This document shows positions 1 to 64,000 of a DNA stretch of 64,000 nt, piece by piece. Location: contig PFWT01000009.1 of the NCBI GenBank assembly GCA_002791275.1, positions 146,548-210,547 of the forward strand. Direction: 5' to 3'. Every line of letters starts with the position of its first letter. The stretch's first letter is position 1. Origin of the DNA: Candidatus Uhrbacteria bacterium CG_4_9_14_3_um_filter_41_35. GTDB taxonomy: Bacteria; Patescibacteriota; Patescibacteriia; UBA9934. The position numbers were made by a program, and so were the translations under genes. Under the pieces are notes generated by a model. The model ran no database searches and was not told the origin of the DNA. It was given only the letters and a program-made list of their open reading frames with translations.

Positions 1-522
1 CCAGTTATTATCAAATCTATTTACGGTACGCACGGTCGAGGTGTATTTCTAGCTGAATCACAACGCTCACTTAAACCGATTGTTGAATATCTAACAGTAA
101 AAGAAAAAGGTCCGGTTTCGGTTCAGGAATATATTAAGGAAGCCAAAGGTAAGGATCTCCGAGTTTTCGTACTTGGTAAAAAAATCGTTGCCACTATGGA
201 ACGTGTTGCGAAATCTGGTGAATTTAGAGCTAACTTCCACAAGGGTGGTAGTGTTGGCGTAGCTGACTTAAGCGCTGAAGAAAAGCGAATTTCTATCAAA
301 GCAACCCAGGTTCTTGGTCTTGATATATCTGGAGTTGATATTCTACGAACAAAGTCTGGTCCAAAGATTATCGAGGTAAACTCAAACCCAGGACTTGAAG
401 GAATTTCAAAGGCTTCTGGCATAAACGTGGCCGAAAAAATCGCGAACTTCATTGAACACCGAGTTGAAAAATACGGGCAAACAAGAAAAATTCCGCTTCC
501 AAAAAAACTAATGAAAGAATAG
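1..522 (+). CDS. RimK-family ATP-grasp ligase, 5'-truncated at window edge
   Basis: Frame 1 reads through from position 1 (PVIIKSIYGTHGRGVFLAESQ...). Contains ATP-grasp motifs including GEFRANFHKGG and EVNSNPGLEG. Confidence 0.7.
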   Translation, partial: PVIIKSIYGTHGRGVFLAESQRSLKPIVEYLTVKEKGPVSVQEYIKEAKGKDLRVFVLGKKIVATMERVAKSGEFRANFHKGGSVGVADLSAEEKRISIKATQVLGLDISGVDILRTKSGPKIIEVNSNPGLEGISKASGINVAEKIANFIEHRVEKYGQTRKIPLPKKLMKE

Positions 523-531
523 AAGAAGGCT

Positions 532-912
532 TTAAGCCTTCTTCTTTCTTTCGTTTAAATAATCATGGACAAGTTCAACGTCATGAAATATCTTTTGACG
601 CATTCTTTCTTTTGACTGCCAAGGGATTAACTCGCTCACTTTGAACAATAGCTCAACTTTAAGGTCTTCCCCTAAAAGGTCGCTATCGAGTTCGAATAAG
701 TGGACTTCAAATTTCACCGGATCGCCAACTCCGTAACAAACCACGCTCTCAAATTTTTGACCTTTGTACTCAGTGATCGCGGCATAAACGCCAGTATCAA
801 TATCCGGCTCCTTAATGAAGTGAAGATTAGCTGTTGGAAAATCATAATCCACACCCGCAATCCCATCACCGGCAACAACTTTTCCATGGAACTTAATACT
901 TTTTTCAGTCAT
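532..912 (-). CDS. monofunctional riboflavin kinase
   Basis: GKVVAGDGIAGVDYDFPTANL resembles the RibF kinase-domain GxVVxGxxxGRxLGFPTANL motif. At 126 aa it is a stand-alone kinase. Confidence 0.6.
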   Translation of the reverse strand: MTEKSIKFHGKVVAGDGIAGVDYDFPTANLHFIKEPDIDTGVYAAITEYKGQKFESVVCYGVGDPVKFEVHLFELDSDLLGEDLKVELLFKVSELIPWQSKERMRQKIFHDVELVHDYLNERKKKA

Positions 913-1106
913 TAGAAAGTTTCAATTAAAGTTTTCCATATATTTATAGCAAAAGTCTAACAAGAAACCGAAAATTTAGCCAGTAAATAAATAACTATTA
1001 CGCTAGAATTAGCCAACTTCTCTAAGGGGGATATTTGTGCTAGGCTTGACATAAGTGGAGTTTTAGGGTAAGTTCAGCGGTCATTTACTTCATATAGGAG
1101 GAAAGA

Positions 1107-1445
1107 ATGATTGAAACACCAGTGATGTGGAGCATTATGCTCTACGTCAAAATCAAAACGCTCGGCAAGAGCGTTAACAGGACGAAGCTGCGCTTCGTGT
1201 ACACAACACTGTTGTGCTACACGATGGATAGCACGCAAATCGGGGAGATGACAAGTTCGTCATCGACTCACAGGCACATCAAAACGGTCAAGGATCTCAT
1301 CGATCACTTGACCGAAACGGAGGAGGTTCATATGGAGCGCGTTATCAAAAAAAACGCGCTCGAATGGGACCAACGCGTTAAGCGCTGGTTCGGAGAAAAA
1401 AACACGGAAAACCTCCGTGAACAGAGTTTGTTCTCCAGAGAATAA
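1107..1445 (+). CDS. hypothetical protein
   Basis: TTGACA-17-TAAGTT promoter at 1046-1074 and AGGAGG 5 nt before the ATG. The ORF ends just before a terminator hairpin. No recognisable domain. Confidence 0.5.
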   Translation: MIETPVMWSIMLYVKIKTLGKSVNRTKLRFVYTTLLCYTMDSTQIGEMTSSSSTHRHIKTVKDLIDHLTETEEVHMERVIKKNALEWDQRVKRWFGEKNTENLREQSLFSRE

Positions 1446-1451
1446 ACAAAA

Positions 1452-1484
1452 GAGCGGTCCCACTAAGGACCGCTCTATTTTTTA
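1452..1484. terminator. bidirectional intrinsic terminator
   Basis: gagcggtcc-cactaa-ggaccgctc hairpin followed by a T-run. It sits between convergent genes. Confidence 0.6.
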
Positions 1485-2054
1485 TGATGTTATTCCTTTG
1501 ATTCCCCCACTTTTTTGTGCTCGTGGTGCTTTAATTCTATCTTTTGAAGAACCTCTACCCACTTCCTGATCCTGTACCATAGCATTTTCCACAGTTAGAA
1601 TTGCCGATACCATATTTTGCTCGTCGATCTCATTCTGTTTCTGTGTGATTTTTTGCTCTAAGTCTCGAGCTGTTTTATTTCCAACTATTCTTGACCAGAA
1701 AGTTTTTGGTGCCTGTTTTGCATCTGCTAATTGTGCCTCTAATTTAGCAAGCTCACCCTGCAATTTTTCAACCTTTTGTTTAGCTTCTGAATAGGCTTTT
1801 TGCTGTTCCAAAGTAATACCTTTTTCAGCTGTTTCCGTTGCCGCATAAAGTCCTTCAAGCGCCTCCATTTCTCTTTCCGCCTTTTCAGCGTCTAGTGCCT
1901 CTGCTTCTGCACTTTCTAAAGCTATGCTCTTAGCATGTTCATCAAGTGATTCGTCAAAAAAATCAACTTCATCTTGAGGGCCTCTTTCTTTAGACTTTTT
2001 GAATTCACGATTCTCTCGTGGACTTTCCATTCCTGTAACGCCACCAACTACCAT
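1482..2054 (-). CDS. coiled-coil hypothetical protein
   Basis: Long E/A/K/Q-rich heptad-like sequence with no catalytic motifs. Confidence 0.5.
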   Translation of the reverse strand: MVVGGVTGMESPRENREFKKSKERGPQDEVDFFDESLDEHAKSIALESAEAEALDAEKAEREMEALEGLYAATETAEKGITLEQQKAYSEAKQKVEKLQGELAKLEAQLADAKQAPKTFWSRIVGNKTARDLEQKITQKQNEIDEQNMVSAILTVENAMVQDQEVGRGSSKDRIKAPRAQKSGGIKGITS

Positions 2055-2106
2055 ATAATTATTGATTAAAGGTATTAATTACTATTAGCTTAACAAATAC
2101 ACAGTA

Positions 2107-2132
2107 TTTTGTGAATAGTCTTATTCACAAAA
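2107..2132. promoter_or_regulatory. perfect 26-bp palindrome (candidate operator) upstream of glmS
   Basis: ttttgtgaata-gtc-ttattcacaaaa, with 11-bp perfect arms. Confidence 0.4.
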
Positions 2133-2138
2133 TAACCT

Positions 2139-2167
2139 TTGACGACAGACGGTTTTTTTCGTAGAAT
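2139..2167 (+). promoter_or_regulatory. sigma70-like promoter for glmS
   Basis: TTGACG, a 17-nt spacer, then TAGAAT, about 80 nt upstream of the glmS ATG. Confidence 0.55.
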
Positions 2168-2247
2168 GCGCCCATAGCATGATTTGTTTGATAGAAAATT
2201 TCAATATCAACATTATTGTACTCTTACTTTCTTATAACCCCTAAATT

Positions 2248-4074
2248 ATGTGCGGAATCGTTGGATTTATTGGTAAGGAACCGGCAGTTGGTCATCTACT
2301 TAGTGGGCTGACTATTTTAGAAAATAGAGGCTACGACTCAGCTGGAATTACAACTATAGACTCAAACGGCGAACTCGTAACCACAAAATTCGCTAGTGTT
2401 GGCAGTACAAGCGACGCAATTGAAGCACTTCGGTCTAAAAAAGATGTACACGGCTCACACCCTGTTGGAATCGCCCACACTCGCTGGGCTACGCATGGCG
2501 GAAAGACGGATGCAAACGCTCACCCGCACCACGATTATAAAGACCGGATCTCGCTAGTTCATAACGGGGTTATTGAAAACGCCAATAAACTCCGAGAACA
2601 GCTAAAATCAAAAGGTATTGCTTTTAAATCAGAAACCGATACCGAGGTAATCTCGCAGTTAATCGGTAGCTATTTAGACCACGGCACACCACTCATTGGT
2701 GCTATTAAGGGCGCACTGAGTGAGCTTGAGGGAACTTGGGGTTTGGTTATTATTAGTAAAGAGGCGCCAGATCAAATTATCGCAGCCAGAAACGGTAGTC
2801 CGATTGTGGTTGGAATTGGTCAGGGCCGAATGTTTGTGGCTTCAGAACCAGCGGCGTTTGGTCAATTTACAAAGGACTTTATCGCTCTTGATAATGGAGA
2901 GATCGCCATAATTAAAACAACTGGTCACTCACTCGACCTTTCCCGTGTTGAAAAAGCACCAGACGAAATCATTCACGATTCACCAGACCCATTTCCCCAC
3001 TGGACGATTCGCGAAATTACTGAGCAACCTGAAGCTATTTCTCGAGCCTTAAATTACGGCGGACGAATTAAAGATGATGCCAACGTAAAACTCGGCGGAC
3101 TGGATGTGAAGGCTGATTGGTTAATGTCGATTAAACATCTCGTTATTGCAGCTTGCGGAACCAGCTACCACTCTGCGCTCTATGGCGCTAGAGTAATGCG
3201 TTCACTTGGCGCTTTTGATACGATTCAGGTTTTTGACGCCGCGGAAATGAGCCGAGACAACTTTCCTAAAGCAGATGGTGGACTTTTGGTAATCTCACAG
3301 TCAGGAGAAACCAAAGACGTACACCGCGTGGTAGTTAATGCTGAAAAGTCTGGTATCCCTTGCTTTTCAATCGTTAACGCAGTTGGTTCATTAATTGCAA
3401 GACAGACTGAGTGCGGTGTTTATCTAAACGCTGGCCGAGAACACGCTGTGGCGTCTACCAAGGCTTTCGTAACTCAGGTGACAGTGCTTAGCCTGATCGC
3501 CAATTGGTTCGCTCAGAATCGAGATACGGAAGAACAGCAACGGAGACGACTTATTGAAAGCATTCACCGTCTACCAACCAGCGTTGGTATGTCGATCGGA
3601 GTTCGGGAGCAGTGTAAAGCGATCGCTGAGAAATTGATCGACGCCGAACACTGTTTTGTGCTCGGTAAAGGTTTTGCTGAACCAATCGCCCGTGAAGGCG
3701 CACTCAAAATTAAGGAAATTACCTATTTACACGCTGAAGGCTACCCAGGTGGCGCACTCAAGCACGGTCCATTTGCGCTTATCGAGGAAGGGACGCCAAT
3801 TATTCTAATGATCCTCGACGACTCACACGCTCACTTCATGCGCACCGCAGCCGAAGAGGTGCGTGCGCGAGGAGCATACACGATTGTTATTACCGATAAA
3901 AAAGAACTGGCAGAAGGCGTAGCTGATGACGTGATAGTTATTCCAAACGACGGTCCAATGACCGCCCTTCTCTCAGTTGTCCCAATGCAACTCATCGCTT
4001 ACGAGCTAGCAGTGCTCCGAGGCATTAACCCAGACAAACCAAGAAACCTAGCAAAAGCGGTTACAGTAGATTAA
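2248..4074 (+). CDS. glmS: glutamine--fructose-6-phosphate aminotransferase
   Basis: N-terminal MCGIVGFIG (Ntn Cys1), two SIS domains and full 608-aa length. Confidence 0.95.
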   Translation: MCGIVGFIGKEPAVGHLLSGLTILENRGYDSAGITTIDSNGELVTTKFASVGSTSDAIEALRSKKDVHGSHPVGIAHTRWATHGGKTDANAHPHHDYKDRISLVHNGVIENANKLREQLKSKGIAFKSETDTEVISQLIGSYLDHGTPLIGAIKGALSELEGTWGLVIISKEAPDQIIAARNGSPIVVGIGQGRMFVASEPAAFGQFTKDFIALDNGEIAIIKTTGHSLDLSRVEKAPDEIIHDSPDPFPHWTIREITEQPEAISRALNYGGRIKDDANVKLGGLDVKADWLMSIKHLVIAACGTSYHSALYGARVMRSLGAFDTIQVFDAAEMSRDNFPKADGGLLVISQSGETKDVHRVVVNAEKSGIPCFSIVNAVGSLIARQTECGVYLNAGREHAVASTKAFVTQVTVLSLIANWFAQNRDTEEQQRRRLIESIHRLPTSVGMSIGVREQCKAIAEKLIDAEHCFVLGKGFAEPIAREGALKIKEITYLHAEGYPGGALKHGPFALIEEGTPIILMILDDSHAHFMRTAAEEVRARGAYTIVITDKKELAEGVADDVIVIPNDGPMTALLSVVPMQLIAYELAVLRGINPDKPRNLAKAVTVD

Positions 4075-4133
4075 ATAGTGTTAAGAGTTTAGCGCAATAA
4101 GGGTGATCAATGACAAAAAGAAACCACAAACCC

Positions 4134-4454
4134 CGTCATTCTGAGGTGAACGTGGATCACACCGAAGAATCTAGTGATAAATTACTAAGTAAATGTCGGT
4201 TAAGCACAGAGCGAAGGAGATCCTTCAGCATGAATCAGCACCCGCTTCAGGATGACGGTATGAGTGAAATGCGGTTTATTTAAGGCGACAGGAAATATAA
4301 ATTACACAATCACACAAACCTCGTCATTCTGAGCCTAGCGTGAATCACGGCGAAGAATCTCAGTGTTGAATTACAGCGTAAACAAGTTTCTGTTTTGTAA
4401 AGAGCGAAGGAGATCCTTTAGCGTAATCTGGCGCTCGCTTCAGGATGACGGTAT
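4134..4454. repeat. intergenic palindromic repeat cluster 1 (A'-B'-A'-B', about 190-nt tandem period)
   Basis: The 38-nt unit cgtcattctgag..ccgaagaatct occurs twice and the 50-nt unit cgaaggagatcc..cttcaggatgacggtat occurs twice. Units are reverse-complement to those in clusters 2 and 3. Confidence 0.8.
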
Positions 4455-4502
4455 AGGTGTGGGTCGAAATAATACAGGTATATTTTAGATCATATTAAAA
4501 CA

Positions 4503-4536
4503 AATAGGAGACCGCAGGCGGTCTCCTATTTGTTTT
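4503..4536. terminator. bidirectional intrinsic terminator
   Basis: aaataggagaccgc..gcggtctcctattt long perfect stem flanked by T-rich runs on both strands. Confidence 0.65.
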
Positions 4537-4621
4537 AAACTCCAACCCTTATTCGCCCGAAAAGGGTGTGTATAAAATATCAGCCTGTATCTATAAGTTA
4601 AATAACTCAAAAACCCTCTCC

Positions 4622-5914
4622 TTATTCATTAAGCCATTTTGGCTCCTGCCGTACCAAAACCTCTGGTGCGCTTAGCGGTTCTGCCATAATATCCTTCACC
4701 ACTTTTTCCATTCGAGCTGACTGTGAGCCCTTTACAAAAACAATGTCACCTTGTTGAACAATGCGATCTAAGTAACGCCCAGCTTCTTCGCTAGTCCCAA
4801 ACCACTCAATACTTTCAGCTCCCATTCCTGCTTCTTTGGCAGAATCTACAGCGCTATGCATAACTTCACCAACCGCCACAAAAATGTCGGCGCTTGTTGC
4901 CACTTGTAAACCGATCATTCTGTGTTCATCGTCTGAATATTGACCGAGTTCTGCCATAGCTCCTAAAACCGCAATCCGACGGTCAACTTCTTCACCTGGC
5001 CTAAACATTTTTAAAATTTTCAGACCGTTTTGCATTGAAGTTGGCGCCGCGTTGTACGAATCATCGATAATAAGTGAACCTTTTATTCCTGGAATTGGGT
5101 TGAGTCGCCCAGGTACCGCGCCGTAATGTTTATTCAGCTCCTTAACCGCGTTCATAACACCAATACCCAAATAGTCAGCTACGGCAATCGCAGCTGCACA
5201 GGCCATTGCTGGCGCGTAGCCGAGTTTATTTTTGAGTTTAAGTTGAGCAATTACTGTACCGTTATGCTCGATGTAAGCGCTAGTGTGCGCAAACACTTCA
5301 CCAGGCTCAAAACTCTCATCCTCTCTAGTTGAGATTGTAATATCCTGAAGCTGGTAATCACTGGCAGTAACTCCGTAAGTCAAAACAGACGCTGTAGTTT
5401 TCTGAGCCATTGCCGATACTCGTTTATCGTCCACGTTCAAAACCGCTAAATTGTCCGAAGCTAAAAAGCCAACAATTGAAGCTTTTTCAGCTGCGATTTC
5501 TTCAATGTTTGTGAAGTATTCTGCGTGAACACTCGAGACTCCAGTCACCACCGCAATACTTGGTTTGGCAATTCCACACAACTTTCCAATATCCCCTGGA
5601 TGATCTGCGCCGTATTCAAGCAAAAGCACGTCTGGCAGTCTCTTCACTTTTCGCGCCCGATTCAGTAACCGAAGCCAGCCCCAAATTGATTTACCGGGAC
5701 TGTTTTCACCTAAAATTGAAAGCGGTACGCCAATTTCATTATTATAATTTTTAACAGTTGATCTTAGGTTAACATAAGGCTCAAGCGCTACCTTAATCGC
5801 TTCTTTTGTTGAAGTTTTACCAACCGAACCGGTTACCGCGATAATAATTGGTTTATGTTTATTCACCAGTTTTCTAACCCTGTTCTGAAGTTTTTTTATT
5901 AAAAATTGTTTCAT
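4622..5914 (-). CDS. murF: UDP-N-acetylmuramoyl-tripeptide--D-alanyl-D-alanine ligase (short form)
   Basis: IIAVTGSVGKTSTKE P-loop and NYNNEIGVPLSIL, the MurF-type GNxNNxIGVPL motif. At 430 aa it lacks the N-terminal domain. Confidence 0.75.
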   Translation of the reverse strand: MKQFLIKKLQNRVRKLVNKHKPIIIAVTGSVGKTSTKEAIKVALEPYVNLRSTVKNYNNEIGVPLSILGENSPGKSIWGWLRLLNRARKVKRLPDVLLLEYGADHPGDIGKLCGIAKPSIAVVTGVSSVHAEYFTNIEEIAAEKASIVGFLASDNLAVLNVDDKRVSAMAQKTTASVLTYGVTASDYQLQDITISTREDESFEPGEVFAHTSAYIEHNGTVIAQLKLKNKLGYAPAMACAAAIAVADYLGIGVMNAVKELNKHYGAVPGRLNPIPGIKGSLIIDDSYNAAPTSMQNGLKILKMFRPGEEVDRRIAVLGAMAELGQYSDDEHRMIGLQVATSADIFVAVGEVMHSAVDSAKEAGMGAESIEWFGTSEEAGRYLDRIVQQGDIVFVKGSQSARMEKVVKDIMAEPLSAPEVLVRQEPKWLNE

Positions 5915-5939
5915 ATTGTTTATTATATCTTATCCTACT

Positions 5940-7889
5940 TTAGCCTGCCACCTCAAGCGATCTTGTTGGCGGAACCTGCATATACTGAAGCAAAAAACTA
6001 GCTGTATCGCCGAAAATAGCGGCTGATGTGTACTCAGCCCAAGTCGAAGCCCTTGGATGGTCCAGCATAATCACCATCACAAATGCTGGATCCTCAACCG
6101 GACCATAGCCCGCAAAAGTAGCTTTTGTGTAGTCACCAGGAAAATAACCTCCCCCATTTTCTTTAGCCACCTGTGCGGTTCCAGTTTTTCCCGCTATATA
6201 GTAACCCGGTACCTTTGCTAAATGTGAATGACCATTTTCGACCACCGATACTAACATTGCGCTAATTGTGGTTGATGTCTTTTTTGAAATTACCTGCCGA
6301 ACAACCTGTGGTTTAGTTTCCTCCACTCTACCATCGGCATAGCGTTTTTCAGACACGATATACGGTTTCATTAAAGTCCCGCCATTTGCCAGCGCTGAAT
6401 ATGCAGATGCTAATTGTAAAGGGGTTACGGTAATTCCCTGACCATAACTCGCAGTAGCAAAATAAATATCCGAAATTTTATCAAGGGAAGCTAAATTTCC
6501 TGCCCTCTCATTTATAAGTTCGATCCCTGAGGCAATGCCAAAACCAAAATCGTGTGAATATTTACGCATCGCCTCTTGACCCATTTCTCGCATAGCGAAA
6601 ATCATCCCAGTATTTAAAGACTTTTCAAGGACCTCGGTCATAGTTTGAATACCGTTCGCTTTTTTATTGGAGTTTCTAATTGTGTACTCTTCAAGCTTTA
6701 CTTCCCCAGTGTCGTCGTAGGTCGTGTTTGGAGTAACTGCCCCAACATCAAGAGCAGCTGCCATTACAATAGGTTTATAGACACTACCCGGTTCGTACGG
6801 TGTCGAGATGGCGTCATTGTTATACACACCAATATCATCAACCATATTATAAATATTTGGATCAAAATCAGGCACATTACAAAGTGCTAAAATTTTACCG
6901 GTTTTAGGCTCCATGATTACCAAACTTCCACTATCTGCATCGAAGCGTTCAACTCCTTCTCTTAATTTTTTACAGGCAATATATTGAATGGTTCGATCAA
7001 CTGTGATTAACAAGTCTCCCCCGTCAATCGCTGGTTCAAAAGTTCTTTTACCAACACCAATCCAACGACCAGAAGCATCGGTTTCAGTATTCAGAAAACC
7101 ATTTTCTCCAGCTAAAAATTTATCAAAATAACCTTCAAGTCCATAGAATCCTTCTTTTCCGCCATCGTTATTTCGCCCGACAAAACCAAAAATCTGTCCA
7201 CCAAGATTTGATTCTGGATAAGACCTTGTTTCTTCTAGAACATAATCAATACCCAGGATATCGAGCGCTAATATTTTTTGAAGCGTGTCGTCGTCCACGT
7301 TGCGCGCCACTGGCTCGTACGGGTCGTCACTTTTAGAAAGTCTGGCCAGTAATAGTTCATACTCACTTGGCCCAGTCTCTTCCCCTGTGGCTGTTGTAGT
7401 AGCATCTTGCGCTCCGACCTCAGTTTCTGTTTGAGCAGTGGTCTCCACTTGCGTTTCATCGCCAAATACACCGTCTAAAATTTGAGCTGTTTTTGGAATA
7501 TTAGTGGCTTCTATATTTCGATCGGTAGGTGTGTTTATAACAATTTCATAACCAAGCAGTCTAGCTATCGACTTTGTAGCTTCAACCGGATCTTCAATTT
7601 TTCTAGGATTTGCAAAAATAAAAGCCTTAGGTTCGTTGGTAGCTGCCAGGTATTCATCCTCTCCGCGCCAGTCTTTAACATAAATACTCCCCCTAGACGC
7701 AAACAACTCTTCGTAAAAAGAGTGCTGTCCTTCGGACATGGTTTGGTAAAAATCTGCGTTTACGATCTGTAAAGAAAATAATCTAAAAATAATCACAAAC
7801 GTAAACAGTCCGAAAAATATTCGGATCGATTGCAAACGCCAGTCCCGAGCCTCTGTTCTGTTTTTATACTTAGCTATCGCCATAGCCAA
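5940..7889 (-). CDS. class B penicillin-binding protein (FtsI/PBP2-type transpeptidase)
   Basis: N-terminal TM helix, SVYKP (SxxK), KSLNTG (SxN-like) and KTGTA motifs. Confidence 0.85.
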   Translation of the reverse strand: MAMAIAKYKNRTEARDWRLQSIRIFFGLFTFVIIFRLFSLQIVNADFYQTMSEGQHSFYEELFASRGSIYVKDWRGEDEYLAATNEPKAFIFANPRKIEDPVEATKSIARLLGYEIVINTPTDRNIEATNIPKTAQILDGVFGDETQVETTAQTETEVGAQDATTTATGEETGPSEYELLLARLSKSDDPYEPVARNVDDDTLQKILALDILGIDYVLEETRSYPESNLGGQIFGFVGRNNDGGKEGFYGLEGYFDKFLAGENGFLNTETDASGRWIGVGKRTFEPAIDGGDLLITVDRTIQYIACKKLREGVERFDADSGSLVIMEPKTGKILALCNVPDFDPNIYNMVDDIGVYNNDAISTPYEPGSVYKPIVMAAALDVGAVTPNTTYDDTGEVKLEEYTIRNSNKKANGIQTMTEVLEKSLNTGMIFAMREMGQEAMRKYSHDFGFGIASGIELINERAGNLASLDKISDIYFATASYGQGITVTPLQLASAYSALANGGTLMKPYIVSEKRYADGRVEETKPQVVRQVISKKTSTTISAMLVSVVENGHSHLAKVPGYYIAGKTGTAQVAKENGGGYFPGDYTKATFAGYGPVEDPAFVMVIMLDHPRASTWAEYTSAAIFGDTASFLLQYMQVPPTRSLEVAG

Positions 7890-7938
7890 TCTATTTTAAC
7901 ACAAAACAGGACTTCGTAGTCCTGTTTTGTTGAAAAGT

Positions 7939-8370
7939 TTAAGCTTCTTGCAATTCGTCTTCTGAAATTTTGTGGCCAACTGATGCGACAACTTCCCCGC
8001 CAACGATATATTCGGTTACTCTTAAAACAGTACCTTCGTTATTTTCAAATTCACGGTAAGAAATTTTATCTAGTTCCTCGCCATCATCTTTAATTTTTCC
8101 TGCAGTTTCATAAGAGAACTCATAATCGTCACCCCCGTAAACTGCTACATCAGATTCACCATCGATCTCCTCTTCAATATCGGTGAATAAAATTATTTCT
8201 TCTGCATCTTGGTCAAGTGACAGCCACATATCTCCACCATCCTTAATCCAAAAAACCTTTTCTCCGGTTTCCAAACTGACCTCGTCGATTTGACGTGTCT
8301 CAAAAGTAGTACCAGCAACAATAATCGGTTCTTCGTTTAATATTTTTTCTAATGCTTCTTCGATATTCAT
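7939..8370 (-). CDS. acidic hypothetical protein
   Basis: 143-aa ORF, highly D/E-rich, with no recognisable motif. Confidence 0.45.
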   Translation of the reverse strand: MNIEEALEKILNEEPIIVAGTTFETRQIDEVSLETGEKVFWIKDGGDMWLSLDQDAEEIILFTDIEEEIDGESDVAVYGGDDYEFSYETAGKIKDDGEELDKISYREFENNEGTVLRVTEYIVGGEVVASVGHKISEDELQEA

Positions 8371-8448
8371 AAGTATTTTATTGTCAGGTTAGTATAACAA
8401 CATTTATATAGATGTAAACAAGTAAATTATCCACAAACTAAAATTAAA

Positions 8449-9030
8449 TTAAAAATCAATTCCTTCACGCGCCGGTACTCCGGAGTAGAAATAGTGGCGC
8501 TCAGAGCCAACATTTGAAATCAGATTAGCTTCTATTAAAAACTCCGGTGCCGGGTTTCGGCCAGTTAAAACAACTTCCACCCCTTTATTTCTGCTCTTTA
8601 ATACACTAAGCACCACGCTGACGTCAAGCATACCCAAATCAGTTGTTGAATTTATCTCATCGAGCACCACTAAATCATAGTCACCAGTGGTTAAATCCTG
8701 CCGTGCTATTTGCAGTCCACGCTCAGCTTCATCCCTATCTACTTGCTGAATTGAAAAATCAAAGCGTCCAGTAATAGAATGAATCCGGTCCCGACCAGTT
8801 ACTGTGTAATCAATATTTTGAATCTGATCCAAAATCGCTCGTTCACTGTAATGCCCAGCGCCACCCTTATCAAAATATATAATCTTCACCCGTCGACCAG
8901 AACCGGCACACCGAATCGCTGTTCCAAGCGCCGAGGTCGTCTTCCCCTTACCTTCGCCATGCAAAATATGAATAAGACCATAACCCTTAAAACCACGAAT
9001 CCGCTCATCCATTTTGGGTTGTTCTACCAT
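8449..9030 (-). CDS. cobA: cob(I)yrinic acid a,c-diamide / cob(I)alamin adenosyltransferase (CobA/BtuR family)
   Basis: GEGKGKTTSALGTAIRCAGSGRRVKIIYFDKG, VLDE, LTGR and a C-terminal GIDF, which is co-linear with E. coli BtuR. Confidence 0.75.
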   Translation of the reverse strand: MVEQPKMDERIRGFKGYGLIHILHGEGKGKTTSALGTAIRCAGSGRRVKIIYFDKGGAGHYSERAILDQIQNIDYTVTGRDRIHSITGRFDFSIQQVDRDEAERGLQIARQDLTTGDYDLVVLDEINSTTDLGMLDVSVVLSVLKSRNKGVEVVLTGRNPAPEFLIEANLISNVGSERHYFYSGVPAREGIDF

Positions 9031-9031
9031 A

Positions 9032-9655
9032 TTACATTTTTTTAATTACAGTCAGTAACTCTTTCACCTTATGAACGACACAAACGGGCGCTCCTAGTTT
9101 TAAAGTCGGTTCTGCTTGATAACCCCAATTAACAGCAATCGCTTGCACGCCTGTCGATTTAGCTTCTTCAATATCACCCAAAGTATCCGTTATAAACAGC
9201 ACCTCGTTTGGCGTGATATTGTACTTTTCTAAATAAGCCATTATTTTTCGTCTTTTGTTTTTATCAATATCACCGCCATACACACTTTCGAAATAATCTA
9301 AGTCATATTTTTTTAGATATCTAGTAATGGGCTCAGAAATTGTTGATGAAATTATACTCATCTGATGCATTTTTACTAATTCAGCAAGCACTTCCTTAAT
9401 ACCTTTCACCGGTTCAATCTCTAAAAGTAGTGGCACATATTTCTTAAAAAACGGATCATTTTCGTCCAAAATATTATCTTCCTGATTTTGATGCATTAAT
9501 ACATCAATCTCTTTCGTGTCGTAGATATTGCCGTTAAAACGAGCCCGATACTCGTTTTCAGACATTTTGTTTGTTAAAAATAAGTTAGTAGTTTCAAACG
9601 CAATTTGAAAAGAATCAACTATAACGCCATCAAAATCGAATAACAGATGTTTCAT
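9032..9655 (-). CDS. HAD-superfamily hydrolase
   Basis: MKHLLFDFDGVIVDS (DxDG motif I). The start is probably this internal Met; the ORF track extends it to 9703. Confidence 0.7.
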   Translation of the reverse strand: MKHLLFDFDGVIVDSFQIAFETTNLFLTNKMSENEYRARFNGNIYDTKEIDVLMHQNQEDNILDENDPFFKKYVPLLLEIEPVKGIKEVLAELVKMHQMSIISSTISEPITRYLKKYDLDYFESVYGGDIDKNKRRKIMAYLEKYNITPNEVLFITDTLGDIEEAKSTGVQAIAVNWGYQAEPTLKLGAPVCVVHKVKELLTVIKKM

Positions 9656-9699
9656 AGGGCTTAATTTTAACAGACTGCGATAAATTAAAAAAATTATTA

Positions 9700-9741
9700 T
9701 CAACCAAGAAAATCAAAGACGAGGCTAAAGCCCCGTCTTTG
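9700..9741 (-). terminator. intrinsic terminator after nrdJ
   Basis: caaagacg..cgtctttg hairpin followed by U-rich tract on minus strand. Confidence 0.5.
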
Positions 9742-9761
9742 ATTTGTCGTAAAAGCTCAGT

Positions 9762-12700
9762 TTACGAACATCCGCTAGTTGAACCGCAGTTCAAACACTT
9801 ATAGCACGAGGCATTTCGCACCATAATTGAACCGCAAGTGTCGCAAGCGGGCGCGTCTGAAGAGTTATCGAAGGTCATTGTGTGTGCAGACCCTTCTTTT
9901 TCTTCAACCACCTTCACAGCCGACTCCACTGTTTTGTTAACCGCGCTCTTAAAAAGATCTGTTTGCTTAGCAACCTCTGGCACGATTTCCTCGTCTTCCA
10001 GTTCCTGTTCTTCAGCTTTTGAAGGCGAAGTGCCAACACTCATCTGATTCTCTGCGAGCTCGAAATTCACGCCAACCTTCACCTGCTCGTCTCGGCTTAA
10101 GAATTTAAGCGCCATCCAGCGGAAAATGTAATCCACGATCGACTTTGCCATACGGATATTTGGATTGTTTGTAAACCCAGATGGCTCAAAGCGCATATGC
10201 GCAAATTTATTCACCAATACCGGAAGTGGCACGCCGTATTGTAGTGCCATTGAAACACTGGTTGCAAAAGCGTCCATAAGTCCGCTAATTACCGAACCCT
10301 CTTTTGCCATTGTTACAAAGAGCTCACCCGGTGTGCCATCGTCGTAAAGACCGACAGTAATGTAACCCTTGTGTGGCCCGATTGAGAATCGGTGCGTCAG
10401 TGATCGACGTTCGTCTGGCATTCTTCGGCGACGTGCTGAATAATCCGCTGTGGTTACCTTTACAGTTTGTACAGCTGGAGTTGCTTCAGGAGTTTTTTCA
10501 GTCTTTCCCTCCTCTACCTTATTCTTTGAATCGTCATCCTTATTTGAGGTAGTGAGTGCTTGTTGTCGCTTAGATCCGTCGCGGTAAATAGCGATTGCTT
10601 TTAGACCCATCTTCCAGCCTTCCATATACACCTCTTCCACATCCAAAACAGTGGCGTCACTTGGCATATTAACTGTTTTACTGATTGCACCTGAAACAAA
10701 TGGTTGCACGGCTGCCATCATTCGAAGATGACCTAAATAGTGAATTGTTCGCTCCCCGTTTTTCGCCTTGAAAGCACAGTCGAAAACTGGTAAATCCGCT
10801 TCCTTAATGTGCGGTGCGCCTTCGATAGTGTCATTAGCGTCGATGTAAATCATTATTTCGTTGATCTCGAGCGCTGAGTAACCAAGTCTGTCCAAAGCCT
10901 CGGTTACGGTGTTATTCACGATTTTGATCATTCCGCCACCAACTAGCCACTTGTACTTTACTAGCGCAATGTCTGGTTCAACCCCGGTGGTGTCGCAGTC
11001 CATAAGAAAAGCAATAGTACCTGTCGGTGCTAACACAGAAATCTGCGCGTTTCGCAAACCGTGTTTAGAACCGTGGTCAACCACGTTGTCCCAACACTTT
11101 CGAGCTTCGAAAAGTAGATCAGACGGTACACCCTCTGGCTTCATATCGTAAGAAGCCTTGCGGTGCATATGCATTACTTCGAGTGTTGGCACCTCATTTT
11201 TCTTGTAACCAGCGAATGCCCCAATTTTTTCGGCAATCTTTGCGGACTGGTAGTAAGCTTCACCGGAAAGAAGCGACATGATTGCACCTGCCATATTTCG
11301 ACCTGCCTCTGAATCGTATGGCAAACCTCGGCTCATAAGGAGCGCCCCCAGGTTTGCAAAACCAATTCCCAAGGGTCGGTAGTCATAACTGTTTTCTTCG
11401 ATCGCTGGTGTTGGGTAGCTAGAATTTGACACTGCAATTTCCTGAGCAGTAATAATTACCGCAGTGGCCTTTTTGAAAGCCTCTGGATCAAATTCCATTT
11501 TTCCATCCACGCGTTTTCGGAACTTCATTAGGTTAAGTGAAGCCAAGTTACATGCTGAGTCATTAATGAACATGTACTCAGAACAAGGGTTTGATGCGTG
11601 AATACGGTCAGTATTTTTTGCAGTGTGCCACTTGTTGATTATAGTGTCGTACTGAATTCCAGGGTCGCCACAAAGCCAAGCAGCTTCTGCCATTTTTCGG
11701 AAAACATCTTTAGCTCGATATTTGAGTGAGTCGTTTCCTGTTGTTACTTCTTTTGTAACCCACTCAGAATCTTCTAAAACGGCCTGCATAAACTCGTCAT
11801 TAACACGAACCGAGTTGTTTGCGTTTTGGAAAAAGATTGAACTGTACGCATCACCGTTCATCGAGGCATCGTAGCCAGCATCAATTAGCGCCCAAGCTTT
11901 CTTTTCTTCCTTTACTTTACACTCAATAAATTCAACCACATCTGGGTGTTCTACGTTTAGAATCACCATTTTTGCTGCCCGTCTTGTTTTTCCACCACTC
12001 TTCACCACACCAGCAAAGGCATCAAAACCTTTCATGAACGAAACTGGCCCTGAGGATTTTCCGTTTGAACCGCCCAAAAATTCCTGCGTTGATCGAAGTT
12101 TAGAAAGATTACATCCAGCCCCAGAACCTCCCTTAAAGAGCATACTTTCGGTAGTTGCAAGATGCAGAATTGAGCGCATATCGTCCTCAACTGAGTTGAT
12201 AAAACACGCAGAGCACTGAGGATTTGAGTTAACACCAACATTGAACCAAACCGGGCTATTGAAAGCCGCCATCTGATTGATTAGAATGTGGGTTAGCTCG
12301 TCTTCAAAAATCTGTGCGTCCTTTGCTGACTGAAAATAACCGTCCATTCGTCCCCAATTAGCCATTGTTGTTGCAACTCGGCTAATGAGTTGTTTCATAC
12401 TGTTTTCTCGCTCAGGTGTACCAACTTTACCTCGGAAATACTTTTGAGCCACGATATTTGTGGCAGTTTGAGACCAATCTTTTGGTGTTTCAATACCTGT
12501 TTGCTCAAAAACTACTCCGCCTTTTGAATCCTTAATGCTAGCCGTTCGTGACTCCCACTCGATTTCATCGTATGGGTGAACGTTTTCTTTAGTAAAATAT
12601 CGATTAAACACTATTCCCTTACCATAAACTGGCACGCCGGTTTTGTTGGTAGAAGTATTTTGTTTAAAAACCATGTACTTTTTAGCCACATGGATGAGGT

Positions 12701-13007
12701 TGTTGTCTATAAGGGTCATCGACACCACTTCCCGAATATCCCCAGTGCTTGGTGTTTTGTGACCGTTATAGATCTTCTGCAAACGCGCAACGACCTGGCT
12801 AGAGATCTTGTCTGTGCGTGACTCTTCTGCAATTCCAGCAGATTTCATTGCTTCAAAAATTGAATTGCGGAGTTTGTTTGGACTAAATTCCACCTGACCA
12901 CCAGATTTCTTTGTTACATTTTTAATTGAGGTCATATAATCCCAAACTGTTTCAGAAATTTTCGAAGCACCACCCTCTTGCTTCGTCTGAATTTTTTGTT
13001 CGCTCAT
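9762..13007 (-). CDS. nrdJ: class II (adenosylcobalamin-dependent) ribonucleotide reductase with N-terminal ATP-cone
   Basis: ATP-cone (VTKKSGGQVEFSPNKL), SNPCSEY thiyl-radical loop (class II NPCGE-type) and a C-terminal Cys-rich tail CDTCGS..CYKCLNCGS. Confidence 0.85.
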   Translation of the reverse strand: MSEQKIQTKQEGGASKISETVWDYMTSIKNVTKKSGGQVEFSPNKLRNSIFEAMKSAGIAEESRTDKISSQVVARLQKIYNGHKTPSTGDIREVVSMTLIDNNLIHVAKKYMVFKQNTSTNKTGVPVYGKGIVFNRYFTKENVHPYDEIEWESRTASIKDSKGGVVFEQTGIETPKDWSQTATNIVAQKYFRGKVGTPERENSMKQLISRVATTMANWGRMDGYFQSAKDAQIFEDELTHILINQMAAFNSPVWFNVGVNSNPQCSACFINSVEDDMRSILHLATTESMLFKGGSGAGCNLSKLRSTQEFLGGSNGKSSGPVSFMKGFDAFAGVVKSGGKTRRAAKMVILNVEHPDVVEFIECKVKEEKKAWALIDAGYDASMNGDAYSSIFFQNANNSVRVNDEFMQAVLEDSEWVTKEVTTGNDSLKYRAKDVFRKMAEAAWLCGDPGIQYDTIINKWHTAKNTDRIHASNPCSEYMFINDSACNLASLNLMKFRKRVDGKMEFDPEAFKKATAVIITAQEIAVSNSSYPTPAIEENSYDYRPLGIGFANLGALLMSRGLPYDSEAGRNMAGAIMSLLSGEAYYQSAKIAEKIGAFAGYKKNEVPTLEVMHMHRKASYDMKPEGVPSDLLFEARKCWDNVVDHGSKHGLRNAQISVLAPTGTIAFLMDCDTTGVEPDIALVKYKWLVGGGMIKIVNNTVTEALDRLGYSALEINEIMIYIDANDTIEGAPHIKEADLPVFDCAFKAKNGERTIHYLGHLRMMAAVQPFVSGAISKTVNMPSDATVLDVEEVYMEGWKMGLKAIAIYRDGSKRQQALTTSNKDDDSKNKVEEGKTEKTPEATPAVQTVKVTTADYSARRRRMPDERRSLTHRFSIGPHKGYITVGLYDDGTPGELFVTMAKEGSVISGLMDAFATSVSMALQYGVPLPVLVNKFAHMRFEPSGFTNNPNIRMAKSIVDYIFRWMALKFLSRDEQVKVGVNFELAENQMSVGTSPSKAEEQELEDEEIVPEVAKQTDLFKSAVNKTVESAVKVVEEKEGSAHTMTFDNSSDAPACDTCGSIMVRNASCYKCLNCGSTSGCS

Positions 13008-13109
13008 AGCATTTGCGGATAAAATTAATTAGATGATTACGGTTATGAATTCGAGGCGAAAAAAATTGACCCCCTGACGGGATCCCACTCTTTGCCCCCG
13101 AACCTTATA

Positions 13110-13157
13110 ACACCATATGTTGTGTCTCCAAAAGGATTGTACCACAACATATAGTGT
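13110..13157 (-). promoter_or_regulatory. tandem NrdR boxes upstream of nrdJ
   Basis: acaccatatgttgtgt and cacaacatatagtgt, both close to the NrdR palindrome consensus acaCwAtATaTwGtgt. Starts are 32 bp apart (about 3 helical turns), 100-150 bp upstream of the start codon. Confidence 0.6.
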
Positions 13158-13219
13158 CTCTCGATACCTAATTGTGGATAAGGTGCGAGTAAGTTTGGTT
13201 GCTATTTTGAATTCAAGTT

Positions 13220-13810
13220 TTAGAATCCCATACTTAAATTAATGACTGGTTTTTCTTCTTTAACCTCAGCGAAATCTATGTTCACCTGCCGTCTCTGACC
13301 CGTTCGGTCGTCAAATAAAACATAGCCGTTCCTCTTTCCAAACTCATAAACTTCCTTGGTCACTTTCACGTCTTGCTGACAGTAATTAATTACCTCTTGA
13401 ACCTTACCCTCTCGCCACCACTGCACCGCAAGTAGTCCGTGGGCACTTTTTTTGATGCCAATTGAAGCTACGGCTACGTCGTCGAGCTTTATTCTGTAGC
13501 CTAAAGACTGGTGAATATGCGCAAGCATATCGCACTGGGGAATATTCATTAGATCACCAACATAATATTTGTTCAGCACCGGAATATCGAAACCTATTGT
13601 GTTGTAGCCAATAATTCGACCATTTCGCTCCAGTCTTTCAAATAACTTTGGTAAATCCTCGACTAAATAGGATTCATATTCGTCTGTAGCGTAGTAATAA
13701 GCAACAACCACAGAAACATCTAGCTTTTCTGGAAAATAACCCCCAACATCCTGAAAAGTATTAGAGGTTTCAATATCTAAAACAACTTCATTACTTACTT
13801 CATTATTCAT
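13220..13810 (-). CDS. predicted 3'-5' exonuclease, RNase H-like fold (PolB-exonuclease-like / YprB-like)
   Basis: LDIETSN (exo I), IGYNTIGFDIPVL (exo II), YCQQDVKVT (exo III). Confidence 0.6.
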   Translation of the reverse strand: MNNEVSNEVVLDIETSNTFQDVGGYFPEKLDVSVVVAYYYATDEYESYLVEDLPKLFERLERNGRIIGYNTIGFDIPVLNKYYVGDLMNIPQCDMLAHIHQSLGYRIKLDDVAVASIGIKKSAHGLLAVQWWREGKVQEVINYCQQDVKVTKEVYEFGKRNGYVLFDDRTGQRRQVNIDFAEVKEEKPVINLSMGF

Positions 13811-13960
13811 AGTGCGAGTATTGTATCATATTAAAACTTCATTCGTTAAGTTAAGTTATTAAGGCTAATTTACCGTAAATAATGGAGGTTAACCAAAAAT
13901 ATTTTTTAATAAAAAAGCTCGGCACCACTTAGGTTACCAAGCTTAAGTTATGCGAAAGCG

Positions 13961-14182
13961 TTAACTTACATAGATAGTGACGGGGTAGATAACCCCGTCG
14001 TGCAGAAATGTCTTTTCTGTAGTCGCCTCGGCACTTGTGGCCCAAACGACAATTTCAGGGGTTGCCTCGCCGACAATTGTCGGCTGCACCGCCTCGAGCC
14101 ATAACTCGTTGCGGAGCTTCTCAGCCAGCGCCCGTGCAGCCCGTAACAAACGAGTGTTTGGCGGGCAATATTCAGCTTTCAT
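13961..14182 (-). CDS. small hypothetical protein (GC-rich islet)
   Basis: GGAGGT 5 nt before the ATG at 14182. TTGACA-17-TAGTTT promoter at 14200-14228 on the minus strand. The ORF track starts at a GTG at 14194. Confidence 0.45.
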   Translation of the reverse strand: MKAEYCPPNTRLLRAARALAEKLRNELWLEAVQPTIVGEATPEIVVWATSAEATTEKTFLHDGVIYPVTIYVS

Positions 14183-14199
14183 CTCTACCTCCACATTCT

Positions 14200-14306
14200 A
14201 AACTAGCAAGCAAATTGATAAATGTCAAGCTGTTCTTAGTTTGATTGATAAAAATTTAAACTAAAATTAGCCCATTATTGACAATACCAACTTTTTCACT
14301 TAATGT
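14200..14306. promoter_or_regulatory. divergent promoter pair with perfect -35 hexamers
   Basis: Minus strand: TTGACA (14223-14228), 17-nt spacer, TAGTTT. Plus strand: TTGACA (14278-14283), 17-nt spacer, TAATGT, then AGGAGG and a GTG start at 14325. Confidence 0.5.
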
Positions 14307-14324
14307 TGCAGAAAGGAGGAAAAA

Positions 14325-14738
14325 GTGGAAAATTATATTTTAGCACTTGCACTCGATAAACTCATCGATCGCGTCCTTGAAAACAAGCTAGCCCTCACGG
14401 CCTTGCGGAATACTCTACAGACCTGTGAACAGCTGGCGCTTCGAGAACAAACGGGCCGGAGAAACCTAGTATTTTGGTCAAACTTTGGCCAATACTTTGA
14501 TCAACACTGGTCAGACGCAGATCTTGAAACAGACGAAGCTGATCCCGAGATCGTGATCTACTTCATCGAACTCGTAAAAGAGTCAGTACCGGCACTTCGT
14601 GCACTTGCGGTCGCACAAAAAAACGCTAGCCTCCTAGCTAAAAACGAGGGGAAAAACAGTGAAGAAGCCTTCTGGGCCAACTTCGGAGACAACTTCACTT
14701 CGGCCTGGCTACAGCCAGATGAAGTCATTGTAGCCTAA
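14325..14738 (+). CDS. hypothetical protein with internal FWxNFG repeat
   Basis: GTG start with a strong SD. Two copies of LVFWSNFGQYFDQHW / EAFWANFGDNFTSAW. Local GC is higher than the surroundings. Confidence 0.6.
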   Translation: MENYILALALDKLIDRVLENKLALTALRNTLQTCEQLALREQTGRRNLVFWSNFGQYFDQHWSDADLETDEADPEIVIYFIELVKESVPALRALAVAQKNASLLAKNEGKNSEEAFWANFGDNFTSAWLQPDEVIVA

Positions 14739-14744
14739 CTCAAA

Positions 14745-14772
14745 GGAGCATCCGCAGATGCCCCTTTTTTTA
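14745..14772. terminator. intrinsic terminator
   Basis: ggagcatc-cgca-gatgcccc hairpin followed by tttttttt. Confidence 0.55.
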
Positions 14773-14773
14773 T

Positions 14774-16177
14774 TTACTCAAGTGAACTTGCCGCTCCAGC
14801 TATCGCTTCTGAGTATGAGGGATAAGCATGAATCATATTTGCTAGCACATCAACTCTACAGTCAACCTCCATCGCAAACGCAATTTCGTGAATTAACTCC
14901 CCGGCCCGTTCGCCGATAATATGGCCTCCTAAAATTTTTCGTGTTTTTTTGTCGACAATAATTTTTACAAGCCCTCTCCGGTCACGTTCTGTTACAGCTC
15001 GACCAAGCGCACCAATTGGGAATCGACCAATCAAAACCTCTTTTTTAAGCATTCCAGCTGTATCTGAAGTTATACCAACCGAAGCCACTTCCGGGTTTGT
15101 AAACGTAACCCTTGGTACAACTCTCATATCTCGCTTCAAGCGTGATTTTTGTTTTTCTAAAAAGTTAACAACATTATTCCCAGCAATCGCGCCTTCGGTG
15201 CGAGCTGTGTGCGTAAAAAGAAATCCTCCCGAAACATCACCAGCTGTAAAAATATGTTTAGCACTGGTTTGTAAGTCTTCCGTAACCTTAAGCCGACCAC
15301 GATCATCGACCTTTACTTTAGCGTTTTCGAGTTTGAGTTCTGAAACATTAGCTCGCTTTCCAGCTGCAACCATTACCTCATCAACAATAATATGTTCTCT
15401 TTGATGTTTACCCTCATCAAAAGTAACCCGTTTTCTGCGACCATATTTTTCAACACTTAGAGTTTTTGTATCTACATACACCTCCACCCCATTTTTCATT
15501 AACTCATGAGTAGCCAAATTCGCAATTTCAACATCTTCTCTAATTAGAATCGTTGGGTCGAGTTGAAGAATATGAACTTTGACACCAAAAGTACTGAAAA
15601 AAGTTGCAAATTCACAAGAAACCGCCCCACCACCAATTATTGCAATTGATTTTGGCAGTTTCTTCATTTTCATTATGTCTTTATAACTAATAAAACCAAG
15701 TTCCGTTAGACCTGCAATCGGTGGAATAAAATCAATCGCGCCAGTTGCAATCACAAAAGCTTTGGCAGTGTATTTTTTTTTCTCTACAACTATTGTATTT
15801 TGATCTAGGAAAACCGCTTTACCTTTTACCGTTTGAATACCAAATTCCTTAGCCAATCGGGGAATTTTTTGACCGTGGCTAGTTATTAAATCTACGATTT
15901 TATTTTTTTCTGCCATTATATTTGCAAAACTGAAACCGACACTGCCAGCACTAATTCCAAAATCTTCTAAATTTTTTGTAACTTCCCGGTATCTTTTGGC
16001 GGATTTAAGCAGGGCCTTAGTAGGAATACAGGCGCTGTTTGGACACTCGCCGCCCCAGTCTCCTGACTCTATTACCAAAACTTTAGCGCCACGAGCCTGG
16101 GCGGTTTCAGCTGCAGAAAAACCAGCTGAACCAGAACCAATCACAATCACATCAAATTTATTTTTCCCCCTTTTCAT
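14774..16177 (-). CDS. pyridine nucleotide-disulfide oxidoreductase, dihydrolipoyl dehydrogenase family
   Basis: DVIVIGSGSAG FAD fold, redox-active GGECPNSACIPTK (Cx4C) and a C-terminal IHAYPSYSE (HxHPTxSE-like) dimerisation motif. Confidence 0.75.
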   Translation of the reverse strand: MKRGKNKFDVIVIGSGSAGFSAAETAQARGAKVLVIESGDWGGECPNSACIPTKALLKSAKRYREVTKNLEDFGISAGSVGFSFANIMAEKNKIVDLITSHGQKIPRLAKEFGIQTVKGKAVFLDQNTIVVEKKKYTAKAFVIATGAIDFIPPIAGLTELGFISYKDIMKMKKLPKSIAIIGGGAVSCEFATFFSTFGVKVHILQLDPTILIREDVEIANLATHELMKNGVEVYVDTKTLSVEKYGRRKRVTFDEGKHQREHIIVDEVMVAAGKRANVSELKLENAKVKVDDRGRLKVTEDLQTSAKHIFTAGDVSGGFLFTHTARTEGAIAGNNVVNFLEKQKSRLKRDMRVVPRVTFTNPEVASVGITSDTAGMLKKEVLIGRFPIGALGRAVTERDRRGLVKIIVDKKTRKILGGHIIGERAGELIHEIAFAMEVDCRVDVLANMIHAYPSYSEAIAGAASSLE

Positions 16178-16192
16178 AATATATTGTTAAAA

Positions 16193-17191
16193 CTACAACT
16201 CACGACTAAGTAATAATTCTGCTCCATCCCATAGTCGAGCGTCGTTGTTAACCTTTAAAAAATACCACCACTCTATACCCCACAAGTATACCTCATCTGC
16301 GCCAGTTCTTTTAGCGAAGACTAGATTCTCAGCTAAATTCTCAAGAGTAAACTCAGCGTAAGCTTTGTCTAAATTATTAGTTATTGGGTATATATAACTA
16401 CCTACACCCCAAGGCTCAGCCTGCAGTTCGGAAATTATAACCTTATCTACAAAAATATTAGCAACCCTGCGTTGAATATTGTACATAAGCGCCGTGTACG
16501 GAAAAATTATTTCACCGAAATTTTTGTCATAAACTTTTCGGTACAAACTCACCCCTAAAACGTCAGCCGGCAGAGCTCGCCAGACCCAAAGTGACTGTTC
16601 ACCACTGACCGTGAGTTGAATCGGCTTATCGTCCATTGCTCTAACTAGATTTATTTCGTTTTGAATCAAGCCAGGGTTTAGTTGTAAACATTTGCCGAAC
16701 GGAAAAAATGATTCATTTTCTATTTGCCATCTTTCAACATTTTCAGAATCCCTGTAACGATTAACAGTAGCCTCAATAAACTCCATTATTTCGTAATCAC
16801 GCTCTTGCTCCTGCATTTTTTCTGCCCAGTCGGGAATAAAACATTCTGGCCAACGTGGAACTTTTTGACCAATAACTAAGGTAAGTTTTAAGTCATTTGC
16901 CCTTGCAATTTCCATTATTTTGTCCATTTCTGTGTAATCGTAAACATTATTCACTCGTTCGATTTCCGACCAGTAAATTGGTACTCGATATTTTTTTATA
17001 CCAAGATCTGAAATTGAAGCCTGAAGTACCTCAATCGGATCAAGACCCAATTCTTTCGAGTAAGTAGTTGAAAGCGTTGCGCCTATTTCTAAATTTGTAT
17101 TATTATTTTTAAAAACCAAAACACTGATTGTTGTAAACATTAAAACAATCAAGGCAAATATTAGAGTAACTCTACCCCATTTTCTGTTCAT
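16193..17191 (-). CDS. membrane-anchored glycoside hydrolase (GH-A clan TIM barrel, GH5-like)
   Basis: N-terminal TM helix, IYWSEIE and WQIENE (NE catalytic-acid-type motif). The family assignment is tentative. Confidence 0.45.
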   Translation of the reverse strand: MNRKWGRVTLIFALIVLMFTTISVLVFKNNNTNLEIGATLSTTYSKELGLDPIEVLQASISDLGIKKYRVPIYWSEIERVNNVYDYTEMDKIMEIARANDLKLTLVIGQKVPRWPECFIPDWAEKMQEQERDYEIMEFIEATVNRYRDSENVERWQIENESFFPFGKCLQLNPGLIQNEINLVRAMDDKPIQLTVSGEQSLWVWRALPADVLGVSLYRKVYDKNFGEIIFPYTALMYNIQRRVANIFVDKVIISELQAEPWGVGSYIYPITNNLDKAYAEFTLENLAENLVFAKRTGADEVYLWGIEWWYFLKVNNDARLWDGAELLLSREL

Positions 17192-17239
17192 AAGCTGAGT
17201 GATACAGACTCAGGCCGCTATTTTGACCCTGAACCAGAC

Positions 17240-18811
17240 TTAAATCTCGTCCTTTTTTTCGCGCACAAAAGAAATCCAACTCTCTACAAAGCGAATAGCA
17301 ACTTTAAGCGGTGCTTCGATGATGAAATCGAAAAAATAAATAAAGATATTGATTTTTGAAACATTGTGCGAAAGCCAGCGCCCTGCGATCACAAGAGGCA
17401 ACATAAAGAAATCAAAAAGTGTGCCGATTAGTCCGCTACGGGCGTCTGAAAGCACAACTTCTTTGGTTGACATTCTAATTCTGATACCAAAGAAAGTAAC
17501 CAGCGAAATAAAGAAGAGGAAGAGAGCAACAGAAAGCCAGGTGAAATTAAAGCCAACCAAAACGAAGCCGATCAGTCCGTAGGTAAAGAGGTACATTAAA
17601 GTGTAGGTGAAGCCAAAAAGCTTTGACCAAGCTCCGAAGCTACTTGCCTTAACCTTCACATTCAAGAGGTCGTGATCAGCACTCACAGAAAGTGCCCGCA
17701 CAGCGCTCTGGTAGTCGGTGGTATTTTTTCGTTCCTTAATACCAATTGTCAAACCAATAACAGCCAAGAATAATGGGTGGAATAGGATATTTACAAGCAA
17801 CGGAGTTGCGCTAATTTCGCCATACATTACTAAATCATATGGTACCTCGAGCGCCAAAGCTAACAACATTTTAGTGAGGAACAAAAATAGCACAGCTCTA
17901 AGCACTGTTCTTTGTAAACGTTTTCTAAATACTGTTGTTCGTTTTTTTAACTGCCTAGCAACAGCGCGATCGAGTAAATCTGGGTCGTCGAGTAGCGCAG
18001 GAAATTGCTTTGGTTCTTGCTCAATCGTATCTCTAATTACTCTAAACACGCCAGCTTTTCGTCGTAGCAAGAGTGATAACTTTCCAGTAACCGGATGCGA
18101 AAGCTGTCGTTCGATCAAGGCAATAACCGACTTGAGGTTTTTTGTAATATCTTCTATTTGTTCACGATTTGATGCGCCTGGCCAATCCGGATAGTAAAGC
18201 GTCAGAACTCTAAAACGCAAAGTTGCCTGATTTGACCTGAGTAAAATTTGATGAATCGCAATATACAGCAATAAATCCTTATCCTCACTTGATAAAACAA
18301 TCCGCGGATCCCACTCAATTCTGGACCGCATTTCTTCGTACATATAACTCACCAGAGCTTCATCTCCAACTGGTGGTGTAATTGCGTATTCAACTTCTGT
18401 TGAGAGAACATCGATGACCCAGTTAAAGGCATCCTCGCGTTTTTCGCCAAAGTCTTCGGTGGCTCGAAGTAGTGGTTCGTACTTCATGAAAATCGGAATG
18501 AGCTCATCTATAAGACGCGCCGGCACCTCTTTATTTGGGAGATACCTAGCCCAAATCAGCTCGCGAAGTAAGTCGCCAGCCATATTTTCAATTGGTACAT
18601 CTGAACCAATATACCGCTTAATAATTCGCAAAATTGCGTTACGCCGCAATAAGTGCTCCTCCTGATAATCGATCGAGGTTCTGAGCTTTTCGTAAATTGT
18701 AGCAGCTGTGCTAGCCGGTGCGCTCACTTCAATCATTTCCTCCCCCGCACTTTCTCCAAAACCAACCGGCCTGGCCAGTTGCGCTGTAAGACGAGTTAAT
18801 TTTTCAGACAT
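17240..18811 (-). CDS. hypothetical membrane protein (large N-terminal soluble domain, C-terminal multi-TM region)
   Basis: 523-aa ORF with a hydrophobic C-terminal third and no motif I recognise. Confidence 0.5.
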   Translation of the reverse strand: MSEKLTRLTAQLARPVGFGESAGEEMIEVSAPASTAATIYEKLRTSIDYQEEHLLRRNAILRIIKRYIGSDVPIENMAGDLLRELIWARYLPNKEVPARLIDELIPIFMKYEPLLRATEDFGEKREDAFNWVIDVLSTEVEYAITPPVGDEALVSYMYEEMRSRIEWDPRIVLSSEDKDLLLYIAIHQILLRSNQATLRFRVLTLYYPDWPGASNREQIEDITKNLKSVIALIERQLSHPVTGKLSLLLRRKAGVFRVIRDTIEQEPKQFPALLDDPDLLDRAVARQLKKRTTVFRKRLQRTVLRAVLFLFLTKMLLALALEVPYDLVMYGEISATPLLVNILFHPLFLAVIGLTIGIKERKNTTDYQSAVRALSVSADHDLLNVKVKASSFGAWSKLFGFTYTLMYLFTYGLIGFVLVGFNFTWLSVALFLFFISLVTFFGIRIRMSTKEVVLSDARSGLIGTLFDFFMLPLVIAGRWLSHNVSKINIFIYFFDFIIEAPLKVAIRFVESWISFVREKKDEI

Positions 18812-18836
18812 ATAGGCGTGAGGTCAGAAATTATTT

Positions 18837-19583
18837 TTAAAAGAAAGTTCGAGGACAAGAATCTTTAACTAGATCAAAAGCCTCTTCCGCCGTATCCACT
18901 ACCTGAAAAATATCCATATCTTCTCGATTAATGGTATCGAACTCTGCGTAAAGAACATCCTCAATCCACTTAATTAAACCACCCCAATATTCTTTACCAA
19001 CTAAAACCACCGGGACTTGAATTGCTTTTTTTGTTTGAATAAGTGTGAGAATTTCAAACAGCTCATCTTGGGTACCAAAACCACCCGGGAAGTAAATATA
19101 GGCTTGAGCCGAGGCTGCCAAAATCACCTTTCGGGTGAAGAAGTAGTAAAAAGCTCGTGATTTGTTCACAAATGGGTTTACTCGCTGTTCGTTTGGTAAT
19201 TGAATATTAAGACCAACCGAAACTCCGCCAGCTTCCGCAGCACCTTTATTTGCCGCCTCCATAATACCAGGACCACCGCCAGTTACTACCGTAAAGCCAT
19301 CTTGTGCCAATAAACGACCCATCTTCTCTGCTTCCTGATACCATCTGTTACTTGCCGGCAGTCGAGCCGATCCCATGATGGTCACCTCTTTGTCGAGGTG
19401 AGAGAGGAACTGAAAGCCTTCAACGAATTCAGACATTATTCTAAAAATCCGCCAAGTAATTTCAGACATTCTTGGCTCTGCGCCAGGTATTTTGAGATCC
19501 TTTTCTTCTTCCGTAAAAGGAATCCGGCAGATATTTACCTTTTCTATTTTTTTATTATTTGATTTTCCATTCATAATACTCAT
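18837..19583 (-). CDS. LOG-family (TIGR00730) nucleotide 5'-monophosphate nucleosidase
   Basis: VVTGGGPGIMEA, PGGFGTQDELFE (PGGxGTxxE). The start is uncertain because of the N-terminal extension. Confidence 0.7.
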   Translation of the reverse strand: MSIMNGKSNNKKIEKVNICRIPFTEEEKDLKIPGAEPRMSEITWRIFRIMSEFVEGFQFLSHLDKEVTIMGSARLPASNRWYQEAEKMGRLLAQDGFTVVTGGGPGIMEAANKGAAEAGGVSVGLNIQLPNEQRVNPFVNKSRAFYYFFTRKVILAASAQAYIYFPGGFGTQDELFEILTLIQTKKAIQVPVVLVGKEYWGGLIKWIEDVLYAEFDTINREDMDIFQVVDTAEEAFDLVKDSCPRTFF

Positions 19584-19636
19584 ACAAGTATTATATCACG
19601 AAACTTTGAAGCTAAGACAACTCAATAAGTTGATAA

Positions 19637-19668
19637 CAAAAAAGAGCCTTTCGGCTCTTTTAATTTAA
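19637..19668 (-). terminator. intrinsic terminator after major pilin gene
   Basis: agagcc-tttc-ggctct hairpin with A-run and T-run flanks. Confidence 0.6.
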
Positions 19669-19671
19669 TTA

Positions 19672-20190
19672 TTATCTAACAGCACTAATTGCTGTTGTAT
19701 TCTCTGACTCACAAGCGCCAACTGTAAGTGTGCCGTTTGCGTTCTTTGTAAGTGTGTAACCGGTTGTAACCGCATCCCAAGTCGCAAGCCCGTTTGGACT
19801 TACAGGTACAGCTCCAAGGTAACCCTGCGTTACGAGTGTAGTTAGATCAACACCACTGGTAGCACTAGTAACATTCACATCACAGTTTGTGTTGTTAACA
19901 TTGCAAGTTGTAGTACAGGTACCGATCATATAAACGTTACCAGCGATTAGCGCAGTAATAGCTGCGTCGTAGTCGCCACCATTGTCGACCTGATCGATTT
20001 TAGCTGCGTGCAAAACCTGAGTTACATCTGAGCTTCGTCGTGCGTCTCGTGCATCTCTGAATCGAGTTGCAGGGTCAAGAGCAACGAATACAATACCCGC
20101 CAAAATCGCGATAATCACAATCACGATTAAGAGCTCGAGCAGTGTAAAACCTTGTTCTGAATCTTTTAAGTTTTTAATCTTATTAATCAT
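19672..20190 (-). CDS. type IV pilin (candidate major pilin)
   Basis: Leader followed by the G|FTLLELLIVIVIIAILAG class III signal (E at +5). Cys pairs in the C-terminal domain and a strong terminator downstream. The ORF track extends the N-terminus to 20253. Confidence 0.7.
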   Translation of the reverse strand: MINKIKNLKDSEQGFTLLELLIVIVIIAILAGIVFVALDPATRFRDARDARRSSDVTQVLHAAKIDQVDNGGDYDAAITALIAGNVYMIGTCTTTCNVNNTNCDVNVTSATSGVDLTTLVTQGYLGAVPVSPNGLATWDAVTTGYTLTKNANGTLTVGACESENTTAISAVR

Positions 20191-20255
20191 ATTTTTAATT
20201 ATATTTAAATCTATTATATCAAACTTGACGTATATATCTAACAACCTGTGCACAA

Positions 20256-21242
20256 TTAAATAAAATTGTGATCTTTGCGGTATTTGTGCTTTTTCACCGA
20301 TCTTAAAGCAGCACCGATTGCCGAGCCGTAAATTTGCAATTCTTTTTCGCTTATATTAGGGATACTAATAACCGAACCTATGCGAATTACCTTACTATTC
20401 TTAATACTTTTATCACACAGTTCCGCAACATTTGGTTGCCCCCCTTCTACACCCGCAAATATAATAAATGGAATCGAGTAACCTGAATCACTAAAAAATT
20501 TATGTGCTTCCTTAATAGCTCCGCAAATTTTTAGAAGAACTTCTTTAGTAATCAGTTTAGTCTTACCACCACTTTTGTCAGCAAGCTTTCGGATTGCAAT
20601 AGATCTAGAAAAAACCGTAGCCCCGGCAATATCGTAAACTGTAATATTCGTCCACCTATGGCCAACATCCACAATCATTATCATCTGCGTATCTTCGGTA
20701 ATTGAAAATTCGTTTAGAACAAAATGGGCATAAAGTCTATCTACCGCCTTATTATTCGACTCAATAGCCACTAGCGGAAATTGCTCACTGGCAAATACTG
20801 TCTGAAGTGAATTCAAAATATCTTTCTCTACAGCCAGAACAGTATTCCTCACCCCTTCGCTTACCTTCGCTCCATCTTCAAAAGCAATAAATGCGTCCTT
20901 AAAAGGCATTGGAATATCCTCTTGTCCGCCTTCGATCATTTTAGCTTTTTTCTCCTCCTTTAACAGTTTTTCAGAAGACATTATAAAACTTGTTGAAAAA
21001 ACTCTTGATTCTGGGACTAAAATCGTAGTGTCTGCAGTTATATCTTGAATGCCGGACTTTACTAAAAGTTTCTTGATCTGTTCCTTGAGTTCCTTTGGTT
21101 TTTCAATTTTATCGTCAACAATGTAGCCTGGCGACAAGACAAGCTCATAAAGACCAACAGGTATTCCACTGTGGTTTACGTAGGCAATTCTAATATGGTG
21201 ATCCGAAACGTCAATTCCGATTCCTGATGAAAGTAATGGCAT
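20256..21242 (-). CDS. pilM: type IV pilus assembly protein PilM-like (actin/FtsA-like ATPase fold)
   Basis: GIGIDVSDHHIRIAYV N-terminus, a C-terminal IYGSAIGAALR and its position within the pilus operon. Confidence 0.55.
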   Translation of the reverse strand: MPLLSSGIGIDVSDHHIRIAYVNHSGIPVGLYELVLSPGYIVDDKIEKPKELKEQIKKLLVKSGIQDITADTTILVPESRVFSTSFIMSSEKLLKEEKKAKMIEGGQEDIPMPFKDAFIAFEDGAKVSEGVRNTVLAVEKDILNSLQTVFASEQFPLVAIESNNKAVDRLYAHFVLNEFSITEDTQMIMIVDVGHRWTNITVYDIAGATVFSRSIAIRKLADKSGGKTKLITKEVLLKICGAIKEAHKFFSDSGYSIPFIIFAGVEGGQPNVAELCDKSIKNSKVIRIGSVISIPNISEKELQIYGSAIGAALRSVKKHKYRKDHNFI

Positions 21243-21243
21243 A

Positions 21244-21714
21244 TTAAATTTCTTCCCAATTTGTAATTAAAACATTAATTGCATTTCCAAAATTGTTATA
21301 AACCAGAGCTGTGTTGACAACTAGATTTCTTGTTATACCCGCAACTGTTACAGCAACCGTAATAAGTCTTGTGCTTCCCCCACCAGTTACAGTAACCGTA
21401 CACACACCATTTCCGATAGTTGTAATCGTTCCACCAGTATAACCAATATTGTCCTTCAGTCTATAAATTGCCTCATCAACACAGGCTTCACCGATTTGAA
21501 TTGCCTGATGCGCCTGATCAGATTCTAGATTTAGCGAAAGTTCGTTTACACTAAATTTAGCAACAGCTAATCCAAGTGATAATGTCATTGCTAAAATTAC
21601 AACCACAACAAGTAGCGCAGCAACTCCGTGCTCATCTTTTTGGATAATCTTAAATTTATTTTTCAGGCTTTTCATCTGTTTAATTATAGAATTTTTCCTA
21701 GCGCACCACAACAC
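21244..21714 (-). CDS. PilX_N-domain minor pilin-like protein
   Basis: Hydrophobic N-segment GVAALLVVVVILAMTLSLGLAV followed by AHQAIQIGEACVDEAIYRL. An internal Met at 21675 is an alternative start. Confidence 0.45.
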   Translation of the reverse strand: MLWCARKNSIIKQMKSLKNKFKIIQKDEHGVAALLVVVVILAMTLSLGLAVAKFSVNELSLNLESDQAHQAIQIGEACVDEAIYRLKDNIGYTGGTITTIGNGVCTVTVTGGGSTRLITVAVTVAGITRNLVVNTALVYNNFGNAINVLITNWEEI

Positions 21715-22240
21715 TTGTTTGCATAGAGGTTGAGGTATTTATTAATACTCCTGATTTATCGCGCCACTCCAGTGTGAGATCTATTTTAATATTTGTTGTT
21801 CTGCCCGGAACACTTAGATCCGTGAAGACTAGACTGGTGACATTAACTAGGTCCGAACTTATGTTCATCGGCGCGCCAGCTCCCTGCTGAATGCGAACTA
21901 CACCGCCCACAACATCAAAAACTGTTGGGTCCAAACTCCCGGTATTATTCACGAGCGAAAGAACGCCGGGATTTACGCCAAAACTTGAAGTTGTGAAATT
22001 AACATCGTTTGCCGACTTAATTTCGCGCGCAATTTTTTCCATTATGAACCGACCATTTTGACTAACTTCGTGCATAGTTCTCGCCTTTTGACCGCTTTGG
22101 ACAACGCTAACAGTGAAGCCAATCATACTAGTAAAAAAGACGGAAATAATCGCAAGATATATAATCAATTCCACTAAAGTATTACCTTTTGTATTCGATC
22201 TTATCTTTTTTAGACCAGAACTTATAGCAAGAACATTCAT
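21698..22240 (-). CDS. type IV minor pilin (prepilin N-terminal domain)
   Basis: KG|NTLVELIIYLAIISVFF prepilin-type signal with a Glu at the conserved +5 position. 180 aa. Confidence 0.55.
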   Translation of the reverse strand: MNVLAISSGLKKIRSNTKGNTLVELIIYLAIISVFFTSMIGFTVSVVQSGQKARTMHEVSQNGRFIMEKIAREIKSANDVNFTTSSFGVNPGVLSLVNNTGSLDPTVFDVVGGVVRIQQGAGAPMNISSDLVNVTSLVFTDLSVPGRTTNIKIDLTLEWRDKSGVLINTSTSMQTSVVVR

Positions 22241-22241
22241 A

Positions 22242-25200
22242 TTATTTATAAGTTACGGTGATGTCATTAAATAGCGGTGGAGTAAGCGCACCTGTTGATG
22301 TAATAATCACCCGGTACTGGAAGTAGCGACCAGTTTGACCAGCCAAACTCACACCATCTGCGGTTGTGTAATCCGGTGAAAAAACTGACCAAGTACCATC
22401 AATAACCGGCGAATTTCCACTCCGCACCGCTACGGTAATTTCTGAATTAGCCGGCAAAGTTTCACTCCACGAGAGTGTGTCCCAAACATTTGAAGCAACG
22501 TCGCTGTCAAAAATTATTGATGTGTAAGTCCCGAGTCCTCCCACGGAACCAGCACCACCACCGATAATTTGCTCAAGATGCATAAAGAGTCCAGCATCAC
22601 CTACAATCCAACCATTACCCGAACTTGTCATTGAGATGTCGTTCAAATTAGTGGTAACCGGTGAAGTAAAGAGCGCCCAAGAGATGCCCTTGTACTGAAT
22701 TAAGGCTCCGGCATCCCCAACTGCCCAGCCGTCATCGAAAGCTGTTAAATTGATCGCATTAAGATTTGCAACTGTTGGTGAAGTATCCGTTGTCCAAGTT
22801 GTCCCGTTATAGATGAGGATCGTACCAGTTGCACCAACCGCCCAACCATCGGTGGCCGAAACCATATAGATATCGTTCAGTTGATTGCCAGTTGGCGATG
22901 TTACAGTGCTCCAGTTTGAACCATTGTAGTGAATAATGGTACCGCCTGCCCCCACTGCCCAAATATCGCCAGGACCAACCGCATAAACAGCCTGTAGGTT
23001 TTGTATTGTTGGTGAAGTAGTCAATACCCAATTTACACCGTTAAAATGTAAAATTATACCGCCGTTACCCACTGCCCAAGCATCCGCCGTATCTATTACA
23101 TCAACTGCGGTTAGATTGTTTACAGTTGGTGAAGACATTGTGGTCCAAACCCCCGTATCATTTTTTACAATCGTACCATTATCACCTACGGCAAAACCTG
23201 TTGTTTCATTAAAGAAATCAACCGCGTTCACGTTAACTGTTACTGGCGACGCGTCCACATCCCAAGCGGTACCAGCGTAACTATTGAGCGACCCTAGGTT
23301 GGCCACTGAGAAACCGACCGTATCTGAAACTAAATGAATACCATTGATATTTTCAGTTGTTGGGTTGTTGTAGCTAATTTTTATTGAGTCTAGGCTTGGC
23401 GTAATGCTTTGATTCAAGGTACTTAAAGTAACTTCATACTGCAGATACTGACCATTTAGCGAAGCAATTACTTCACCGTTTGGATTGGTATACGCACCAG
23501 CAAACGCTGACCAGCTACCGTCTGGTACTGGTGTTGCGCCAGTCCGAGTGTTAATCACAACATCCACTGCCCCCTGACCAATATCTTCAACCCAAGAAAT
23601 ATAATCCCAGTGAGTGTTTGGATCTAGACTGTTGATTATCGGAGAAGTGTAGGTACCGGTTAAGAAGTAAAGTCCTGTGTAGTGCACAAAGGTTGAACTC
23701 AGACCTCCGGCCCAGATATCGCTGCTATCCGCGATCGAAACTGAGTTAAGATCTGTCCCCGTTGGTGAACTCGCTTGTGTCCAAGTTAACCCGTCCCACT
23801 TTAAAATAACTCCATTGTCTCCCACAATCCAGCCATCAGTCGCCGAAACCATTTCGACATCCTGAAGCTCACTATTCGTTGGCGACGCCACATTTGACCA
23901 ACTTGTTCCGTCGTAGTGCATAATCGTGCCACTGCGACCAACTACCCAACCGTCTGTTGCAGAAATGAAATTGATAGCATTTAAGTTTTGACTCGTTGGT
24001 GTGCTCATTGAAGACCAGTTTGAACCGTTCCAATGCAGAATTCGACCACTTCGACCTGCAATATAACCATCTGTAGCCGAGATCATACTAACATCATTTA
24101 AACTACTACTGGTGCCTGAGTTAACTAAGGACCAAGAAATACCGTCATACGAAAGGATTTTTCCATTTTTTCCAACAGCCACTCCAAACGAGGAGCTGAC
24201 CATATCAACATCATAAAGTGTTTGTGAGGTTGGTGAAGTTGCAATTGTCCAGACCGAACCATTGTTTACTAAAATCTGACCCTCTTCACCCACCGCCCAA
24301 CCTTCGGTTGCTGATGCAAAATCAACTCCGTACATTTGTTTTTGTGTTGGAGAATTGATTTGCGACCAGCCATTATTTTCGTATTTAAACATTGCACCGT
24401 TTCGTCCCACAGCCCAACCAGTTGAACTATTAATCATACAAATATCTTCCACCGTATCGTTTCCAAGTTCAGCTGTGTAGTCACTCCAGTATGTTGGAAT
24501 AAAGTAGGTTGTTGCTGTCCAAACTGTACCATCATAATTTGCCACCATTCCATTTGCGCCAACCGCAAAGCCGGAAGAAGTGTTTTGCATTTTTACTCCA
24601 ATAAAATCCTCAGTCGTAAGCGTGGTAACTGTGTACCAATTACTTCCGTTATAGTGAAGTATCGTCCCTGAGTCACCAACAGCCCAAACATCATTTGTAG
24701 CAATAGCATATACGCCACGTAAATCATCATGAGTTGGTGTGTTTACACTCGACCACGAAGACCCGTTCCAGTGCCGAGCCGTGCCATTATCCCCAACAGC
24801 CCAACCGTCATTCGCCGAAATAAAGTACACATCTCTAAGTTTCTGTGAGGTGCCGCTTGAAACGTTTGACCAACTATTACCGTTCCAATGAATTATTTGA
24901 CCACTCTCACCAACAGCCCAACCATCTGTTGTTGAAAGCATATAAACTGCTGCGAAGTTTCTAGATGTTGGTGAGGAGATTTTTGACCAAGAATTGCCAT
25001 TGTACCGTAAAATTGTTCCATCCTCGCCAACTGCCATACCAAAACTTGAACTTACCATTGAAACACTTGCCAGATCTTCTGAGGTTGGCGAAGAAACCGT
25101 GCTCCAGGTTCCATTATAATTCAAAATCGTACCCGAATCACCAACCGCAAAGCCGTTATTTGAATCTATGAAATCAAGAGAATTTAAGTCACGAGTCGTT

Positions 25201-26885
25201 GGAGAAGATAAATCGATCCAATTTGTGCCGTTAAAATTTGCTATTGTACCAGAATCTCCAACACCCCAACCGCTTGTGTTACCAAGTATTTCAACACTGT
25301 TAAGATCATTTGAACCAGAGACGCCACTTGCACCTGTGCCGTCAAACAAACCAATCACCGGTATACTCGATCCCCCAACGAACCAGCCATTATTTTCGTC
25401 TAGCAGATAAACACTCTTTAGATCCTCACCAGTAACTGATGCCTGTGCTGTCCAGCTACTACCATTCCAGTGGAAAATATCCCCGTTATCACCAACCGCA
25501 ACACCAAAGTTAGCGCTCACCATTGATAAACCTCTTATATCAGGTGAACCTGAAATTTGCTGGCTAACCCACGAATTACCATTGTAAAAAATCATGGTTC
25601 CCGATCGACCTCCTGCCCAGACATGCGAGGCATCAACCGCATAAACCGTGTAAAGTCGTTGATTAATTGGATTTGATACCGAAATCCATAGAGAGCCATT
25701 CCAATTATACGTGTGCCCATTTCGATCAACGGCCCAAGCATTAGTTTCTGAAATTACTGAAACATCGTATAAATCAGAATTGGTACCAGAAGTAACCGCT
25801 GTCCAAACAGCTCCATTCCAGTGTTGAATTTCACCACCAGTTGCGACAATCCAGCCATCAGTCGGGCTTGAAAAATCTATCGCATTCAAATTTTTATTAC
25901 TTGCCGAGGGTATAGTACTCCAGCTAAGACCATTCCAGTGAAGTATTAGGCCGGAATCTCCAACCAACCAAACATCATTCACCGATTTAACATAAACTCC
26001 ATTTAAATCTGCAGTTACTCCACTTGCCACCTGAAACCAATTTGCACCATCCCACTTCAAAATTGAACCAGTATTTCCAACTGCATAGCCAAGATCTGCG
26101 GAACTCATGTGAATGTCATTTAACAAATCCGAGTTAGCAGCTGGCGGAGAAAATACTCCCCATTGTGGGGTATTGTTGAGTTCAATCGATGCTGTAGCTC
26201 CGGTTCTTGCTCGAACTGTGTCCGTGAAGGTTCCTGGATCAAAATCAAGATCGGTCGTATGAATTACCGACAGTCCTCCTCCAGGAATCCACCTGTCAAC
26301 GGCAAAGGATGTGTCTCCTGAAATTGTGAGTGATGCTGAATCGCCAGTGCCATTTATTACAATGTCCGTTGCCGTACCAGCGCTAAAATCAGTACTCGAA
26401 GTTTCGTGCCAATCAAAAACGTTCCAGTCGGTTAAATAAGTAACCGCCTGCACACTTCGCAGAGCGTTTCTGGCAGTCCAACTCACAACTGAAGTTACTT
26501 TTTTTGTACGCGGATCAATCTGCCCGCCGGTTGCCACGATATTATTATTCACATCCCGCTCAACACTTGAAATTGTAACCACACGAGTGTAAATATCAAC
26601 AATGTCATTTACACCACTAAACGCCCAGCTACCACCCGTGTTTGCCACGCCATGCGCACCGTCAATTAAGTTCAGCCAAGATTCATCGCGGATACTCCGA
26701 GCCGCTTCAAGTCCCTCCTGCGCTATAACCGTTGCCCGCACCTCTTCGTTACTGACGCCAAGCGAAACTAAACTATCAAGGAAAATTGTGCTCACAACCA
26801 AGGTTATGATACTAAAAATCGACATGGCAATAACTACTTCTGCCAAACTTTGACCTTTTTTATTTTTGAAAATTGAAGTAAACAT
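22242..26885 (-). CDS. giant prepilin-fused multi-beta-propeller protein (candidate pilus-associated adhesin)
   Basis: N-terminal KG|QSLAEVVIAMSIF prepilin signal. At least 26 tandem blades, each about 42 aa, with the motif t-SPT-x-DL-x-V-x(5)-GWAVGdsGtILhYNGsnWS, plus two copies of a roughly 90-aa non-repeat module. Translationally coupled to its flanking pilin genes. Confidence 0.85.
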   Translation of the reverse strand: MFTSIFKNKKGQSLAEVVIAMSIFSIITLVVSTIFLDSLVSLGVSNEEVRATVIAQEGLEAARSIRDESWLNLIDGAHGVANTGGSWAFSGVNDIVDIYTRVVTISSVERDVNNNIVATGGQIDPRTKKVTSVVSWTARNALRSVQAVTYLTDWNVFDWHETSSTDFSAGTATDIVINGTGDSASLTISGDTSFAVDRWIPGGGLSVIHTTDLDFDPGTFTDTVRARTGATASIELNNTPQWGVFSPPAANSDLLNDIHMSSADLGYAVGNTGSILKWDGANWFQVASGVTADLNGVYVKSVNDVWLVGDSGLILHWNGLSWSTIPSASNKNLNAIDFSSPTDGWIVATGGEIQHWNGAVWTAVTSGTNSDLYDVSVISETNAWAVDRNGHTYNWNGSLWISVSNPINQRLYTVYAVDASHVWAGGRSGTMIFYNGNSWVSQQISGSPDIRGLSMVSANFGVAVGDNGDIFHWNGSSWTAQASVTGEDLKSVYLLDENNGWFVGGSSIPVIGLFDGTGASGVSGSNDLNSVEILGNTSGWGVGDSGTIANFNGTNWIDLSSPTTRDLNSLDFIDSNNGFAVGDSGTILNYNGTWSTVSSPTSEDLASVSMVSSSFGMAVGEDGTILRYNGNSWSKISSPTSRNFAAVYMLSTTDGWAVGESGQIIHWNGNSWSNVSSGTSQKLRDVYFISANDGWAVGDNGTARHWNGSSWSSVNTPTHDDLRGVYAIATNDVWAVGDSGTILHYNGSNWYTVTTLTTEDFIGVKMQNTSSGFAVGANGMVANYDGTVWTATTYFIPTYWSDYTAELGNDTVEDICMINSSTGWAVGRNGAMFKYENNGWSQINSPTQKQMYGVDFASATEGWAVGEEGQILVNNGSVWTIATSPTSQTLYDVDMVSSSFGVAVGKNGKILSYDGISWSLVNSGTSSSLNDVSMISATDGYIAGRSGRILHWNGSNWSSMSTPTSQNLNAINFISATDGWVVGRSGTIMHYDGTSWSNVASPTNSELQDVEMVSATDGWIVGDNGVILKWDGLTWTQASSPTGTDLNSVSIADSSDIWAGGLSSTFVHYTGLYFLTGTYTSPIINSLDPNTHWDYISWVEDIGQGAVDVVINTRTGATPVPDGSWSAFAGAYTNPNGEVIASLNGQYLQYEVTLSTLNQSITPSLDSIKISYNNPTTENINGIHLVSDTVGFSVANLGSLNSYAGTAWDVDASPVTVNVNAVDFFNETTGFAVGDNGTIVKNDTGVWTTMSSPTVNNLTAVDVIDTADAWAVGNGGIILHFNGVNWVLTTSPTIQNLQAVYAVGPGDIWAVGAGGTIIHYNGSNWSTVTSPTGNQLNDIYMVSATDGWAVGATGTILIYNGTTWTTDTSPTVANLNAINLTAFDDGWAVGDAGALIQYKGISWALFTSPVTTNLNDISMTSSGNGWIVGDAGLFMHLEQIIGGGAGSVGGLGTYTSIIFDSDVASNVWDTLSWSETLPANSEITVAVRSGNSPVIDGTWSVFSPDYTTADGVSLAGQTGRYFQYRVIITSTGALTPPLFNDITVTYK

Positions 26886-27349
26886 TAGTTTCGGGTTATA
26901 GCTCCAGCTGGATTGACTAAGATTGTTTTTTTCTCCGCTGTTTCGTTTAATTCGACCGTAATCGTGGCCGGGGTCGAAGTGTTTCCGTGCGAATTATTAA
27001 ACAGCACATCTGCGCCCCCACCCTGAATTGTAATCTGAGACAAAGTTGTAGAATTTGGCAGGGTTGTTGTAACATTATCCGGAGCTCCTGGAATATAGGT
27101 AGTGCCTCGGTACAAAGTAAAATCATTAGCTGTAAAGTGCACACCCCAAACATCATTTTGACGACCATTCATAGTGTGCCACTCGGCGCGCCTCAGAGTA
27201 TCAACAACATCTGTTGAAACGTTTACTAAATCATTTCTGTTAACCGAAGAACTCATTACCAAGGCGCCAATCAAAACTATTATCGATGATAACGCGGTTA
27301 CTATCAGCGTTTCAAGTAAAGTAAAACCATGGTGATTTATGTTTTTCAT
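26885..27349 (-). CDS. type IV pseudopilin (GspH/FimT-like)
   Basis: HG|FTLLETLIVTALSSIIVLIG prepilin signal. Confidence 0.6.
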   Translation of the reverse strand: MKNINHHGFTLLETLIVTALSSIIVLIGALVMSSSVNRNDLVNVSTDVVDTLRRAEWHTMNGRQNDVWGVHFTANDFTLYRGTTYIPGAPDNVTTTLPNSTTLSQITIQGGGADVLFNNSHGNTSTPATITVELNETAEKKTILVNPAGAITRN

Positions 27350-27357
27350 AAGGATGA

Positions 27358-28512
27358 TTAAACACCCGACAAAATTGAATAAATTGGTGTCAGAATAGAC
27401 ATCGCCATAATCGCTACCACACCTCCAATAAATAGAAGCATAATCGGTTCCAAGATTGACGATAGGTTTTTTGACATCACCATCACCCGTTCTTCATAAT
27501 AATCAGCCAAAAACTCGAGTGTTGAACCTAAACTTGCAGATCTTTCACCAACCGCAACCATTCGCTGAATCATTTTTGGATATAGATCAGGGTACCGTTC
27601 AATAATTGCCGAAAATTCGCTACCGCCCGCTACCTGTTTCATCATATTCTTCACTGATTTTGCGTAAACGTAGTTTGGCATCACTCGCGAAGTAATATCG
27701 AGCGCCTCTTCGATCGCGGTTCCACTTTGCAGTAAGGTTCCAACAGTCCTACAAAAGCGAGCGCGATTGATAAGGTTTGTAAACACACCAACCACCGGGA
27801 TTGCTAAAAGTACTCTGTCAGTAATTGGACGCACCGCCTTTCGCCTTGAAAACCAAAGGAAAAACACGGTACCTCCGATTGAAGCTGGTACCACAATCGC
27901 GCCATAGGCCACGAAGAAATTTGAAACCCAGATCAAAATTCGGGTAGTAATCGGCAGTTCCACGTTCAAAGACTCGAAAATCTGGCTAACCTGTGGCAAC
28001 ACGAAAATTGCAATTCCAAAACCGAGCACAACTGCCATACTAAGTACCACGGAAGGATAAATCATAGCTGACTGCACATTTCGCTTTAAGCTAAGATCGC
28101 TCTCCATTTGTTTTGCTAAACGTTCAAGGTTTGCGTCGAGAGTCCCTGAGTTTTCTCCCACCTCCACAGCACTAATAAACGAAGCATCAAAAGTTTTCGA
28201 CTCAAATTTTAAAGCATCAGCAAAAGCTGAACCGCCCTGAACTCGACGATTTACCCGTTTTAACACCTTCTTGAGGGTCCCCACCGACTGCTCTGTGATT
28301 ACCTCAAGCGCTTCAGGCACCGAAAGACCAGCATTTAGCATAACCGCAAAGTGCTTCGAAACCATCGCTACATCGGTGGTTTTTACCTTACCTAAACTAA
28401 TTTCCGTCTTGTACCAAGGAAGTTTTCCTTCTTTTGCAACGACCCTGTTAAGGCTATTTTTTGTCGGACTATTATTCACTTTTTTTGTAATTGTTTTTGC
28501 CATATTATTCAA
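27358..28512 (-). CDS. pilC: type IV pilus platform protein PilC (GspF family)
   Basis: Two GspF-type repeats with 3 TM segments. Confidence 0.8.
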   Translation of the reverse strand: MNNMAKTITKKVNNSPTKNSLNRVVAKEGKLPWYKTEISLGKVKTTDVAMVSKHFAVMLNAGLSVPEALEVITEQSVGTLKKVLKRVNRRVQGGSAFADALKFESKTFDASFISAVEVGENSGTLDANLERLAKQMESDLSLKRNVQSAMIYPSVVLSMAVVLGFGIAIFVLPQVSQIFESLNVELPITTRILIWVSNFFVAYGAIVVPASIGGTVFFLWFSRRKAVRPITDRVLLAIPVVGVFTNLINRARFCRTVGTLLQSGTAIEEALDITSRVMPNYVYAKSVKNMMKQVAGGSEFSAIIERYPDLYPKMIQRMVAVGERSASLGSTLEFLADYYEERVMVMSKNLSSILEPIMLLFIGGVVAIMAMSILTPIYSILSGV

Positions 28513-29497
28513 TAATTCCGTCAGCTTGGAGTTGTTCTAAAACTTGTTTCATAGAAATCATTCCAAATTTTCGTCCGGTTTCGATAGCTGAACGTATAGT
28601 TGAAAGTTTGTTGTTTCTTATAGCATTCCTTACCGCCGAAGTTGAGGTTAAAATTTCCCTCGCAGCCATTCGTGTACCATCTTTCTTCATCACAAGGTGT
28701 TGCGATACAACCATTTTTAAGGCAGCTGATAGTTGAATTAAAATCTGTTGCTGCTTTGCGCCTTCAAAAACTCCCACAATTCTTTCTACAACTTCAGTGG
28801 CATTTGGCGAGTGAAGAGTTGATAAAACCAAGTGTCCAGTTTCCGCAGCTGTTAACGCTAGTTCAATAGTTTCCGGATCACGCATCTCGCCTATCACAAT
28901 TACATTCGGATCCTGCCTTAAAACGTGGCGTAAACCCGAGGCAAAAGTCTGAAAATCTGTCCCAAGCTCCCGTTGTTCAATAAGTGAATTACCTTTTTGA
29001 AAACGGTATTCAATCGGATCTTCGAGTGTAATAATGTGCTGTTTGTCAGTTTCATTGATGTGTTGAATCATTGTTGCAAGCGTAGTTGACTTTCCGGTTC
29101 CTGCCGGACCACTTAAAATAACCAGGCCACTTAGCTCACCGACAATATCTAAAATTTGCTGATCAAGTTCTATTTCTTCTGGCGTTGGCGGTTCGTTTGC
29201 AAAAATTCTTATTGAAAGCCCAAAACCGCCCGATTGTTTATGCGCATTAATTCGCAAAAATGTTTTACTCACTTCAAGACCAGTATCTACATCTCCAGTT
29301 TTCACCAATCTAGATTTTTGTTCAGCATTTAAAATTTTTCCCAGTATATTCTTTGCCTCAACCTGTGTAAAAATAGGCTTATCTATAACCGTCAGTTCAC
29401 CTTCAATTCGAAAATAAGGCGCTGATCCAACCACCAAGTGGATATCCGAGGCACCTTTCTTGAGCGCAAGTAATAGTATTTTTTTAAATTCCTCCAT
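28505..29497 (-). CDS. pilT: twitching-motility retraction ATPase PilT
   Basis: GPAGTGKSTT Walker A, VIVIGEMRD and 330-aa PilT-size ORF. Confidence 0.8.
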   Translation of the reverse strand: MEEFKKILLLALKKGASDIHLVVGSAPYFRIEGELTVIDKPIFTQVEAKNILGKILNAEQKSRLVKTGDVDTGLEVSKTFLRINAHKQSGGFGLSIRIFANEPPTPEEIELDQQILDIVGELSGLVILSGPAGTGKSTTLATMIQHINETDKQHIITLEDPIEYRFQKGNSLIEQRELGTDFQTFASGLRHVLRQDPNVIVIGEMRDPETIELALTAAETGHLVLSTLHSPNATEVVERIVGVFEGAKQQQILIQLSAALKMVVSQHLVMKKDGTRMAAREILTSTSAVRNAIRNNKLSTIRSAIETGRKFGMISMKQVLEQLQADGIIE

Positions 29498-29498
29498 A

Positions 29499-31187
29499 TT
29501 ATTCTTGAGTTACGCGCAAAACTTCTTCGAGCGTAGTTTCACCGGTTAATATTTTCTGTACCCCATCAAAAAGCATTGTGCTCATTCCCTGCTTAACCGC
29601 TATTTCTTTGACTTGATCGGCATCTTTATTACTCATTACCGCTTCTCTGATTTCATCTGTAACTGCCAAAAGTTCAAAAATTCCGGTTCGACCCTTGTAA
29701 CCTGTGTTTTTACAAATTTTACAACCCTGACCGTGAAAAACACGAATACCTGAAAGTGATTTCTTGCCGGTTACATCAGAAAAATATTTTTTTAAGTGCG
29801 GTAAATGGTTAATGGTTTTCAGTTCCTGCTCCGAAATATTCACACTTTTAATACAGTTCAAACAGATCCTTCTCACCAGTCGCTGGGCAATAACCACCAA
29901 AATTGTTGAAGAAACCAAAAAGTCTTCAACACCCATATCTTTAAGTCTTGGAAAGGCGGTTGCAGCGTCGTTTGTGTGTAAAGATGAAAAAACCAAATGC
30001 CCGGTCATCGCAGCGTTCACTGAGATATCTGCTGTTTCGCCGTCTCGAATCTCCCCCACCATAATAATGTCCGGATCCTGACGAACAATTGAACGCAATC
30101 CCTTGGCGAAAGTTAGGTTAGTTTTTGGGTTAACCTGAATCTGGCTAATACCATCAACATCATATTCAACCGGGTCTTCAATCGTGGCAATATTCACCTC
30201 GCGTTTGTTTAAAACCTTGAGCGCAGCGTAAAGCGTGGTACTTTTTCCTGAACCTGTTGGTCCAGTCACCAGGATCATACCCCAAGGTTTTTTGATAGCT
30301 TTTTTAAAAAGCTCAAAATGCGCCTCGCTTAAACCAAGATCCGTTAGGCTGAATTGACGAGTCTTCGCAGCAAGTAGTCGCATTACTGCTTTTTCACCGT
30401 TTGTGGTCGGCACAATTGACAAACGAATATCAATTTTGTCACCAAAATCGTTCGTATAGGAAATACGGCCATCCTGAGCTGCACGTTTTTCATCTGTCGC
30501 GAGTTTAGACAAAACCTTTAATCTGGTAATAACCGGGTCGTGAATTTTTTTAGGAAATTCTGCAATATCTTGCAAAATACCGTCGATTCTGAAACGAATC
30601 TGCGTAAACTCATCTTCGGGTTCAATATGAACATCACTAGTTCTAGTTTGATATGAATAATCAAAAATAGCATTAACAAGTTTTACAACAACTCCGTCCG
30701 AGTCATCGCTGTTTAAATCAGCGCCTTCGAGAATATTTTTAAAGGCAACCTTTGGATCTTTTTGAAAAAGGAATAAATTCGAAAGAATCTCACGTTCAGT
30801 TGAATAATAAAAAACCACCTCACGTCTTAAATATTTTTCAAGTAGAGCCTGTAAAGTAACGTCATGTGGGTTTGTAACTGCAAGGACTACCGAATCTTCG
30901 GTTTGTGAAATTGGCAGTAAATGTTTCTTTCGCGCAAAAGCTTCTGGAACTAAAAGAATAACATCGTCTTGTGGTTTTGTCTGTGCTGGATCGAAGTGCC
31001 GAACACCAAACCAAGACGCTACCAACTGACCAAGCTGGGCTTCGGTTAATGAACCATCTGAAACTAAAACACTGTCGATGCCTTTGGTTTTAGCACTTCG
31101 CGACTGCGCAGCTTTCATGAACTCCTCCCTTGTAACTCCACCCCCTTCAACCAGTGCCTCGTATAGTTGTTCTTTACTTAACACCAC
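29499..31187 (-). CDS. pilB: type IV pilus extension ATPase PilB (GspE family)
   Basis: GPTGSGKSTTLYA Walker A, Asp/His boxes and a C-terminal tetra-Cys motif CLNC..CKIC. Confidence 0.85.
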   Translation of the reverse strand: MVLSKEQLYEALVEGGGVTREEFMKAAQSRSAKTKGIDSVLVSDGSLTEAQLGQLVASWFGVRHFDPAQTKPQDDVILLVPEAFARKKHLLPISQTEDSVVLAVTNPHDVTLQALLEKYLRREVVFYYSTEREILSNLFLFQKDPKVAFKNILEGADLNSDDSDGVVVKLVNAIFDYSYQTRTSDVHIEPEDEFTQIRFRIDGILQDIAEFPKKIHDPVITRLKVLSKLATDEKRAAQDGRISYTNDFGDKIDIRLSIVPTTNGEKAVMRLLAAKTRQFSLTDLGLSEAHFELFKKAIKKPWGMILVTGPTGSGKSTTLYAALKVLNKREVNIATIEDPVEYDVDGISQIQVNPKTNLTFAKGLRSIVRQDPDIIMVGEIRDGETADISVNAAMTGHLVFSSLHTNDAATAFPRLKDMGVEDFLVSSTILVVIAQRLVRRICLNCIKSVNISEQELKTINHLPHLKKYFSDVTGKKSLSGIRVFHGQGCKICKNTGYKGRTGIFELLAVTDEIREAVMSNKDADQVKEIAVKQGMSTMLFDGVQKILTGETTLEEVLRVTQE

Positions 31188-31208
31188 ATGATTTTTTTAT
31201 ATTATAAC

Positions 31209-31237
31209 ATAAAAAAGTAGAGAGCCTGTGCTCTCTA
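31209..31237 (-). terminator. intrinsic terminator after response-regulator gene
   Basis: agagagc-ctgt-gctctct hairpin with a U-run on the minus strand. Confidence 0.55.
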
Positions 31238-31291
31238 TCCACTTTTTTATTTTTCTGTTTTAGTAGTCTCAATTTAAAATCTTGCCGTTGC

Positions 31292-31654
31292 CTAGATGTA
31301 AGATTTTATTTTTGCAACTACATCCTGAATTGATGCGTCTGACTTTACAATAAAATCTTTTGCACCAAGTAGTTTTGCTTTTTTAACATCTTCCTCTTGC
31401 CCTAGATTAGAAAGCACAATCACTGGAATTTTTTTAAGACTACTATCCTTTTGAATTGCCTCGAGCACGCTAAAACCGTCCAACTTAGGCATAATAAGGT
31501 CTAGTAAAACTAGCGTTGGGCTAATTTCTTTCATTTTTTTCAAACCCTCCTCTCCATTTAAAGAAAAATCCGCCTCAATTCCTTCTTTGTTTAGTTTTGT
31601 AGCATAAATCCTCGAAAGGAATTTATCATCTTCAATGATTAATACTTTGACCAT
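31292..31654 (-). CDS. single-domain response regulator (CheY-like receiver)
   Basis: IIEDD, the phospho-acceptor LLDLIMP, a KIPVIVLS block whose Ser is the conserved T/S and the conserved receiver Lys in FIVKS. Confidence 0.75.
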   Translation of the reverse strand: MVKVLIIEDDKFLSRIYATKLNKEGIEADFSLNGEEGLKKMKEISPTLVLLDLIMPKLDGFSVLEAIQKDSSLKKIPVIVLSNLGQEEDVKKAKLLGAKDFIVKSDASIQDVVAKIKSYI

Positions 31655-31731
31655 ATATATCGAATTCCTTTCTAGTATATCAGGTGTTAAAAATTATTAC
31701 TAATAAATCTCTGTGCACAGCACCAGAAAGC

Positions 31732-33396
31732 TTACCAACTTCCACCACCACCGCCACCCATTCCGCCACCTGAAGCTCCACCACCTGAAGAACCACTTGA
31801 TTTTGGTGTTATGTCCGAAGCTAAAGAAACCACAACTGCTTGGTTTAAATCCATAGCAATAGCTGAATAGTTTGTTAAGGCTGAATCTGATCTATACCAA
31901 TCAGGTTGTTTAAACTCAAGCCCGGCAAAAGCCTCTGCCCATTTAAACGTAAGACCAAATACAATTGCGGGTGGCAAGTGTTTCTCAAACATATTCTCCT
32001 CTTCCTGCCACTTTATTCGGTACTTTTCCGCTGTTCCTAAAAATAGTCTATACCCCATTACCAATCTAACAAGTTCAAGACCTTTTTCAGTAATTGTTGG
32101 CATTAAAAAACCGAAAACCACCGTAACCACACCTGACAATACAAAGAGCACTGTTGTTACTGGACCGTAAAGATTTCCCAGATTCACCCCTACAAATATC
32201 TGGATGATGCCAAAAAATATAAATAGACCAACAAACAGTAAAGATTTTTTCAAATAAATATTTTCAAGTTTTATCCTGTCTTGAACAAGTGTTGTAAGTT
32301 CTTTAAATTCAGTTTCAGTAATCGAGTTTTTTAGTTCCGTGTTCGTAACTGTCGACCTACCGTCAGCGAACAACAGATTAAACAAATAAGTATGCGCACT
32401 GTCTAAACCCAGACTCTCTCGTTTCTTTGTAAGTGTTACAACTTTAGCTGGTTTAAAAATCTTACCAAGCCCGCTTTTTTCCTCCTCCTGCACGCTAATC
32501 TGCAAGAAACCATTCACCGCCATAGTCACAATCATGGCGCTAACCTCAGGTTTCTTCATAAAGGGCGTGAGTATACCTGGCAAATATACTGCTTCTAAAT
32601 TATGAGGTGCCTCATATTCAGCAACCACTGCCCCCATTTTTTTATCTCGACCATACTTAAACCACATCAGACTAACGATAAATACGAGTAGCACCGGAAC
32701 CAGATTGATCAAATTATTCAGCAAACTTTGCCGAAGCTTCTCCCAAAAAGTTGGCTCCGCCACCACACCTTTTTCAAAACCTACCGCCACAGTTAAATAA
32801 TCCTTCGCAGCAAACGCCGCCACGCTACCGTCGGTAGCAATTCCGCAGTCAGAACTTGTTGAACCCGAGGCACCGGTATAACAGCTCGTTTGTAAAACCT
32901 GAGCACCACCCGGAAGTCTCACAATTGCAGAAGACGTTTTGATCGGCACCTCCCAAGTGTCGCCAGTTACATTCCAGTAAATCTCATCAAAATCATTAAA
33001 GAATAGCACCCCTTTTTCAACTTTATAATCAATCGTGTAGGTGTGGTCGTTTAAAATTGTAATATCAGGATCTCCAATCTTTATATAATGCTCCTTAGAA
33101 TTTCTCGATTCTGAAAATTGGGCAGTTTTTCCGTCCACTAAAACATCACCTAGCTTAAAACCAATCTTTATTCGATTATTAAATTCATCCTTGTAGGCTA
33201 CTGGAATAACTCGGAAAATTCCGTGTTTTTCTACATTGAAATTCACAGAAATATTTTCAGAAACCTGTAAACTACCATCTGAATTTAAATCAATAATTGC
33301 ATCAAATTTTTCAATCGACCAGTCTTCTGCTGGAGTCTGCGCAAAAACTAACTGCGGAAACAATAATAATCCAAAAATTAGAAGCAGTTTTTTCAT
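31732..33396 (-). CDS. DUF2207-family membrane protein
   Basis: Signal peptide, extracellular domain, TM cluster, and a C-terminal Gly-rich tail SGSSGGGASGGGMGGGGGGSW, which is typical of DUF2207. Confidence 0.6.
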   Translation of the reverse strand: MKKLLLIFGLLLFPQLVFAQTPAEDWSIEKFDAIIDLNSDGSLQVSENISVNFNVEKHGIFRVIPVAYKDEFNNRIKIGFKLGDVLVDGKTAQFSESRNSKEHYIKIGDPDITILNDHTYTIDYKVEKGVLFFNDFDEIYWNVTGDTWEVPIKTSSAIVRLPGGAQVLQTSCYTGASGSTSSDCGIATDGSVAAFAAKDYLTVAVGFEKGVVAEPTFWEKLRQSLLNNLINLVPVLLVFIVSLMWFKYGRDKKMGAVVAEYEAPHNLEAVYLPGILTPFMKKPEVSAMIVTMAVNGFLQISVQEEEKSGLGKIFKPAKVVTLTKKRESLGLDSAHTYLFNLLFADGRSTVTNTELKNSITETEFKELTTLVQDRIKLENIYLKKSLLFVGLFIFFGIIQIFVGVNLGNLYGPVTTVLFVLSGVVTVVFGFLMPTITEKGLELVRLVMGYRLFLGTAEKYRIKWQEEENMFEKHLPPAIVFGLTFKWAEAFAGLEFKQPDWYRSDSALTNYSAIAMDLNQAVVVSLASDITPKSSGSSGGGASGGGMGGGGGGSW

Positions 33397-33397
33397 A

Positions 33398-34435
33398 TTA
33401 TTTTAAATATTTGTTTTTATTGGTAATGTGCTGATCAAAAGTTACACCATAAAAAACTTCACCTTTTGCGTCGGTTAAAAAGTAATAATAATCGTTTGTT
33501 TTTGGTGAAACCGCAGCTTTTAGCGAATCAATTCCAGGGTTCGAGATCGGTCCAGGTGGCAAACCGGTGTTTAAATAAGTATTGTACGGCGACTCAATAT
33601 CGCGATCAGCTAGTGAAATTGATGGTGTATTATTCCCTGTAAAATAGTTCACGGTTGAATCCATTTGAAGTGGCATCCCTATTTTTAGACGTTTATAGAT
33701 AATATCCGCAACCTGTGGAATGTCTTGACTCGTTCGCACTTCTCTTTCCAGAATCGAAGCTGTTGTTAATAGTTCATGCAAATTGGAAATCTCTGACTGA
33801 AATTTAAAATCTGAATTGAACGCTCCAGTATCTACCAAGCGATTTTCCATAGTATCCAGCATCACTTCCACTATATCTTCTGCGGTTGCCTCAACGAAAA
33901 AACGGTAAGTATCTGGAAAAAGGTAGCCTTCAAGATCAACACCAGCTGGTTTTTGTGCAGTTAGAACAAAATTGTGATTATTAAGTGGTGAGTTTACGCC
34001 TGTCATTACACTCCACTCCTCTGGGGTGATATTGAATTTTTCGGCAACAAGTTCACCCATTTGTTTTACTGTGTAACCTTCCGGAAAAGTAATAGAAACC
34101 TCTTCGGAGTTTGGCGCCACCATTAGCGTCTTCATAATGTCGGAGTAGCTCATGCCCGGTTTTAATTCAAAAACACCAGCCTTAAGGTCAGACGCTGTTC
34201 CGTTTATAATCGTATAAAACTTAAACCAATTTTTGCTGTTGATGATATGTTGTTCCGCTAAATCATCTGCTATTGAGGAGAAACCCGCACCAGCCTCTAC
34301 AGTATAAAGGACTGTTTCAGCATCCTTGGTAGGTGATTGAAACCAGAAGTGATAAGACTGCCAGGCTACAAATCCACCAGCAAGCAAAATACTAAAGAGT
34401 AAAATACCAATACAAGATAATAATTTTTTGATCAT
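33398..34435 (-). CDS. mltG: endolytic murein transglycosylase MltG (YceG family)
   Basis: N-terminal TM helix and YceG-like domain. Confidence 0.75.
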   Translation of the reverse strand: MIKKLLSCIGILLFSILLAGGFVAWQSYHFWFQSPTKDAETVLYTVEAGAGFSSIADDLAEQHIINSKNWFKFYTIINGTASDLKAGVFELKPGMSYSDIMKTLMVAPNSEEVSITFPEGYTVKQMGELVAEKFNITPEEWSVMTGVNSPLNNHNFVLTAQKPAGVDLEGYLFPDTYRFFVEATAEDIVEVMLDTMENRLVDTGAFNSDFKFQSEISNLHELLTTASILEREVRTSQDIPQVADIIYKRLKIGMPLQMDSTVNYFTGNNTPSISLADRDIESPYNTYLNTGLPPGPISNPGIDSLKAAVSPKTNDYYYFLTDAKGEVFYGVTFDQHITNKNKYLK

Positions 34436-34935
34436 AAATACTCTGCAATTACAGCTATTAAAATACCAATTACTCCCCCAGCAAGAAGATCTGAGAGGTA
34501 GTGAACACCCACAAATAATCTGGTAACGACAATTATACTAGTAAATACTAAAATTATCGAGGCAACTAGCCAAGTTAGCGAATTTCCGTGACTGAGTTTA
34601 ATTAATAGAAGTGCAAGTGAAGTCGCAAACGCAAAGCCAACTGATGCGTGGAGAGACGGAAAAGACCATTTCAGCATTGCCTTGTAACTTGTTTTAATAA
34701 CTTCAGGTCTTGGTCGTTTTATAATCCATCTAAGAATGAGTACACCAAAAAAACTAACAATTACTGAGATTATTAGATCGTAAAACAACTCCAGATTACG
34801 AAGCTGATATAGTAAAATTATCGCATACGCAGTTAAGAACCAGAAGCCGAATCTCGATAAAAAAGACCAGAAAGCAAAATGCTTCTTTCCAAAGCTATGA
34901 ATCCTTTTTGACATTTCTAAATCCAAATTGTACAT
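34432..34935 (-). CDS. PAP2-family phosphatase (undecaprenyl-diphosphatase-like)
   Basis: KRPRP, PSLH and SRLFVGVHYLSD acid-phosphatase motifs. Multi-TM. Confidence 0.75.
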   Translation of the reverse strand: MYNLDLEMSKRIHSFGKKHFAFWSFLSRFGFWFLTAYAIILLYQLRNLELFYDLIISVIVSFFGVLILRWIIKRPRPEVIKTSYKAMLKWSFPSLHASVGFAFATSLALLLIKLSHGNSLTWLVASIILVFTSIIVVTRLFVGVHYLSDLLAGGVIGILIAVIAEYL

Positions 34936-35015
34936 AAATTCATTGTACAGGTAATCATAAAACTAGCGAAGGTTTTCTCAGCGGATAAAAATATGGATAA
35001 TTCAGGAATTACCAG

Positions 35016-35046
35016 ACAAAAAAACCGCCAAAGGGCGGTTTTAAAA
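35016..35046. terminator. bidirectional intrinsic terminator
   Basis: aaccgcc-aaag-ggcggtt hairpin flanked by an A-run and a T-run. Confidence 0.6.
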
Positions 35047-35916
35047 TTACTCTGGTCGATACTCTCGTTTGCAGGTTAAAATCCCCTCTTTATCTGAAAC
35101 CTGTAAATCGTACACTGTGGTGCAAGACTCGATTAATGTCTTATCGTTAACTGCAGTGTCTAAAATATAATAATTCCAAGTGCTATGCCCGTCTTCACCA
35201 AAACTATTTGAAATAAATGGCAAGCCTTCTAAATAGTCAGGGATAAACTTGTAGTCAAAACTTACGATTGGCACAGAAGTTACCTGTTCAAGTTTTAGAT
35301 CCTTATAACTTGATGAAATATTATAGATTTTTAGTTCCTGTTTACCCTGTTCAGCTATCAAATAAGTATTTTTAACTCCAGAACAAATTTCAAGGACACC
35401 ATCTAAACTTTTATTGTTTGCAAGTGCCTCAATTGCGTTAAAAAATCGCTCTGGACTTTGGACTACTCCTGATATTTGCTCTGCGATATCTTGCTTTTCA
35501 AGTTCTGTAAAACTTCGCGGGTCAACTGAACCAACATAATCCTTTGCGTTTACAATACTATTGAAAGATAAACACTCAGAGTTGCGCTTTTCCTCTCTCT
35601 CGGCTCTTTTGTTTGATAAATAAGTTTTGCGATCAGGTCCTGTACTTTCCTTAAAGTCAACTTTTGAAATAACCTGCGTAAAAGGATTCACCACTGCAAC
35701 ATTACTACTAAACACGGCCTCTGAAGCAATATATTTAAGTTCCTCCTCCAGCTGATTCTTCTGTTCGTCAACCGTTGGTGGGTTCCAGTAAAGTGCGTTC
35801 ATGACTACAATGAACATTAGAAAAATAATAAACAGAATCATGAACAGAATCGACAAAACTGTTCCGTTAAACTCGTGCTCGTGCTCAGGTGTGTGCTCGT
35901 GTTTATTTATTTTCAT
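35047..35916 (-). CDS. membrane-anchored hypothetical protein (His-rich N-tail, single TM, extracytoplasmic domain)
   Basis: HEHTPEHEHE N-tail and one TM helix. The C-terminal domain is weakly similar to the two paralogs downstream. Confidence 0.55.
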   Translation of the reverse strand: MKINKHEHTPEHEHEFNGTVLSILFMILFIIFLMFIVVMNALYWNPPTVDEQKNQLEEELKYIASEAVFSSNVAVVNPFTQVISKVDFKESTGPDRKTYLSNKRAEREEKRNSECLSFNSIVNAKDYVGSVDPRSFTELEKQDIAEQISGVVQSPERFFNAIEALANNKSLDGVLEICSGVKNTYLIAEQGKQELKIYNISSSYKDLKLEQVTSVPIVSFDYKFIPDYLEGLPFISNSFGEDGHSTWNYYILDTAVNDKTLIESCTTVYDLQVSDKEGILTCKREYRPE

Positions 35917-35919
35917 ATT

Positions 35920-36735
35920 TTAGTTTAAACACATCTCGCGATTTTCTTTAAAACTATACGTAATATCACCATTTTCCAAAACTGATTTCTGGTAAACACC
36001 CACCAATATACACGAATTATTCACCCAGTTTATAGAGACTTTTTTAAATGGATCATTAAAATCAGGTTCCCTATCCGTAAGCGACTCATCATTTTTAAGT
36101 TCGCCTACAACTGTTATGTTACCTTTGTTAAAATTATACACCAAAATCTGGTTTTCTAAATAATCATTATATAGTTTATCTGAAATATCTGAGCTAAACA
36201 CCACTGTCTGACTTTGATCTGGAGACAAAATGCCGGACTGACTTCTAAGACCAGTTTCAGAAACATCACCAGTTTTTAGGTTAACCTCCGACACTGCAGA
36301 GAAAAAATCTGCTTCATCTCGAATTAAAGAAACGTAAATTCGTCCATCAAAACCAACCTGGGGCACAGCTACTAAACTTGAAATTCCTGGCCAATCAAGC
36401 GCTAATTCGGATTCAAGTCCAGTTTTTCTGTCTATGCTAACCACTTTAGGCTTTCCGTCTAGCCCTCTAAACGAAGTCGTAAAAAGTGGGATCTGCGACT
36501 CTTTGCTGTTCATTAATTTCTCAGCATTATTTAAATCGTTTTGCAGTGCAATAATCTCATTTTTAGCGGTATCAATTTCAGTGTACTTAACCTTCGTCAC
36601 GTAAACTGCCAAAATAAGTAATACAGAGACAATGCCAAACATACTCAAAGATAACCCAGTGTAAAATCTACACCTTACTGGACACTTCATTTTTACAAAT
36701 GTCTTATTTCGAGTTGTTTGCATTCCCTCCTCCAT
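35920..36735 (-). CDS. membrane-anchored protein, paralog pair member (Cys-rich N-tail + TM + coiled coil + PD40-like domain)
   Basis: MKCPVRCRF N-tail and a TM helix. ENQILVYNF and VAVPQVGFDGRIYV align with ENQILLFDL and FAVPKLDYDGKIF of the adjacent gene. Confidence 0.6.
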   Translation of the reverse strand: MEEGMQTTRNKTFVKMKCPVRCRFYTGLSLSMFGIVSVLLILAVYVTKVKYTEIDTAKNEIIALQNDLNNAEKLMNSKESQIPLFTTSFRGLDGKPKVVSIDRKTGLESELALDWPGISSLVAVPQVGFDGRIYVSLIRDEADFFSAVSEVNLKTGDVSETGLRSQSGILSPDQSQTVVFSSDISDKLYNDYLENQILVYNFNKGNITVVGELKNDESLTDREPDFNDPFKKVSINWVNNSCILVGVYQKSVLENGDITYSFKENREMCLN

Positions 36736-36739
36736 AAAA

Positions 36740-37585
36740 TTACTCTATACAAAATTCGCGCCATTCTTTATGCCGCCTGACCTGCACTGTAGCTCCTGGC
36801 TCAGCACCTTCACTCGTGTCTGGCTCGTTACTTACTGCGTAGATACGGACATTTGCGCACGTTGGGCTTAACCAATGCACCTGAATATCTCGTAAATTCG
36901 CAAAACGAGCATTTGGCGCTGCAGCGTCCAAATCTTCACCATCACGATAAGTTCCCAAAACCGAAACCTTTTCAGTAACTAAATCAAAAAGCAAAATCTG
37001 ATTTTCCTTGTAATCAACCTTTAAAACATTGTCCAAAAACTCCACCCCAGTAACCAAATATCTTTCACTTGGCGAAACTGTATTATCGGTTGCGTTTGAA
37101 GCAACACTTATTCCCGTTGTTTTACTTATCTCAGTTGCTACGTCAAAAACGTTTACCTCTCTTGACGGCAAATCGCCATCAACTGGCCCCATAACTGTAA
37201 AAATTTTTCCATCGTAATCTAATTTTGGCACCGCAAAAACTACCCTATTGCCAGTAATAATCTCTTTTGATTCGTTAAGTTCTGGGTCATACATTAAAAT
37301 TCCGCTTGAATAACCAGTTGCTTCGTCTACTGCATTGTAAAAAAGTGGGGTTGGACCTGGTAAGTTATCTATTTCAACGTTTTTGAGCCCCAGATCTAAC
37401 TCTAGCCCCTGAACCTGAGTTTCTAGTTCCTTCACTTTACTCGCACTTCCAGTATTTTGAAACCAAAGAACAAGTGAACTTATTCCTGCCACTACAAAAA
37501 GGGCAATGAACGAAAAACCGATTTTTTTCCAGCCGGTCCCACACTTAGGACAAGCTTGCGACGTTGGTGTACCCAGTGTTGCCAT
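36740..37585 (-). CDS. membrane-anchored protein, paralog of 35920..36735
   Basis: CPKCGTGW N-tail, TM helix and coiled coil. Clear collinear similarity to the neighbouring gene. Confidence 0.6.
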   Translation of the reverse strand: MATLGTPTSQACPKCGTGWKKIGFSFIALFVVAGISSLVLWFQNTGSASKVKELETQVQGLELDLGLKNVEIDNLPGPTPLFYNAVDEATGYSSGILMYDPELNESKEIITGNRVVFAVPKLDYDGKIFTVMGPVDGDLPSREVNVFDVATEISKTTGISVASNATDNTVSPSERYLVTGVEFLDNVLKVDYKENQILLFDLVTEKVSVLGTYRDGEDLDAAAPNARFANLRDIQVHWLSPTCANVRIYAVSNEPDTSEGAEPGATVQVRRHKEWREFCIE

Positions 37586-37688
37586 ATTATTTTTTTAAAT
37601 TAAAATCTTTGCAAAGGTTCAGTTAACTTAAAATTAATTGAACAAAAGTTTGCTTTGTTTCTACCTCCTTTTATTCTGCATGTTTTTA

Positions 37689-39317
37689 TTATACCAGAGG
37701 AACGCCCGACATTTCAGGTGGCTGTGGAATACCCATAATTTTGAGCATCGTCGGCGCTACATCAGCCAGCATACCAATCGGTGGCATTAAACTTAAATCA
37801 CCATTTGGCACATCACCCGCCATACTTGCCTGACCTTCAAACTGATTCCCGATAATAAACAATGGGATCGGGTTCGTACTATGTTCCTTATCAATATCAC
37901 CTGTTTGTAAATTCAAAACTTCCTCACCATTTCCATGGTCAGCGGTAATCAAAACCACTCCATCGTGTTTTAGAACTTCGTCCACCACTCTTCCTACAGC
38001 TCCATCCAAAAATTCATGAGCTTTAATAGTTGCCTCAACGTTTCCGGTATGCGCCACCATATCAGAGTTCGCAAAGTTCATAATAATTGCGTCGTAGTTA
38101 TTGGTTTTTATTTCTTTAATAACTCGTTCAGATAATTCACCCGCCGACATTTCCGGTTGTTGATCATAGGATTCAACCTTTGGTGAAGGAATAATTACCC
38201 TATCTTCATTAGGAAAAGCTGTTTCGATTAAGCCATTAAAGAAAAAGGTAACGTGAGCGTACTTTTCCGTTTCAGCAATGTGCAATTGAACCATTCCAGC
38301 GTTTGAAAGCACTTCAGCTAAACAATTTTTTATAAGCACAGGCGGATACGCAACCTCTACTGGCAACCCCTTTTCGTACTCCATCATAGTAACAAAAACC
38401 AAATCCTGAATATAGATTCGCTGGAACTTGTCGAAAGACGGCAGTGTAAAAGCCTTTGTTATCTGCCGGGATCTATCTGGTCTAAAGTTAAAATTAATCA
38501 CTGAATCGCCTGATTTTATAGTTGCGACCGGCTGACCATTTTTGGTAATCACTGTTGGCACGATCTCCTCGTCGTAAACCTCTTTCGCGTAAGACGCCTT
38601 TATTGCTTCAATCGGATCCTCAGCCATTGAAACTGATTGCCCAAGCACCATTGCGTTGTAAGCTTTCTCCTCTCGATCCCAGCGGTTATCCCGATCCATC
38701 GCGTAATACCGACCCGAAAGTGAGGCAATTCTACCGATGCCAATTTCCTGAATCTTCCCCTGTAGCTCATTAAGATATTCAAGTCCAGAATTATACAAAC
38801 TATCACGGCCGTCCATAAAACAGTGGATCGCGACGTCTTTCACCCCCTGATCTTTCGCAAGTTGCATTAGTGCGTAACAGTGAATATTATAGCCGTGCAC
38901 TTTTCCTGAAGACATAATCCCCATAAGGTGCAAGGTCCCCCCAGACTTTTTTGCGTGATCAATCGCTTTCAAAAACGCCTCGTTTTCAAAAAACGACCTG
39001 TCTTTGATTGCACGCTCAATCCTAGGTAATGACTGATAAAACACTCGCCCAGTTCCGGCTGTAAGATGCCCAACCTCAGAGTTACCCATTTCCCCCCACA
39101 TAAGTCCAACCGTTTCACCAGCCGCCCGAATTGTCATCACTGGGTAGCGTTTCTTAAATTCATCAAATCTTGGCATTTTTGCCCGAGTTACCGCGTTACC
39201 TTCACCGTCTGGCGCAATTCCAAAACCGTCGAGCATCATAAGCACAACCGGCCGTGGTCTCGCCGGGCTTGCAGTAATTGGCTGGATAATTTGAGGCTGA
39301 TTTTGTTCATCTGACAT
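37689..39317 (-). CDS. gpmI: 2,3-bisphosphoglycerate-independent phosphoglycerate mutase
   Basis: LMMLDGFG, GNSEVGHL and DGRD motifs. The start is probably MSDEQNQ (the ORF track extends to 39359). Confidence 0.85.
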   Translation of the reverse strand: MSDEQNQPQIIQPITASPARPRPVVLMMLDGFGIAPDGEGNAVTRAKMPRFDEFKKRYPVMTIRAAGETVGLMWGEMGNSEVGHLTAGTGRVFYQSLPRIERAIKDRSFFENEAFLKAIDHAKKSGGTLHLMGIMSSGKVHGYNIHCYALMQLAKDQGVKDVAIHCFMDGRDSLYNSGLEYLNELQGKIQEIGIGRIASLSGRYYAMDRDNRWDREEKAYNAMVLGQSVSMAEDPIEAIKASYAKEVYDEEIVPTVITKNGQPVATIKSGDSVINFNFRPDRSRQITKAFTLPSFDKFQRIYIQDLVFVTMMEYEKGLPVEVAYPPVLIKNCLAEVLSNAGMVQLHIAETEKYAHVTFFFNGLIETAFPNEDRVIIPSPKVESYDQQPEMSAGELSERVIKEIKTNNYDAIIMNFANSDMVAHTGNVEATIKAHEFLDGAVGRVVDEVLKHDGVVLITADHGNGEEVLNLQTGDIDKEHSTNPIPLFIIGNQFEGQASMAGDVPNGDLSLMPPIGMLADVAPTMLKIMGIPQPPEMSGVPLV

Positions 39318-39421
39318 AGTGAAACTATTATACCAGATTCTGAAGAAAATTAACCTCAAAAGTCAACGGTGAGTTTTGATTATTAACAGACAAATCTCAA
39401 AGTATCGAGTTCTTAATATAC

Positions 39422-39450
39422 AAAAAAACTGCCCGAAGGCAGTTTTATTA
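39422..39450. terminator. bidirectional intrinsic terminator
   Basis: aactgcc-cgaa-ggcagtt hairpin followed by a T-rich tract. Confidence 0.55.
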
Positions 39451-39456
39451 AATAGA

Positions 39457-40104
39457 TTATTGAATCATTTTCATGATTTTACCTGAAAAAGGTCCGTACC
39501 ACGTTTCTATTAAACCTATATCAGCAGAACCAAGTGCCGGTCTACCTTCAACTAATATGTAAAATGGCAAGTTCGTTTCTAAATTCCCTTCAGTTCCTAA
39601 ATCTTTAGAAAGGTAAACAAACACACCTGCTGAAAGTCCATCTGGTGCAATGTTTACATCATTCATACCAAAGTGTGCTCTTGAATAATTAACAGGCACA
39701 CTGGTTGCTAAATATTTATCCTTTGTTGCTGGACTTAATATCTGCATAACTATATCGTCGAGATTTGTTACCTCAACAGCTGTCCATTCACCCATCATTC
39801 CATTTCTATCACCAACTTCCACTGAACCCATCGCAGTCTGGCTCGAATTTCCCGATATCCGATCTCGAACGTTTATCATATTTTCAAAATCACCTCTGTC
39901 CATCATACCAAAACCATCACGGCTTAGATCACGATCTCCTAATATACTTACGAACATCATTACGGACATGAATAGCATCATAATTAAAATAACACCTGCG
40001 ACTGCCATTAAACTTTTGTGTTCACAATGTCCGCACTCCCCCACTGATGATCTTTTATGTTCATTCATATTTTTATATTTCATATTATTTACATTGTACT
40101 TCAT
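39457..40104 (-). CDS. membrane-anchored hypothetical protein (CGHCEH N-tail + TM)
   Basis: 215-aa ORF with a single TM helix. Confidence 0.5.
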   Translation of the reverse strand: MKYNVNNMKYKNMNEHKRSSVGECGHCEHKSLMAVAGVILIMMLFMSVMMFVSILGDRDLSRDGFGMMDRGDFENMINVRDRISGNSSQTAMGSVEVGDRNGMMGEWTAVEVTNLDDIVMQILSPATKDKYLATSVPVNYSRAHFGMNDVNIAPDGLSAGVFVYLSKDLGTEGNLETNLPFYILVEGRPALGSADIGLIETWYGPFSGKIMKMIQ

Positions 40105-40209
40105 TTAATTTGTTGAAACAAATACTGCGATCACCATTTTTGCAAGGTTGAAACTTACTGAACTCCAAGACTTAACATTGGTATGTTCATAATAGAAAAT
40201 TTTTTACAT

Positions 40210-40558
40210 AAAAAAGACGCCGTCAGCAACAAGGCTGATCGGCGAAGGGGCGATGGAATTCGTGAAGGTGGGACTAAACATCCACATACAGCTTTTTTAC
40301 GGCGTGTATTGAACAGTTTAAAGGATTAGCCACTCGAGTTTACTCGCTGACCGGTCGACTTCACTGTTCTTGACAGATTGGCCCCTTTTCAGAAGCAGGT
40401 TGAAATGCACAACCCTGGTCTTTTAATTAGTCAGTTTGTTTGTCTGCTCGCCGTAGAGTTACGGTGTACAGGAAACGATGGCGGAGGTTTGCCGAAGCAA
40501 TTTGTTATACCATCCTGACCAAATACCAATCTAGTCCACCTTCACGAACTCATCGCAG
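40210..40558 (-). ncRNA. candidate structured RNA of about 350 nt (unknown family; either a stand-alone ncRNA or a long cis-regulatory leader)
   Basis: 540-bp region with no ORF and higher GC. TTGACA-17-TATCTT promoter on the minus strand. A 17-bp terminal helix pairs 40262-40278 with 40532-40548, with internal hairpins including a UUCG tetraloop. The 3' end is an intrinsic terminator at 40218-40248 (cgccgatcagc-cttgtt-gctgacggcg) followed by a U-run. Confidence 0.55.
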
Positions 40559-40564
40559 TTTGCG

Positions 40565-40593
40565 TAAGATAACAGATCAATCCATATTTGTCA
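40565..40593 (-). promoter_or_regulatory. sigma70-like promoter for the candidate RNA
   Basis: On the minus strand, TTGACA (40588-40593), a 17-nt spacer, then TATCTT (40565-40570). Confidence 0.5.
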
Positions 40594-40683
40594 AATATAA
40601 TTAGCTAACCTTCAATTAATATTTATGAATAAAAAAATGACTATTCAAGGTCATTAGCAGTGCATTTCTACGATTTCGTCTCT

Positions 40684-40914
40684 TCAAAAGTTTGGTCTAA
40701 ACCACTCCGTATAAACGTAAACGGCAATATCAAGCTCCCGGTTTAGTAGCTTTTTTGGATCTAATTCGGTCAAATAGTATTTAGAAAGCATATACATATA
40801 GTACATGTTCAAAAGAATGGCGATAACCGCAATCAAGACCATAACACTACGGTGATAAAACGTCAGATACCAAAGATGGTACAAATTCGAAGAGGTAAAA
40901 AACAAAAGGAGCAA
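40684..40914 (-). CDS. small hydrophobic hypothetical protein (doubtful)
   Basis: 76-aa ORF in an AT-rich stretch. No other support. Confidence 0.2.
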   Translation of the reverse strand: MLLLFFTSSNLYHLWYLTFYHRSVMVLIAVIAILLNMYYMYMLSKYYLTELDPKKLLNRELDIAVYVYTEWFRPNF

Positions 40915-41014
40915 AAATTTAAGTTAGCGTCTTCAGTGATTGAATGAACATACTACCTCTATTTTAAGTATTGCATCCAACTTAAGTTTATTTTTCAAAT
41001 TTGCCAATTTTTCT

Positions 41015-41050
41015 TTGTTAACATTAAAAAAATAACCAAACTAATATTTG
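41015..41050. terminator. intrinsic terminator after ftsL
   Basis: aataaccaaa-ctaatat-ttggttatt hairpin followed by tttttt. Confidence 0.55.
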
Positions 41051-41063
41051 GTTATTTTTTAGA

Positions 41064-41387
41064 TTATCGGTTGATCGCCACTGCCCCTCTATCTGGAGTT
41101 ATGTATTCAATTTTTGAAACCTTTGATAGTCCCAGCATTTGCACTCTAGTTGAAACACTGTCAACTGACTGAAGTTTGGCTACTTTTAAGTCTAGTTTGT
41201 CCTTCTCTAATTTCAAATCATCAATTGACTGAGACAGTTCACGCATTTCGTAACCCGCTGTGGCTGAAATATTGACCTGCCAAATATATGCAGAGCCGAG
41301 AACTATTGTAATCGAGACTAAAACAACCGGCAGTAAGCCATTGCTTTCGGTAAAACCTTTCAGTTGTTGATATTTTGTTTTAAACAT
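41064..41387 (-). CDS. ftsL: cell division protein FtsL/DivIC-like (septum formation initiator)
   Basis: N-terminal TM helix and coiled coil. Lies directly downstream of rsmH in dcw order. Confidence 0.6.
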   Translation of the reverse strand: MFKTKYQQLKGFTESNGLLPVVLVSITIVLGSAYIWQVNISATAGYEMRELSQSIDDLKLEKDKLDLKVAKLQSVDSVSTRVQMLGLSKVSKIEYITPDRGAVAINR

Positions 41388-41458
41388 ACCCTCCTATATT
41401 TAAGCGATGATGGTAACGGTAACAACGATTTAATCATTGTTACTAGTTACACTCACGG

Positions 41459-42316
41459 CTAGATTTTTTCTGCAATTCTTAATTTAGCACTTCGAGCCCG
41501 TTTGTTCTCCTTGATTTCGTCGTATTTCGGAACAATTGGTTTCTTCGTAACTTTTTCAAGCTGAGCCAAATCCTTTATCAGATTCTTGATCAATTTATCT
41601 TCAAGCGAGTGAAAACTGATTATAGCAAGTCGGCCACGGTTATTTAGCTGACTAACAGCCGAAGCGAAACCCTTTTCAATCTCACCAAACTCATCATTTA
41701 CCGCAATCCTGATCGCTTGGAATATTCGCGTAGCAGGATGCGCTTTTCCTCTGTGCTTGATAACATCTTCGACGACCTCAGCTAACTGAACAGTTGAAGT
41801 GATCCGAGATTTTTTTCTAGCAACAAAGATAGCTTTTGCAATTTCCCGTGCTTTCGGTTCTTCACCATAAACACGGAATAACTGAGCTAACTCTTCTTTT
41901 GACCATCCGTTAACAATCATCTCGGCAGTTAACTCTTGCGCCTTGTCGTAGCGCATATCAAGTGGGCCTTCTCGCAAGAAACTAAATCCACGGGAAGCGT
42001 CGTCAACATGAACAGACGAAAAGCCAAGATCGAACAGTATGGCGTCGGCTGGTGGTAAATCGTATTTACTCATGTTCCCGAAGGAATCTTTAATGAGCGT
42101 AATCTGATCTTTAAACTCCTTTAAATTTTGCCGAGCCTGATCCAAATTATTTTCATCCCGATCAAAGCCAATTAAGTGACCCTTAGGACCAATAATTTCT
42201 AAAATCATTTTGGCGTGACCGCCAAGACCAAGCGTTGCGTCAATTACAGTTGCACCAGGCTGTAAGTTCAGGCCCTCCAAAACCTCTTTAGCTAGTACCG
42301 GTATGTGTTTTGTCAT
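41459..42316 (-). CDS. rsmH: 16S rRNA (cytosine1402-N4)-methyltransferase
   Basis: HIPVL and DATLGLGGH SAM-binding motifs. Follows mraZ. Confidence 0.85.
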   Translation of the reverse strand: MTKHIPVLAKEVLEGLNLQPGATVIDATLGLGGHAKMILEIIGPKGHLIGFDRDENNLDQARQNLKEFKDQITLIKDSFGNMSKYDLPPADAILFDLGFSSVHVDDASRGFSFLREGPLDMRYDKAQELTAEMIVNGWSKEELAQLFRVYGEEPKAREIAKAIFVARKKSRITSTVQLAEVVEDVIKHRGKAHPATRIFQAIRIAVNDEFGEIEKGFASAVSQLNNRGRLAIISFHSLEDKLIKNLIKDLAQLEKVTKKPIVPKYDEIKENKRARSAKLRIAEKI

Positions 42317-42324
42317 AAATTAGG

Positions 42325-42756
42325 CTAAATTCCAAACTCCCCTAGTTGCTCGGCAATCGAACCGGCGTTCTCTTCCGTTTGGCTTCTATAAATATCCCAA
42401 GTTTCTTCACTCCAAATTTCCAAACGGTTATGAACACCTACAATCACTACTTTTTTTGTTAACCCAGCGTACTCTCTCAAGTACTCGGGTATGACGAACC
42501 TGCCCTGCTTATCAAGCTGAACGTCCATTGCGCCAGCAAGCATGAGCCTGGCGAATGCACGCGAGTTTGCTTGCCCCAAGGGCAAACCGGCCAATTTTTC
42601 GGCGAGTTTCCCCCACTCCTCCAAGGAAAGCAGGAACAGCGAAGAATCTAAACCTCTAGTCACAACTGCACCTTGTGCGAGGTCTGGACGAAACTTCGTA
42701 GGAGTCGCAATTCGACCCTTTTCGTCAATTTGATGATGATATTCACCTATAAACAT
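42325..42756 (-). CDS. mraZ: transcriptional regulator MraZ
   Basis: Duplicated SpoVT/AbrB-like domains (GRIATPTKFR, GRFVIPEYLR). 143 aa. Confidence 0.85.
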   Translation of the reverse strand: MFIGEYHHQIDEKGRIATPTKFRPDLAQGAVVTRGLDSSLFLLSLEEWGKLAEKLAGLPLGQANSRAFARLMLAGAMDVQLDKQGRFVIPEYLREYAGLTKKVVIVGVHNRLEIWSEETWDIYRSQTEENAGSIAEQLGEFGI

Positions 42757-42809
42757 AGTGATGTTTTAGCTGTGAATGCTAATTTTGGTGCAGTTAATTA
42801 AAATCCCTG

Positions 42810-42846
42810 CCACGAAACGTCACAGCGAAGCGTAAACGTTTCGTGG
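42810..42846. promoter_or_regulatory. 11-bp perfect inverted repeat in mraZ leader
   Basis: ccacgaaacgt-N15-acgtttcgtgg, 55-90 nt upstream of the mraZ start. Confidence 0.35.
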
Positions 42847-42953
42847 GCGAAAATTCATGACAGGGGGAAATTCTCCGAAATAGGTCTTAACAAAACCACT
42901 AAAGCACAATAAAGGCTTTAGTCAGAGAGTACACATTAGCAGATCTATTCTGC

Positions 42954-43002
42954 CCCACTTTGTGCCTCAATACCTCCACTTTACCCCACTTTATTTCCAC
43001 CC
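42954..43002 (-). promoter_or_regulatory. phased GTGG(G/A)G direct repeats (candidate MraZ boxes)
   Basis: On the minus strand, AAGTGGGG / AAGTGGAGG / AAGTGGGG / GGGTGG spaced at about 10, 20 and 11 bp. E. coli MraZ binds phased TGGGN direct repeats. Confidence 0.35.
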
Positions 43003-43127
43003 GCAACCATTTCAATCCATTGTGTGTGGATAAACAATTTTATTGGCTTATTTTAGTAAAATTTAATAAATAAAAAACGCATCACCGTTTGCGGCAATGC
43101 GCACAGATTCTAACCAATCCGGCCTAT

Positions 43128-43556
43128 CTACTTACCAGTCGGGACTTCCGTGAAGTCATCGTCTTTTCCCTCATACCTAGTCGATGACATCACCATAAGG
43201 ATGCATCCTTCGGGGATGGTCACCTTGTGCCAAGTGCCCGGCCGAATGAGGAGCGCCTCTTGCTCCCGGCCATTTAGTACCACCTGGTGAGTTGCGCCAT
43301 CTGGCGAAGTAACGAGATCAATAGTGATCTCGCCAAGCACAGCCATCATGATCTCCACCTTCCTCAAGTGGCTATGCAAGCCCACTGGAAACTCGGCGCT
43401 CGACTCGTCTACAACATAGACGTGTACGATGCCGTTCGGGAAATCATACGGGTAGCTCTCATAAGGACGTGTGTCCCTCAGCCTGCCCATCTTACCGGTA
43501 ACCGCCTTGTTGTGGCGAAACTGGAACGCTTTGAACACTTCAAACTTATTTAGCAC
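43128..43556 (-). CDS. cupin-fold sugar 3,4-ketoisomerase-like protein (FdtA/WxcM C-terminal-like)
   Basis: LHSHLRKVEIMMAVLGEITIDL..DG..ALLIRPGTWHKV resembles FdtA. Local GC is elevated. Confidence 0.45.
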   Translation of the reverse strand: MLNKFEVFKAFQFRHNKAVTGKMGRLRDTRPYESYPYDFPNGIVHVYVVDESSAEFPVGLHSHLRKVEIMMAVLGEITIDLVTSPDGATHQVVLNGREQEALLIRPGTWHKVTIPEGCILMVMSSTRYEGKDDDFTEVPTGK

Positions 43557-43695
43557 GATCTTTCTCCTTGAAATAGATCTAATAATAAACTAGCATACTA
43601 TGTATTAGTTTGTCAAGATAATTATCTAGTTTTAATCTTACATTTTTAACCAACTAAGACTGGAACATTTGATTTTCTGCTCTCATTAGTAAAAT

Positions 43696-44262
43696 ATGAA
43701 TACTCAAAAGATCAAAACAATAGAAGAATATTTAAATTCACATTCCTCTCAAATGGAAGAGATTATTGATAATTTAGTCGAATTTGCCACACTCCATCCT
43801 GGTCATATAGTGCCTCAGGCCTATTTTCAAATGTTAGCTCGAATTGTCCCACAGTGTTCAATTGAACTAATGATTTTAAAAAAAATAGAAGATGAAGTTC
43901 AGATTTTTCTAATACAAAGACCTGAAAATGATCCAGAGTGGCCAAATAAATGGCACTTTCCAGGCTGTATTATGCGGTTCGATGATACTGAAAAAACAAT
44001 GTTAGACAGGTTGCTAAACGATGAACTACAAAACAGCAACCTGAAACCAAACCTAGCTTTTACATACGTGACTACCAGCAAAACTAGACGCCGTGGTCCG
44101 TGTATGCATTTGGTACATATCGAAAAAGTAGTACCGAATACGGAATTTGAAACTGGTCAGTTTTATAATATCAACAAGCTTCCAGAAAAAACAATTCATC
44201 ACCACCGAGATATGATTGGTGAAATGAAAACTAGGTGGCTCAAAACTAATTTTTTTGACTAA
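43696..44262 (+). CDS. hypothetical protein, possibly a degenerate Nudix fold
   Basis: WHFPGCIMRFDDTEKTMLDRLLNDEL resembles a Nudix box that has lost its consensus Glu spacing. Confidence 0.4.
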   Translation: MNTQKIKTIEEYLNSHSSQMEEIIDNLVEFATLHPGHIVPQAYFQMLARIVPQCSIELMILKKIEDEVQIFLIQRPENDPEWPNKWHFPGCIMRFDDTEKTMLDRLLNDELQNSNLKPNLAFTYVTTSKTRRRGPCMHLVHIEKVVPNTEFETGQFYNINKLPEKTIHHHRDMIGEMKTRWLKTNFFD

Positions 44263-44331
44263 TCTTTAAATAACCAGCTTGACTACAGGCTGGTTATACA
44301 TTAAGGTAGGTTCGCAACATGGAGTTCATAA

Positions 44332-44715
44332 ATGAGCCAAAAACAGCGACCACACGTCCTCATAATAAATGAAAAACACGGCGTTCCTGAGGATGCTCTG
44401 CCTTTTTTAGGCAAGTACTATGGAGATGTTGAGGCTCATAAGATCACGAGCTATCGCGGTCTAGAGCAATCTTTAAAAGAAGGGATCAACCAGTTTTCGC
44501 TGGTTATCGCCACGGCGTCATTCGTTGAATACGACCTGTATGCCAACTGGAAGCAAATCCTTCACCAAATCCTGCGTCATCCTGATGCTCCGCCGATCAT
44601 CATGGTTTCAAAAAGCCAAGGTTTTCTCGACAACCTGAAAGGCATCGACGACCGTCTACATCTAGTGAATACACCAGAAGAATGTGCCGAGCTGGTGGAA
44701 CAGCTCCTCTTCTAA
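44332..44715 (+). CDS. pseudo-receiver (CheY-like fold lacking phospho-acceptor Asp) protein
   Basis: Has the receiver-like layout (VLIIN.., ..LVIATAS.., PIIMVS) but the conserved Asp residues are replaced. Confidence 0.4.
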   Translation: MSQKQRPHVLIINEKHGVPEDALPFLGKYYGDVEAHKITSYRGLEQSLKEGINQFSLVIATASFVEYDLYANWKQILHQILRHPDAPPIIMVSKSQGFLDNLKGIDDRLHLVNTPEECAELVEQLLF

Positions 44716-44716
44716 G

Positions 44717-44738
44717 CCCGCAACCGCGGGTTTTTTTA
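44717..44738 (+). terminator. intrinsic terminator
   Basis: cccgc-aacc-gcggg hairpin followed by ttttttt. Confidence 0.65.
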
Positions 44739-44760
44739 TGACAAAATAAAGGCTAGGCCC

Positions 44761-46095
44761 TTATTTTTTCTTTTTTATCCCCGAAGCCTTCGAGCGCAAC
44801 TCTTTGTGATACTTCACCGCAAAGCGATGCGATTCATCGCGAGCCTTCTGAAACAGTTCCTTTCCGCGCCCAGCTACCTGAAGTAAATTTGTGTTTGATC
44901 TATCGTAAACCATTCGGTCTTGTTTGCGATCAAAACCTTTTGCGAGACCAATAATCGAAACCTTCACTCCCAGCTCATCCAAAACTTTTTGGACTCTGTT
45001 CACCTGTGGCTTTCCGCCGTCGATGACCATCACCTCCGGAAGTGGCCAAGATTTTGGACTGATTTCCGCTCTTCGTAAACGCCGGCGCATCACTTCCTCC
45101 ATCATCGCCGTGTCGTTCGCTCCGATCACGGTTTTGATTTTAAACTTACGGTAATCTTCTTTTGACGCCCTACCCTCCTTAAACACCACCATCGAACCCA
45201 CAGCAGAAGTGCCGCTAATGTTTGAAATATCATAGGCCTCAATTCGACCCTCAAGATCTATAGTCGACTCTAGCCGAACTTTTGAAAACGGTAAATCAAC
45301 ATCCTCCTTGGTGATAAACGCCACGTCCCTAATGTGTGTTAAGGCGTAAATATTATTTCGAAGCACTGCCGCTCGCTCGAACTCCATATTTTTTGAAGCT
45401 GTGAGCATTTCCGTTTCTAGCGATTTAAGCAACCTTCCTTTTTTACCCTCAAAAAACAGCATTAACTGTTTAATTATTTTTCGATATTCCTGTTTACTGA
45501 TCTCCCCACTGCAAACACCCGGGCACTGTTTAATATGCCGATAAAAACAGGGCTTTGATTTTTTTGAAACTGAAGGTGGTTCACAAATACTCCAGGGAAT
45601 CATTTTGCGGAGAAACTCTAAAGCTTTTTTTAGCTGATAACCGCTGGTGTACGGTCCATAGATAGCCAAGAATTTTTTTCGAGCCTTTTCGGAGAGTTCA
45701 CTTTTAAACGGGTCAACATCTATCTTTTCAAGATCAAGCCCACGGAACATTAACGGCTTCGGAAACTCTTCATTCGTAATCCCTAGATAAAGATAACTTT
45801 TATCGTCGCGCATTAGAATATTGTACGGTGGTTTTAGAACTTTAATTTTATTTGCCTCAAGTACTAAAGCCTCAATCACTGTTGGGGTTTGAATGTAATC
45901 TATCCGTCGAATTCTGGTAACCAACTCCCCAATCCGATTATCGTGCGCTTTAGTGAAGTAAGAGTTAACTCGATTCTTGAGTGACGTTGCTTTTCCAACA
46001 TACAAAATCTCGTCATTTTCATCAAAATAAAAGTACACCCCCGGTGAATCCGGTAGCTCGTTATTTTTAATAATAATGTTATCTCGAATTGCCAT
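44761..46095 (-). CDS. uvrC: excinuclease ABC subunit C, short form lacking C-terminal (HhH)2
   Basis: GIY-YIG domain (PGVYFYFDENDEILYVGKA), a UVR domain, and an RNase H-like endonuclease domain (YDISNISGTSAVGSMVV). The protein ends without HhH repeats. Confidence 0.8.
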   Translation of the reverse strand: MAIRDNIIIKNNELPDSPGVYFYFDENDEILYVGKATSLKNRVNSYFTKAHDNRIGELVTRIRRIDYIQTPTVIEALVLEANKIKVLKPPYNILMRDDKSYLYLGITNEEFPKPLMFRGLDLEKIDVDPFKSELSEKARKKFLAIYGPYTSGYQLKKALEFLRKMIPWSICEPPSVSKKSKPCFYRHIKQCPGVCSGEISKQEYRKIIKQLMLFFEGKKGRLLKSLETEMLTASKNMEFERAAVLRNNIYALTHIRDVAFITKEDVDLPFSKVRLESTIDLEGRIEAYDISNISGTSAVGSMVVFKEGRASKEDYRKFKIKTVIGANDTAMMEEVMRRRLRRAEISPKSWPLPEVMVIDGGKPQVNRVQKVLDELGVKVSIIGLAKGFDRKQDRMVYDRSNTNLLQVAGRGKELFQKARDESHRFAVKYHKELRSKASGIKKKK

Positions 46096-46149
46096 TTTTT
46101 TGCTTATTGTAGCTTATAGTCTAGCTTCTACTTAGTAATCAGGCAATGG

Positions 46150-46469
46150 GATTCTTCGGTGTGGTCCACGTTAACCTCAGAATGACGGGGTTTGTAATTT
46201 TCTCCGAGGTGCCAAGCGCCAGGCTCAGAATGATGGTTTAGTTTTTGACGATACGGTTTCGTTATTCTGACGCTTATCATTCATACTCCACACTCATACC
46301 GTCATCCTGAAGCGAGCGCCAGGTTACGCTGAAGGATCTCCTTCGTTTAGCCGAACCAACATTTGCTTAGTGATCCAGTAATAAGATTCTTCGCCGTGGT
46401 TCACGCCAGGCTCAGAATGACAGGGCGATTAGATTCTTCGGTGTGATCCACGTTCACCTCAAAATGACC
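46150..46469. repeat. intergenic palindromic repeat cluster 2 (between uvrA and uvrC)
   Basis: A units at 46150-46187, 46385-46422 and 46432-46469 (plus a partial copy around 46207-46236). B unit at 46298-46345. Confidence 0.8.
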
Positions 46470-46580
46470 GTTTAGTAGTTATTGTTTAATTTAGTATTTT
46501 CCACTACCTCTAGCTCCGAAGCTTAACATCGTAATATCTTCAGTTTCAAATAACCTAAGGCAATACCCAAAACCTAAACA

Positions 46581-49100
46581 CTACTTCAACATCTTTTTCA
46601 AATACTTCCCTGTATAACTTTCCGCAGTTCGGGCAACCTCCTCTGGTGTGCCTTCGACCACGATTGTCCCACCGTCCACTCCACCTTCTGGACCAAGATC
46701 GATAATCCAATCTGAAGTTTTAATTACGTCGAGGTTATGCTCAATAATAATTACTGAGTTTCCTTTTTCAACTAGTTTATGCAGAACGTCTAGTAATTTT
46801 TGTATATCTTCAAAGTGCAGTCCGGTTGTTGGCTCATCGAGCAGATACAGAGTCCGCCCAGTTTGACGTTTGCTAAGCTCGTTTGCAAGTTTTACTCGTT
46901 GCGCTTCCCCACCTGACAGTGTTGGCGCTGGTTGACCAAGTTTTAAGTAGCCGAGTCCAACATCAGTTAACGTCTTTACCTTAGTGTAAATCATTGGCAC
47001 ATCCTTAAAGAAATCAACCGCCTCCTCGATTGTGAGATCAAGTACCTGTGAAATATTCTTATTGTTCCAAGTTACCTCCAGTGTTTCTCGATTAAAGCGT
47101 TTTCCTTTACAAACATCACACTCCACATAAACCGTTGGCAAAAAGTGCATTTCGATCGCAATTTCACCATGACCTTCACAGTTATCACACCGACCACCTG
47201 GTCGGTTAAAACTAAAACGACCGACTTTATACCCGCGGAATTTTGCCTCTTCGGTTGAGGCAAAGATATCGCGTATCGGTGTCCAACAACCGGTGTATGT
47301 TGCCGGATTCGATCTTGAAGATCGACCAATCGCTGACTGATCCATCAAAATCGCCTTATCAATATACTCAACTCCCAAAACTGATTTATGCTCCCCTGGT
47401 TTTGCTTTACTCTGATAAAGCTTTTTGGCAATTGATTTATACATAATCTCAAACATAAGTGTGGATTTTCCGGATCCAGATACCCCAGTTACACACACAA
47501 AACGACGAAGTGGAATGTCTACGTTTACATTTTTAAGATTATTCGCTACCGCTCCCCGAATTTTAATTGCATCCTTACCGATCTTTAATCGATCACGAGA
47601 AATTGAAACCTTTTTGTCACCCCGCAAATAGGCTGCAGTGTTTGAGTTTTTGTCGTTTAGAATCTCAGGCATTGGCCCAGCAGCCACGATTTGACCACCA
47701 TGAACACCGGCCGCTGGTCCGATTTCAACCATATAATCCGATCGGCGAATTGTATCTTCATCGTGCTCAACCACGATTACAGTGTTACCAATATCCCGCA
47801 AGTTTTCGAGGGTTCGAATCAACTGTTCATTATCACGCTGATGTAAACCAATTGTTGGCTCATCAAGTACGTAAAGCGCACCCACTAAGCGTGAGCCAAT
47901 CTGCGAAGCTAGGCGAATACGTTGTGCCTCACCCCCTGAAAGCGATCCCGCTTTTCTATTTAAAGTCAGATAATGCAAACCAACGTCCAGCATAAACGTT
48001 AGTCGATTTTCAACCTCTTTCAAAACAGTGCCAGCAATTTCCTGAGTTCTATCGTTTAGATCAATATTAATTATGAACTCAGCCGCCTCGTTAATCGTCA
48101 TGTTTGTGAAATCAACAATGTTGATACCATTGATCAACACCGACATTGCCTCCGGCCGGAGTCGGTTTCCGTTACAGGTTGTGCAAATATCTTCGGAGAA
48201 AATTTCTTCTGTTCCTAAACCGCCACAGTCTGGACAGGCTCCGTAGGGACTGTTAAAACTAAAGAGTCGAGGCTCAATTTCCGGAAACGAAAATCCACAA
48301 TCAACACAACTAAATTTAGTCGAAAGTAAACGCTCGCTTCCGTCAGCATAAATAACTCCTGCTAGATCATGACCAGTTTCAATCGCACGTTCAAGAGCCT
48401 CACTTAAACGCTGACGATCGTCTTTTTTGGGACTTTTGAGCATTACCTCTGGAATTGTATCGATAATTACCTCGATTGTGTGGGCTTTATACCTAGATAA
48501 CTCAATTTTTTCGGAAAGACGGTGGATTTTGCCGTCAATTCTAACCTTGGCAAAACCAGAGTTGTACAGATCATACAGAAGTTGATAATAGTTTCCTTTT
48601 CGCCCCCTGATCATTGGCGCTAAAATTATCACCTCGTTTGTATTTTTTGACTGCTTTTTTTCGGCCTGCACCTCCCTAATTACAATATCCGTCATCTCAT
48701 CGATGGTCAGTTTTTCAATCTTGTGGTTACAGGTCGGGCAATGAGGGTCGCCAATTCGGGCAAATAAAACTCGAAGATAGTCATAAATCTCGGTAACCGT
48801 TGCTACAGTAGACCTTGGGTTTCGCGAGTGCGCTTTTTGATCAATTGAAATTGCTGGTGACAACCCTTCAATTTCGTCAACATCCGGCTTTTGCATCTGT
48901 CCCAAGAACTGCCGAGCGTAGGCAGAAAGTGATTCAATATATCGTCTCTGCCCTTCAGCAAAGATAGTGTCAAACGCCAGTGACGATTTTCCACTACCCG
49001 ATAATCCCGTAAAACAAACCATCTTATTTCGAGGAATTTCCAAACTAATATTTTTCAGATTATGCTCACGCGCCCCTTTTATTGTAATTTTATCTTTCAT
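46581..49100 (-). CDS. uvrA: excinuclease ABC subunit A
   Basis: Two ABC ATPase modules ([24 protein letters not shown]) and zinc-finger Cys clusters. Confidence 0.9.
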
Positions 49101-49168
49101 ATTTTTATTTTCAATTTGATTTGCTATAATTCTAAAGTTCCTTCTCCTTTACAAGCTACGAGGTTAGA

Positions 49169-49657
49169 ATGTCTACCAAGAATGAAAAGCAAGATTTCGG
49201 CTATGGTGGTCTACGTGCGCCGGGAAAGCCAAAACCGGTGCGAGTTCCAGACCCATCTGTTAACATCGAGCTTCCAGAAGTCACCGGCTCTATATATCGA
49301 ACCGATGAAGCTGGCATCCCGATTATTCCTCAAAGAATCTGGAGAGAACCAAAGTCGGATATTGGCTACCATCCGAACTGGCGCTTTCACTTCATTCTCA
49401 TAGAAGGCCTTTCCTACAACAGGATGCAAGCCATCCCCTCTCTTATTGAATGGCTTGTTGATCACCTGGACGTTGACTTCAGTGATCTGAGCACGGCGCT
49501 AGCTTTTCTGAAAGAGGCTTACAATAGCGAAAACCGAGAGAATTTTCCAAAGTGGGCCGAGTACTACCTGATAGACTATTGCGCTGAAAACAACATCAAA
49601 CTTCAGCCAGAGATTGCTAGCAACGTAGTCAATCCCTTGGTACCTAGGCGCTGTTAA
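49169..49657 (+). CDS. hypothetical protein
   Basis: TATAAT-like -10 box and a GAGGT SD. Followed by a terminator. Confidence 0.5.
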   Translation: MSTKNEKQDFGYGGLRAPGKPKPVRVPDPSVNIELPEVTGSIYRTDEAGIPIIPQRIWREPKSDIGYHPNWRFHFILIEGLSYNRMQAIPSLIEWLVDHLDVDFSDLSTALAFLKEAYNSENRENFPKWAEYYLIDYCAENNIKLQPEIASNVVNPLVPRRC

Positions 49658-49665
49658 ACCTTACT

Positions 49666-49695
49666 GAGCCCCGCCCCTGCGGGTCTTATTTTTTA
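49666..49695. terminator. bidirectional intrinsic terminator
   Basis: cccgc-ccct-gcggg hairpin followed by a T-run. Sits between convergent genes. Confidence 0.6.
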
Positions 49696-51737
49696 TTCTT
49701 GAGCTCCTTTTGTAAGACCTCAATTTCATCTCGAATAACTGCCGCAGTTTCAAAGTTAAGGTTTGCTGCGGCTTTTGCCATCTCTTCTTCTTTTTCTTTT
49801 ATTACCAAGCGTATTTCGTGCGGTTCAGCCATCATTTCAATCTTTAGAATCTGAGATGTGTCTGCGGTATCAAGGTCGTGACCAAGTACAGCTCTAATAT
49901 CGTTGATATTTTTAATTACTGATTTTGGCGTAATTTTATGTTTTTTGTTGTATACTACCTGAATTTTCCGACGTCTATCCGTTTCCTTAAGCGCTCTTTC
50001 AAGTGAACCGGTCATTTTATCGGCATAGGCTACAACTAAACCATTTAAATGCCGAGCCGCGCGACCAATTGTTTGCACCAGCGAAGTCTCTGACCGCAAA
50101 AAACCTTCTTTGTCGGCATCCAGAATCGCAACCAGTGAAACCTCTGGCAAATCGAGTCCTTCTCTTAAGAGATTAACCCCAACCACACAATCGTAAACAC
50201 CTTTTCGTAAATCCGTCAGAATTTCCACTCGATCAAAGGTTTTAATGTCCGAATGTATGTACTCTACCTTCACTCCAGCTTCTTTCAGATATTGAGTTAA
50301 ATCTTCGGCCATTTGTTTAGTAAGAGTTGTAACCAGAGTTCGTTCACCAAGCTCGGCTCTTTCAATAATCCGCGGAATTAAATCGTCAATCTGACCTTTA
50401 TTATCCTCACATTTTTTACAGCCCTTACAATCACTTTTTACTTCACAAGGCATCTCAGTCACCGGTCGAATGATCACTTCCGGATCGATAAGTCCGGTTG
50501 GTCTTACAATCTGCTCAACAATCTGCGAAGACATTTCATTTTCATAATCGCCCGGTGTAGCCGAAACATAAATTGTTTGGTGTGTACGTTCTTCAAACTC
50601 ATCAAACTGAAGCGGTCTGTTATCCTTGGCGCTTGGCAATCTAAAACCATGCTCGACTAATGTATTTTTTCGCGCCTGATCCCCGGCATACATTGCCCGG
50701 ATCTGAGGAACGGTAACGTGCGACTCGTCGATGACGGTTAAAAAGTCATCCGGAAAATATGCCATTAGAGTATCTGCTGGCTCTCCTTCAGGTCGGCCTT
50801 CGAAATGCCGGGAGTAATTTTCAATCCCATTTGTGTAGCCCACATTTCTGAGCATCTCAATATCGTACCTTGTTCTACGATTTAAACGTTCGTATTCAAG
50901 AAGCTTGCTTTCTTTTTTTAGTCTAAGTAGACGCATTTTAAGTTCATCCTCAATTGACCTAATTGCCCCCTCTAAACTTTCGCTTCCGACCACATAGTGT
51001 TTGGCAGGGAAAAGCCACAAATCCTTGAGTCGTTCTTTAATTCTTCGCGAGACTGGGTCGAGCTCAAAAATTTCGATCAGCTCTTCGCCTTCAATAATTA
51101 ACCTGTAAATTGACGAGTTATCTGATTTTGGCATTACTTCAATAACATCACCTTTAGCTCTGAACTGACCCCGATCAACATCTGCATTAGTCCGCTCAAA
51201 GTACATACTCACCAGTTTTCGCAAAAACTCGCTTCGGTCAATTTTGTCGCCAGTGGTTAAATGAACAACTGTTTTTTTGTATTCCGTAGGCGAACCTAAA
51301 CCGTAAATACACGAAACCGAAGCTACGATAATTACATCTTTTCGAGTAAGTAGCGACTGTGTTGCTGAGTGCCGTAAACGATCAATTTCTTGATTAATTT
51401 GTGCCTCTTTTTCAATGTAAGTATCACTCCGTGGCATATATGCTTCCGGCTGATAGTAATCGTAGTAACTTACAAAATACTCTACCGCAGCCTCTGGAAA
51501 AAATTCCCGAAACTCATTCGTGAGCTGAGCTGCTAGTGTTTTGTTATGTGCAATCACCAGAGTTGGTTTCTGCGCCTGTTCAATAACATTCGCGATCGTA
51601 AAGGTTTTACCAGAACCGGTAACTCCAAGCAGAGTCTGTTTTTGCAGACCCTCTTTTAAACCACCGACCAATTTCTGAATCGCTAACGGCTGATCACCGG
51701 CTGGTTTATATTTTGATTCCAGTTTAAATTTTGCCAT
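49686..51737 (-). CDS. uvrB: excinuclease ABC subunit B
   Basis: YKPAGDQP N-terminus, helicase motifs (GVTGSGKT) and a C-terminal UVR domain. The start is probably MAKFKLESKY (the ORF track extends to 51818). Confidence 0.9.
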   Translation of the reverse strand: MAKFKLESKYKPAGDQPLAIQKLVGGLKEGLQKQTLLGVTGSGKTFTIANVIEQAQKPTLVIAHNKTLAAQLTNEFREFFPEAAVEYFVSYYDYYQPEAYMPRSDTYIEKEAQINQEIDRLRHSATQSLLTRKDVIIVASVSCIYGLGSPTEYKKTVVHLTTGDKIDRSEFLRKLVSMYFERTNADVDRGQFRAKGDVIEVMPKSDNSSIYRLIIEGEELIEIFELDPVSRRIKERLKDLWLFPAKHYVVGSESLEGAIRSIEDELKMRLLRLKKESKLLEYERLNRRTRYDIEMLRNVGYTNGIENYSRHFEGRPEGEPADTLMAYFPDDFLTVIDESHVTVPQIRAMYAGDQARKNTLVEHGFRLPSAKDNRPLQFDEFEERTHQTIYVSATPGDYENEMSSQIVEQIVRPTGLIDPEVIIRPVTEMPCEVKSDCKGCKKCEDNKGQIDDLIPRIIERAELGERTLVTTLTKQMAEDLTQYLKEAGVKVEYIHSDIKTFDRVEILTDLRKGVYDCVVGVNLLREGLDLPEVSLVAILDADKEGFLRSETSLVQTIGRAARHLNGLVVAYADKMTGSLERALKETDRRRKIQVVYNKKHKITPKSVIKNINDIRAVLGHDLDTADTSQILKIEMMAEPHEIRLVIKEKEEEMAKAAANLNFETAAVIRDEIEVLQKELKNKK

Positions 51738-51866
51738 AACACAAACGCCTGCATCCTTAAAGTTATAGGGTGGCCTATAACGCTTTGGGATCCAGGTTTT
51801 AGATTTAATTGTACGCAAAGTATGCCAAAAAAAAGTCTTTTGGTCAAGTTGTTGCTGGTCCTTATT

Positions 51867-52112
51867 CTACCGAAAAGGGTGTGTATAAAAATCACCCCGA
51901 TCATCAGAATCGGGGTGATTAGACGAAGTGCGACGATAACCGCGCTTGCCCTTTTTAGTGCTGTGAAAACCCTCACCACCACGCATACGCATAGCGAGCA
52001 CTTCCGGGTTACGGTTAACGGGCACTTGAACACTCTGCGCCTTTTGAGCGGAACGTTCCGCTCGCTTGGCTTGGCGCGCTTTCCTACGCGCTTTTTCAGA
52101 CTTACTCTTCAC
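51867..52112 (-). CDS. small highly basic protein (uncertain; alternative is a non-coding GC-rich element)
   Basis: GTG start preceded by AAGGAGGTG. K/R-rich. A 10-bp perfect hairpin with a U-run lies inside the last 15 codons, which is unusual for a CDS. Confidence 0.35.
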   Translation of the reverse strand: MKSKSEKARRKARQAKRAERSAQKAQSVQVPVNRNPEVLAMRMRGGEGFHSTKKGKRGYRRTSSNHPDSDDRGDFYTHPFR

Positions 52113-52289
52113 TTGGCACCTCCTTTTGGTAACTATCTGCAGTGATCAGCAGACCAAGTGGAACTGCCATCTGAGCAAGTCCCATCAGAGATAACTCAAA
52201 CAAATAAGTAAAAATAACCTCAGTCACAGTAACCTCCAACAACTTTTGTTGATAGTCAAAAGTACCACATAAAAACTAGAAAGTCAACC

Positions 52290-52322
52290 TTATCAGAACA
52301 AATAACAGCCCGAAGGCTGTTA
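52290..52322. terminator. intrinsic terminator
   Basis: aacagcc-cgaa-ggctgtt hairpin followed by a T-rich tract. Confidence 0.55.
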
Positions 52323-52793
52323 TTTGTTCATATGACGCATTACTACATCGTTCGCTCCGCCTGGTACTTTTGTCATCCAGGCTCGGTCTTTATTTTTTAT
52401 CATCTCTCGAATCTCAGCAGAATCGTGGCCAGGTACGTGCGTAATTCGTTTTGTAGCTATACCAGCTTTATCCGCCAAAGCGAGTACATCGTCTTTGCCA
52501 CTCCAAATTGCTACTTCGTCCGCAGGTCGCTCGGCAACTTCAAGAAGTTTGTCGACCCAATCCTCGTCCGAAATGCAGTCATCCACTACTACGATCTGAG
52601 CATCCATAATGCTTTCGTTAAGTAGTGCTGCGCTGATCATATCGCGTACCTCCTCCGCATTAAACATCTCCTCCTGACCACCACCACAAATTGCAATAAT
52701 CACTCGATCGCAAGTTTTCATCATTCCTTGCACTACCATCAATTGGCCCGTGTGGAATGGTTCAAATTTACCTGGAAAAATACATGTAGCCAT
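52320..52793 (-). CDS. archaeal-type nicotinamide-nucleotide adenylyltransferase (NadM-like cytidylyltransferase fold)
   Basis: GKFEPFHTGQL (GxFxPxHxGH-like), RVIIAICGGGQ, and co-linearity with archaeal NMNAT. Confidence 0.6.
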   Translation of the reverse strand: MATCIFPGKFEPFHTGQLMVVQGMMKTCDRVIIAICGGGQEEMFNAEEVRDMISAALLNESIMDAQIVVVDDCISDEDWVDKLLEVAERPADEVAIWSGKDDVLALADKAGIATKRITHVPGHDSAEIREMIKNKDRAWMTKVPGGANDVVMRHMNK

Positions 52794-52851
52794 AAATATA
52801 ATTTAAATTTCAAAACTAAATATAAAAGTATCTTCAATATTTAGTATAATT

Positions 52852-53796
52852 TTATTGTTCCGATATTATAACATCTGGCGAGGCCGAACGCCAAGCTAAA
52901 GAATTTTCATCAAAATTTGGCGGTCGATTAAATTTTCTGGTCAAGACTGCCATTTGCATTGGTGGAACGTTGATCTTCGACATATCAACACTACCAAGGC
53001 CAGCTTCCGAGGCCATCACTAAATAACCCACTGTTGTTGGGTCGACACCCATCAGTGTCGACGCCACAGCGTCAACTGCCACTGCATCGAACCCAGCCAG
53101 CACCACTCCCATGTTCACAGCTGAACCGTTTGTTGATTCATTGCCTTCCATAGCCTGAATACCGTCGATAATTGAAACATCTGCCGGTAGTTGATTGAAT
53201 ATCTCCGCAATTGATTTGTGATGTGCCCAAGCCCCTTCTTCATTTAGCCACGGCCACCTCGCCCACACTCTACCCATTGCCGAAATACGTGACGGTACAA
53301 TCCAGGTGCCGAGCGCCCAGTTTTTTATGCCAAGCGAAACCGAAGTTTCCCGATTAACCTTCATATTACTAACAGAGATCCGAAAATCTACCTCACTTGC
53401 AAGTTTCGATCTACGAATTGAGTTCCTTGAGCCGTCGCGCCTCACAGAATAACCATCCACGAATGCGTCATCGTTTAGATCAACCAGCTCAACTTTTTGA
53501 TACTCCTTCAGTAACTGCTCATAACCTAAATTCCGAAAAGCTGATTTTGTTCCAAAATAGGCTGCATCACCCACAAAGATTTTTGCCGGCGAATGCTCTT
53601 GAATAACCTCGATCACCGAGCGAACCGCATCCACGTGAGTTGAGGCGAGCTGATTCTCAGGGTGAACCAAATTTGGTTTTATCAAAATAGTACTAGCTGA
53701 TTTCACCCGTTCAATAAACTGGTCACCTAAACCCTCGACTGCCCTTCGGATCAGTTCCTTTCGGCTCCCATCTGTTTCTAGTATCACGTCAATCAT
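52852..53796 (-). CDS. DUF362-domain protein
   Basis: ILIKPNLV...VGDAAYFG pattern. Confidence 0.45.
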   Translation of the reverse strand: MIDVILETDGSRKELIRRAVEGLGDQFIERVKSASTILIKPNLVHPENQLASTHVDAVRSVIEVIQEHSPAKIFVGDAAYFGTKSAFRNLGYEQLLKEYQKVELVDLNDDAFVDGYSVRRDGSRNSIRRSKLASEVDFRISVSNMKVNRETSVSLGIKNWALGTWIVPSRISAMGRVWARWPWLNEEGAWAHHKSIAEIFNQLPADVSIIDGIQAMEGNESTNGSAVNMGVVLAGFDAVAVDAVASTLMGVDPTTVGYLVMASEAGLGSVDMSKINVPPMQMAVLTRKFNRPPNFDENSLAWRSASPDVIISEQ

Positions 53797-53901
53797 ATTA
53801 ATACGAGTTTACCACAGTGAAAAAAGAATTGTAAATTTGTCTTAAATAAATAAAAAACCCTGTATTTCTACAAGGTTTTTTGGTTTATCAAAATCCGAAG
53901 T

Positions 53902-54804
53902 TTAGCCCCGCTTCAGATAAACCTTCACAAAACTACTTTTGAGTTCGCCTGCCTTGGCTGAAAGTTCCTCAGTTTTACCAGCTTTTGCCAAATCTAGAAG
54001 CGCATTGAGATTCTGTCTGATTGCCTGAATTTCAGTATCGTTCGCTTCCGTTTCAACCGCTACCAGTTTTTCGCTCACCATTTGGTATGCCTCGATTATG
54101 CCCTGTGAGTTTTGAGCATCTGCCTCCGCAATAATCACTTCCATAGCGTCATGAAAATCAACCAAAGTTACCGCAAGAAGCGAAAAGTTATTACGCTTCA
54201 AGATATCTTGAAAGATCTGTCGAACTGATTCTAGGCCAATATGAGCACTTGGTAAATCGCCAGTTTTAATAGTTTCGTTAAGTTCTGCCACTTTTACAGA
54301 AACTGTCTCAAGATCGGCGTTAAACTGTCCGTCTCCTAAAATGGCATAGGGGCGGTAGTTTTTATACTTCTTTTGAAAAACTGCAAGCTCCGAAACTAGG
54401 TTGTCATAATTTTCGATTGATTCAGCTCGTTTGTTCTGACCGGTATTAAATAAAGTCTGTTTGTAGAAGTTATTCATTACATTAAAATCTTCAATAAAGA
54501 ATTTCTTAGTAAAGAAATTGCTCGCGTAACCACCGCCAACTAATATCAAGATTATCATCGCGGCAAATAAACCAAGTGTTACTTTTGAAACTTCCACGGG
54601 TTTTTTACAAGTATTTACGCCAACTAGTCGGTAAAGTGCGCAAAAACCAGAACAAGCGGTTCCAAACATCACAACCGCAAGCACATAAAATAAAACCGAC
54701 AGCGCTCCACCGACCCAGAAAAGAGCCGTTAAGAACAATCCTGCCGCTAGCACAACCCGCGCCATTCGATCATAGACTCCTTCGTTTGCTTTCACACCAA
54801 ACAT
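53902..54804 (-). CDS. membrane protein with N-terminal DUF2892 (YgaP-like) domain
   Basis: RMARVVLAAGLFLTAL...GFCALYRLVGVNTC, followed by TM helices and an alpha-helical domain. Confidence 0.45.
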   Translation of the reverse strand: MFGVKANEGVYDRMARVVLAAGLFLTALFWVGGALSVLFYVLAVVMFGTACSGFCALYRLVGVNTCKKPVEVSKVTLGLFAAMIILILVGGGYASNFFTKKFFIEDFNVMNNFYKQTLFNTGQNKRAESIENYDNLVSELAVFQKKYKNYRPYAILGDGQFNADLETVSVKVAELNETIKTGDLPSAHIGLESVRQIFQDILKRNNFSLLAVTLVDFHDAMEVIIAEADAQNSQGIIEAYQMVSEKLVAVETEANDTEIQAIRQNLNALLDLAKAGKTEELSAKAGELKSSFVKVYLKRG

Positions 54805-54822
54805 ATAGATGAATATTAATAA

Positions 54823-55260
54823 TTATTTTATTAAAAACTTACCGCCAATTTCGAGCATCAGATCCGAACACCGCTGAATATCTTCTTTCTTTTGCGTTGG
54901 CATAACTTCTTCCAGTAAAAGTTCCAACCTTTCCAGAGCCTCTTCATATTTTTCTCGGCCACTGTCTGATATTTGTACTAGTCGCACCCGAGCGTCGGTT
55001 TCAGATGGTCCGGTGCTAACTAAACCAATTTTTTCCATCGGCACCAGCATTCTGGTAATTCCCGAAGCGGTTACCGCGATCTGATCCGCAAGATCGATTC
55101 GCCGGAGTTCGTGATTTTTAGGTTGATTTAAATAATGAAGAATTAAAAACTCATTAAAGCCAATCCCGTTCCCCATCCCGAAATTAAACTTCTTCGCCAC
55201 TATTGCCTCTATTTTTGAAAGATTGAGTAGAAATTGTACTGATTCGCTAATATTTATCAT
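54823..55260 (-). CDS. MarR-family transcriptional regulator
   Basis: Winged-helix region LADQIAVTASGITRMLVPMEKIGLV. 145 aa. Confidence 0.75.
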   Translation of the reverse strand: MINISESVQFLLNLSKIEAIVAKKFNFGMGNGIGFNEFLILHYLNQPKNHELRRIDLADQIAVTASGITRMLVPMEKIGLVSTGPSETDARVRLVQISDSGREKYEEALERLELLLEEVMPTQKKEDIQRCSDLMLEIGGKFLIK

Positions 55261-55325
55261 AAATATATACTTGATTACTCAAGTATATCACAAGTAGTTT
55301 TTTGTACCATACCGATTGTTCTTAT

Positions 55326-55556
55326 TCAAGATATCCCCCAGCCTGAATTTTCCAGAATTCTTGGTAAAGTGAGTCCTTTTTTATAAGTTCTTCGTGCATT
55401 CCAGAATCTACAATTTTTCCTTTATTCATTACCAAAAAACAATAAATATTTCCACTCCTTTTTCATTAAAGGCCATACTGTCGCCCAAACTTTTTTGTAA
55501 TCAATCTTCTCCCCCGTTTTCTTTTTCATATGTCCGTTAATTTTTAATATCGTCAT
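55326..55556 (-). pseudogene. ABC exporter ATPase/permease remnant with large internal deletion
   Basis: An N-terminal fragment MTILKINGHMKKKTGEKIDYKKVWATVWPLMKKEWKYLLF (ABC exporter N-terminus) runs into a stop. A C-terminal fragment GKIVDSGMHEELIKKGLTLPRILENSGWGIS (ABC ATPase C-terminus) continues 1 nt out of frame. About 500 codons between them are missing. Confidence 0.55.
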
Positions 55557-55658
55557 ATCTTATCACTATTTCATTCAATGTAAAACGATGCAGGATTAGC
55601 CAAAAGATCTCATATATTTGTGATGACTCAAAACTTATATACGAAATAATTCAGAGTA

Positions 55659-56090
55659 AGATTCCTCGCCGTGATTCACGGTAGGCTCTGAATGACGAGG
55701 TAATGAGATTCTTCGGTGTGATTCGCGTTAGGCTCTGAATTACGGTTTTGCTTGTCGTATTATAATAAATCGTCCCACACTCATACCGTCATCCTGAAGC
55801 TAGCGCCAGATTACGCTGAAGGATCTCCTTCGCCCTTTACTAAACAGAAACCTGTTTACGCTGTGATTCAACACTGAGATTCTTCGGTTTAATCCACGTT
55901 CACCTCAGAATGACAGGGTTTGTGATTTTTTATGCTGTTATTTTGATTAGGTCCCTTACCCATTCCGTCATCATGAAGCTGGCGACGACTCACGCTGAAG
56001 GATCTCCTTCGTATTGTGCTGAACCGACATTTACCTGGTGATTCAGTAATGAGATTCTTCGGTGTGATTCGCGTTCACCTCAGAATGACG
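55659..56090. repeat. intergenic palindromic repeat cluster 3
   Basis: A units at 55659-55696, 55706-55743, 55878-55915 and 56053-56090. B units at 55784-55831 and 55963-56011. Confidence 0.8.
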
Positions 56091-56210
56091 ATTTAATTTA
56101 TTATACATTCCTCCTCACAAAACTCCTCCACTTTAATACATAAACTCTCTACTGAACCAGTATATAAAAAACAGCTCAAACAAAAAACCACCAATGGCTT
56201 GGTGGTTTTT

Positions 56211-56284
56211 TGGTTCCCGGACAGGGATTCGAACCCCGATTACCTGTTCCAGAAACAGGTGTCCTGCCTTTAGACGATCCAGGA
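56211..56284 (-). tRNA. tRNA-Gln (anticodon CUG)
   Basis: Folds by hand into a cloverleaf: 7-bp acceptor stem with U1:A72, D-loop GG, anticodon loop UUCUGGA, T-loop TTCGAAT, and an encoded CCA. Confidence 0.85.
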
Positions 56285-56450
56285 GTGAGTGAACACAGTA
56301 TTAAAAGTCTACTTATAAATACTATTGAGCGAACGAGTTGGACACCGGAGGTATCCAGGAGTGATATTGGAAATTAACACCTAATCGTGCGAAGAGAATA
56401 TCTAATTTGTGAGTGTTTGTCAATACTTTGTTTAATTGTTTTGTAGATAA

Positions 56451-56482
56451 CCAAAAAGTACGGATAGTATCCGTACTTTTTG
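56451..56482. terminator. bidirectional intrinsic terminator
   Basis: gtacgga-tagt-atccgtac hairpin flanked by A-run and T-run. Confidence 0.6.
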
Positions 56483-56487
56483 GTAAG

Positions 56488-57180
56488 TTATTCGTTTTCT
56501 TTGTGTTTTTCGCGTAAGTCTTGATAAAGATGGTCGAGTGCCTTTGAAGCGTGTTCTTTTCCGCCAAGTCCGAACGCTAATCCACCAGCTAGCGCTAGCA
56601 TTGCAATGAAACCGGTGAACAGTGTCTGAATTAGAGCCTCGGCAATTCCGAGTTGAACGAGCGACGCCATACCACTGAACACGATAATTGCCCACTTACC
56701 AATTCCAGATAAAAAGTTCGCACTCTTCATTTGCGCCACTTCCATTGCCGACCGAATAACGTCCTGGACAAAGTTTCCAAGCAGAAGTCCAACCAGCAAA
56801 ATCACGATCGCGATCAAAACATTTGGAATATAGGTAATTACTTGGCCCAAGAACACCGTGATCTGTGTCCACTGCATCGCGTCCGCTGCCACAATGAGGA
56901 ACATTACAATCACGAACCACTTCACTAGGAAGCCAAGCACTTCGCCAATATCGAGTTTAACTCCAGCTTTGTGAAAAATTTCTTTTACCTCTAAACGTTC
57001 AAGTAAATCATCAATCTTGAACATATGAACCAAGCGTACCACCGCTTTTTTAAGCAAGTTTGAAGCAACTATTCCGACTATAATTACCGCAGTCGCAAAA
57101 GCGAACTTTGGCAAAAAGAGCATAATCGTCGCCCATAAATCCACAAACGCAGTTCGTAAGACCTCTACTGAATCTGGCAT
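56488..57180 (-). CDS. small membrane protein with conserved TM-helix repeats (MscS-like N-terminal TM_helix family)
   Basis: Multiple TM helices and charged loops. Overlapping minus-strand ORFs 56322..56567, 56432..56695 and 56696..56920 and plus-strand ORF 56731..56928 are treated as spurious. Confidence 0.5.
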   Translation of the reverse strand: MPDSVEVLRTAFVDLWATIMLFLPKFAFATAVIIVGIVASNLLKKAVVRLVHMFKIDDLLERLEVKEIFHKAGVKLDIGEVLGFLVKWFVIVMFLIVAADAMQWTQITVFLGQVITYIPNVLIAIVILLVGLLLGNFVQDVIRSAMEVAQMKSANFLSGIGKWAIIVFSGMASLVQLGIAEALIQTLFTGFIAMLALAGGLAFGLGGKEHASKALDHLYQDLREKHKENE

Positions 57181-57214
57181 ATAATTTTCGTTAATAATTA
57201 ATTTTATTAATAAA

Positions 57215-57628
57215 TTACCGACCTAAATTATCTTTTTTTGACACCGTAATCCGTGGACTGCTTTCATAAACCGGCTCAGCAAAAGCTTCATCCGCGTGTT
57301 GATCAAAATTTTTGTTCAGTAAATTTTTAATGGTTACACTATCCTGCTCATCTAGGTTTTTTTGTACACTGTACACCTTCGTGTTGAATGCAAACTTGAT
57401 AGTGTTCACTATTGAAAGGAGCGTACGCAAGGCAGTAGCAGAGCCAGGACCAGTTACCACATATATCCCCTCAAGGCTGGCTGGTAATACATCGAAATCT
57501 TTAAGATAAGCATCTATTTCTTTCAAATAACCCTCTGGCGGAGTCTTCACCACTATTAGACTTTTCTCTGAATCTAGATCAGCTAGCACTAATTGCTCTA
57601 AATCTGAACCATTTAAATAGAGTCTCAT
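57215..57628 (-). CDS. tsaB: tRNA threonylcarbamoyladenosine biosynthesis protein TsaB-like (short form)
   Basis: N-terminal ASKHA half with GIYVVTGPGSATALR (GPGSFTGLR-like). At 137 aa it lacks the C-terminal half. Confidence 0.5.
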   Translation of the reverse strand: MRLYLNGSDLEQLVLADLDSEKSLIVVKTPPEGYLKEIDAYLKDFDVLPASLEGIYVVTGPGSATALRTLLSIVNTIKFAFNTKVYSVQKNLDEQDSVTIKNLLNKNFDQHADEAFAEPVYESSPRITVSKKDNLGR

Positions 57629-58356
57629 ACGGTCTCTATAAGCTTATTAATAAGAACTACTTTTTCAGTTTGCAGTAAGCTGGAGAGGAATCTATCTTTT
57701 ATTTCTTGCCGATAAATAAATTCTTCTTTTGGCATATAGGTGTAGTTGACTTCATGACCTATCTCGACCTCAAAATTTGAAATTGCTTGTTGAAGATCAT
57801 CAATTTTAATCTCGCCCACAATCAGCAAATCAGACGGCACTGTTTTATTGTCTATAAAACGACCGGTAAGAAAAAGAAAATCAATCTTACCTTTCTTTTC
57901 AACCTCAATCACAAAACTCTTATTCATAAGAACTGACGACTTTTTCATTATACTTCGTAGTTCTTCAAAGAAACTAAAAACAGCATTTGCTCGATAGTAT
58001 TTTTTCTTTGTGTTTGTTTTTCCCTTTACTTTAGTATCTTCTTCAGATTCATCATTTTCGTCATCATCTTCATTTTCCAAAATTTTACCCTCGACTTCTA
58101 AAATAATCCCAATATCCACCAAGTTTTTCAGTTCCCGTCTAACCGAATTCAGCTGTGCCTCGATTCTTCTAGTTAGTTCGCGAACGTAGAATGATCGTTC
58201 GGGATTATCTAATAGTAATCTTAATAATCTTACTCTAGTTTTCGAACCAAACAATTGTTCCAAACTAAAATCTGGTGCACCTACGGCATCGTTAGTGTTC
58301 ACTTTCTTTTCACCCTTGACAATACTTTTCATACACTCGATAATTATGGTGTTCAA
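57625..58356 (-). CDS. winged-helix DNA-binding protein with acidic linker and C-terminal domain of unknown function
   Basis: ArsR/MarR-like wHTH (RVRLLRLLLDNPERSFYVRELTRRI). Overlaps tsaB by 4 nt. Confidence 0.5.
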   Translation of the reverse strand: MNTIIIECMKSIVKGEKKVNTNDAVGAPDFSLEQLFGSKTRVRLLRLLLDNPERSFYVRELTRRIEAQLNSVRRELKNLVDIGIILEVEGKILENEDDDENDESEEDTKVKGKTNTKKKYYRANAVFSFFEELRSIMKKSSVLMNKSFVIEVEKKGKIDFLFLTGRFIDNKTVPSDLLIVGEIKIDDLQQAISNFEVEIGHEVNYTYMPKEEFIYRQEIKDRFLSSLLQTEKVVLINKLIETV

Positions 58357-58425
58357 TTGAGCTTGTAGGACTCATTCTTTCGTATATACTATATATTAGA
58401 GGTTAAAGACGAAACAGTCAAAGAC

Positions 58426-60582
58426 ATGAATAAGCTATTAATAAAATCCGCTAAGTTAGTTGCGGTTTCAAGCACAAATAATACTATCGTTAGCGCAAAT
58501 TTAATTAAACTACCTCATTCTAGAGGTCATATTTTTAGTTTAGTTAGATTACTTGGTAAGCCAGACGAAAAACGCAAAAAGATTGAAACAATAATAAAGG
58601 ATCATTTAGTTAGACTCGAGCAAACCACCACTGAAGAGGCAAATATACCTCGAAGATTCGAGCAAATACTGTCGGCGATTAACGAAGATATCCACAAACA
58701 CATTCTAGAATCAGCCAAAATTCCACTCACCGATATTCACGCAATCATCGGTGTGGTTCATAAAAATCAGGTCTTCATTTCCGGTATCGGTAATCTTGGA
58801 GCAATCTTTATGCATAAAACCGCTCAAGCTAGATTTGTTATATACGAACTAGATAAGCAGTTTGAACACGACGAAAAGACTTGGGAAAAAATATTTGTTA
58901 CAGTTTTAGACGGTGAACTGCACCCGGGTGATATTTTTTATGTTGCCACAAAATTACCAGCGCGTGAAATAAGCCTGGGTGAACTCCAAGATATCTTAGC
59001 CACCCTTCCCCCGGCTAGTGCGCTAAAAAGAATCCATCAGCACGTCAGTATTGGTACGGCTTTTGGTGGTATTGATTTTGTAGTGCAGGATCAAACAGAA
59101 GTCGGACCGCCAAAAAAGGTTAATCCGATGAATTCTATTGAACAACTTGGAAAAACCAAAAAAGATACCGCAACCCTACTTGGTGATCAAAGCCCCGACT
59201 TCAGCAATATCCTAGATAAAATCACCAAACCACTTATAAAGAATCTTTCAAAACCAGGCACACACGGGACAAAGAATATTTTTGGTCGAGTCATAACCGT
59301 CGCTATTAAAATCATCGTCGCTAGCTATACCTTCGTTAGTAGTCTAATAAAAAAGTTGTTCACCATAATTTTTGACAAACAGAAATATGAATCCAAACAA
59401 ATCTCAAAAATTAACAGCGACATCAAAAAACAAAATAGTCCTCTAAATTTCGTACAAAACAGCTTTAAAAAAGTTGTTCAGCTTTCAACAAGCACAAAAT
59501 TGATTTTAGTTGGTATTCTTGGTGTAAGCATTATTCTAATTGTCGGTATTTCGGTGCTCAATTCCAAAACCAGTATTGCAGATGAACAAAGTGCTTTTAG
59601 TACCATTATTGCCAGGGTTGAAGAAAAGAAAAACTCTGCCGATGCTTCGCTAATTTACGAGGACAAATCCCAGGCCAGATCACTACTTGCAGAAGCCGGG
59701 GCTTTACTCGAAACGCTGAACGCCGATTCAAGTCCGGAAAAATCCGAAATAGAAAGATTACGACAGGAAATTAACGCTGTCTTTTTCAAACTACGTGGGG
59801 TAACTGCACCCCAACTTCAAACCATAGCCGAAAGTTCTGTGCTGTTTTCAAATATCACTGAAGCTGGTGGGGTTATTTTCGGAGTTACCGACAATCAAGA
59901 GCTTTACAAACTAAACGAACTTGAACTTGCTTGGCAAAAAGTGGAGACTACAAACGGCAGTATTGGCAACTTCCTACACTCAACCGGCGAAGGTTCGAAT
60001 GTTTTGTTCGTAGATTCAAACAATCGCCTCGGTAGAATCGACACTTCCGCTAAAACTATAAATCCAATTACCAGCGGCGCTGATCTATTAGCCGGCATTA
60101 AAGCGTTAACTATTTACAACGAAAACCTTTACATTCTAGACACCGATACTGAACAGCTTATCAAGATGCGTCCTCAAGGTACCGGATTTGAAGCGGGCAC
60201 TCCTTGGATAAATTCGAAAGAATCAAGCTTAAAAAACGCCAAAGACGTAGCGATCGATGGTGATATCTATATTTTAACCCCCGACAGAATTGTTAGATTA
60301 AGATCCGGAAAAGAGGTGCCGTTTAAGCTCGATGTTGTAGACCCACCTTTAATATCCGCTACTAATTTCTGGACATCAGTAAATACTCAGAGTATTTACA
60401 TCCTGGATTCAGTAGAAAAACGAGTCTTAGTATTCAATAAAGATGGCCAGTTCTTAGCGCAATACGTGGACGACGCTTTTGGAGAGGCACTCACCGTTAT
60501 CGTTAGAGAAGATAAGCGTAATATTATTGTAGTCACACCAAATAAAGCTCTTACCTTCCCTGCCGTTCACACTTTAAACTAA
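58426..60582 (+). CDS. hypothetical membrane protein (cytoplasmic N-domain, one TM, extracytoplasmic beta-propeller-like repeats)
   Basis: TM helix KLILVGILGVSIILIVGISVL. C-terminal YILDTDTEQLIKM, IYILTPDRIVRL and IYILDSVEKRVLVFNKDGQF resemble NHL/PQQ-type blades. Confidence 0.6.
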   Translation: MNKLLIKSAKLVAVSSTNNTIVSANLIKLPHSRGHIFSLVRLLGKPDEKRKKIETIIKDHLVRLEQTTTEEANIPRRFEQILSAINEDIHKHILESAKIPLTDIHAIIGVVHKNQVFISGIGNLGAIFMHKTAQARFVIYELDKQFEHDEKTWEKIFVTVLDGELHPGDIFYVATKLPAREISLGELQDILATLPPASALKRIHQHVSIGTAFGGIDFVVQDQTEVGPPKKVNPMNSIEQLGKTKKDTATLLGDQSPDFSNILDKITKPLIKNLSKPGTHGTKNIFGRVITVAIKIIVASYTFVSSLIKKLFTIIFDKQKYESKQISKINSDIKKQNSPLNFVQNSFKKVVQLSTSTKLILVGILGVSIILIVGISVLNSKTSIADEQSAFSTIIARVEEKKNSADASLIYEDKSQARSLLAEAGALLETLNADSSPEKSEIERLRQEINAVFFKLRGVTAPQLQTIAESSVLFSNITEAGGVIFGVTDNQELYKLNELELAWQKVETTNGSIGNFLHSTGEGSNVLFVDSNNRLGRIDTSAKTINPITSGADLLAGIKALTIYNENLYILDTDTEQLIKMRPQGTGFEAGTPWINSKESSLKNAKDVAIDGDIYILTPDRIVRLRSGKEVPFKLDVVDPPLISATNFWTSVNTQSIYILDSVEKRVLVFNKDGQFLAQYVDDAFGEALTVIVREDKRNIIVVTPNKALTFPAVHTLN

Positions 60583-60597
60583 GCTTGGAAACAATTA

Positions 60598-60632
60598 CCA
60601 ATAAAAAACGCGCTTATTGGTGCGTTTTTTTT
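60598..60632 (+). terminator. intrinsic terminator
   Basis: ccaataa..ttattgg hairpin followed by tgcg and tttttttt. Confidence 0.5.
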
Positions 60633-60769
60633 GAGACACGACGATTAAAGATCGGACTTCACTTTCGAAAAAGTGTTACCGCTACAAGAAGACAATAGCG
60701 GATTTACACTACATTCCACAATCAAAGGTCGGGTTTATGACACTCTGAACACATTTTGTTGTCAAGATA

Positions 60770-61558
60770 TTAGTCTTTTTCTTTTACTAAAATTACATTC
60801 GGAATCGAGGTCAGACTATTTACAGATCTATCATAACCTGAAGCAATTCCAGACGATGGACCACCATCTAGATTAACCATATTATCCCATTTTTCAAGAT
60901 CTTGTAATAAGTTCATCATTTCAAATAGGCTAACGTCAGATTTTTTAATTACACCTAAATAAATATTTCCAGCTAAATCTGCAGCCATAAATGACCGTCT
61001 AGCCTTGAGTGCACTATCTTCCTTAATGGCACCTTCTCCGTGTTTGAAAATAAATGGATAGGTCTGAGCACCATTTTTAACTTCACTTATATTCAACTGT
61101 TCCAAAGCTGTATCAGTGATTTTAAAATTGGGTTCAAACTCTATAAATGCAGTTTTATCAAAATCAAATTGACGGTCCGAAACCTGCTGACCATCAATTA
61201 TTACTTTACCCGAAGGTAAATAGTCATCGTGAAAATACACCCCGTTCACCACAATATCAGCACCCGTTTTCAGTTGCCAATCAATAACACTCCCCATTTC
61301 TTTATCATGAGCAAACCTGATATCTACACTAGATTGTTTAATCTTATAGATCACTAAAAAATCATCACCAATTTCACTATTGTTTATGATTTCTGAATAC
61401 TCATAATACTCAATATTTGGCGACAACTCAGTCTGCAGTTTAAGTTCAATACCCGTCCTAATTGCCAGTTCAAAATTTGGCCTTGAATCAAATTCAAAAG
61501 TCTGACAACCTACCCCAAGTATAATGAGAAAAGTCGAGTATAAAAAGATCCGTTTCAT
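60770..61558 (-). CDS. lipoprotein, phosphodiester glycosidase (NAGPA/DUF2233)-like
   Basis: ILGVGC lipobox and NLDGGPSSG resembling the NAGPA-family LDGGGSS motif. Confidence 0.45.
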   Translation of the reverse strand: MKRIFLYSTFLIILGVGCQTFEFDSRPNFELAIRTGIELKLQTELSPNIEYYEYSEIINNSEIGDDFLVIYKIKQSSVDIRFAHDKEMGSVIDWQLKTGADIVVNGVYFHDDYLPSGKVIIDGQQVSDRQFDFDKTAFIEFEPNFKITDTALEQLNISEVKNGAQTYPFIFKHGEGAIKEDSALKARRSFMAADLAGNIYLGVIKKSDVSLFEMMNLLQDLEKWDNMVNLDGGPSSGIASGYDRSVNSLTSIPNVILVKEKD

Positions 61559-61635
61559 AAAGCCGTTTCAGTTGTTTTAATTTGAATGTTGGTCACGTTA
61601 TAATAGCTAAGTTTTAACGAATTTACTAGCTTGGA

Positions 61636-61670
61636 TATTAAAAATCCCTGCAAAAGCAGGGATTTCATTT
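61636..61670. terminator. bidirectional intrinsic terminator
   Basis: aaatccctgc-aaaa-gcagggattt 10-bp hairpin followed by a T-rich tract. Confidence 0.6.
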
Positions 61671-63093
61671 ATTGACCAAAATTGCTATTTAAAACATCGC
61701 TAGGGATTGCCTTTAGGTTACTATCAGCGATACCTTTACTTAGAAATCGCATTATATTGTAAGCCGACTCACCATCTTTCATATAAATTCGCCGACAAGT
61801 ATCCGGTTGAATATACCAAGCTTCACCGTGCTGTTCAACCTGTAACAGGATTCTTCCACTCAATCTTCTGGCTAAAGAATTAGTTTTGCAGATACTCGTG
61901 GCTTCTAGCATATCAGCTGGTGTTGCCTCGGCTGGTATTTTCATTAGATCAGCGTCCGCAATTCCAAGCCCAAATTGACGCATCATTTCGTAAGCTGTTG
62001 GTCCATCCTTCATGTAATAGCGTTTATCGAGTTCTGGGTGCAAATACCACGCCTCACCGTGTTGTTCTACCTGGAGTAAAATATTTCCCTGCATTCGGTC
62101 GATTATTTTTTGGTCCTTCAAGTCCGGGTCATAAACACTAGTTTCAGGCTCTAGTTCCAAAACTTTTTCGCCAATCTGCACATTTTCTTCTCCAGTCGCA
62201 ATTATGTTTTGAGACGCTATAACATCATCCACCCCTTCACCAAAATGGTAACAACTATCCTCAAAACATGCGACATTATCTCTAGTGTAGAGAGTATCGT
62301 AGTCTCGTATCATCAGATATTCACCGAACATATCTTCAAATATAGCATTGATATTTGAAATGTAGGTCATGGAATTTAACTCACCAGTAGAAACTACTGT
62401 TGGAATTCCTATTAAATTTCCATTTTCATCAAAAGCGCCACCACCTGAATTTCCAAACTCAGCAATAGCATCTGATTTAATCCAATTACTATATTCAAAA
62501 CCTGAAACTGCACCAGAAGTTGAAGTAATCGTTTCACCAGAATTTGCCGGGTATCCGATCAAAGTAAGTTTATCACCATGAATTAAAGAGTCAGGATTTC
62601 CGTAGGTGGCAAATTCTGGAAATATATAAGGCTCGCCATTTAAATCAAGAGCTGTCATTAAAGAATAATCAAAATAGTCTGTCCGACTAAAGTAGATGTC
62701 GCTTGGTACAAAAACCATATCTATAATAGGTGCTAAATAACTATGTTCTGAAATACCACCCACACAGAAATCATAAAAATACCAGTTTTCAGCATCTCCG
62801 TCATAAGAAATTACATGTCCATTAGTGATCACTAGCCCCTCACCCAGAACTACTCCAGAGCCAGTTGAATAAAAAACGTTCTCCCCATTTTCGACGTTTC
62901 CACAGGAAATATATACGATATTTTTTAGATTTTGGTCGATTGTTGTGCTGGCTTGTAAATCAAAAGCTAATATACCTTGCGGTAAAAACAAGACCCCAAT
63001 CATCAGAGCCAATACTGTACGCCTTATATATTTATAAATATTCATATATATTTTTTTCTGATCATACCTTTTTTTTGGTTCTTGTAAAAGCAT
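61669..63093 (-). CDS. secreted trypsin-like serine protease with two C-terminal repeats of about 50 aa
   Basis: Signal/TM, His in VITNGHV, Ser in GNSGGGAF, then a tandem duplicate ILLQVEQHGEAWY(L/I)(H/Q)P...YMKDG..AY..MR..GIAD..L..IP. Confidence 0.65.
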   Translation of the reverse strand: MLLQEPKKRYDQKKIYMNIYKYIRRTVLALMIGVLFLPQGILAFDLQASTTIDQNLKNIVYISCGNVENGENVFYSTGSGVVLGEGLVITNGHVISYDGDAENWYFYDFCVGGISEHSYLAPIIDMVFVPSDIYFSRTDYFDYSLMTALDLNGEPYIFPEFATYGNPDSLIHGDKLTLIGYPANSGETITSTSGAVSGFEYSNWIKSDAIAEFGNSGGGAFDENGNLIGIPTVVSTGELNSMTYISNINAIFEDMFGEYLMIRDYDTLYTRDNVACFEDSCYHFGEGVDDVIASQNIIATGEENVQIGEKVLELEPETSVYDPDLKDQKIIDRMQGNILLQVEQHGEAWYLHPELDKRYYMKDGPTAYEMMRQFGLGIADADLMKIPAEATPADMLEATSICKTNSLARRLSGRILLQVEQHGEAWYIQPDTCRRIYMKDGESAYNIMRFLSKGIADSNLKAIPSDVLNSNFGQ

Positions 63094-63144
63094 GCATATT
63101 CTATATTAAAAAAACCTGCTATACTTAGCTCATAATCAAATTAT

Positions 63145-63918
63145 ATGCCAAATGATCACAAAAATAACTTAAACTATTTTCTTGCTCTAAGGTCAGTTGC
63201 GATACTGTCCGCAATTGTCCTAGTTGTCACTTTAACCGTTTACGTTGGCAAACTAGCTTCGCAAGTTGGTGAAGCCGATCCAAGCGAACAGTCTATCTCG
63301 GTTGATGGTAGCGCGACGGTAAAAGCAGATCCCGATAAAGCAACTGTTAGCGTTTCAATTGAAACAAAGAATGTAGATACAGCTAAAGCTCAAGACCTGC
63401 ACAGTACTCAAAGCAAGGCCTTGACCGAGGCGATTATGAAGCTCGGAATCGAGAAAAAAGATATTCAAACTTCCTATTACAATATTTTCGAAGATACAAG
63501 GTGGAATCCAGATAATCAGCGCTACGACTCAGTTGGTTGGGTTGTTTCTGAAAGTTGGGATATTGAAATTAGAGACTTAACCTTGGTTGATCAAGTTCTG
63601 CAAGTTGCTGGCCATAGTGGCGCTACCGACGTAAACGGTCCAAATTTCGTAGTTGACGACACTACTGTTGCGACTCAAAAAGCACGAACCGAAGCAATTG
63701 CCGACGCTCGAGCTAAAGCCACAGAGATTGCAACCGCGCTTGGCCTCAAACTCGATGAAATAGTTGGTTACAGCGAATGGGCCGACAACGTACAAACTCC
63801 GTTTTACGCCTATGCCGAACGCGCGATGGATATGAAAGACCCTGCACCTTTACCACAAGTAATGCAAGGACAAGAAGACGTTTCAATAAATGTTACAATT
63901 ACTTTTAGACTAAGATAA
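63145..63918 (+). CDS. SIMPL-domain (DUF541) protein
   Basis: N-terminal TM helix and SIMPL-like GSATVKADPDKATVSVSIET...DISINVTITF architecture. Confidence 0.6.
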   Translation: MPNDHKNNLNYFLALRSVAILSAIVLVVTLTVYVGKLASQVGEADPSEQSISVDGSATVKADPDKATVSVSIETKNVDTAKAQDLHSTQSKALTEAIMKLGIEKKDIQTSYYNIFEDTRWNPDNQRYDSVGWVVSESWDIEIRDLTLVDQVLQVAGHSGATDVNGPNFVVDDTTVATQKARTEAIADARAKATEIATALGLKLDEIVGYSEWADNVQTPFYAYAERAMDMKDPAPLPQVMQGQEDVSINVTITFRLR

Positions 63919-63925
63919 AAAAGAT

Positions 63926-63955
63926 GGCCCGTGATTCGATCACGGGCCTTTTGTT
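63926..63955 (+). terminator. intrinsic terminator
   Basis: ggcccgtgat-tcga-tcacgggcc hairpin followed by ttttgtt. Confidence 0.65.
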
Positions 63956-64000
63956 AACTCTGCGTGCTATCCGTCTCGTTTCGACGGACAGCCTTTGCGC

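Follow-up and report, generated by a model that had tools for sequence, protein, structure and literature searches.

CGTC-tagged REPs are short hairpins with an unpaired CGTC or TGTC (or CCTC) tag, a stem whose first two positions are A and T, and a 3-nt tail (PMC3733652). They lie in intergenic DNA and occur mostly as head-to-head dimers with conserved head-to-head spacers, heterodimers being common (PMC3733652). The class consists of the families CGTC-1 to CGTC-4 and includes the NTS/dRS3 repeats of Neisseria and the RPE-4 and RPE-6 elements of Rickettsia (PMC3733652). No transposase was linked to CGTC REPs in the published survey, where RAYT genes were flanked by GTAG REPs only and never by CGTC REPs; its authors also pointed out that bulged members may have escaped their search (PMC3733652). 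Di Nocera et al. proposed that the CGTC families are perhaps nearing extinction, their dedicated enzyme having been lost (PMC3733652).

These REPs were long held to be enzyme-less orphans, until in 2025 the Ssn nucleases were described as their partner, for uninterrupted hairpins only and mainly in Proteobacteria. [quoted passage not shown] Cleavage by SsnA depends on the 3 nt that lie 5' of the palindrome, the C just 3' of it matters most for binding, and the protein binds ssDNA but not RNA (PMC11893778). The ssn genes are typically bracketed by their own repeats, and 81% of the genomes with more than 200 of these repeats (SRMs) have an Ssn, homology being accepted at E < 1e-10 with >75% coverage (PMC11893778).

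The DNA analysed here is a 64,000-nt stretch from Candidatus Uhrbacteria (hereafter the window), which contains three intergenic clusters of hairpin repeats with about 15 units in all, a count well beyond chance. Every unit follows the formula (C/T)GTC-AT-YCT-GA-(inner hairpin)-GA-AGR-AT-C, and is thus made up of an unpaired (C/T)GTC tag, a 5-bp stem opening with A-T and T-A, a tandem G·A mismatch that is conserved, an inner hairpin that varies, and an unpaired tail led by C. When all copies are aligned with the GTCAT end first, two types emerge: A, which reads (C/T)GTC-AT-TCT-GA-(19 nt)-GA-AGA-AT-C, and B, which reads CGTC-AT-CCT-GA-(20 nt)-GA-AGG-AT-C. A (ATTCT stem) and B (ATCCT stem) are only ~65% alike; judged from the aligned sequences, B is an inverted paralogue of A. 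This relationship accounts for the complementarity between the 3' end of A and the 5' end of B that had been noticed in the preliminary description and that the tag-first alignment of copies bears out.

Conservation is concentrated in the outer parts of the unit. The tag is CGTC or TGTC in 5 of 5 B units and in most A units of the window, and the base before GTC is C in 142 and T in 6 of the 149 units collected from the lineage (see below). At the start of the stem, pair 5-37 is A-U in 48 and pair 6-36 is U-A in all 50 of 50 distinct A units, and B units read AT...AT. The tail is CTC, CTA, CTT, or CCC, so that its second position differs from the published CCA consensus. Across the 149 copies the tag, the A-T/T-A stem start, the GA/GA interruption, and the tail C are nearly invariant, and the centres vary.

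In their tag, their A-T/T-A stem start, and their short unpaired tail, the window units resemble CGTC REPs. The resemblance extends to their pairing head to head, tags outward, in dimers that are often heterodimers and whose spacers are conserved (20–100 nt in the published families), and to their intergenic position, mostly between tandem or convergent genes and with no linked transposase in the ~81 kb covered. The hairpin itself differs, since the continuous 8–9-bp stem and 4–5-nt loop of CGTC REPs are replaced by a 5-bp stem, a tandem G·A, and an inner hairpin of 19–20 nt, giving units of 37–38 nt, and the tail reads CTC rather than CCA. Clusters, which are rare in the published CGTC REP families, are the rule here, and the host phylum Patescibacteria lies outside the five phyla reported for them. 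With the NTS/SRM repeats the units share GTC directly 5' and C directly 3' of the palindrome, the positions that govern cleavage and binding, as well as a strand-specific orientation and head-to-head pairs around genes, and the GA-type class flanks genes of a clade homologous to SsnA; the GA/GA interruption and the obligate A/B heterodimers are not described in PMC11893778. Like the BIMEs of E. coli (REP Y/Z) and the REPINs of Pseudomonas, the family has two unit types in alternating orientation, tandem clusters, a presence in 3' UTRs between convergent genes, and dimers that can form one long hairpin, but BIMEs and REPINs have a GTAG tag and an HUH/Y1 RAYT, and the arms of REPINs are near-identical whereas A and B are ~65% alike. 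The family is a structurally distinct variant (GA-interrupted, extended, and built of obligate A/B heterodimers), unreported for Patescibacteria in the literature searched, in which the raw unit sequence strings gave primer matches only.

Locus 1 opens with the A-type unit A1 (4134–4171, + strand), which reads CGTC-AT-TCT-GA-GGTGAACGTGGATCACACC-GA-AGA-AT-C tag-first on the + strand, and continues with the B-type unit B1 (4219–4257, - strand), which reads CGTC-AT-CCT-GA-AGC...GCT-GA-AGG-AT-C tag-first on the - strand; together they form head-to-head dimer 1 (4134–4257), with the tags outside. The second head-to-head dimer (4322–4450) is formed by A2 (4322–4359, + strand), an A-type unit of subtype 2 with the inner sequence GCCTAGCGTGAATCACGGC, and the B-type unit B2 (4412–4450, - strand). 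Alignment shows that the conserved spacer of dimer 1 (4172–4218) holds a lineage-specific palindrome, CGAAGGAGATCCTTC, adjoining B, and that the spacer of dimer 2 (4360–4411) is a second variant with a small AAACA..TGTTT hairpin. The two blocks of ~190 nt are arranged head to tail, 188 and 193 nt from start to start, and are 75–83% identical.

The other two loci have the opposite orientation to locus 1. Locus 2, between uvrA and uvrC (46150–46468), contains A(-) at 46150–46186, a degenerate A(-) at ~46199–46234, B(+) at 46301–46338, and two further A(-) units at 46385–46421 and 46432–46468. Locus 3 (55660–56089), flanked on one side by a tRNA and its terminator and on the other by a MarR-like gene, begins with A(-) at 55660–55696, a degenerate A(-) at ~55707–55743, and B(+) at 55788–55825, and continues with A(-) at 55878–55914, B(+) at 55967–56004, and A(-) at 56053–56089. 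Part of locus 3 (55770–56090) is a 335-nt two-dimer block that matches locus 1 in reverse at 78.8% identity. Reading the sequence upheld what the preliminary description had said of the coordinates and sequences of locus 1, of its duplicated block of about 190 nt (period 188/193 nt), and of the two further loci in reverse orientation.

Motif counts gave the same picture of a dispersed family. GTCATTCTGAG, with one mismatch allowed, has 9 matches in the window against 0.75 expected, and GCTTCAGGATGACGG and CGAAGGAGATCCTTCAGC have 7 and 5 against 0.03 and 0.05; for each of the three, the observed value was reached in 0 of 100 shuffles. The window sequence is also present in at least six independent metagenome assemblies at 99.99–100% identity, and the repeats are therefore no assembly artefact, an explanation against which the preliminary description had asked to be checked.

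Upstream of locus 1 lies glmS (GATase_6/7 + SIS; 2248–4074, + strand), and convergent with it is a gene for a murF-like Mur ligase (4622–5914, - strand), whose product has a match at 100% identity in Candidatus Uhrbacteria bacterium CG_4_9_14_3_um_filter_41_35, a MAG of the Patescibacteria (CPR). Between the repeats and the murF-like gene, a perfect 21-bp inverted repeat with the core GGAGACCGC-AG-GCGGTCTCC can be read at 4495–4538, followed on either strand by a T-rich tail. It looks like an intrinsic terminator that serves both genes, one from each direction, and was missed by the terminator scanner because its nominal loop is 2 nt. Such a shared terminator after the block would put the repeats within the glmS 3' UTR; their placement in the glmS 3' region, as first described, stands, the block lying between the glmS stop (4074) and the hairpin at 4495–4538. 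The 471-nt glmS 3' region folds as RNA with z = -7.5, and transcription of the block as a highly structured glmS 3' UTR is probably a secondary consequence. In one relative, glmS lies 20 nt from its neighbour gene with no units between. Over ~81 kb (the window and its flanks), the Pfam calls include no transposase of any class, no stand-alone GIY-YIG gene, and no cas genes.

An 18-mer specific to the lineage, scanned against metagenomes, found 90 stretches, and the family is present in ~30 of these, all low in GC. Counting the window, this makes 149 units (95 A and 54 B) over 293 kb. In every pair, A and B have opposite orientations. Head-to-head A-B pairs, with the tags outside, are separated by 46–53 nt (n = 45), tail-to-tail pairs, with the tags inside, by 44–116 nt (n = 38), and tandem A-A pairs by exactly 10 nt (n = 23). 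The spacer within head-to-head dimers is conserved in two variants, and each DNA strand of such an A/B heterodimer bears one forward-oriented unit. All 35 lineage clusters are intergenic, with convergent, tandem, or divergent genes as neighbours. Where the neighbouring genes are in tandem, the strand on which A reads tag-first is the sense strand at 7 of 8 unique loci, a bias that hints at a transcription-linked constraint and is not itself predicted by the ssDNA-nuclease model set out below. Copies differ by 13–25%, and around 33 distinct dimers the conservation of the flanks fades gradually and target-site duplications were not found. Comparison with the nearest relatives, which are only ~64% identical, gave no clean empty site.

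In the predicted fold of the unit, two G·A mismatches (G·A/G·A) form a 2x2 internal loop that separates a lower stem of 5 bp from an inner stem-loop. The inner part consists of two 3-bp helices with a 4-nt bulge between them, and is capped by a loop of 3 nt. Among 50 distinct A units, 96.4% of cells are paired; the figure for shuffles is 89.9%, with 0 of 500 coming up to the observed one, and for slid controls 28–53%. The preliminary description had claimed a central mini-hairpin that varies compensatorily, and this holds in part. Two pairs just outside the GTG/CAC core switch fully (CG 24 and GC 22; CG 25 and UA 22), whereas the core itself shows one-sided changes only, all of them G·T wobbles. 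The double changes separate the two A subtypes, and so represent few independent events. On the tag-first strand, the excess of G·T over A·C is mild (20:10 and 34:22, p ~0.1 each).

Isolated units of the lineage are weak hairpins, with z between -0.5 and -1.6 as RNA and about -0.7 as DNA, and on their own the units do not fold better than shuffled versions of themselves. For an acidobacterial unit built to the same plan, z is ~-5; the inner stems of the Uhrbacteria lineage are degenerate compared with those of other phyla, that of B among them, and such weakly folding units may be decaying relics. As ssDNA, the head-to-head dimer is predicted to form one long hairpin closed by a duplex of its two tagged ends (z ~-2), in agreement with the earlier proposal that A and B could pair with each other.

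The hairpin is not confined to this lineage. The two arms of B, searched against 185,579 species-representative genomes, found at least 111 stretches, and the phyla among the matches listed include Acidobacteriota, Omnitrophota, Patescibacteria, Gammaproteobacteria, Calditrichota, Chloroflexota, Bacteroidota, and others. The query imposes the outer module but leaves the inner stem free, and the sequence of that stem varies from match to match and is nearly always complementary. Many matches are followed by an inverted ATTCT-type partner, so that the A/B head-to-head pair recurs across phyla. A stem-free detector (GTC-AT-xyz-GA ... GA-rc(xyz)-AT) run on 0.88 Mb of these cross-phylum loci found 217 units, 97 of them not imposed by the query; GA/GA at the interruption gave these 217 matches, against at most 3 for any Watson-Crick dinucleotide. 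The base before GTC is T in 163 and C in 45 of the 217, and at least 211 have a tail that begins with C.

The published SRM pattern, HGTCWYN(0-2)YYVSBRHN(0-5)WNVSBRGN(0-2)RNCYNB, has no match in the window and only 16 in the cross-phylum loci, compared with the 217 GA-type hairpins there, because the conserved tandem G·A mismatch in the stem and the longer centre take the units outside it. Essentially all units nevertheless have GTC 5' and C 3' of the palindrome, on one strand only, and they fit Ssn-type recognition in that the tag and the tail C, the determinants of SsnA cleavage and binding, are kept.

A connection to Ssn came from two small GIY-YIG genes among the hairpin-selected loci, L023 and L010. 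The gene at L023 (PF01541, E = 1.3e-16) has GA-type units on both sides, and its homologues form a conserved clade of cd10448-type single-domain GIY-YIG proteins, 87–101 aa in length and 65–75% identical across phyla. The clade consensus matches the SsnA orthologue of Neisseria gonorrhoeae with 50.6% identity over 89% coverage (E = 4e-22), and by the published homology criterion the clade thus belongs to the Ssn family (PMC11893778). The gonococcal match comes from an N. gonorrhoeae chromosome filed within a plasmid collection; its ORF encodes 94 aa, has the Y6, Y17, and E64 described for SsnA, and lies among canonical NTS repeats. Many members of the clade sit on very short contigs.

GA-interrupted (C/T)GTC hairpins were found within ~60 nt of the clade gene at 9 of 9 loci examined. 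Two of these, from Methylococcaceae (L023) and Omnitrophota (L010), came from the hairpin-selected set; the other seven were chosen protein-first, the ssn genes being picked regardless of hairpins, and are from Patescibacteria (L210, L211, and L212), a Planktothrix plasmid (L214), a Spirosoma plasmid (L215), Chloroflexota (L341), and Tissierellaceae (L342). The GA-type hairpin is linked to Ssn-clade genes across phyla. On the Planktothrix plasmid the gene is bracketed by head-to-head heterodimers of ATTCT-GA and inverted ATCCT-GA units, the same A/B pairing as in the window, whereas more distant homologues, in Azospirillum and Neisseria, have the canonical uninterrupted hairpin instead.

Closer to the window, a regular expression, tblastn, and a family HMM found no ssn in the window, its ~17 kb flanks, or ~290 kb of related low-GC loci, which had been chosen for carrying B units; the lineage sequence searched amounts to ~370 kb in all, and of the host genome itself a minority was covered. 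There is no Uhrbacteria-named protein among the best 120 relatives of a CPR Ssn, and a WWE3 CPR bacterium from the same sample has an Ssn homologue. The Ssn family HMM had no match on 1.1 Mb of hairpin-bearing viral contigs, PADLOC models for Ssn returned nothing meaningful, and NCBIfam returned nothing above cut-off.

We suggest that the repeats are probably lineage-specific CGTC-tagged hairpins of the REP/SRM superfamily, and that the likeliest mechanism behind them, by homology, is an Ssn-type nuclease acting on ssDNA hairpins. At a single-stranded stage, during replication, DNA uptake, or transcription, a unit would take on its hairpin form; an Ssn-family nuclease, small and with GIY-YIG as its single domain, would recognise the hairpin and cut a few nucleotides 5' of the tag; and such cuts, together with repair and recombination, would allow units to spread and would modulate the recombination of incoming ssDNA. 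We infer that an Ssn acts in this way on the A and B copies of the Uhrbacteria host, from homology and from the linkage in other genomes. The finding is in this sense mostly explained rather than mysterious. With Ssn-clade genes bracketed by hairpins of the GA class in at least seven phylum-level groups, the range of the Ssn/repeat association appears wider than described, and the units are candidate substrates for new ssDNA-nuclease specificities, which would have biotechnological value. Hairpin repeats of this kind also account for a frequent cause of broken contigs and spurious small ORFs in assembled metagenomes.

We regard it as doubtful that the units are instead orphan relics of the same CGTC/SRM superfamily, their nuclease lost or never present, the copies drifting and multiplying by local duplication or recombination with no current sequence-specific function. 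Such a history would be in keeping with the lack of ssn in the ~370 kb of lineage sequence, with the weak folding of single units and the degenerate inner stem of B, with the 13–25% divergence of copies, and with the proposal of Di Nocera et al. that the CGTC families are nearing extinction (PMC3733652); the 188/193-nt tandem duplication and the 335-nt two-dimer block shared by two loci likewise point to segmental copying and not to transposition unit by unit. Drift alone, however, sits poorly with a tag, stem start, GA/GA, and tail C that stay nearly invariant over 149 copies despite varying centres, with a head-to-head gap held at 46–53 nt, and with an inner stem kept paired by compensatory changes. 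Among genomes that exceed 200 SRMs, 81% encode an Ssn (PMC11893778), and the search for ssn covered a minority of this genome. Still less probable, in our estimation, is a role at the RNA level, in which the units would be 3'-UTR or intergenic stem-loops that guard mRNA or tune neighbouring genes, as some E. coli REPs do, or would make up a small RNA family. In its favour, locus 1, placed after the glmS stop and ahead of the terminator, would be co-transcribed; the z of -7.5 applies to RNA of that 471-nt region; where genes are in tandem, A reads tag-first on the sense strand in 7 of 8 cases; stems contain G·U pairs; and tandem G·A is a stable RNA motif. Against this, clusters also lie between divergent genes and, at locus 3, downstream of a terminator, and are thus not tied to 3' UTRs; each dimer has one unit per orientation, so that half would be antisense in any transcript; and the units are without promoter or terminator of their own. 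The suggestion of a small structured RNA family did not hold up, since single units fold no better than shuffles and Rfam has no match for them even at E = 10: the only match in the window at the gathering threshold is the tRNA, nothing relevant appears at E <= 10 over 4050–4560, and 16 cross-phylum loci gave none. The unpaired tag and tail C are moreover features of protein recognition, and RNA is no ligand of SsnA. On reading the sequence, the hammerhead (CUGA...GAA) and the kink-turn were rejected too, as it lacks the CUGANGA/GAAA core and the 3-nt bulge.

The layout of palindromic units, inverted dimers, and tandem intergenic clusters is like that of BIMEs and REPINs, and a RAYT or IS200-like partner had been suggested at the outset. 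Mobilisation of a classical REP, BIME, or REPIN by a RAYT (an IS200/IS605-like Y1 transposase) is nonetheless highly improbable here, as the tag is CGTC or TGTC and not GTAG (GTRG), the RAYT genes of the survey kept to GTAG REPs (PMC3733652), neither PF01797 nor any other transposase was called in ~81 kb, and the proteins that do lie beside this hairpin class are GIY-YIG rather than HUH/Y1. To a MITE, a deletion derivative of a DDE-type IS mobilised in trans through its terminal inverted repeats, we give almost no credence: the ends of the head-to-head dimer, which is ~125 nt long and folds into one extended hairpin, are indeed imperfect inverted repeats (CCGTCATYCTGA), but each supposed terminal repeat is a complete hairpin unit that is also found alone and in tandem, no IS with matching ends and no DDE transposase were seen in the ~81 kb, and target-site duplications are absent and flank conservation decays gradually with no sharp end. 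The MITE-like part of the original interpretation accordingly falls, while its other part, dispersed intergenic palindromic elements of REP-like character, is retained and fits the CGTC-REP/Ssn-related class, which the preliminary description had left out of account. The argument made at the outset against CRISPR is likewise sustained by the alternating orientation, the two unit types, the conserved 'spacers', and the absence of cas genes from the ~81 kb.

Within the Ssn-type reading, a more specific and tentative possibility is that the GA-interrupted (C/T)GTC hairpin, typically an ATTCT/ATCCT head-to-head heterodimer, may be the cognate ssDNA site of a distinct conserved Ssn subclade (65–75% identity across Patescibacteria, Cyanobacteria, Chloroflexota, Firmicutes, Omnitrophota, and Proteobacteria), with the tandem G·A as a recognition determinant that SRM searches have missed. 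The pair might then mark 'self' DNA and gate the recombination of imported ssDNA in ultra-small, pilus-bearing CPR bacteria, which raises the idea of a control of DNA uptake in this group. The Pfam calls show a type IV pilus gene set in the window, and for a CPR host so equipped the uptake of ssDNA is plausible (PMC12455944). The GA-interrupted hairpin type occupies intergenic DNA of a streamlined CPR genome, where its clusters occur at a density of roughly one per 20 kb.

Hairpins of this kind recur beside ssn genes, which encode the small single-domain GIY-YIG nucleases of the Ssn family. One Patescibacteria genome (GCA_004297215.1) carries two ssn paralogues, and in both of their loci a hairpin unit (at about 2960-3000) stops 4 nt ahead of the ssn ATG. 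Its right arm, GAAGGA, occupies the Shine-Dalgarno position of the gene, so that folding of the hairpin could hide the ssn ribosome-binding site; autoregulation through such an occluding hairpin is possible. On a Planktothrix agardhii plasmid (NZ_LR882964.1, 18050-19916), ssn is accompanied by dimers of the inverted paralogous hairpin units A and B and is flanked by a type IIL MmeI restriction-modification gene on one side and by the DISARM gene drmA on the other, a setting that is a defence island; PADLOC has no model for this ssn gene. The Ssn-like clade, with members in Patescibacteria, Thermodesulfovibrio, Chloroflexota, Firmicutes, Cyanobacteria and Zixibacteria, retains a flat 65-75% identity between very distant phyla, and contigs of less than 2 kb hold many of its members. 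The pattern points to strong constraint, frequent horizontal transfer or both, and to repeat-induced assembly breaks.

Some of the hairpins lie near repair genes, by coincidence or perhaps through a real association. The minus strand of the window carries a cluster of uvrB, uvrA and uvrC (44761-51818), with repeat locus 2 (46150-46468) located between uvrA and uvrC, and in another Patescibacterium (locus L212, 933-3288) ssn and its hairpins lie directly downstream of uvrB. REPs inside or close to uvr and further repair genes have been noted previously (Di Nocera et al., PMC3733652). The window also harbors a type IV pilus gene set at about 16200-31200 (T2SSE/PilB, T2SSF/PilC, PilM and N_methyl pilins), a gene content with which DNA uptake by this CPR bacterium would be consistent. 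Adjoining the pilus genes is a gene for a 1547-aa protein (22242-26885, minus strand) without a Pfam match.

In the lineage of the window, the 3' arm of unit B continues into a perfect palindrome, GAAGGA-TC-TCCTTC (4212-4229, 46328-46345, 55815-55832 and 55994-56011), and the arm can therefore pair either with the 5' arm of B or with the adjacent tail. Both RNAfold and DNA folding sometimes favor the small alternative hairpin. The palindrome could be a switch, or else what is left of a partner unit that has collapsed. The first A and B units of locus 1 are together spanned by a publicly called 57-aa ORF (4110-4283) without a Pfam match, which is almost certainly spurious and a product of the repeat; hairpins of this kind are probably a frequent origin of false small proteins in metagenome annotation.

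The stretch in which glmS and the murF-like gene converge contains a perfect inverted repeat of 21 bp around a 2-nt center (4495-4538; core GGAGACCGC/GCGGTCTCC), with T-rich tails on both strands. This element looks like a classic intrinsic terminator for both directions. A consensus terminator scanner made no call for it because of the scanner's loop-length rule. In a 62%-identical Uhrbacteria relative (JGI 3300072015), the murF-glmS gap measures 353 nt and holds a called 73-aa ORF without a Pfam match; this gap may be another repeat block. In a 63%-identical locus, the gap beside glmS is only 20 nt and contains no repeat units.

Hairpins of the GA type, in which a (C/T)GTC tag accompanies a stem interrupted by a tandem G·A mismatch, also occur in viruses and proviruses: among the matches listed, more than 120 IMG/VR contigs bear them, and no Ssn homologue is encoded in the 1.1 Mb of these contigs that was searched. 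PLSDB counts two Neisseria gonorrhoeae chromosomes, both complete (2.17 Mb; NZ_CP119142.1 and NZ_CP119140.1), among its plasmids. In them, the orthologue of ssnA, the Neisseria member of the family, is left without annotation (locus L213, 1483-1770), and its 94-aa frame starts at ATT, not at an in-frame ATG.

What the first reader, a model, noticed from the sequence alone, without database searches (positions are those of the whole stretch)
8449..13160. AdoCbl-dependent ribonucleotide reductase juxtaposed with a cob(I)alamin adenosyltransferase and tandem NrdR boxes
nrdJ (class II; NPCSE radical loop, ATP-cone, Cys-rich C-tail) is the only RNR in the window and needs adenosylcobalamin. Two genes downstream on the same strand is a CobA/BtuR-type ATP:cob(I)alamin adenosyltransferase, the enzyme that makes that cofactor from salvaged corrinoid. 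This suggests a dedicated cofactor-activation module in an organism unlikely to synthesise B12 de novo. Upstream of nrdJ are two 16-bp NrdR-box-like palindromes with 32-bp spacing. No nrdR gene is in the window.
Basis: partly seen in the sequence, partly recalled or inferred. Interest (0 to 1): 0.5.

Follow-up and report, generated by a model that had tools for sequence, protein, structure and literature searches.

The report
NrdR-controlled B12 reductase with B12 activator
A tiny groundwater bacterium (Candidatus Uhrbacteria) keeps its vitamin-B12-dependent DNA-precursor enzyme next to the enzyme that turns salvaged B12 into the active cofactor, behind a textbook NrdR repressor site; every part belongs to a known family, so this is a tidy but ordinary arrangement.

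Summary
On the minus strand lie nrdJ (9762..13007: ATP-cone, class II N-domain, barrel with NPCSE, Cys-rich tail), a HAD phosphatase (9032..9655) and a CobA/BtuR-type adenosyltransferase (8449..9030). Two NrdR-type boxes (13157..13142 and 13125..13110) have a 16-bp spacer. The source is a Candidatus Uhrbacteria MAG.

Relatives support both links. cobA follows nrdJ on the same strand in 25 of 27 distinct Uhrbacteria loci, often directly. The HAD gene is an insertion specific to this lineage. Tandem boxes 32-33 bp apart precede nrdJ in 27 of 31 loci. They are the only such pairs in about 420 kb. Box 1 fills the -35/-10 spacer and box 2 covers the predicted start site. CobA's catalytic residues are invariant across 120 relatives.

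Three caveats apply. In this window a terminator-like hairpin separates nrdJ from HAD-cobA. No nrdR was found locally, and the whole genome could not be searched. B12 synthesis and uptake could not be tested.

One extra feature turned up: a conserved hairpin plus U-run in the nrdJ leader, a possible attenuator with no Rfam match.

Verdict: a new member of known kinds, of modest interest.

The parts
13159..13164 (-). Weak -35-like hexamer (TCGAGA) that abuts the 5' end of box 1
   Evidence: Promoter scan found TCGAGA-17-TACAAT with a TG extension. Many relatives have TTGCA, TTGACA or TTTACA at the same position.
13142..13157 (-). NrdR-type box 1 (ACACTATATGTTGTGG), which occupies the -35/-10 spacer
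   Evidence: Two mismatches to the consensus. Conserved in position in relatives.
13136..13141 (-). -10 hexamer TACAAT; the TG of the extended -10 comes from the end of box 1
   Evidence: A -10-like hexamer follows box 1, directly or after 1-2 nt, in nearly all aligned relatives.
13110..13125 (-). NrdR-type box 2 (ACACAACATATGGTGT), inferred to cover about +4 to +19
   Evidence: Two mismatches to the consensus. The 16-bp spacer from box 1 is the canonical spacing (PMC12051234). Position relative to the start site is inferred from the -10.
13047..13104 (-). Leader hairpin. The core is GAUCCC-GUCAG-GGGGUC (13084..13068), followed by AA and U7 (13065..13059). An outer stem extends it. It is terminator-like and a candidate attenuator.
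   Evidence: z = -2.4. Nineteen of 27 orthologous leaders meet a strict hairpin-plus-U-run rule, against 0.7 expected. RNAalifold gives a 7-bp consensus stem. No Rfam match.
9762..13007 (-). nrdJ, a class II (AdoCbl-dependent) ribonucleotide reductase with an N-terminal ATP-cone, a TSCPD insert and a Cys-rich C-terminal tail
9710..9745 (-). Terminator-like hairpin with a 16-pair stem and a U-rich tail, just after the nrdJ stop codon
9664..9672 (-). Possible extended -10 (TGTTAAAAT) for HAD-cobA, 8 nt before the HAD ATG; low confidence
   Evidence: Read directly from the sequence. Inference only.
9032..9655 (-). HAD-IA family phosphatase of unknown substrate; its stop codon lies 1 bp from the cobA start
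   Evidence: Pfam HAD_2 at 81.7 bits. Only generic HAD-IA subfamily models pass their NCBIfam cut-offs (TIGR01549; TIGR01509 falls just below its cut-off); no equivalog does. No homologue in 23 related loci. Start as called in public contigs.
8449..9030 (-). CobA/BtuR/CobO-type ATP:cob(I)alamin adenosyltransferase
   Evidence: PF02572 at 160 bits over the full length. S. enterica CobA structures 1G5R and 4HUT match at E = 7e-16. Key residues are invariant in 120 relatives. Below the NCBIfam equivalog cut-offs.
7939..8370 (-). Acidic protein of 143 aa and unknown function, conserved directly downstream of cobA; followed by a terminator-like hairpin at 7924..7907
   Evidence: No Pfam or NCBIfam hit. 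Homologue after cobA in 12 related loci. Hairpin.

Best explanation
This is the deoxyribonucleotide-supply locus of a Candidatus Uhrbacteria (Patescibacteria/CPR) genome.

nrdJ encodes an adenosylcobalamin-dependent class II ribonucleotide reductase with an N-terminal ATP-cone. Its promoter is built around a canonical tandem NrdR operator. Box 1 fills the -35/-10 spacer and box 2 covers the first roughly 20 transcribed bases. An NrdR tetramer loaded with ATP and dATP would therefore exclude RNA polymerase when dNTPs are plentiful. This mechanism is inferred from the architecture and from NrdR studies in other bacteria.

Downstream, a CobA/BtuR-type adenosyltransferase converts salvaged, reduced corrinoid plus ATP into adenosylcobalamin, the cofactor NrdJ needs. 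In the ancestral Uhrbacteria arrangement cobA follows nrdJ directly and is probably co-transcribed with it.

In this lineage a HAD phosphatase has been inserted between the two genes. It is translationally coupled to cobA. A terminator-like hairpin after nrdJ suggests that HAD-cobA(-143 aa) is now largely a separate transcription unit.

A conserved hairpin plus U-run in the nrdJ leader probably adds an attenuation or insulation step. The signal it would respond to is unknown.
For: Shown by tool results:
- Gene identities.
- Source organism: the identical CobA is named in NCBI for Candidatus Uhrbacteria bacterium CG_4_10_14_..., assembly GCA_002795965.1.
- cobA lies downstream of nrdJ on the same strand in 18 of 22 GTDB species loci. 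Two of the four exceptions have under 1.3 kb of downstream DNA. It is also present in all 7 new metagenome loci with enough DNA.
- In 8 loci the gap between nrdJ and cobA is 330 bp or less, or the two overlap.
- There is no cobA near the non-Uhrbacteria nrdJ relatives.
- In CobA the P-loop, R51, K66, F91, W93 (as F), D127-E128, T159-G160-R161, H182 and D195 (S. enterica numbering) are invariant or nearly invariant (T159 is T in 114 and S in 6) in 120 relatives.
- Tandem boxes 32-33 bp apart occur in 27 of 31 loci. In 1.68 million tested positions of related DNA, the only pairs with 8 or fewer total mismatches are those upstream of nrdJ.
- A -10-like TAnAAT follows box 1 (directly or after 1-2 nt) and a -35-like TTGnnn often precedes it.
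- The terminator-like hairpin after nrdJ and the 1-bp junction between HAD and cobA.
- Leader hairpin enrichment, 19 of 27 against 0.7 expected.

From the literature:
- Pairs of NrdR boxes with 15-16 bp spacers are the norm, and 14-17 bp is tolerated in vitro (PMC12051234).
- The boxes overlap the transcription start (PMC9110341).
Against: - No nrdR gene was found in the window or within 10 kb of nrdJ in about 30 related loci. Its presence elsewhere in the genome is untested.
- CobA scores below the NCBIfam equivalog cut-offs (121.5 against 167.75). W93 is replaced by F.
- The whole neighbourhood, including PBP2 and MurF, is syntenic. Conserved adjacency is therefore not by itself proof of functional coupling.
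- Two loci (L018, L021) have no cobA within 10 kb.
- No reductant for Co(II) to Co(I) and no corrinoid transporter was identified in the window.
- All transcription-unit boundaries are predictions.
Confidence: 0.8

Rival explanations
1. The nrdJ-cobA adjacency is inherited synteny with no dedicated functional coupling. On this view cobA serves general corrinoid salvage, or other B12 enzymes, and merely sits in a stable gene block.
For: The whole block exonuclease-nrdJ-cobA-143 aa-PBP2-MurF is conserved across the same loci. In this window a terminator-like hairpin separates nrdJ from HAD-cobA. L018 and L021 have no cobA within 10 kb.
Against: Insertions occur between nrdJ and cobA (HAD, NUDIX, small ORFs), yet order and strand are kept in 25 of 27 loci. 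In 8 loci the genes abut or overlap, which is operon-like. NrdJ is the only B12-dependent enzyme seen in any of these loci.
Confidence: 0.13
2. The CobA-like protein is a diverged P-loop NTPase that acts on something other than a corrinoid. It might work with the fused or adjacent NUDIX and HAD hydrolases in (deoxy)nucleotide processing downstream of the reductase.
For: It falls below the NCBIfam equivalog cut-offs. There is a recurrent association with nucleotide hydrolases. Relatives carry N-terminal MutT-like NUDIX fusions (P0112, P0044), and here a HAD phosphatase is coupled to it. PF02572 also contains non-ATR members such as NF005648, annotated 'P-loop NTPase family protein'.
Against: The match to S. 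enterica CobA covers the full length. The corrin-facing aromatic pair F91 and W93 (as F) is invariant, as are the nucleotide-site residues. The best NCBIfam matches are the true cobA models. The neighbour is an enzyme that needs the product.
Confidence: 0.05
3. The two palindromes are bound by a regulator other than NrdR, or are promoter-associated repeats that resemble NrdR boxes by chance.
For: No nrdR was found in about 0.55 Mb of Uhrbacteria DNA examined. Two database searches did not return any Patescibacteria NrdR, although those searches were not able to target the phylum.
Against: The sequence matches the NrdR consensus (2 mismatches per box). The canonical 16-17 bp spacer is present. 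The pairs occur only at nrdJ promoters in 27 of 31 species, and they overlap the -35/-10 region and the start site (PMC12051234; PMC9110341).
Confidence: 0.03
4. For the leader hairpin only: it is simply the intrinsic terminator of the upstream exonuclease gene and has no regulatory role for nrdJ.
For: In the window there is no other terminator between the exonuclease stop (13220) and box 1. The hairpin looks like the ordinary A-tract/U-tract terminators used throughout this genome.
Against: It lies downstream of the nrdJ promoter, so it must also meet nrdJ transcripts. L011 has a separate terminator-like hairpin before box 1. In L025 the upstream gene ends 700 nt away, yet the leader hairpin is kept. 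The stem sequence GG(A/G)UCCC...GGGAUC is conserved and is found mainly in nrdJ leaders: 12 of 20 regex hits in 561 kb.
Confidence: 0.35

Closest known systems
NrdR-repressed RNR promoters, for example the Streptomyces coelicolor nrdRJ and nrdABS, E. coli nrdAB/nrdHIEF/nrdDG and Listeria nrd promoters
   Same: Two 16-bp palindromic boxes of the aCACwAtATaTwGTGt type are separated by a 15-16 bp spacer. The centres are about three helical turns apart. The boxes overlap the core promoter and the transcription start (PMC12051234, PMC9110341).
   Different: nrdR is not adjacent to nrdJ here, unlike the Streptomyces nrdR-nrdJ operon, and it was not located at all. Box 1 exactly fills the -35/-10 spacer in the whole clade. 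A conserved terminator-like leader hairpin follows the operator.
Salmonella enterica CobA and E. coli BtuR (ATP:co(I)rrinoid adenosyltransferase; PDB 1G5R, 1G5T, 1G64, 4HUT)
   Same: The fold family is the same (PF02572), as are the length, the P-loop GxGKGKTT, the Walker B DE, R161 and H182. There is an aromatic residue at F91 and another at W93, the residues that displace the lower ligand.
   Different: The phmmer match is only 61.7 bits, and the protein scores below the NCBIfam equivalog cut-offs. W93 is F. An insertion of about 10 residues precedes the FDF motif. The gene is linked to nrdJ rather than to cob/btu genes. Some clade members carry an N-terminal NUDIX domain.
Class II RNRs with an ATP-cone and a C-terminal Cys-rich zinc-finger tail (NrdJ; best solved relative 7B9P/7B9Q, also Thermotoga maritima 1XJE)
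   Same: It has the barrel with the NPCSE thiyl-radical loop, the class II N-terminal domain and the C-terminal CxxC...CxxC tail.
   Different: The nearest non-CPR relatives (mostly Acidobacteriota, Vicinamibacterales, with some Chloroflexota, at 57-60% identity) lack the ATP-cone. In those the match starts near residue 130.
Cobalamin-riboswitch control of RNR choice (for example Streptomyces nrdABS)
   Same: B12 status and RNR expression are linked at one locus.
   Different: No cobalamin riboswitch, and no other Rfam family, is present in the window or in 9 related loci. The leader element is a short hairpin plus U-run, far too small to be an AdoCbl aptamer.

Membership tests
Class II (AdoCbl-dependent) ribonucleotide reductase, NrdJ | RNR alpha barrel with the thiyl-radical cysteine loop | tested here: met
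   PF02867 at 464 bits. 'SNPCSE' is in the translation.
Class II (AdoCbl-dependent) ribonucleotide reductase, NrdJ | Class II-specific N-terminal domain and an equivalog-level model score | tested here: met
   PF08471 at 83.7 bits. NF005122 scores 1438 against a cut-off of 859, and TIGR02504 scores 581.6 against 399.95.
Class II (AdoCbl-dependent) ribonucleotide reductase, NrdJ | AdoCbl-dependent activity with no beta subunit or activase needed | not testable with these tools
   No nrdB, nrdF or nrdG is in the window. Activity needs biochemistry.
ATP-cone allosteric domain | Pfam ATP-cone above the gathering score at the N-terminus | tested here: met
   PF03477 at 49.7 bits against 25.8, residues 30-116. 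Nucleotide binding was not tested.
CobA/BtuR/CobO ATP:co(I)rrinoid adenosyltransferase | Full-length PF02572 domain with the P-loop GxxGxGKT(T) | tested here: met
   160 bits, profile positions 3-172 of 172. GEGKGKTT is present, and G-K-G-K-T-T is invariant or nearly so in 120 relatives (the first T is S in 5).
CobA/BtuR/CobO ATP:co(I)rrinoid adenosyltransferase | Aromatic residues equivalent to S. enterica F91 and W93, which generate four-coordinate cob(II)alamin | tested here: met
   The aligned motif is F-D-F (F90 and F92), invariant in 120 relatives. W is conservatively replaced by F. The role of these residues is taken from established knowledge of the 4HUT study.
CobA/BtuR/CobO ATP:co(I)rrinoid adenosyltransferase | Score above the NCBIfam equivalog cut-off (TIGR00708 or NF004637) | tested here: not met
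   121.5 against 167.75, and 135.7 against 185. Membership therefore holds at family level, not at curated equivalog level.
CobA/BtuR/CobO ATP:co(I)rrinoid adenosyltransferase | Adenosylation of cob(I)alamin with ATP | not testable with these tools
   Needs an enzyme assay or genetic complementation.
NrdR operator | 16-bp palindromic boxes that match the NrdR consensus | tested here: met
   Two mismatches each to ACACWATATATWGTGT. These are the only hits at 2 or fewer mismatches in 64 kb.
NrdR operator | Two boxes with a 15-16 bp spacer (14-17 tolerated) | tested here: met
   The spacer is 16 bp here and 16-17 bp in relatives. The criterion comes from PMC12051234.
NrdR operator | Located upstream of an RNR gene and overlapping the promoter or start site | tested here: met
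   Box 1 lies between the -35-like and -10 hexamers. Box 2 begins 10 nt after the -10. The promoter is predicted, not mapped.
NrdR operator | Conserved at orthologous promoters and specific to them | tested here: met
   Present in 27 of 31 distinct loci. No other tandem pair with 8 or fewer mismatches occurs in about 420 kb, both strands.
NrdR operator | Cognate NrdR (Zn-ribbon plus ATP-cone) encoded in the genome | tested here: inconclusive
   Absent from the window and from 10 kb either side of nrdJ in about 30 related loci. The same searches found NrdR in L163 and L168, which serve as positive controls. Searches could not target the phylum.
Cobalamin riboswitch | Match to Rfam RF00174 or related families in the nrdJ or cobA leaders | tested here: not met
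   No hit at gathering score in the window or in 9 related loci. No hit at E of 10 or less in 12900..13300.
Leader attenuator (intrinsic terminator in a 5' UTR) | GC-rich hairpin followed by a U-run between the promoter and the start codon, conserved in orthologues | tested here: met
   Core at 13084..13068 plus U7. Nineteen of 27 leaders meet the strict rule, against 0.7 expected from shuffles and 4.2% of random genomic segments. A consensus stem is predicted.
Leader attenuator (intrinsic terminator in a 5' UTR) | Mutually exclusive antiterminator, or a sensed ligand or factor | tested here: inconclusive
   Alternative pairings can be drawn in some species, for example L017. None is consistently conserved. 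The purine tract upstream mostly pairs with the U-tract.

The most novel reading that the evidence does not exclude
The conserved hairpin plus U-run between the NrdR operator and the nrdJ start codon may be a previously undescribed cis-regulatory attenuator. It would add a second, post-initiation checkpoint on the only RNR of these reduced genomes. The signal might be nucleotide or cofactor status, or a protein factor.

In parallel, the recurrent NUDIX-CobA fusions and the HAD-CobA coupling may mark an undescribed accessory step in corrinoid salvage. One possibility is disposal of the triphosphate by-product. Another is trimming of a nucleotide-linked corrinoid precursor.
Probability: 0.2. Interest if true: 0.55.

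Novelty: new member of a known kind. Interest (0 to 1): 0.3.

Why it matters
Patescibacteria (CPR) have roughly 1-Mb genomes and are thought to depend on other organisms for cofactors. This locus makes DNA-precursor synthesis in Uhrbacteria depend on scavenged corrinoid. The cell must adenosylate that corrinoid itself, and the cobA gene that does so is kept beside nrdJ. That points to vitamin B12, or a B12 precursor, as a concrete currency of host or community dependence in this clade.

The locus also extends the canonical NrdR operator, with its canonical spacing, to a CPR lineage. [quoted passage not shown] Neither point changes how these families are understood. The leader hairpin and the NUDIX/HAD associations are the only parts that could lead to something new.

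Tried and rejected
1. Finding nrdR.
- An E. coli NrdR query recalled from memory and an HMM of 120 NrdRs found nothing in the window or in the Uhrbacteria loci. Both found NrdR next to nrdJ in two non-CPR loci (L163, L168), so the method works.
- Two searches of the large protein database were meant to reach a Patescibacteria NrdR. One used a 46-aa Zn-ribbon consensus and one a full-length consensus. They returned only short fragments and Firmicutes proteins. The tool ranks by similarity and cannot be aimed at a phylum.
- Walking along the 160-kb contig in 10-kb steps was judged too unlikely to succeed and was not done.

2. Literature. No open-access paper combines NrdR, cobalamin or adenosyltransferase with Patescibacteria, CPR or Uhrbacteria. 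PMC12960796 mentions cobalamin only as a viral auxiliary-gene module.

3. Cobalamin riboswitch or any other known RNA in the leader: rejected.

4. A MAFFT alignment of 19 whole leaders (A1) gave no consensus structure, because indels put the 3' arm out of register. A shorter alignment of 13 sequences (A2) gave a 7-bp stem with little covariation. No covariance model was built.

5. A leader peptide starting at the conserved GUG of GUGGGAUCCC was considered. The reading frames and lengths are not conserved between species, and the purine tract upstream pairs with the U-tract instead of acting as a ribosome-binding site. It was dropped.

6. One look-up failed because the ORF start differed from the called gene.


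Full report
**What is there**

All relevant genes lie on the minus strand.

- nrdJ (9762..13007) encodes a 1081-aa protein. Pfam finds an ATP-cone (residues 30-116), the class II N-terminal domain, the RNR barrel and a TSCPD insert.
- It passes the NCBIfam equivalog models for B12-dependent RNR. NF005122 scores 1438 against a cut-off of 859. TIGR02504 scores 581.6 against 399.95.
- The translation shows the SNPCSE radical loop and a C-terminal CxxC...CxxCxxC tail. The best solved relatives are class II RNRs 7B9P/7B9Q and Thermotoga 1XJE.
- A HAD-IA phosphatase follows at 9032..9655, using the start called in public contigs. No specific NCBIfam model passes its cut-off for it.
- One base after the HAD stop comes a 193-aa CobA/BtuR/CobO protein at 8449..9030. 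PF02572 matches at 160 bits over the full length.
- The identical CobA sequence occurs on contigs of up to 325 kb. NCBI names it for Candidatus Uhrbacteria bacterium CG_4_10_14_..., assembly GCA_002795965.1.
- Pfam annotation of the whole window shows no second RNR, no nrdR, no corrinoid transporter and no cob/cbi genes. The rest of the window holds cell-wall genes (PBP2, MurF, MraZ/MraW region), a type IV pilus cluster, UvrABC and GlmS.

**The boxes**

- Upstream of nrdJ are ACACTATATGTTGTGG (13157..13142) and ACACAACATATGGTGT (13125..13110), with a 16-bp spacer between them.
- Each has 2 mismatches to ACACWATATATWGTGT. No other site in the window reaches 2 or fewer.
- A promoter-like site, TCGAGA-17-TACAAT with a TG extension, spans 13164..13136. 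Box 1 is therefore the -35/-10 spacer.
- Box 2 starts 10 nt after the -10, at about +4. This is inferred, because the start site has not been mapped.

**Relatives: nrdJ and cobA**

- A scan of GTDB species genomes with NrdJ gave 22 Uhrbacteria-type loci (L007-L028, 61-73% identity, all with the ATP-cone). The remainder were mostly Acidobacteriota and Chloroflexota relatives that lack the ATP-cone.
- Several Uhrbacteria-type records are titled 'uncultured Gammaproteobacteria', which is evidently a labelling artefact.
- A metagenome scan added 8 distinct Uhrbacteria-type loci.
- A cobA homologue lies downstream of nrdJ on the same strand in 18 of the 22 GTDB loci. Two of the four negatives have under 1.3 kb of downstream DNA. 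It is also present in all 7 new loci with enough DNA, so the total is 25 of 27.
- None of the non-Uhrbacteria loci has cobA nearby.
- In 8 loci cobA abuts or overlaps nrdJ. In the others, variable small ORFs intervene.
- The window's HAD gene has no homologue in any related locus. It is an insertion specific to this lineage.
- In several relatives CobA carries an N-terminal MutT-like NUDIX domain.
- A caveat applies. The entire block exonuclease-nrdJ-cobA-143 aa-PBP2-MurF is syntenic, so adjacency alone is not proof of coupling. The abutting and overlapping arrangements, and the persistence of order through insertions, argue for an ancestral nrdJ-cobA operon.

**CobA function**

- The protein aligns over its full length to S. 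enterica CobA structures 1G5R and 4HUT at E = 7e-16.
- In an alignment of 120 Patescibacteria homologues with the Salmonella enzyme, many residues are invariant or nearly so. These are the P-loop G-x-G-K-G-K-T-T, R51, K66, F91, D127-E128, T159-G160-R161, H182, F184 and D195.
- W93 is always F.
- F91 and W93 are the residues reported to create four-coordinate cob(II)alamin. This rests on established knowledge of the 4HUT work, not on a test here.
- The protein scores below the NCBIfam equivalog cut-offs. Family membership is therefore firm, and exact function is inferred.

**Relatives: the operator**

- Tandem boxes 32-33 bp apart, with 9 or fewer total mismatches, precede nrdJ in the window, in 20 of the 22 GTDB loci and in 6 of the 8 new loci. 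That is 27 of 31.
- Both strands of the 22 GTDB loci were tested, about 420 kb and 1.68 million positions. The only pairs with 8 or fewer mismatches are those at nrdJ, one per locus.
- The invariant core is CAC-N8-GTG inside nCAC(A/T)A....T(A/T)GTGn.
- A TAnAAT-type hexamer follows box 1 (directly or after 1-2 nt) in nearly every species. A TTGnnn-type hexamer often abuts its 5' side. The promoter-operator design is therefore conserved.
- The spacing equals the canonical 15-16 bp spacer, with 14-17 bp tolerated in vitro (PMC12051234). NrdR boxes are described as overlapping the transcription start (PMC9110341).

**nrdR**

- No nrdR is present in the window or within 10 kb of nrdJ in about 30 Uhrbacteria loci. 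The same searches found nrdR beside nrdJ in two non-CPR loci, which serve as positive controls.
- Two attempts to retrieve a Patescibacteria NrdR from the large protein database failed, because the tool cannot be aimed at a phylum.
- Presence of NrdR in the genome is therefore inferred from the selected operator. It has not been shown.

**Transcription units in this window (predicted)**

- A perfect hairpin with a 16-pair stem and a U-rich tail follows the nrdJ stop codon at 9745..9710.
- A possible extended -10, TGTTAAAAT, lies 8 nt before the HAD ATG.
- The next clear terminator is after the 143-aa gene, at 7924..7907.
- In this lineage nrdJ therefore looks monocistronic, and HAD-cobA-143 aa looks like a separate unit. 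NrdR control need not extend to cobA here.

**Leader element (outside the original finding)**

- Between box 2 and the start codon lies a GC-rich hairpin plus U7. The core is at 13084..13068 and the extended stem spans 13104..13047.
- A comparable hairpin plus U-run sits 20-60 nt after box 2 in 19 of 27 orthologous leaders by a strict rule. Shuffled leaders give 0.7, and 4.2% of random 110-nt genomic segments qualify. With looser rules about 23 leaders qualify.
- One subclade shares the sequence GUGGG(A/G)UCCC-loop-GGGAUC-U(n). A regex for this motif hits mostly nrdJ leaders: 12 of 20 hits in 561 kb.
- RNAalifold supports a 7-bp consensus stem with modest covariation.
- The upstream purine tract mainly pairs with the U-tract, as in this genome's ordinary terminators.
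- The element is not just the upstream gene's terminator. L011 has its own terminator-like hairpin before box 1. In L025 the upstream gene ends 700 nt away.
- No Rfam family matches, and there is no cobalamin riboswitch anywhere in these loci.
- I regard it as a candidate attenuator or insulator with an unknown signal. This is the least ordinary feature of the locus.

**Comparison and verdict**

- Functionally this is a standard NrdR-repressed class II RNR gene with a BtuR-like salvage adenosyltransferase kept beside it.
- Each part is a member of a known family. CobA qualifies at Pfam level but not at equivalog level.
- I found no open-access paper that describes the nrdJ-cobA linkage or NrdR operators in Patescibacteria. 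Neither would surprise a specialist.
- The claim 'organism unlikely to synthesise B12' is plausible for a CPR genome on general knowledge, but it remains untested here.
- Novelty: a new member of a known kind. Interest: about 0.3.

Noticed in passing
window 13047..13104 (minus strand); same position in L007-L025, L089, L090, L093, L099: A conserved GC-rich hairpin plus U-run (terminator-like) sits in the nrdJ 5' leader, 20-60 nt after NrdR box 2. Nineteen of 27 leaders qualify, against 0.7 expected. It has no Rfam match. It may be an attenuator.
   Followed up: partly
relatives P0027, P0029, P0044, P0079, P0085, P0095, P0112 (e.g. L008 14521..15510, L011 14033..15046, L025 15082..16080): In several Uhrbacteria the CobA domain carries an N-terminal MutT-like NUDIX domain. 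In the window a HAD phosphatase is translationally coupled to cobA instead. This is a recurrent pairing of a nucleotide hydrolase with the adenosyltransferase, and its meaning is unknown.
   Followed up: partly
window 7939..8370 (minus strand): A very acidic 143-aa protein with no Pfam or NCBIfam hit lies directly downstream of cobA. A homologue holds the same position in 12 related loci.
   Followed up: partly
window 14774..16177 (minus strand): A flavoprotein disulfide reductase just passes the dihydrolipoyl dehydrogenase equivalog (TIGR01350, 413 bits against 408.8). It is syntenic upstream of nrdJ in 11 related loci. This is odd for a CPR genome that is expected to lack 2-oxoacid dehydrogenase complexes. 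It could supply reducing power to NrdJ or to cobalamin reduction.
   Followed up: partly
window 13220..13810 (minus strand): A small RNase_H_2/PolB-exo-like 3'-5' exonuclease lies immediately upstream of nrdJ. It is conserved there in 20 of 23 related loci and has no terminator of its own before the nrdJ promoter.
   Followed up: partly
window 9664..9672 and 9653..9655 (minus strand): The HAD start codon has no Shine-Dalgarno sequence. It lies 8 nt after a possible extended -10 (TGTTAAAAT), which suggests a leaderless or near-leaderless HAD-cobA transcript.
   Followed up: no
L026 and L027 (also L095, L096): The most divergent Uhrbacteria-type loci lack recognisable tandem NrdR boxes. In L026 and L027 cobA overlaps the 3' end of nrdJ. 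L026 carries a 17-nt CCACA-N7-TGTGG palindrome instead.
   Followed up: no
L007, L010, L012, L016, L017, L019, L022, L024, L025, L027 (record titles): Public records titled 'uncultured Gammaproteobacteria bacterium' carry loci that are syntenic with Uhrbacteria and 62-73% identical to them. These appear to be taxonomic mislabels from automated MAG submission.
   Followed up: no
L030-L086, L100-L168: The nearest non-CPR NrdJ relatives (57-60% identity) are mostly from Acidobacteriota (Vicinamibacterales), with some Chloroflexota and a few records with other titles, and lack the ATP-cone. This hints at horizontal transfer of nrdJ, with gain or loss of the ATP-cone. Two of these loci (L163, L168) have nrdR directly upstream of nrdJ.
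   Followed up: no
window 22242..26885 (minus strand): A 1547-aa ORF with no Pfam hit is embedded in the type IV pilus gene cluster (PilB/PilT/PilC/PilM and pseudopilins).
   Followed up: no

Follow-up and report, generated by a model that had tools for sequence, protein, structure and literature searches.

The window analysed here, a 64 kb stretch of DNA, carries a ten-gene locus that is a secretin-less, retractile type IV pilus cluster, standard and ordinary for CPR/Patescibacteria; only a very large, pilin-anchored putative adhesin with four predicted beta-propellers and the reduction of some parts of the machinery set it apart. A PilB-type ATPase, a PilT-type ATPase, a PilC platform protein, PilM and five proteins with N-termini resembling class III (prepilin) signals are encoded together, and we consider it very probable that the locus encodes the central parts of a retractile, type IVa-like pilus machine, working in the manner proposed below, in a member of the Patescibacteria (CPR) without an outer membrane. 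All ten minus-strand open reading frames listed in the initial annotation are present where it placed them, and its main gene labels were backed by Pfam and NCBIfam HMMs. Its main reading, a secretin-less pilus locus with an extension ATPase, PilT and a receiver-only regulator, holds; its points on a single operon, on overlapping genes and on PilX_N fall, so that it is supported in part. Every gene and signal described below lies on the minus strand, and coordinates are those of the window.

Source and conservation of the locus

The CPR origin of the DNA is indicated by an identical PilT in JGI and ENA metagenome contigs and by the closest genomes, which are all Patescibacteria MAGs, in agreement with the small-genome, monoderm-like host suggested earlier. 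Because six independent assemblies of JGI and ENA samples agree at 100% identity over the entire locus and its flanks, with 0–1 mismatches per gene, the window is not chimeric, which had been named as one way in which the pilus reading might fail. Composition and GC skew are also uniform along the window. The gene order response regulator (RR)–pilB–pilC–gspH–modular pilin–pilin–pilin-like–pilM–pilA is kept in related loci (L007–L038) and recurs in many CPR lineages, but without pilT, which lies inside the locus only in the closest relatives; among 35 related loci, pilT is found between pilB and pilC only in L007, L010 and L035, besides the window.

Motor and platform genes

The pilB gene (29499..31187) encodes a PilB-type extension ATPase of 562 aa (Pfam T2SSE, E 1.8e-128, and MshEN) with an N-terminal MshEN/GSPII domain, the Walker A motif GPTGSGKS and a CLNC...CKIC tetracysteine. 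Among solved structures, it matches Thermus PilF, Geobacter PilB and Myxococcus PilB best, in alignments that span its full length. Against NCBIfam it reaches 534 bits with the GspE model and 520 bits with the PilB model, both below the equivalog cut-offs, the GspE score being marginally the higher. The retraction ATPase PilT (330 aa, 28505..29497), as previously annotated, is genuine: it exceeds the curated NCBIfam cut-off (pilT_fam, 355 bits, cut-off 319) and carries the AVRNAIR motif together with the Walker A motif GPAGTGKS, and among solved structures Aquifex and Pseudomonas PilT match it best, ahead of PilU. The platform protein PilC (Pfam T2SSF, E 5e-56, two domains) has 381 aa from its probable start, ATG 28503 (27358..28503), which is used by all metagenome gene calls. 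The overlaps described for these genes dissolve on this reading. There is none between pilB, which ends at 29499, and pilT, which starts at 29497 after a 1-nt spacer, and the one between pilT and pilC (28505/28512) arises only with a doubtful TTG start of pilC, ATG 28503 giving another 1-nt spacer. The sole true overlap in the locus is 1 nt at 26885, between the gspH-like gene and the giant pilin gene.

Pilins and pilin-like proteins

The pilA gene (19672..20190) encodes a PilA-like pilin of 172 aa (Pfam N_methyl, E 2.3e-9) with a 14-residue leader, MINKIKNLKDSEQG/FTLLE (G/FTLLE, the slash marking the end of the leader), and four Cys at 92, 96, 103 and 160. Its start is most likely ATG 20190; GTG 20253 is disfavoured because the longer reading frame would cover pilA's own promoter. 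No other pilin is as well conserved in the related loci as PilA (29–60% identity, versus 22–54% for the minor pilins, and >50% in about a dozen loci), and we infer that it is probably the major subunit.

Four further genes encode minor pilins or a pilin-like protein. A GspH/FimU-like minor pilin of 154 aa (26885..27349; leader MKNINHHG before FTLLE) matches Pfam N_methyl and GspH (22.9 bits, cut-off 21) and is kept at the same position in 22 related loci. The giant modular pilin comes next, followed by a minor pilin of 180 aa (21698..22240; G/NTLVE, Pfam N_methyl) whose position is conserved; weak NCBIfam matches to HpsC and ComGF suggest that it is possibly GspJ/PilW/ComGF-like, and a profile of 18 homologues finds PDB matches limited to pilin N-termini. 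The last of the four, of 143 aa (21244..21675), is recognized by its position and its N-terminus, a single hydrophobic helix after Gly (HG/VAALL) with no Glu5; two Cys are invariant in an alignment of 16 homologues, and no Pfam or NCBIfam family scores above threshold. It had been labelled a PilX_N protein, yet the 156-aa reading frame has no PilX_N match at E ≤ 0.1, and only one of 16 homologues reaches E 0.009; the likely start is 21675, giving 143 aa. Its position and Glu5-less N-terminus point to an analogue of PilX/GspK/ComGG. The order of the minor pilin genes matches gspH-I-J-K, comGD-GG and fimU-pilVWX, and this order, the GspH score just above its cut-off and very weak ComGE, ComGF and HpsC matches would be consistent with a putative H-I-J-K assignment.

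The giant modular minor pilin (1547 aa, 22242..26885; Pfam N_methyl and PSII_BNR, five stretches, E 6e-38) has a class III signal, G/QSLAE, with Glu5 retained. A pilin module (residues ~12–155) and a low-confidence linker (156–240) are followed by 28 repeats of 39 aa each in four groups of seven Ycf48-like blades (249–508, 519–786, 800–1071 and 1170–1437) and by two paralogous domains of ~100 aa (1072–1169 and 1440–1547) that share 33% identity (E 3e-17). The 28 blades are predicted to form four Ycf48-like 7-bladed propellers, of which the first alone was modelled. In the AF2 model of residues 1–520, a lollipop pilin module, with a helix at 14–68 and a beta-sheet (pLDDT mostly ~83–94), is joined to a confident 7-bladed propeller (pLDDT >90) whose best matches are Ycf48 structures (E 6e-16). 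The N-terminal module belongs to a large family of 4160 protein clusters, 136–2116 aa in length, in which it is always N-terminal. Within the block of minor-pilin genes the gene keeps a conserved position, separated from its neighbours by a 1-nt spacer or overlapping them by 1 nt.

PilM and the absent components

The pilM gene (20256..21242) encodes a cytoplasmic actin-like PilM of 328 aa with no TM segment (Pfam PilM_2, 39 bits, cut-off 27), whose profile matches P. aeruginosa PilM (E 1e-15). Its AF2 model is confident (pLDDT 92.3, pTM 0.92; last residues also ~92), and the best fold match is 5EOU (PilM:PilN1-12), with a TM-score of 0.74 to 2YCH. The protein ends in ...DHNFI, a tail conserved as HNF[IL] in relatives and with no transmembrane PilN following, the sole exception being the distant relative L024, in which a TM helix comes after the tail. 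We take the conserved tail (HNF[IL]/INLL) to resemble the PilM-binding N-terminal INLLP peptide of PilN. The PilM fold is the same as in the PilM–PilN interaction of Thermus (2YCH) and in the engineered P. aeruginosa PilM:PilN1-12 chimera (5EOU), whereas in the window PilM itself bears the peptide-like tail, which may dock there.

As the initial annotation had noted, pilQ, pilN/pilO and pilD are not found in the 64 kb: Secretin, PilN, PilO and Peptidase_A24 have no match in the scanned window ORFs of at least 100 aa (among ORFs not nested in longer ones, every long one on the minus strand and, on the plus strand, the non-overlapped ones except four near the window edges). Nor are a secretin, PilN, PilO or a prepilin peptidase found among the genes called in the 10 kb past either edge, as judged by precomputed Pfam hits, which some flanking genes lack. 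With prepilin peptidase, PilN and PilO not found in about 84 kb, a complete pilus machine is not demonstrated. Lack of a secretin is no peculiarity of this locus, since CPR type IV pili without PilQ are a published rule (PMC6744442).

Proposed mechanism and alternatives

In the mechanism that we propose, a prepilin peptidase encoded elsewhere would cleave the leaders; the four proteins encoded between pilC and pilM (GspH-like, giant, 180-aa and Glu5-less) would form a priming/tip complex; and PilB, acting via PilC, would polymerise PilA beneath it. The ~170 kDa four-propeller module would thereby sit at the tip of the pilus and serve there to adhere to a host cell or surface. Depolymerisation of the filament by PilT could then pull the cell to its target, allowing attachment, twitching and possibly DNA uptake, and a secretin would not be needed. 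PilM probably carries in cis the short peptide by which PilN normally binds PilM, and a transmembrane PilN/PilO may therefore be dispensable or encoded elsewhere. The receiver-only regulator, predicted to be transcribed separately, probably modulates motor activity or direction not by binding DNA but through protein–protein contact, as CheY or PilG/PilH do.

The machine might instead be primarily a competence pilus in which retraction by PilT delivers bound DNA to a channel formed by ComEC, the giant pilin being incidental or binding DNA or debris, a reading that we regard as possible but unlikely. DNA uptake has been proposed for CPR type IV pili, and other bacteria use PilT-driven retraction for it (PMC6744442 and work cited there). 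The ATPase–platform–pilins order resembles comGA-GG, weak ComGD/GE/GF matches occur at the pilin N-termini, and the ComG pilus of Firmicutes is, as here, a monoderm system with pilins in D-E-F-G order and no secretin. However, ComGA (248.5 bits, cut-off 300) and ComGB (160, cut-off 240) score far below both their cut-offs and the PilB/GspE and PilC/GspF scores. PilT and PilM, both present in the window, are to our knowledge absent from Com operons; the window has no ComEA, ComEC or DprA gene, its sole DprA-family match being sub-threshold and on a LOG-family protein; and the four propellers look like a ligand-binding adhesin. Competence and adhesion are not mutually exclusive functions of a pilus.

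Assignment of the ATPases to a Com or type II secretion system, the other way in which the pilus reading might have failed, is not borne out: ComGA and ComGB score far below cut-off, and no T2SS-specific parts are present. A type II secretion-like pseudopilus that exports proteins, with no surface pilus, would account for the top or near-top NCBIfam/Pfam scores of GspE (534 bits), GspF (276 bits) and GspH, yet is very improbable: the GspE and GspF scores stay below the equivalog cut-offs, GspC, D, L and M are absent, whereas a PilM and a genuine PilT are encoded; at its N-terminal domain the ATPase aligns to PilB/PilF and not to GspE; and CPR lack an outer membrane across which to secrete (PMC6744442). 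Somewhat easier to entertain, though still improbable, is that the 1547-aa protein is not in pili at all and that its prepilin signal makes a PilD-processed membrane anchor displaying the propellers at the cell surface, given a size extreme for a pilus subunit and a linker (156–240) modelled with low confidence. Against this stand the conserved slot of the gene among the minor pilins, the retained Glu5 and well-predicted pilin fold, the homologous modules at the head of family members whatever their size (136–2116 aa), and the modular pilins of S. sanguinis, which were shown to be pilus subunits (PMC8179133). An assembly chimera joining unrelated pilus genes is hardly conceivable in view of the six identical assemblies, the uniform composition and GC skew, and a gene order shared with distant relatives.

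Comparison with known systems

The retractile pilus read here is closest to T4P-1 of Nanosynbacter lyticus TM7x and to other CPR pili (PMC12206443, PMC9894109, PMC6744442), with which it shares PilB, PilT, PilC, PilM, several pilins and the lack of PilQ. In TM7x (Saccharibacteria), experiments showed that pili power twitching and host binding, and the minor pilin PilX2, with a 7-bladed propeller, is a candidate adhesin (PMC12206443). A propeller-bearing minor pilin is common to both. In PilX2 the propeller is single and of RCC1 type, and no PilD signal is predicted, whereas the giant pilin combines a canonical G/E5 signal with four predicted Ycf48-like propellers and a further two domains. Unlike the locus described here, where none is found within about 84 kb, that of TM7x includes pilN, pilO and pilD; the papers cited make no mention of a receiver-only regulator upstream of pilB.

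As in the giant pilin, a ligand-binding module is grafted onto a small N-terminal pilin module in the S. sanguinis modular pilins PilB (vWA module) and PilC (lectin module), which belong to a monoderm with a retractile, PilT-driven type IV pilus, their tip location being proposed (PMC8179133, PMC9934059) and their role that of tip adhesins (PMC8179133). The payloads have no sequence relationship, and that of the window (about 1390 aa; four predicted propellers and two beta-rich domains) compares with one domain in the S. sanguinis pilins and with 860 aa for the largest case in a 2021 survey. In the T4aP of Pseudomonas, Neisseria and Myxococcus, PilY1/PilC is likewise a large beta-propeller adhesin on a four-member minor-pilin priming complex (FimU-PilVWX) of a PilB/PilT pilus. 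Those systems are diderm with PilNOPQ, and PilY1 is not a pilin and has a propeller type matched nowhere in the window, in contrast to the Ycf48/BNR-like propellers covalently fused to a pilin module.

Transcription and the response regulator

A promoter-like TGATATACT (31674..31682), a one-mismatch variant of the TGnTATAAT element upstream of other window genes, lies some 20 nt ahead of the RR start codon. In the intergenic spacer that separates pilB from the RR gene (fold z = -3.2), an intrinsic-terminator-like hairpin (TAGAGAGC-ACAG-GCTCTCTA, then CTTTTTT; 31218..31237) is followed by an extended -10 element TGTTATAAT (31201..31209), 13 nt upstream of the pilB start. The same position holds a hairpin and T-run, with differing stem sequences, in L008 and L007, and an extended -10 element also precedes pilB in both (TGTTATAAT and TTGACG-17-TGATATAAT, respectively); in these two relatives the structure of the arrangement, not its sequence, is conserved. 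The 65-nt pilM–pilA spacer contains an extended -10 element TGATATAAT (20213..20221) with TAGATA 16 nt upstream, and the strong terminator reported after the pilin corresponds to a 9-bp GC-containing hairpin with a T-run right after the stop codon (AAAAGAGCC-GAAA-GGCTCTTTT, then TTGTT; 19661-19640, that is 19640..19661). These promoters and terminators are pattern matches whose regional counts equal shuffle expectation, and they are argued to be real solely because of their position-specific conservation in relatives. Given the terminator and promoter before pilB and pilA's own signals, the single operon suggested earlier is unlikely, and three predicted units are most likely: the RR gene, pilB-pilT-pilC with the four pilin genes and pilM, and pilA.

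The regulator itself (120 aa, 31292..31654) matches Pfam Response_reg only (E 5.5e-21), its phospho-acceptor pocket is intact in translation (D9, D10, D52, S82 and K104), and the solved structures nearest to it are those of RR468 and CheY, both stand-alone receivers. No histidine kinase is found in the window. Of 35 related loci, 10 have a homologue of the regulator directly upstream of pilB and on its strand; an eleventh has one at a distance of 1.4 kb upstream, and four others have one nearby.

Content and integrity of the locus

Ten consecutive minus-strand open reading frames (ORFs) fill positions 19672–31654 of the window, and they form a real pilus locus whose outline identification in the initial annotation is correct, which is ordinary for its lineage and which carries a few modestly interesting variations. 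Nearly all of the gene labels first given to these ORFs are backed by Pfam and NCBIfam scans. A tblastn comparison with 35 related loci showed that the gene order is kept as response regulator, pilB, pilC, GspH-like pilin, modular pilin, 180-aa pilin, a pilin-like protein lacking Glu5, pilM and pilA. Among loci L007–L041, pilT is placed between pilB and pilC solely in the window's two nearest relatives (L007 and L010) and in an unrelated Syntrophomonas locus, as it is in the window itself; in about 30 other Patescibacteria loci it was not found, with up to 10 kb of flank searched on each side of pilB. The nearest genomes recovered by a PilB search are all metagenome-assembled genomes (MAGs) of Patescibacteria (CPR), labelled Uhrbacteria, Peregrinibacteria, Gracilibacteria or Saccharibacteria (some of them wrongly), and the best match is just 62% identical.

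The window had also been described as lacking a secretin, pilN/pilO and pilD, and this holds: no Secretin, PilN, PilO or Peptidase_A24 match occurs among the ORFs scanned with Pfam (at least 100 aa, comprising all long minus-strand and non-overlapped plus-strand ORFs other than four near the window edges and those inside longer ORFs), and the gene calls covering the 10 kb past either window edge, on identical metagenome contigs, likewise contain none. A regular-expression scan also found no A24 active-site motif in the window or in the comparison loci L001–L041. The missing secretin is not peculiar to this locus: CPR have no outer membrane, and going without a secretin has been published as the rule for them (PMC6744442).

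The exact PilT protein is encoded on contigs from several metagenomes of JGI and ENA, including a contig of 160 kb, and in six such assemblies all genes of the locus and of its flanks match at 100% identity (0–1 mismatches). Given this identity and a base composition that is uniform over the whole window, a chimeric origin of the window is ruled out. The same six identical assemblies revealed no strain-level hypervariation of the giant adhesin.

Pilus motor versus secretion and competence systems

The assignment of the extension ATPase to PilB rather than to GspE or ComGA was approached through HMM and PDB bit scores as a proxy for a rooted phylogeny. This 562-aa minus-strand protein combines a T2SSE domain (Pfam, E 1.8e-128) with an N-terminal MshEN domain, and carries a Walker A motif GPTGSGKS and a tetracysteine motif (CLNC and CKIC); by eye, the key Arg of the published c-di-GMP-binding motif is apparently absent from the MshEN domain. 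A type II secretion system (T2SS) could be suspected from the NCBIfam scores, which are nearly equal for GspE (534 bits; 533.8 against a cut-off of 630.25) and PilB (520 bits) and fall below both equivalog cut-offs, so that family HMMs alone do not decide. The protein aligns over its full length, N-terminal domain included, to PilF/PilB structures, and to GspE only from residue ~151. The platform protein PilC/GspF (minus strand, two T2SSF domains, Pfam E 5e-56) reaches 276 bits with the NCBIfam GspF model, short of the cut-off of 424, and neither GspC/D/L/M nor any other T2SS-specific or Gsp family was matched in the window ORFs scanned. A ComG competence pilus fares no better in NCBIfam, with ComGA at 248.5 bits (cut-off 300) and ComGB at 160.3 (cut-off 240); moreover, the locus has PilT and PilM, which Com operons lack.

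The retraction ATPase is a genuine PilT (28505–29497, minus strand, 330 aa), which scores 355 bits with the curated NCBIfam PilT/PilU model pilT_fam (cut-off 319.1), has PilT structures as its top PDB matches and bears the motif AVRNAIR, of the AIRNLIRE type, at residue 288. The PilF/PilB alignment, the ComGA and ComGB scores, the presence of PilT and PilM, the missing T2SS parts and a host without an outer membrane decide against a T2SS or Com identity, and the original attribution of the ATPases to a pilus stands. PilB, PilT, PilC, PilM and class III pilins together match a type IVa pilus, from which the locus departs in lacking PilN/PilO and PilD in the scanned window ORFs and 10-kb flanks, and PilQ in the window.

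PilM and its C-terminal tail

PilM (20256–21242, minus strand; PilM_2 at 39 bits against a cut-off of 27) was predicted with high confidence (pLDDT 92.3, pTM 0.92). Its top structural match is 5EOU, the Pseudomonas aeruginosa PilM:PilN1-12 chimera, and the Thermus PilM–PilN structure 2YCH is matched at TM 0.74. The PilM-binding N-terminal peptide of PilN has the motif INLLP. The C-terminus of PilM is kept as ...[QD]HNF[LI] in 28 homologues (window DNA ~20259–20290), and the motif within a few residues of the stop codon in CPR PilMs of greater distance is GINLL, INFI or INLM; besides the window, such tails were seen in the related loci L018, L019, L023, L024, L026, L028 and L036. In L024 only, a transmembrane (TM) helix follows the tail motif, and the L024 protein is therefore a true PilM–PilN fusion. 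An apparent PilM–pilin fusion ORF in L028 and L036 was dismissed as an artefact of ORF extension, a stop codon lying between the genes. The last residues of the window's PilM are modelled as confidently as its body (block mean 92), which fits a docked tail. Judged from these motifs, the tail may be what remains of PilN, joined in cis to PilM. The locus leaves no free space for pilN or pilO genes, and a full-text literature search returned no paper in which PilM and INLLP occur together.

Minor pilins, PilA and the giant modular pilin

A class III signal of the form G|xxxxE, with leaders of 8–19 residues, is present in PilA, the GspH-like pilin, the giant pilin and the 180-aa pilin. PilA (19672–20190, minus strand) and the 180-aa pilin (21698–22240, minus strand) match Pfam N_methyl, and the GspH-like pilin (154 aa, minus strand) matches both N_methyl and GspH. 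The most likely start of PilA is the ATG at 20190, which gives 172 aa and the leader MINKIKNLKDSEQG|FTLLE. Profile comparison of the 180-aa pilin with the PDB, made with GspJ and PilW in mind, yielded matches limited to generic pilin N-termini. The fifth pilin-like protein, a 156-aa ORF without Glu5, had been labelled PilX_N. This is rejected as a family assignment, since the window protein has no Pfam or NCBIfam family match and no PilX_N match even at E<=0.1, and PilX_N appears in just one of 16 proteins (the window protein and 15 homologues), at E 0.009 in a Pfam search at E<=0.1; a profile search of the PDB also found no match. PilA has four cysteines and the Glu5-less protein has two, which are invariant in 16 homologues. 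A VKOR-family gene lies ~2.9 kb past the window's left edge (12790–13257 of L066, the contig covering that flank) and may be relevant to pilin disulfide formation.

The largest product of the locus is a 1547-aa protein (22242–26885, minus strand) with an N_methyl signal (KKG|QSLAE) and five stretches matched by the Ycf48/PSII_BNR propeller model in Pfam. Searched with an HMM made from its repeats, the protein shows exactly 28 units of 39 residues each, arranged in four groups of seven (residues 249–508, 519–786, 800–1071 and 1170–1437). An AlphaFold2 model of residues 1–520 shows a long N-terminal helix (14–68) that packs against a beta-sheet to give the ‘lollipop’ of a pilin (pLDDT mostly ~83–94), then a low-confidence linker (156–240) and a seven-bladed propeller at pLDDT >90, the top structural matches of which are Ycf48 (E 6e-16, TM 0.75 on target). 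The model covers the first propeller only, and from the repeat pattern we infer that the second to fourth groups also form propellers. Two domains of ~100 residues each (1072–1169 and 1440–1547) are mutual paralogues (33% identity, E 3e-17). At the corresponding slot of the related loci, just the first ~150–240 residues are kept, and ORF length ranges from ~210 to 1547 aa.

Exhaustive HMMER searching with residues 1–175 (DNA 26361–26885) recovered 4160 representative clusters at 50% identity (E<=1e-3), 1651 of them at E<=1e-10, with the match N-terminal in every case and total protein lengths of 136 to 2116 aa. This search is the basis for family size, a word-based query with residues 1–250 having returned only 10 proteins. 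When the full-length protein was the query, the word-indexed search listed mostly unrelated Ycf48/BNR-repeat proteins and missed the cluster of the query itself; queries rich in repeats seem to saturate the candidate list of such searches. The protein has the class III signal, pilin module and grafted non-pilin module of a modular pilin sensu Raynaud et al. (2021), and since its N-terminal module is shared by 4160 clusters, it is one large member of a widespread modular minor pilin family. The modular pilin concept was established for PilB and PilC of Streptococcus sanguinis, and the 2021 survey found such proteins to be widespread, with an 860-aa CPR protein as the largest case (PMC8179133). 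In the saccharibacterium TM7x, the candidate host-binding adhesin is a propeller-bearing minor pilin, PilX2 (PMC12206443). The likeness to PilY1/PilC adhesins is functional only: the giant protein has no Pfam match to PilY1/Neisseria_PilC, and a PilY1-type propeller sits in a non-pilin, whereas the giant protein is itself a pilin.

Response regulator and transcription units

The first gene of the locus (31292–31654, minus strand) encodes a receiver-only response regulator, with Response_reg covering residues 4–105 of 120 aa and no other domain. Its pocket is intact (D9, D10, phospho-acceptor D52, S82 and K104), and its top PDB matches are the generic stand-alone receivers RR468 and CheY, in keeping with a CheY-like single-domain regulator. 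PilG and PilH of the Chp system have the ChpA kinase, MCP and CheW/CheR/CheB, whereas no such association is seen here: the window ORFs scanned contain no match to HATPase_c, HisKA, CheW or MCP, and the window holds no kinase. In 10 of the 35 related loci the regulator gene immediately precedes pilB on the same strand; another locus has it 1.4 kb upstream, and four more have it close by in other arrangements. This recurrence beside pilB argues for a functional link.

A single operon was initially suggested on the basis of two gene overlaps. One nucleotide in fact lies between pilB and pilT, and the pilT/pilC overlap needs a TTG start of pilC that metagenome gene callers do not use. With the most probable starts, spacers of −1 to 22 nt separate the genes in the eight-gene stretch that runs from pilB to pilM, consistent with one operon for this stretch. 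The regulator is set off from them by the intergenic region 31188–31291, in which a hairpin (TAGAGAGC-ACAG-GCTCTCTA) and T-run 3′ of the regulator are followed by TGTTATAAT, 13 nt ahead of the pilB start. In the related locus L008 the hairpin in this gap is built on another stem (AACGAGCC/GGCTCGTT) and precedes an identical TGTTATAAT (L008 9950–9985); the gap in L007 has AATCCA/TGGATT with T8 and then TTGACG-17-TGATATAAT (L007 6190–6310). Hairpin, T-run and TGnTATAAT are kept in three relatives with completely different stem sequences, and conservation of structure and position without that of the stem argues for a real terminator–promoter pair. The 65-nt pilM–pilA spacer contains TAGATA-16-TGATATAAT, and pilA has its own terminator, a hairpin and T-run after the last gene, as had been proposed at the outset. 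Because of the pair ahead of pilB and the separate signals of pilA, three putative units (regulator, pilB to pilM, and pilA) are more likely than one.

The window holds eight copies of the element TGnTATAAT where 3.06 would be expected, and 2 of 100 shuffles have as many. The copies are at 19590, 20213, 31201, 37688, 39327, 41619, 49122 and 52865, nearly always shortly upstream of a gene start and in the coding orientation. This motif is probably the organism's main promoter element, often without a clear −35 element.

Proposed mechanism and significance

We consider it highly probable that the locus encodes a CPR type IVa-like retractile pilus with a tip adhesin, PilT retraction, a PilM ring and modulation by the response regulator. 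The set of parts and its conservation are established. PilB and PilC would polymerise PilA, the presumptive major pilin, under a tip complex of four minor pilins, which would bear the four-propeller module as an adhesin for a putative ligand; retraction would be the task of PilT, the cytoplasmic ring would consist of PilM together with its cis peptide, and the receiver protein would modulate the motor. DNA uptake as the main role of the pilus appears unlikely to us, and uptake and adhesion are not mutually exclusive. More tentatively, and with distinctly less confidence than in the retractile adhesive pilus itself, several features could be joined into one picture of a stripped-down motor that, in this clade of Patescibacteria, works without any transmembrane PilN/PilO. 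All that is left of PilN would be its PilM-binding peptide, as the HNF[IL]/INLL tail of PilM, the ~170 kDa four-propeller modular pilin would form a cap possible only without a secretin pore, and direct control of the motor would fall to the orphan receiver-only regulator, whose link to pilB spans many CPR lineages.

If one organelle lets ultrasmall CPR find, attach to and exploit host cells, type IV pili are the best candidate, and the need for them in host interaction has been shown in cultivated Saccharibacteria. The locus adds little to this picture and overturns nothing, and it offers three leads. The modular minor pilin family, with thousands of clusters and payloads from nothing to ~2000 residues, would be a catalogue of candidate host-recognition modules in which the four-propeller giant pilin is a large example. 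The cis PilN-like peptide, apparently carried by CPR PilMs, bears on the minimal set of motor parts. The receiver-only regulator kept beside pilB points to an unstudied control input.

Flanking genes

Directly downstream of pilA lies a LOG/Lysine_decarbox (SLOG) gene (18837–19583) with its own TGATATAAT promoter, and a SLOG-family gene also adjoins pilA in the related loci L008 and L012 (66–68% identity). Its sub-threshold match to the DprA family reflects the shared SLOG fold and does not speak for competence. Two further ORFs belong to no Pfam family, namely 17240–18811 (523 aa, several TM segments) and 58426–60582 (718 aa). No Pfam match was obtained for three tandem genes at 35047–37585, whose products (289, 271 and 281 aa) have one N-terminal TM helix each. 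The last two are distantly paralogous (22% identity, E 3e-11), and the trio keeps its place beside the pilus genes in each of the six assemblies.
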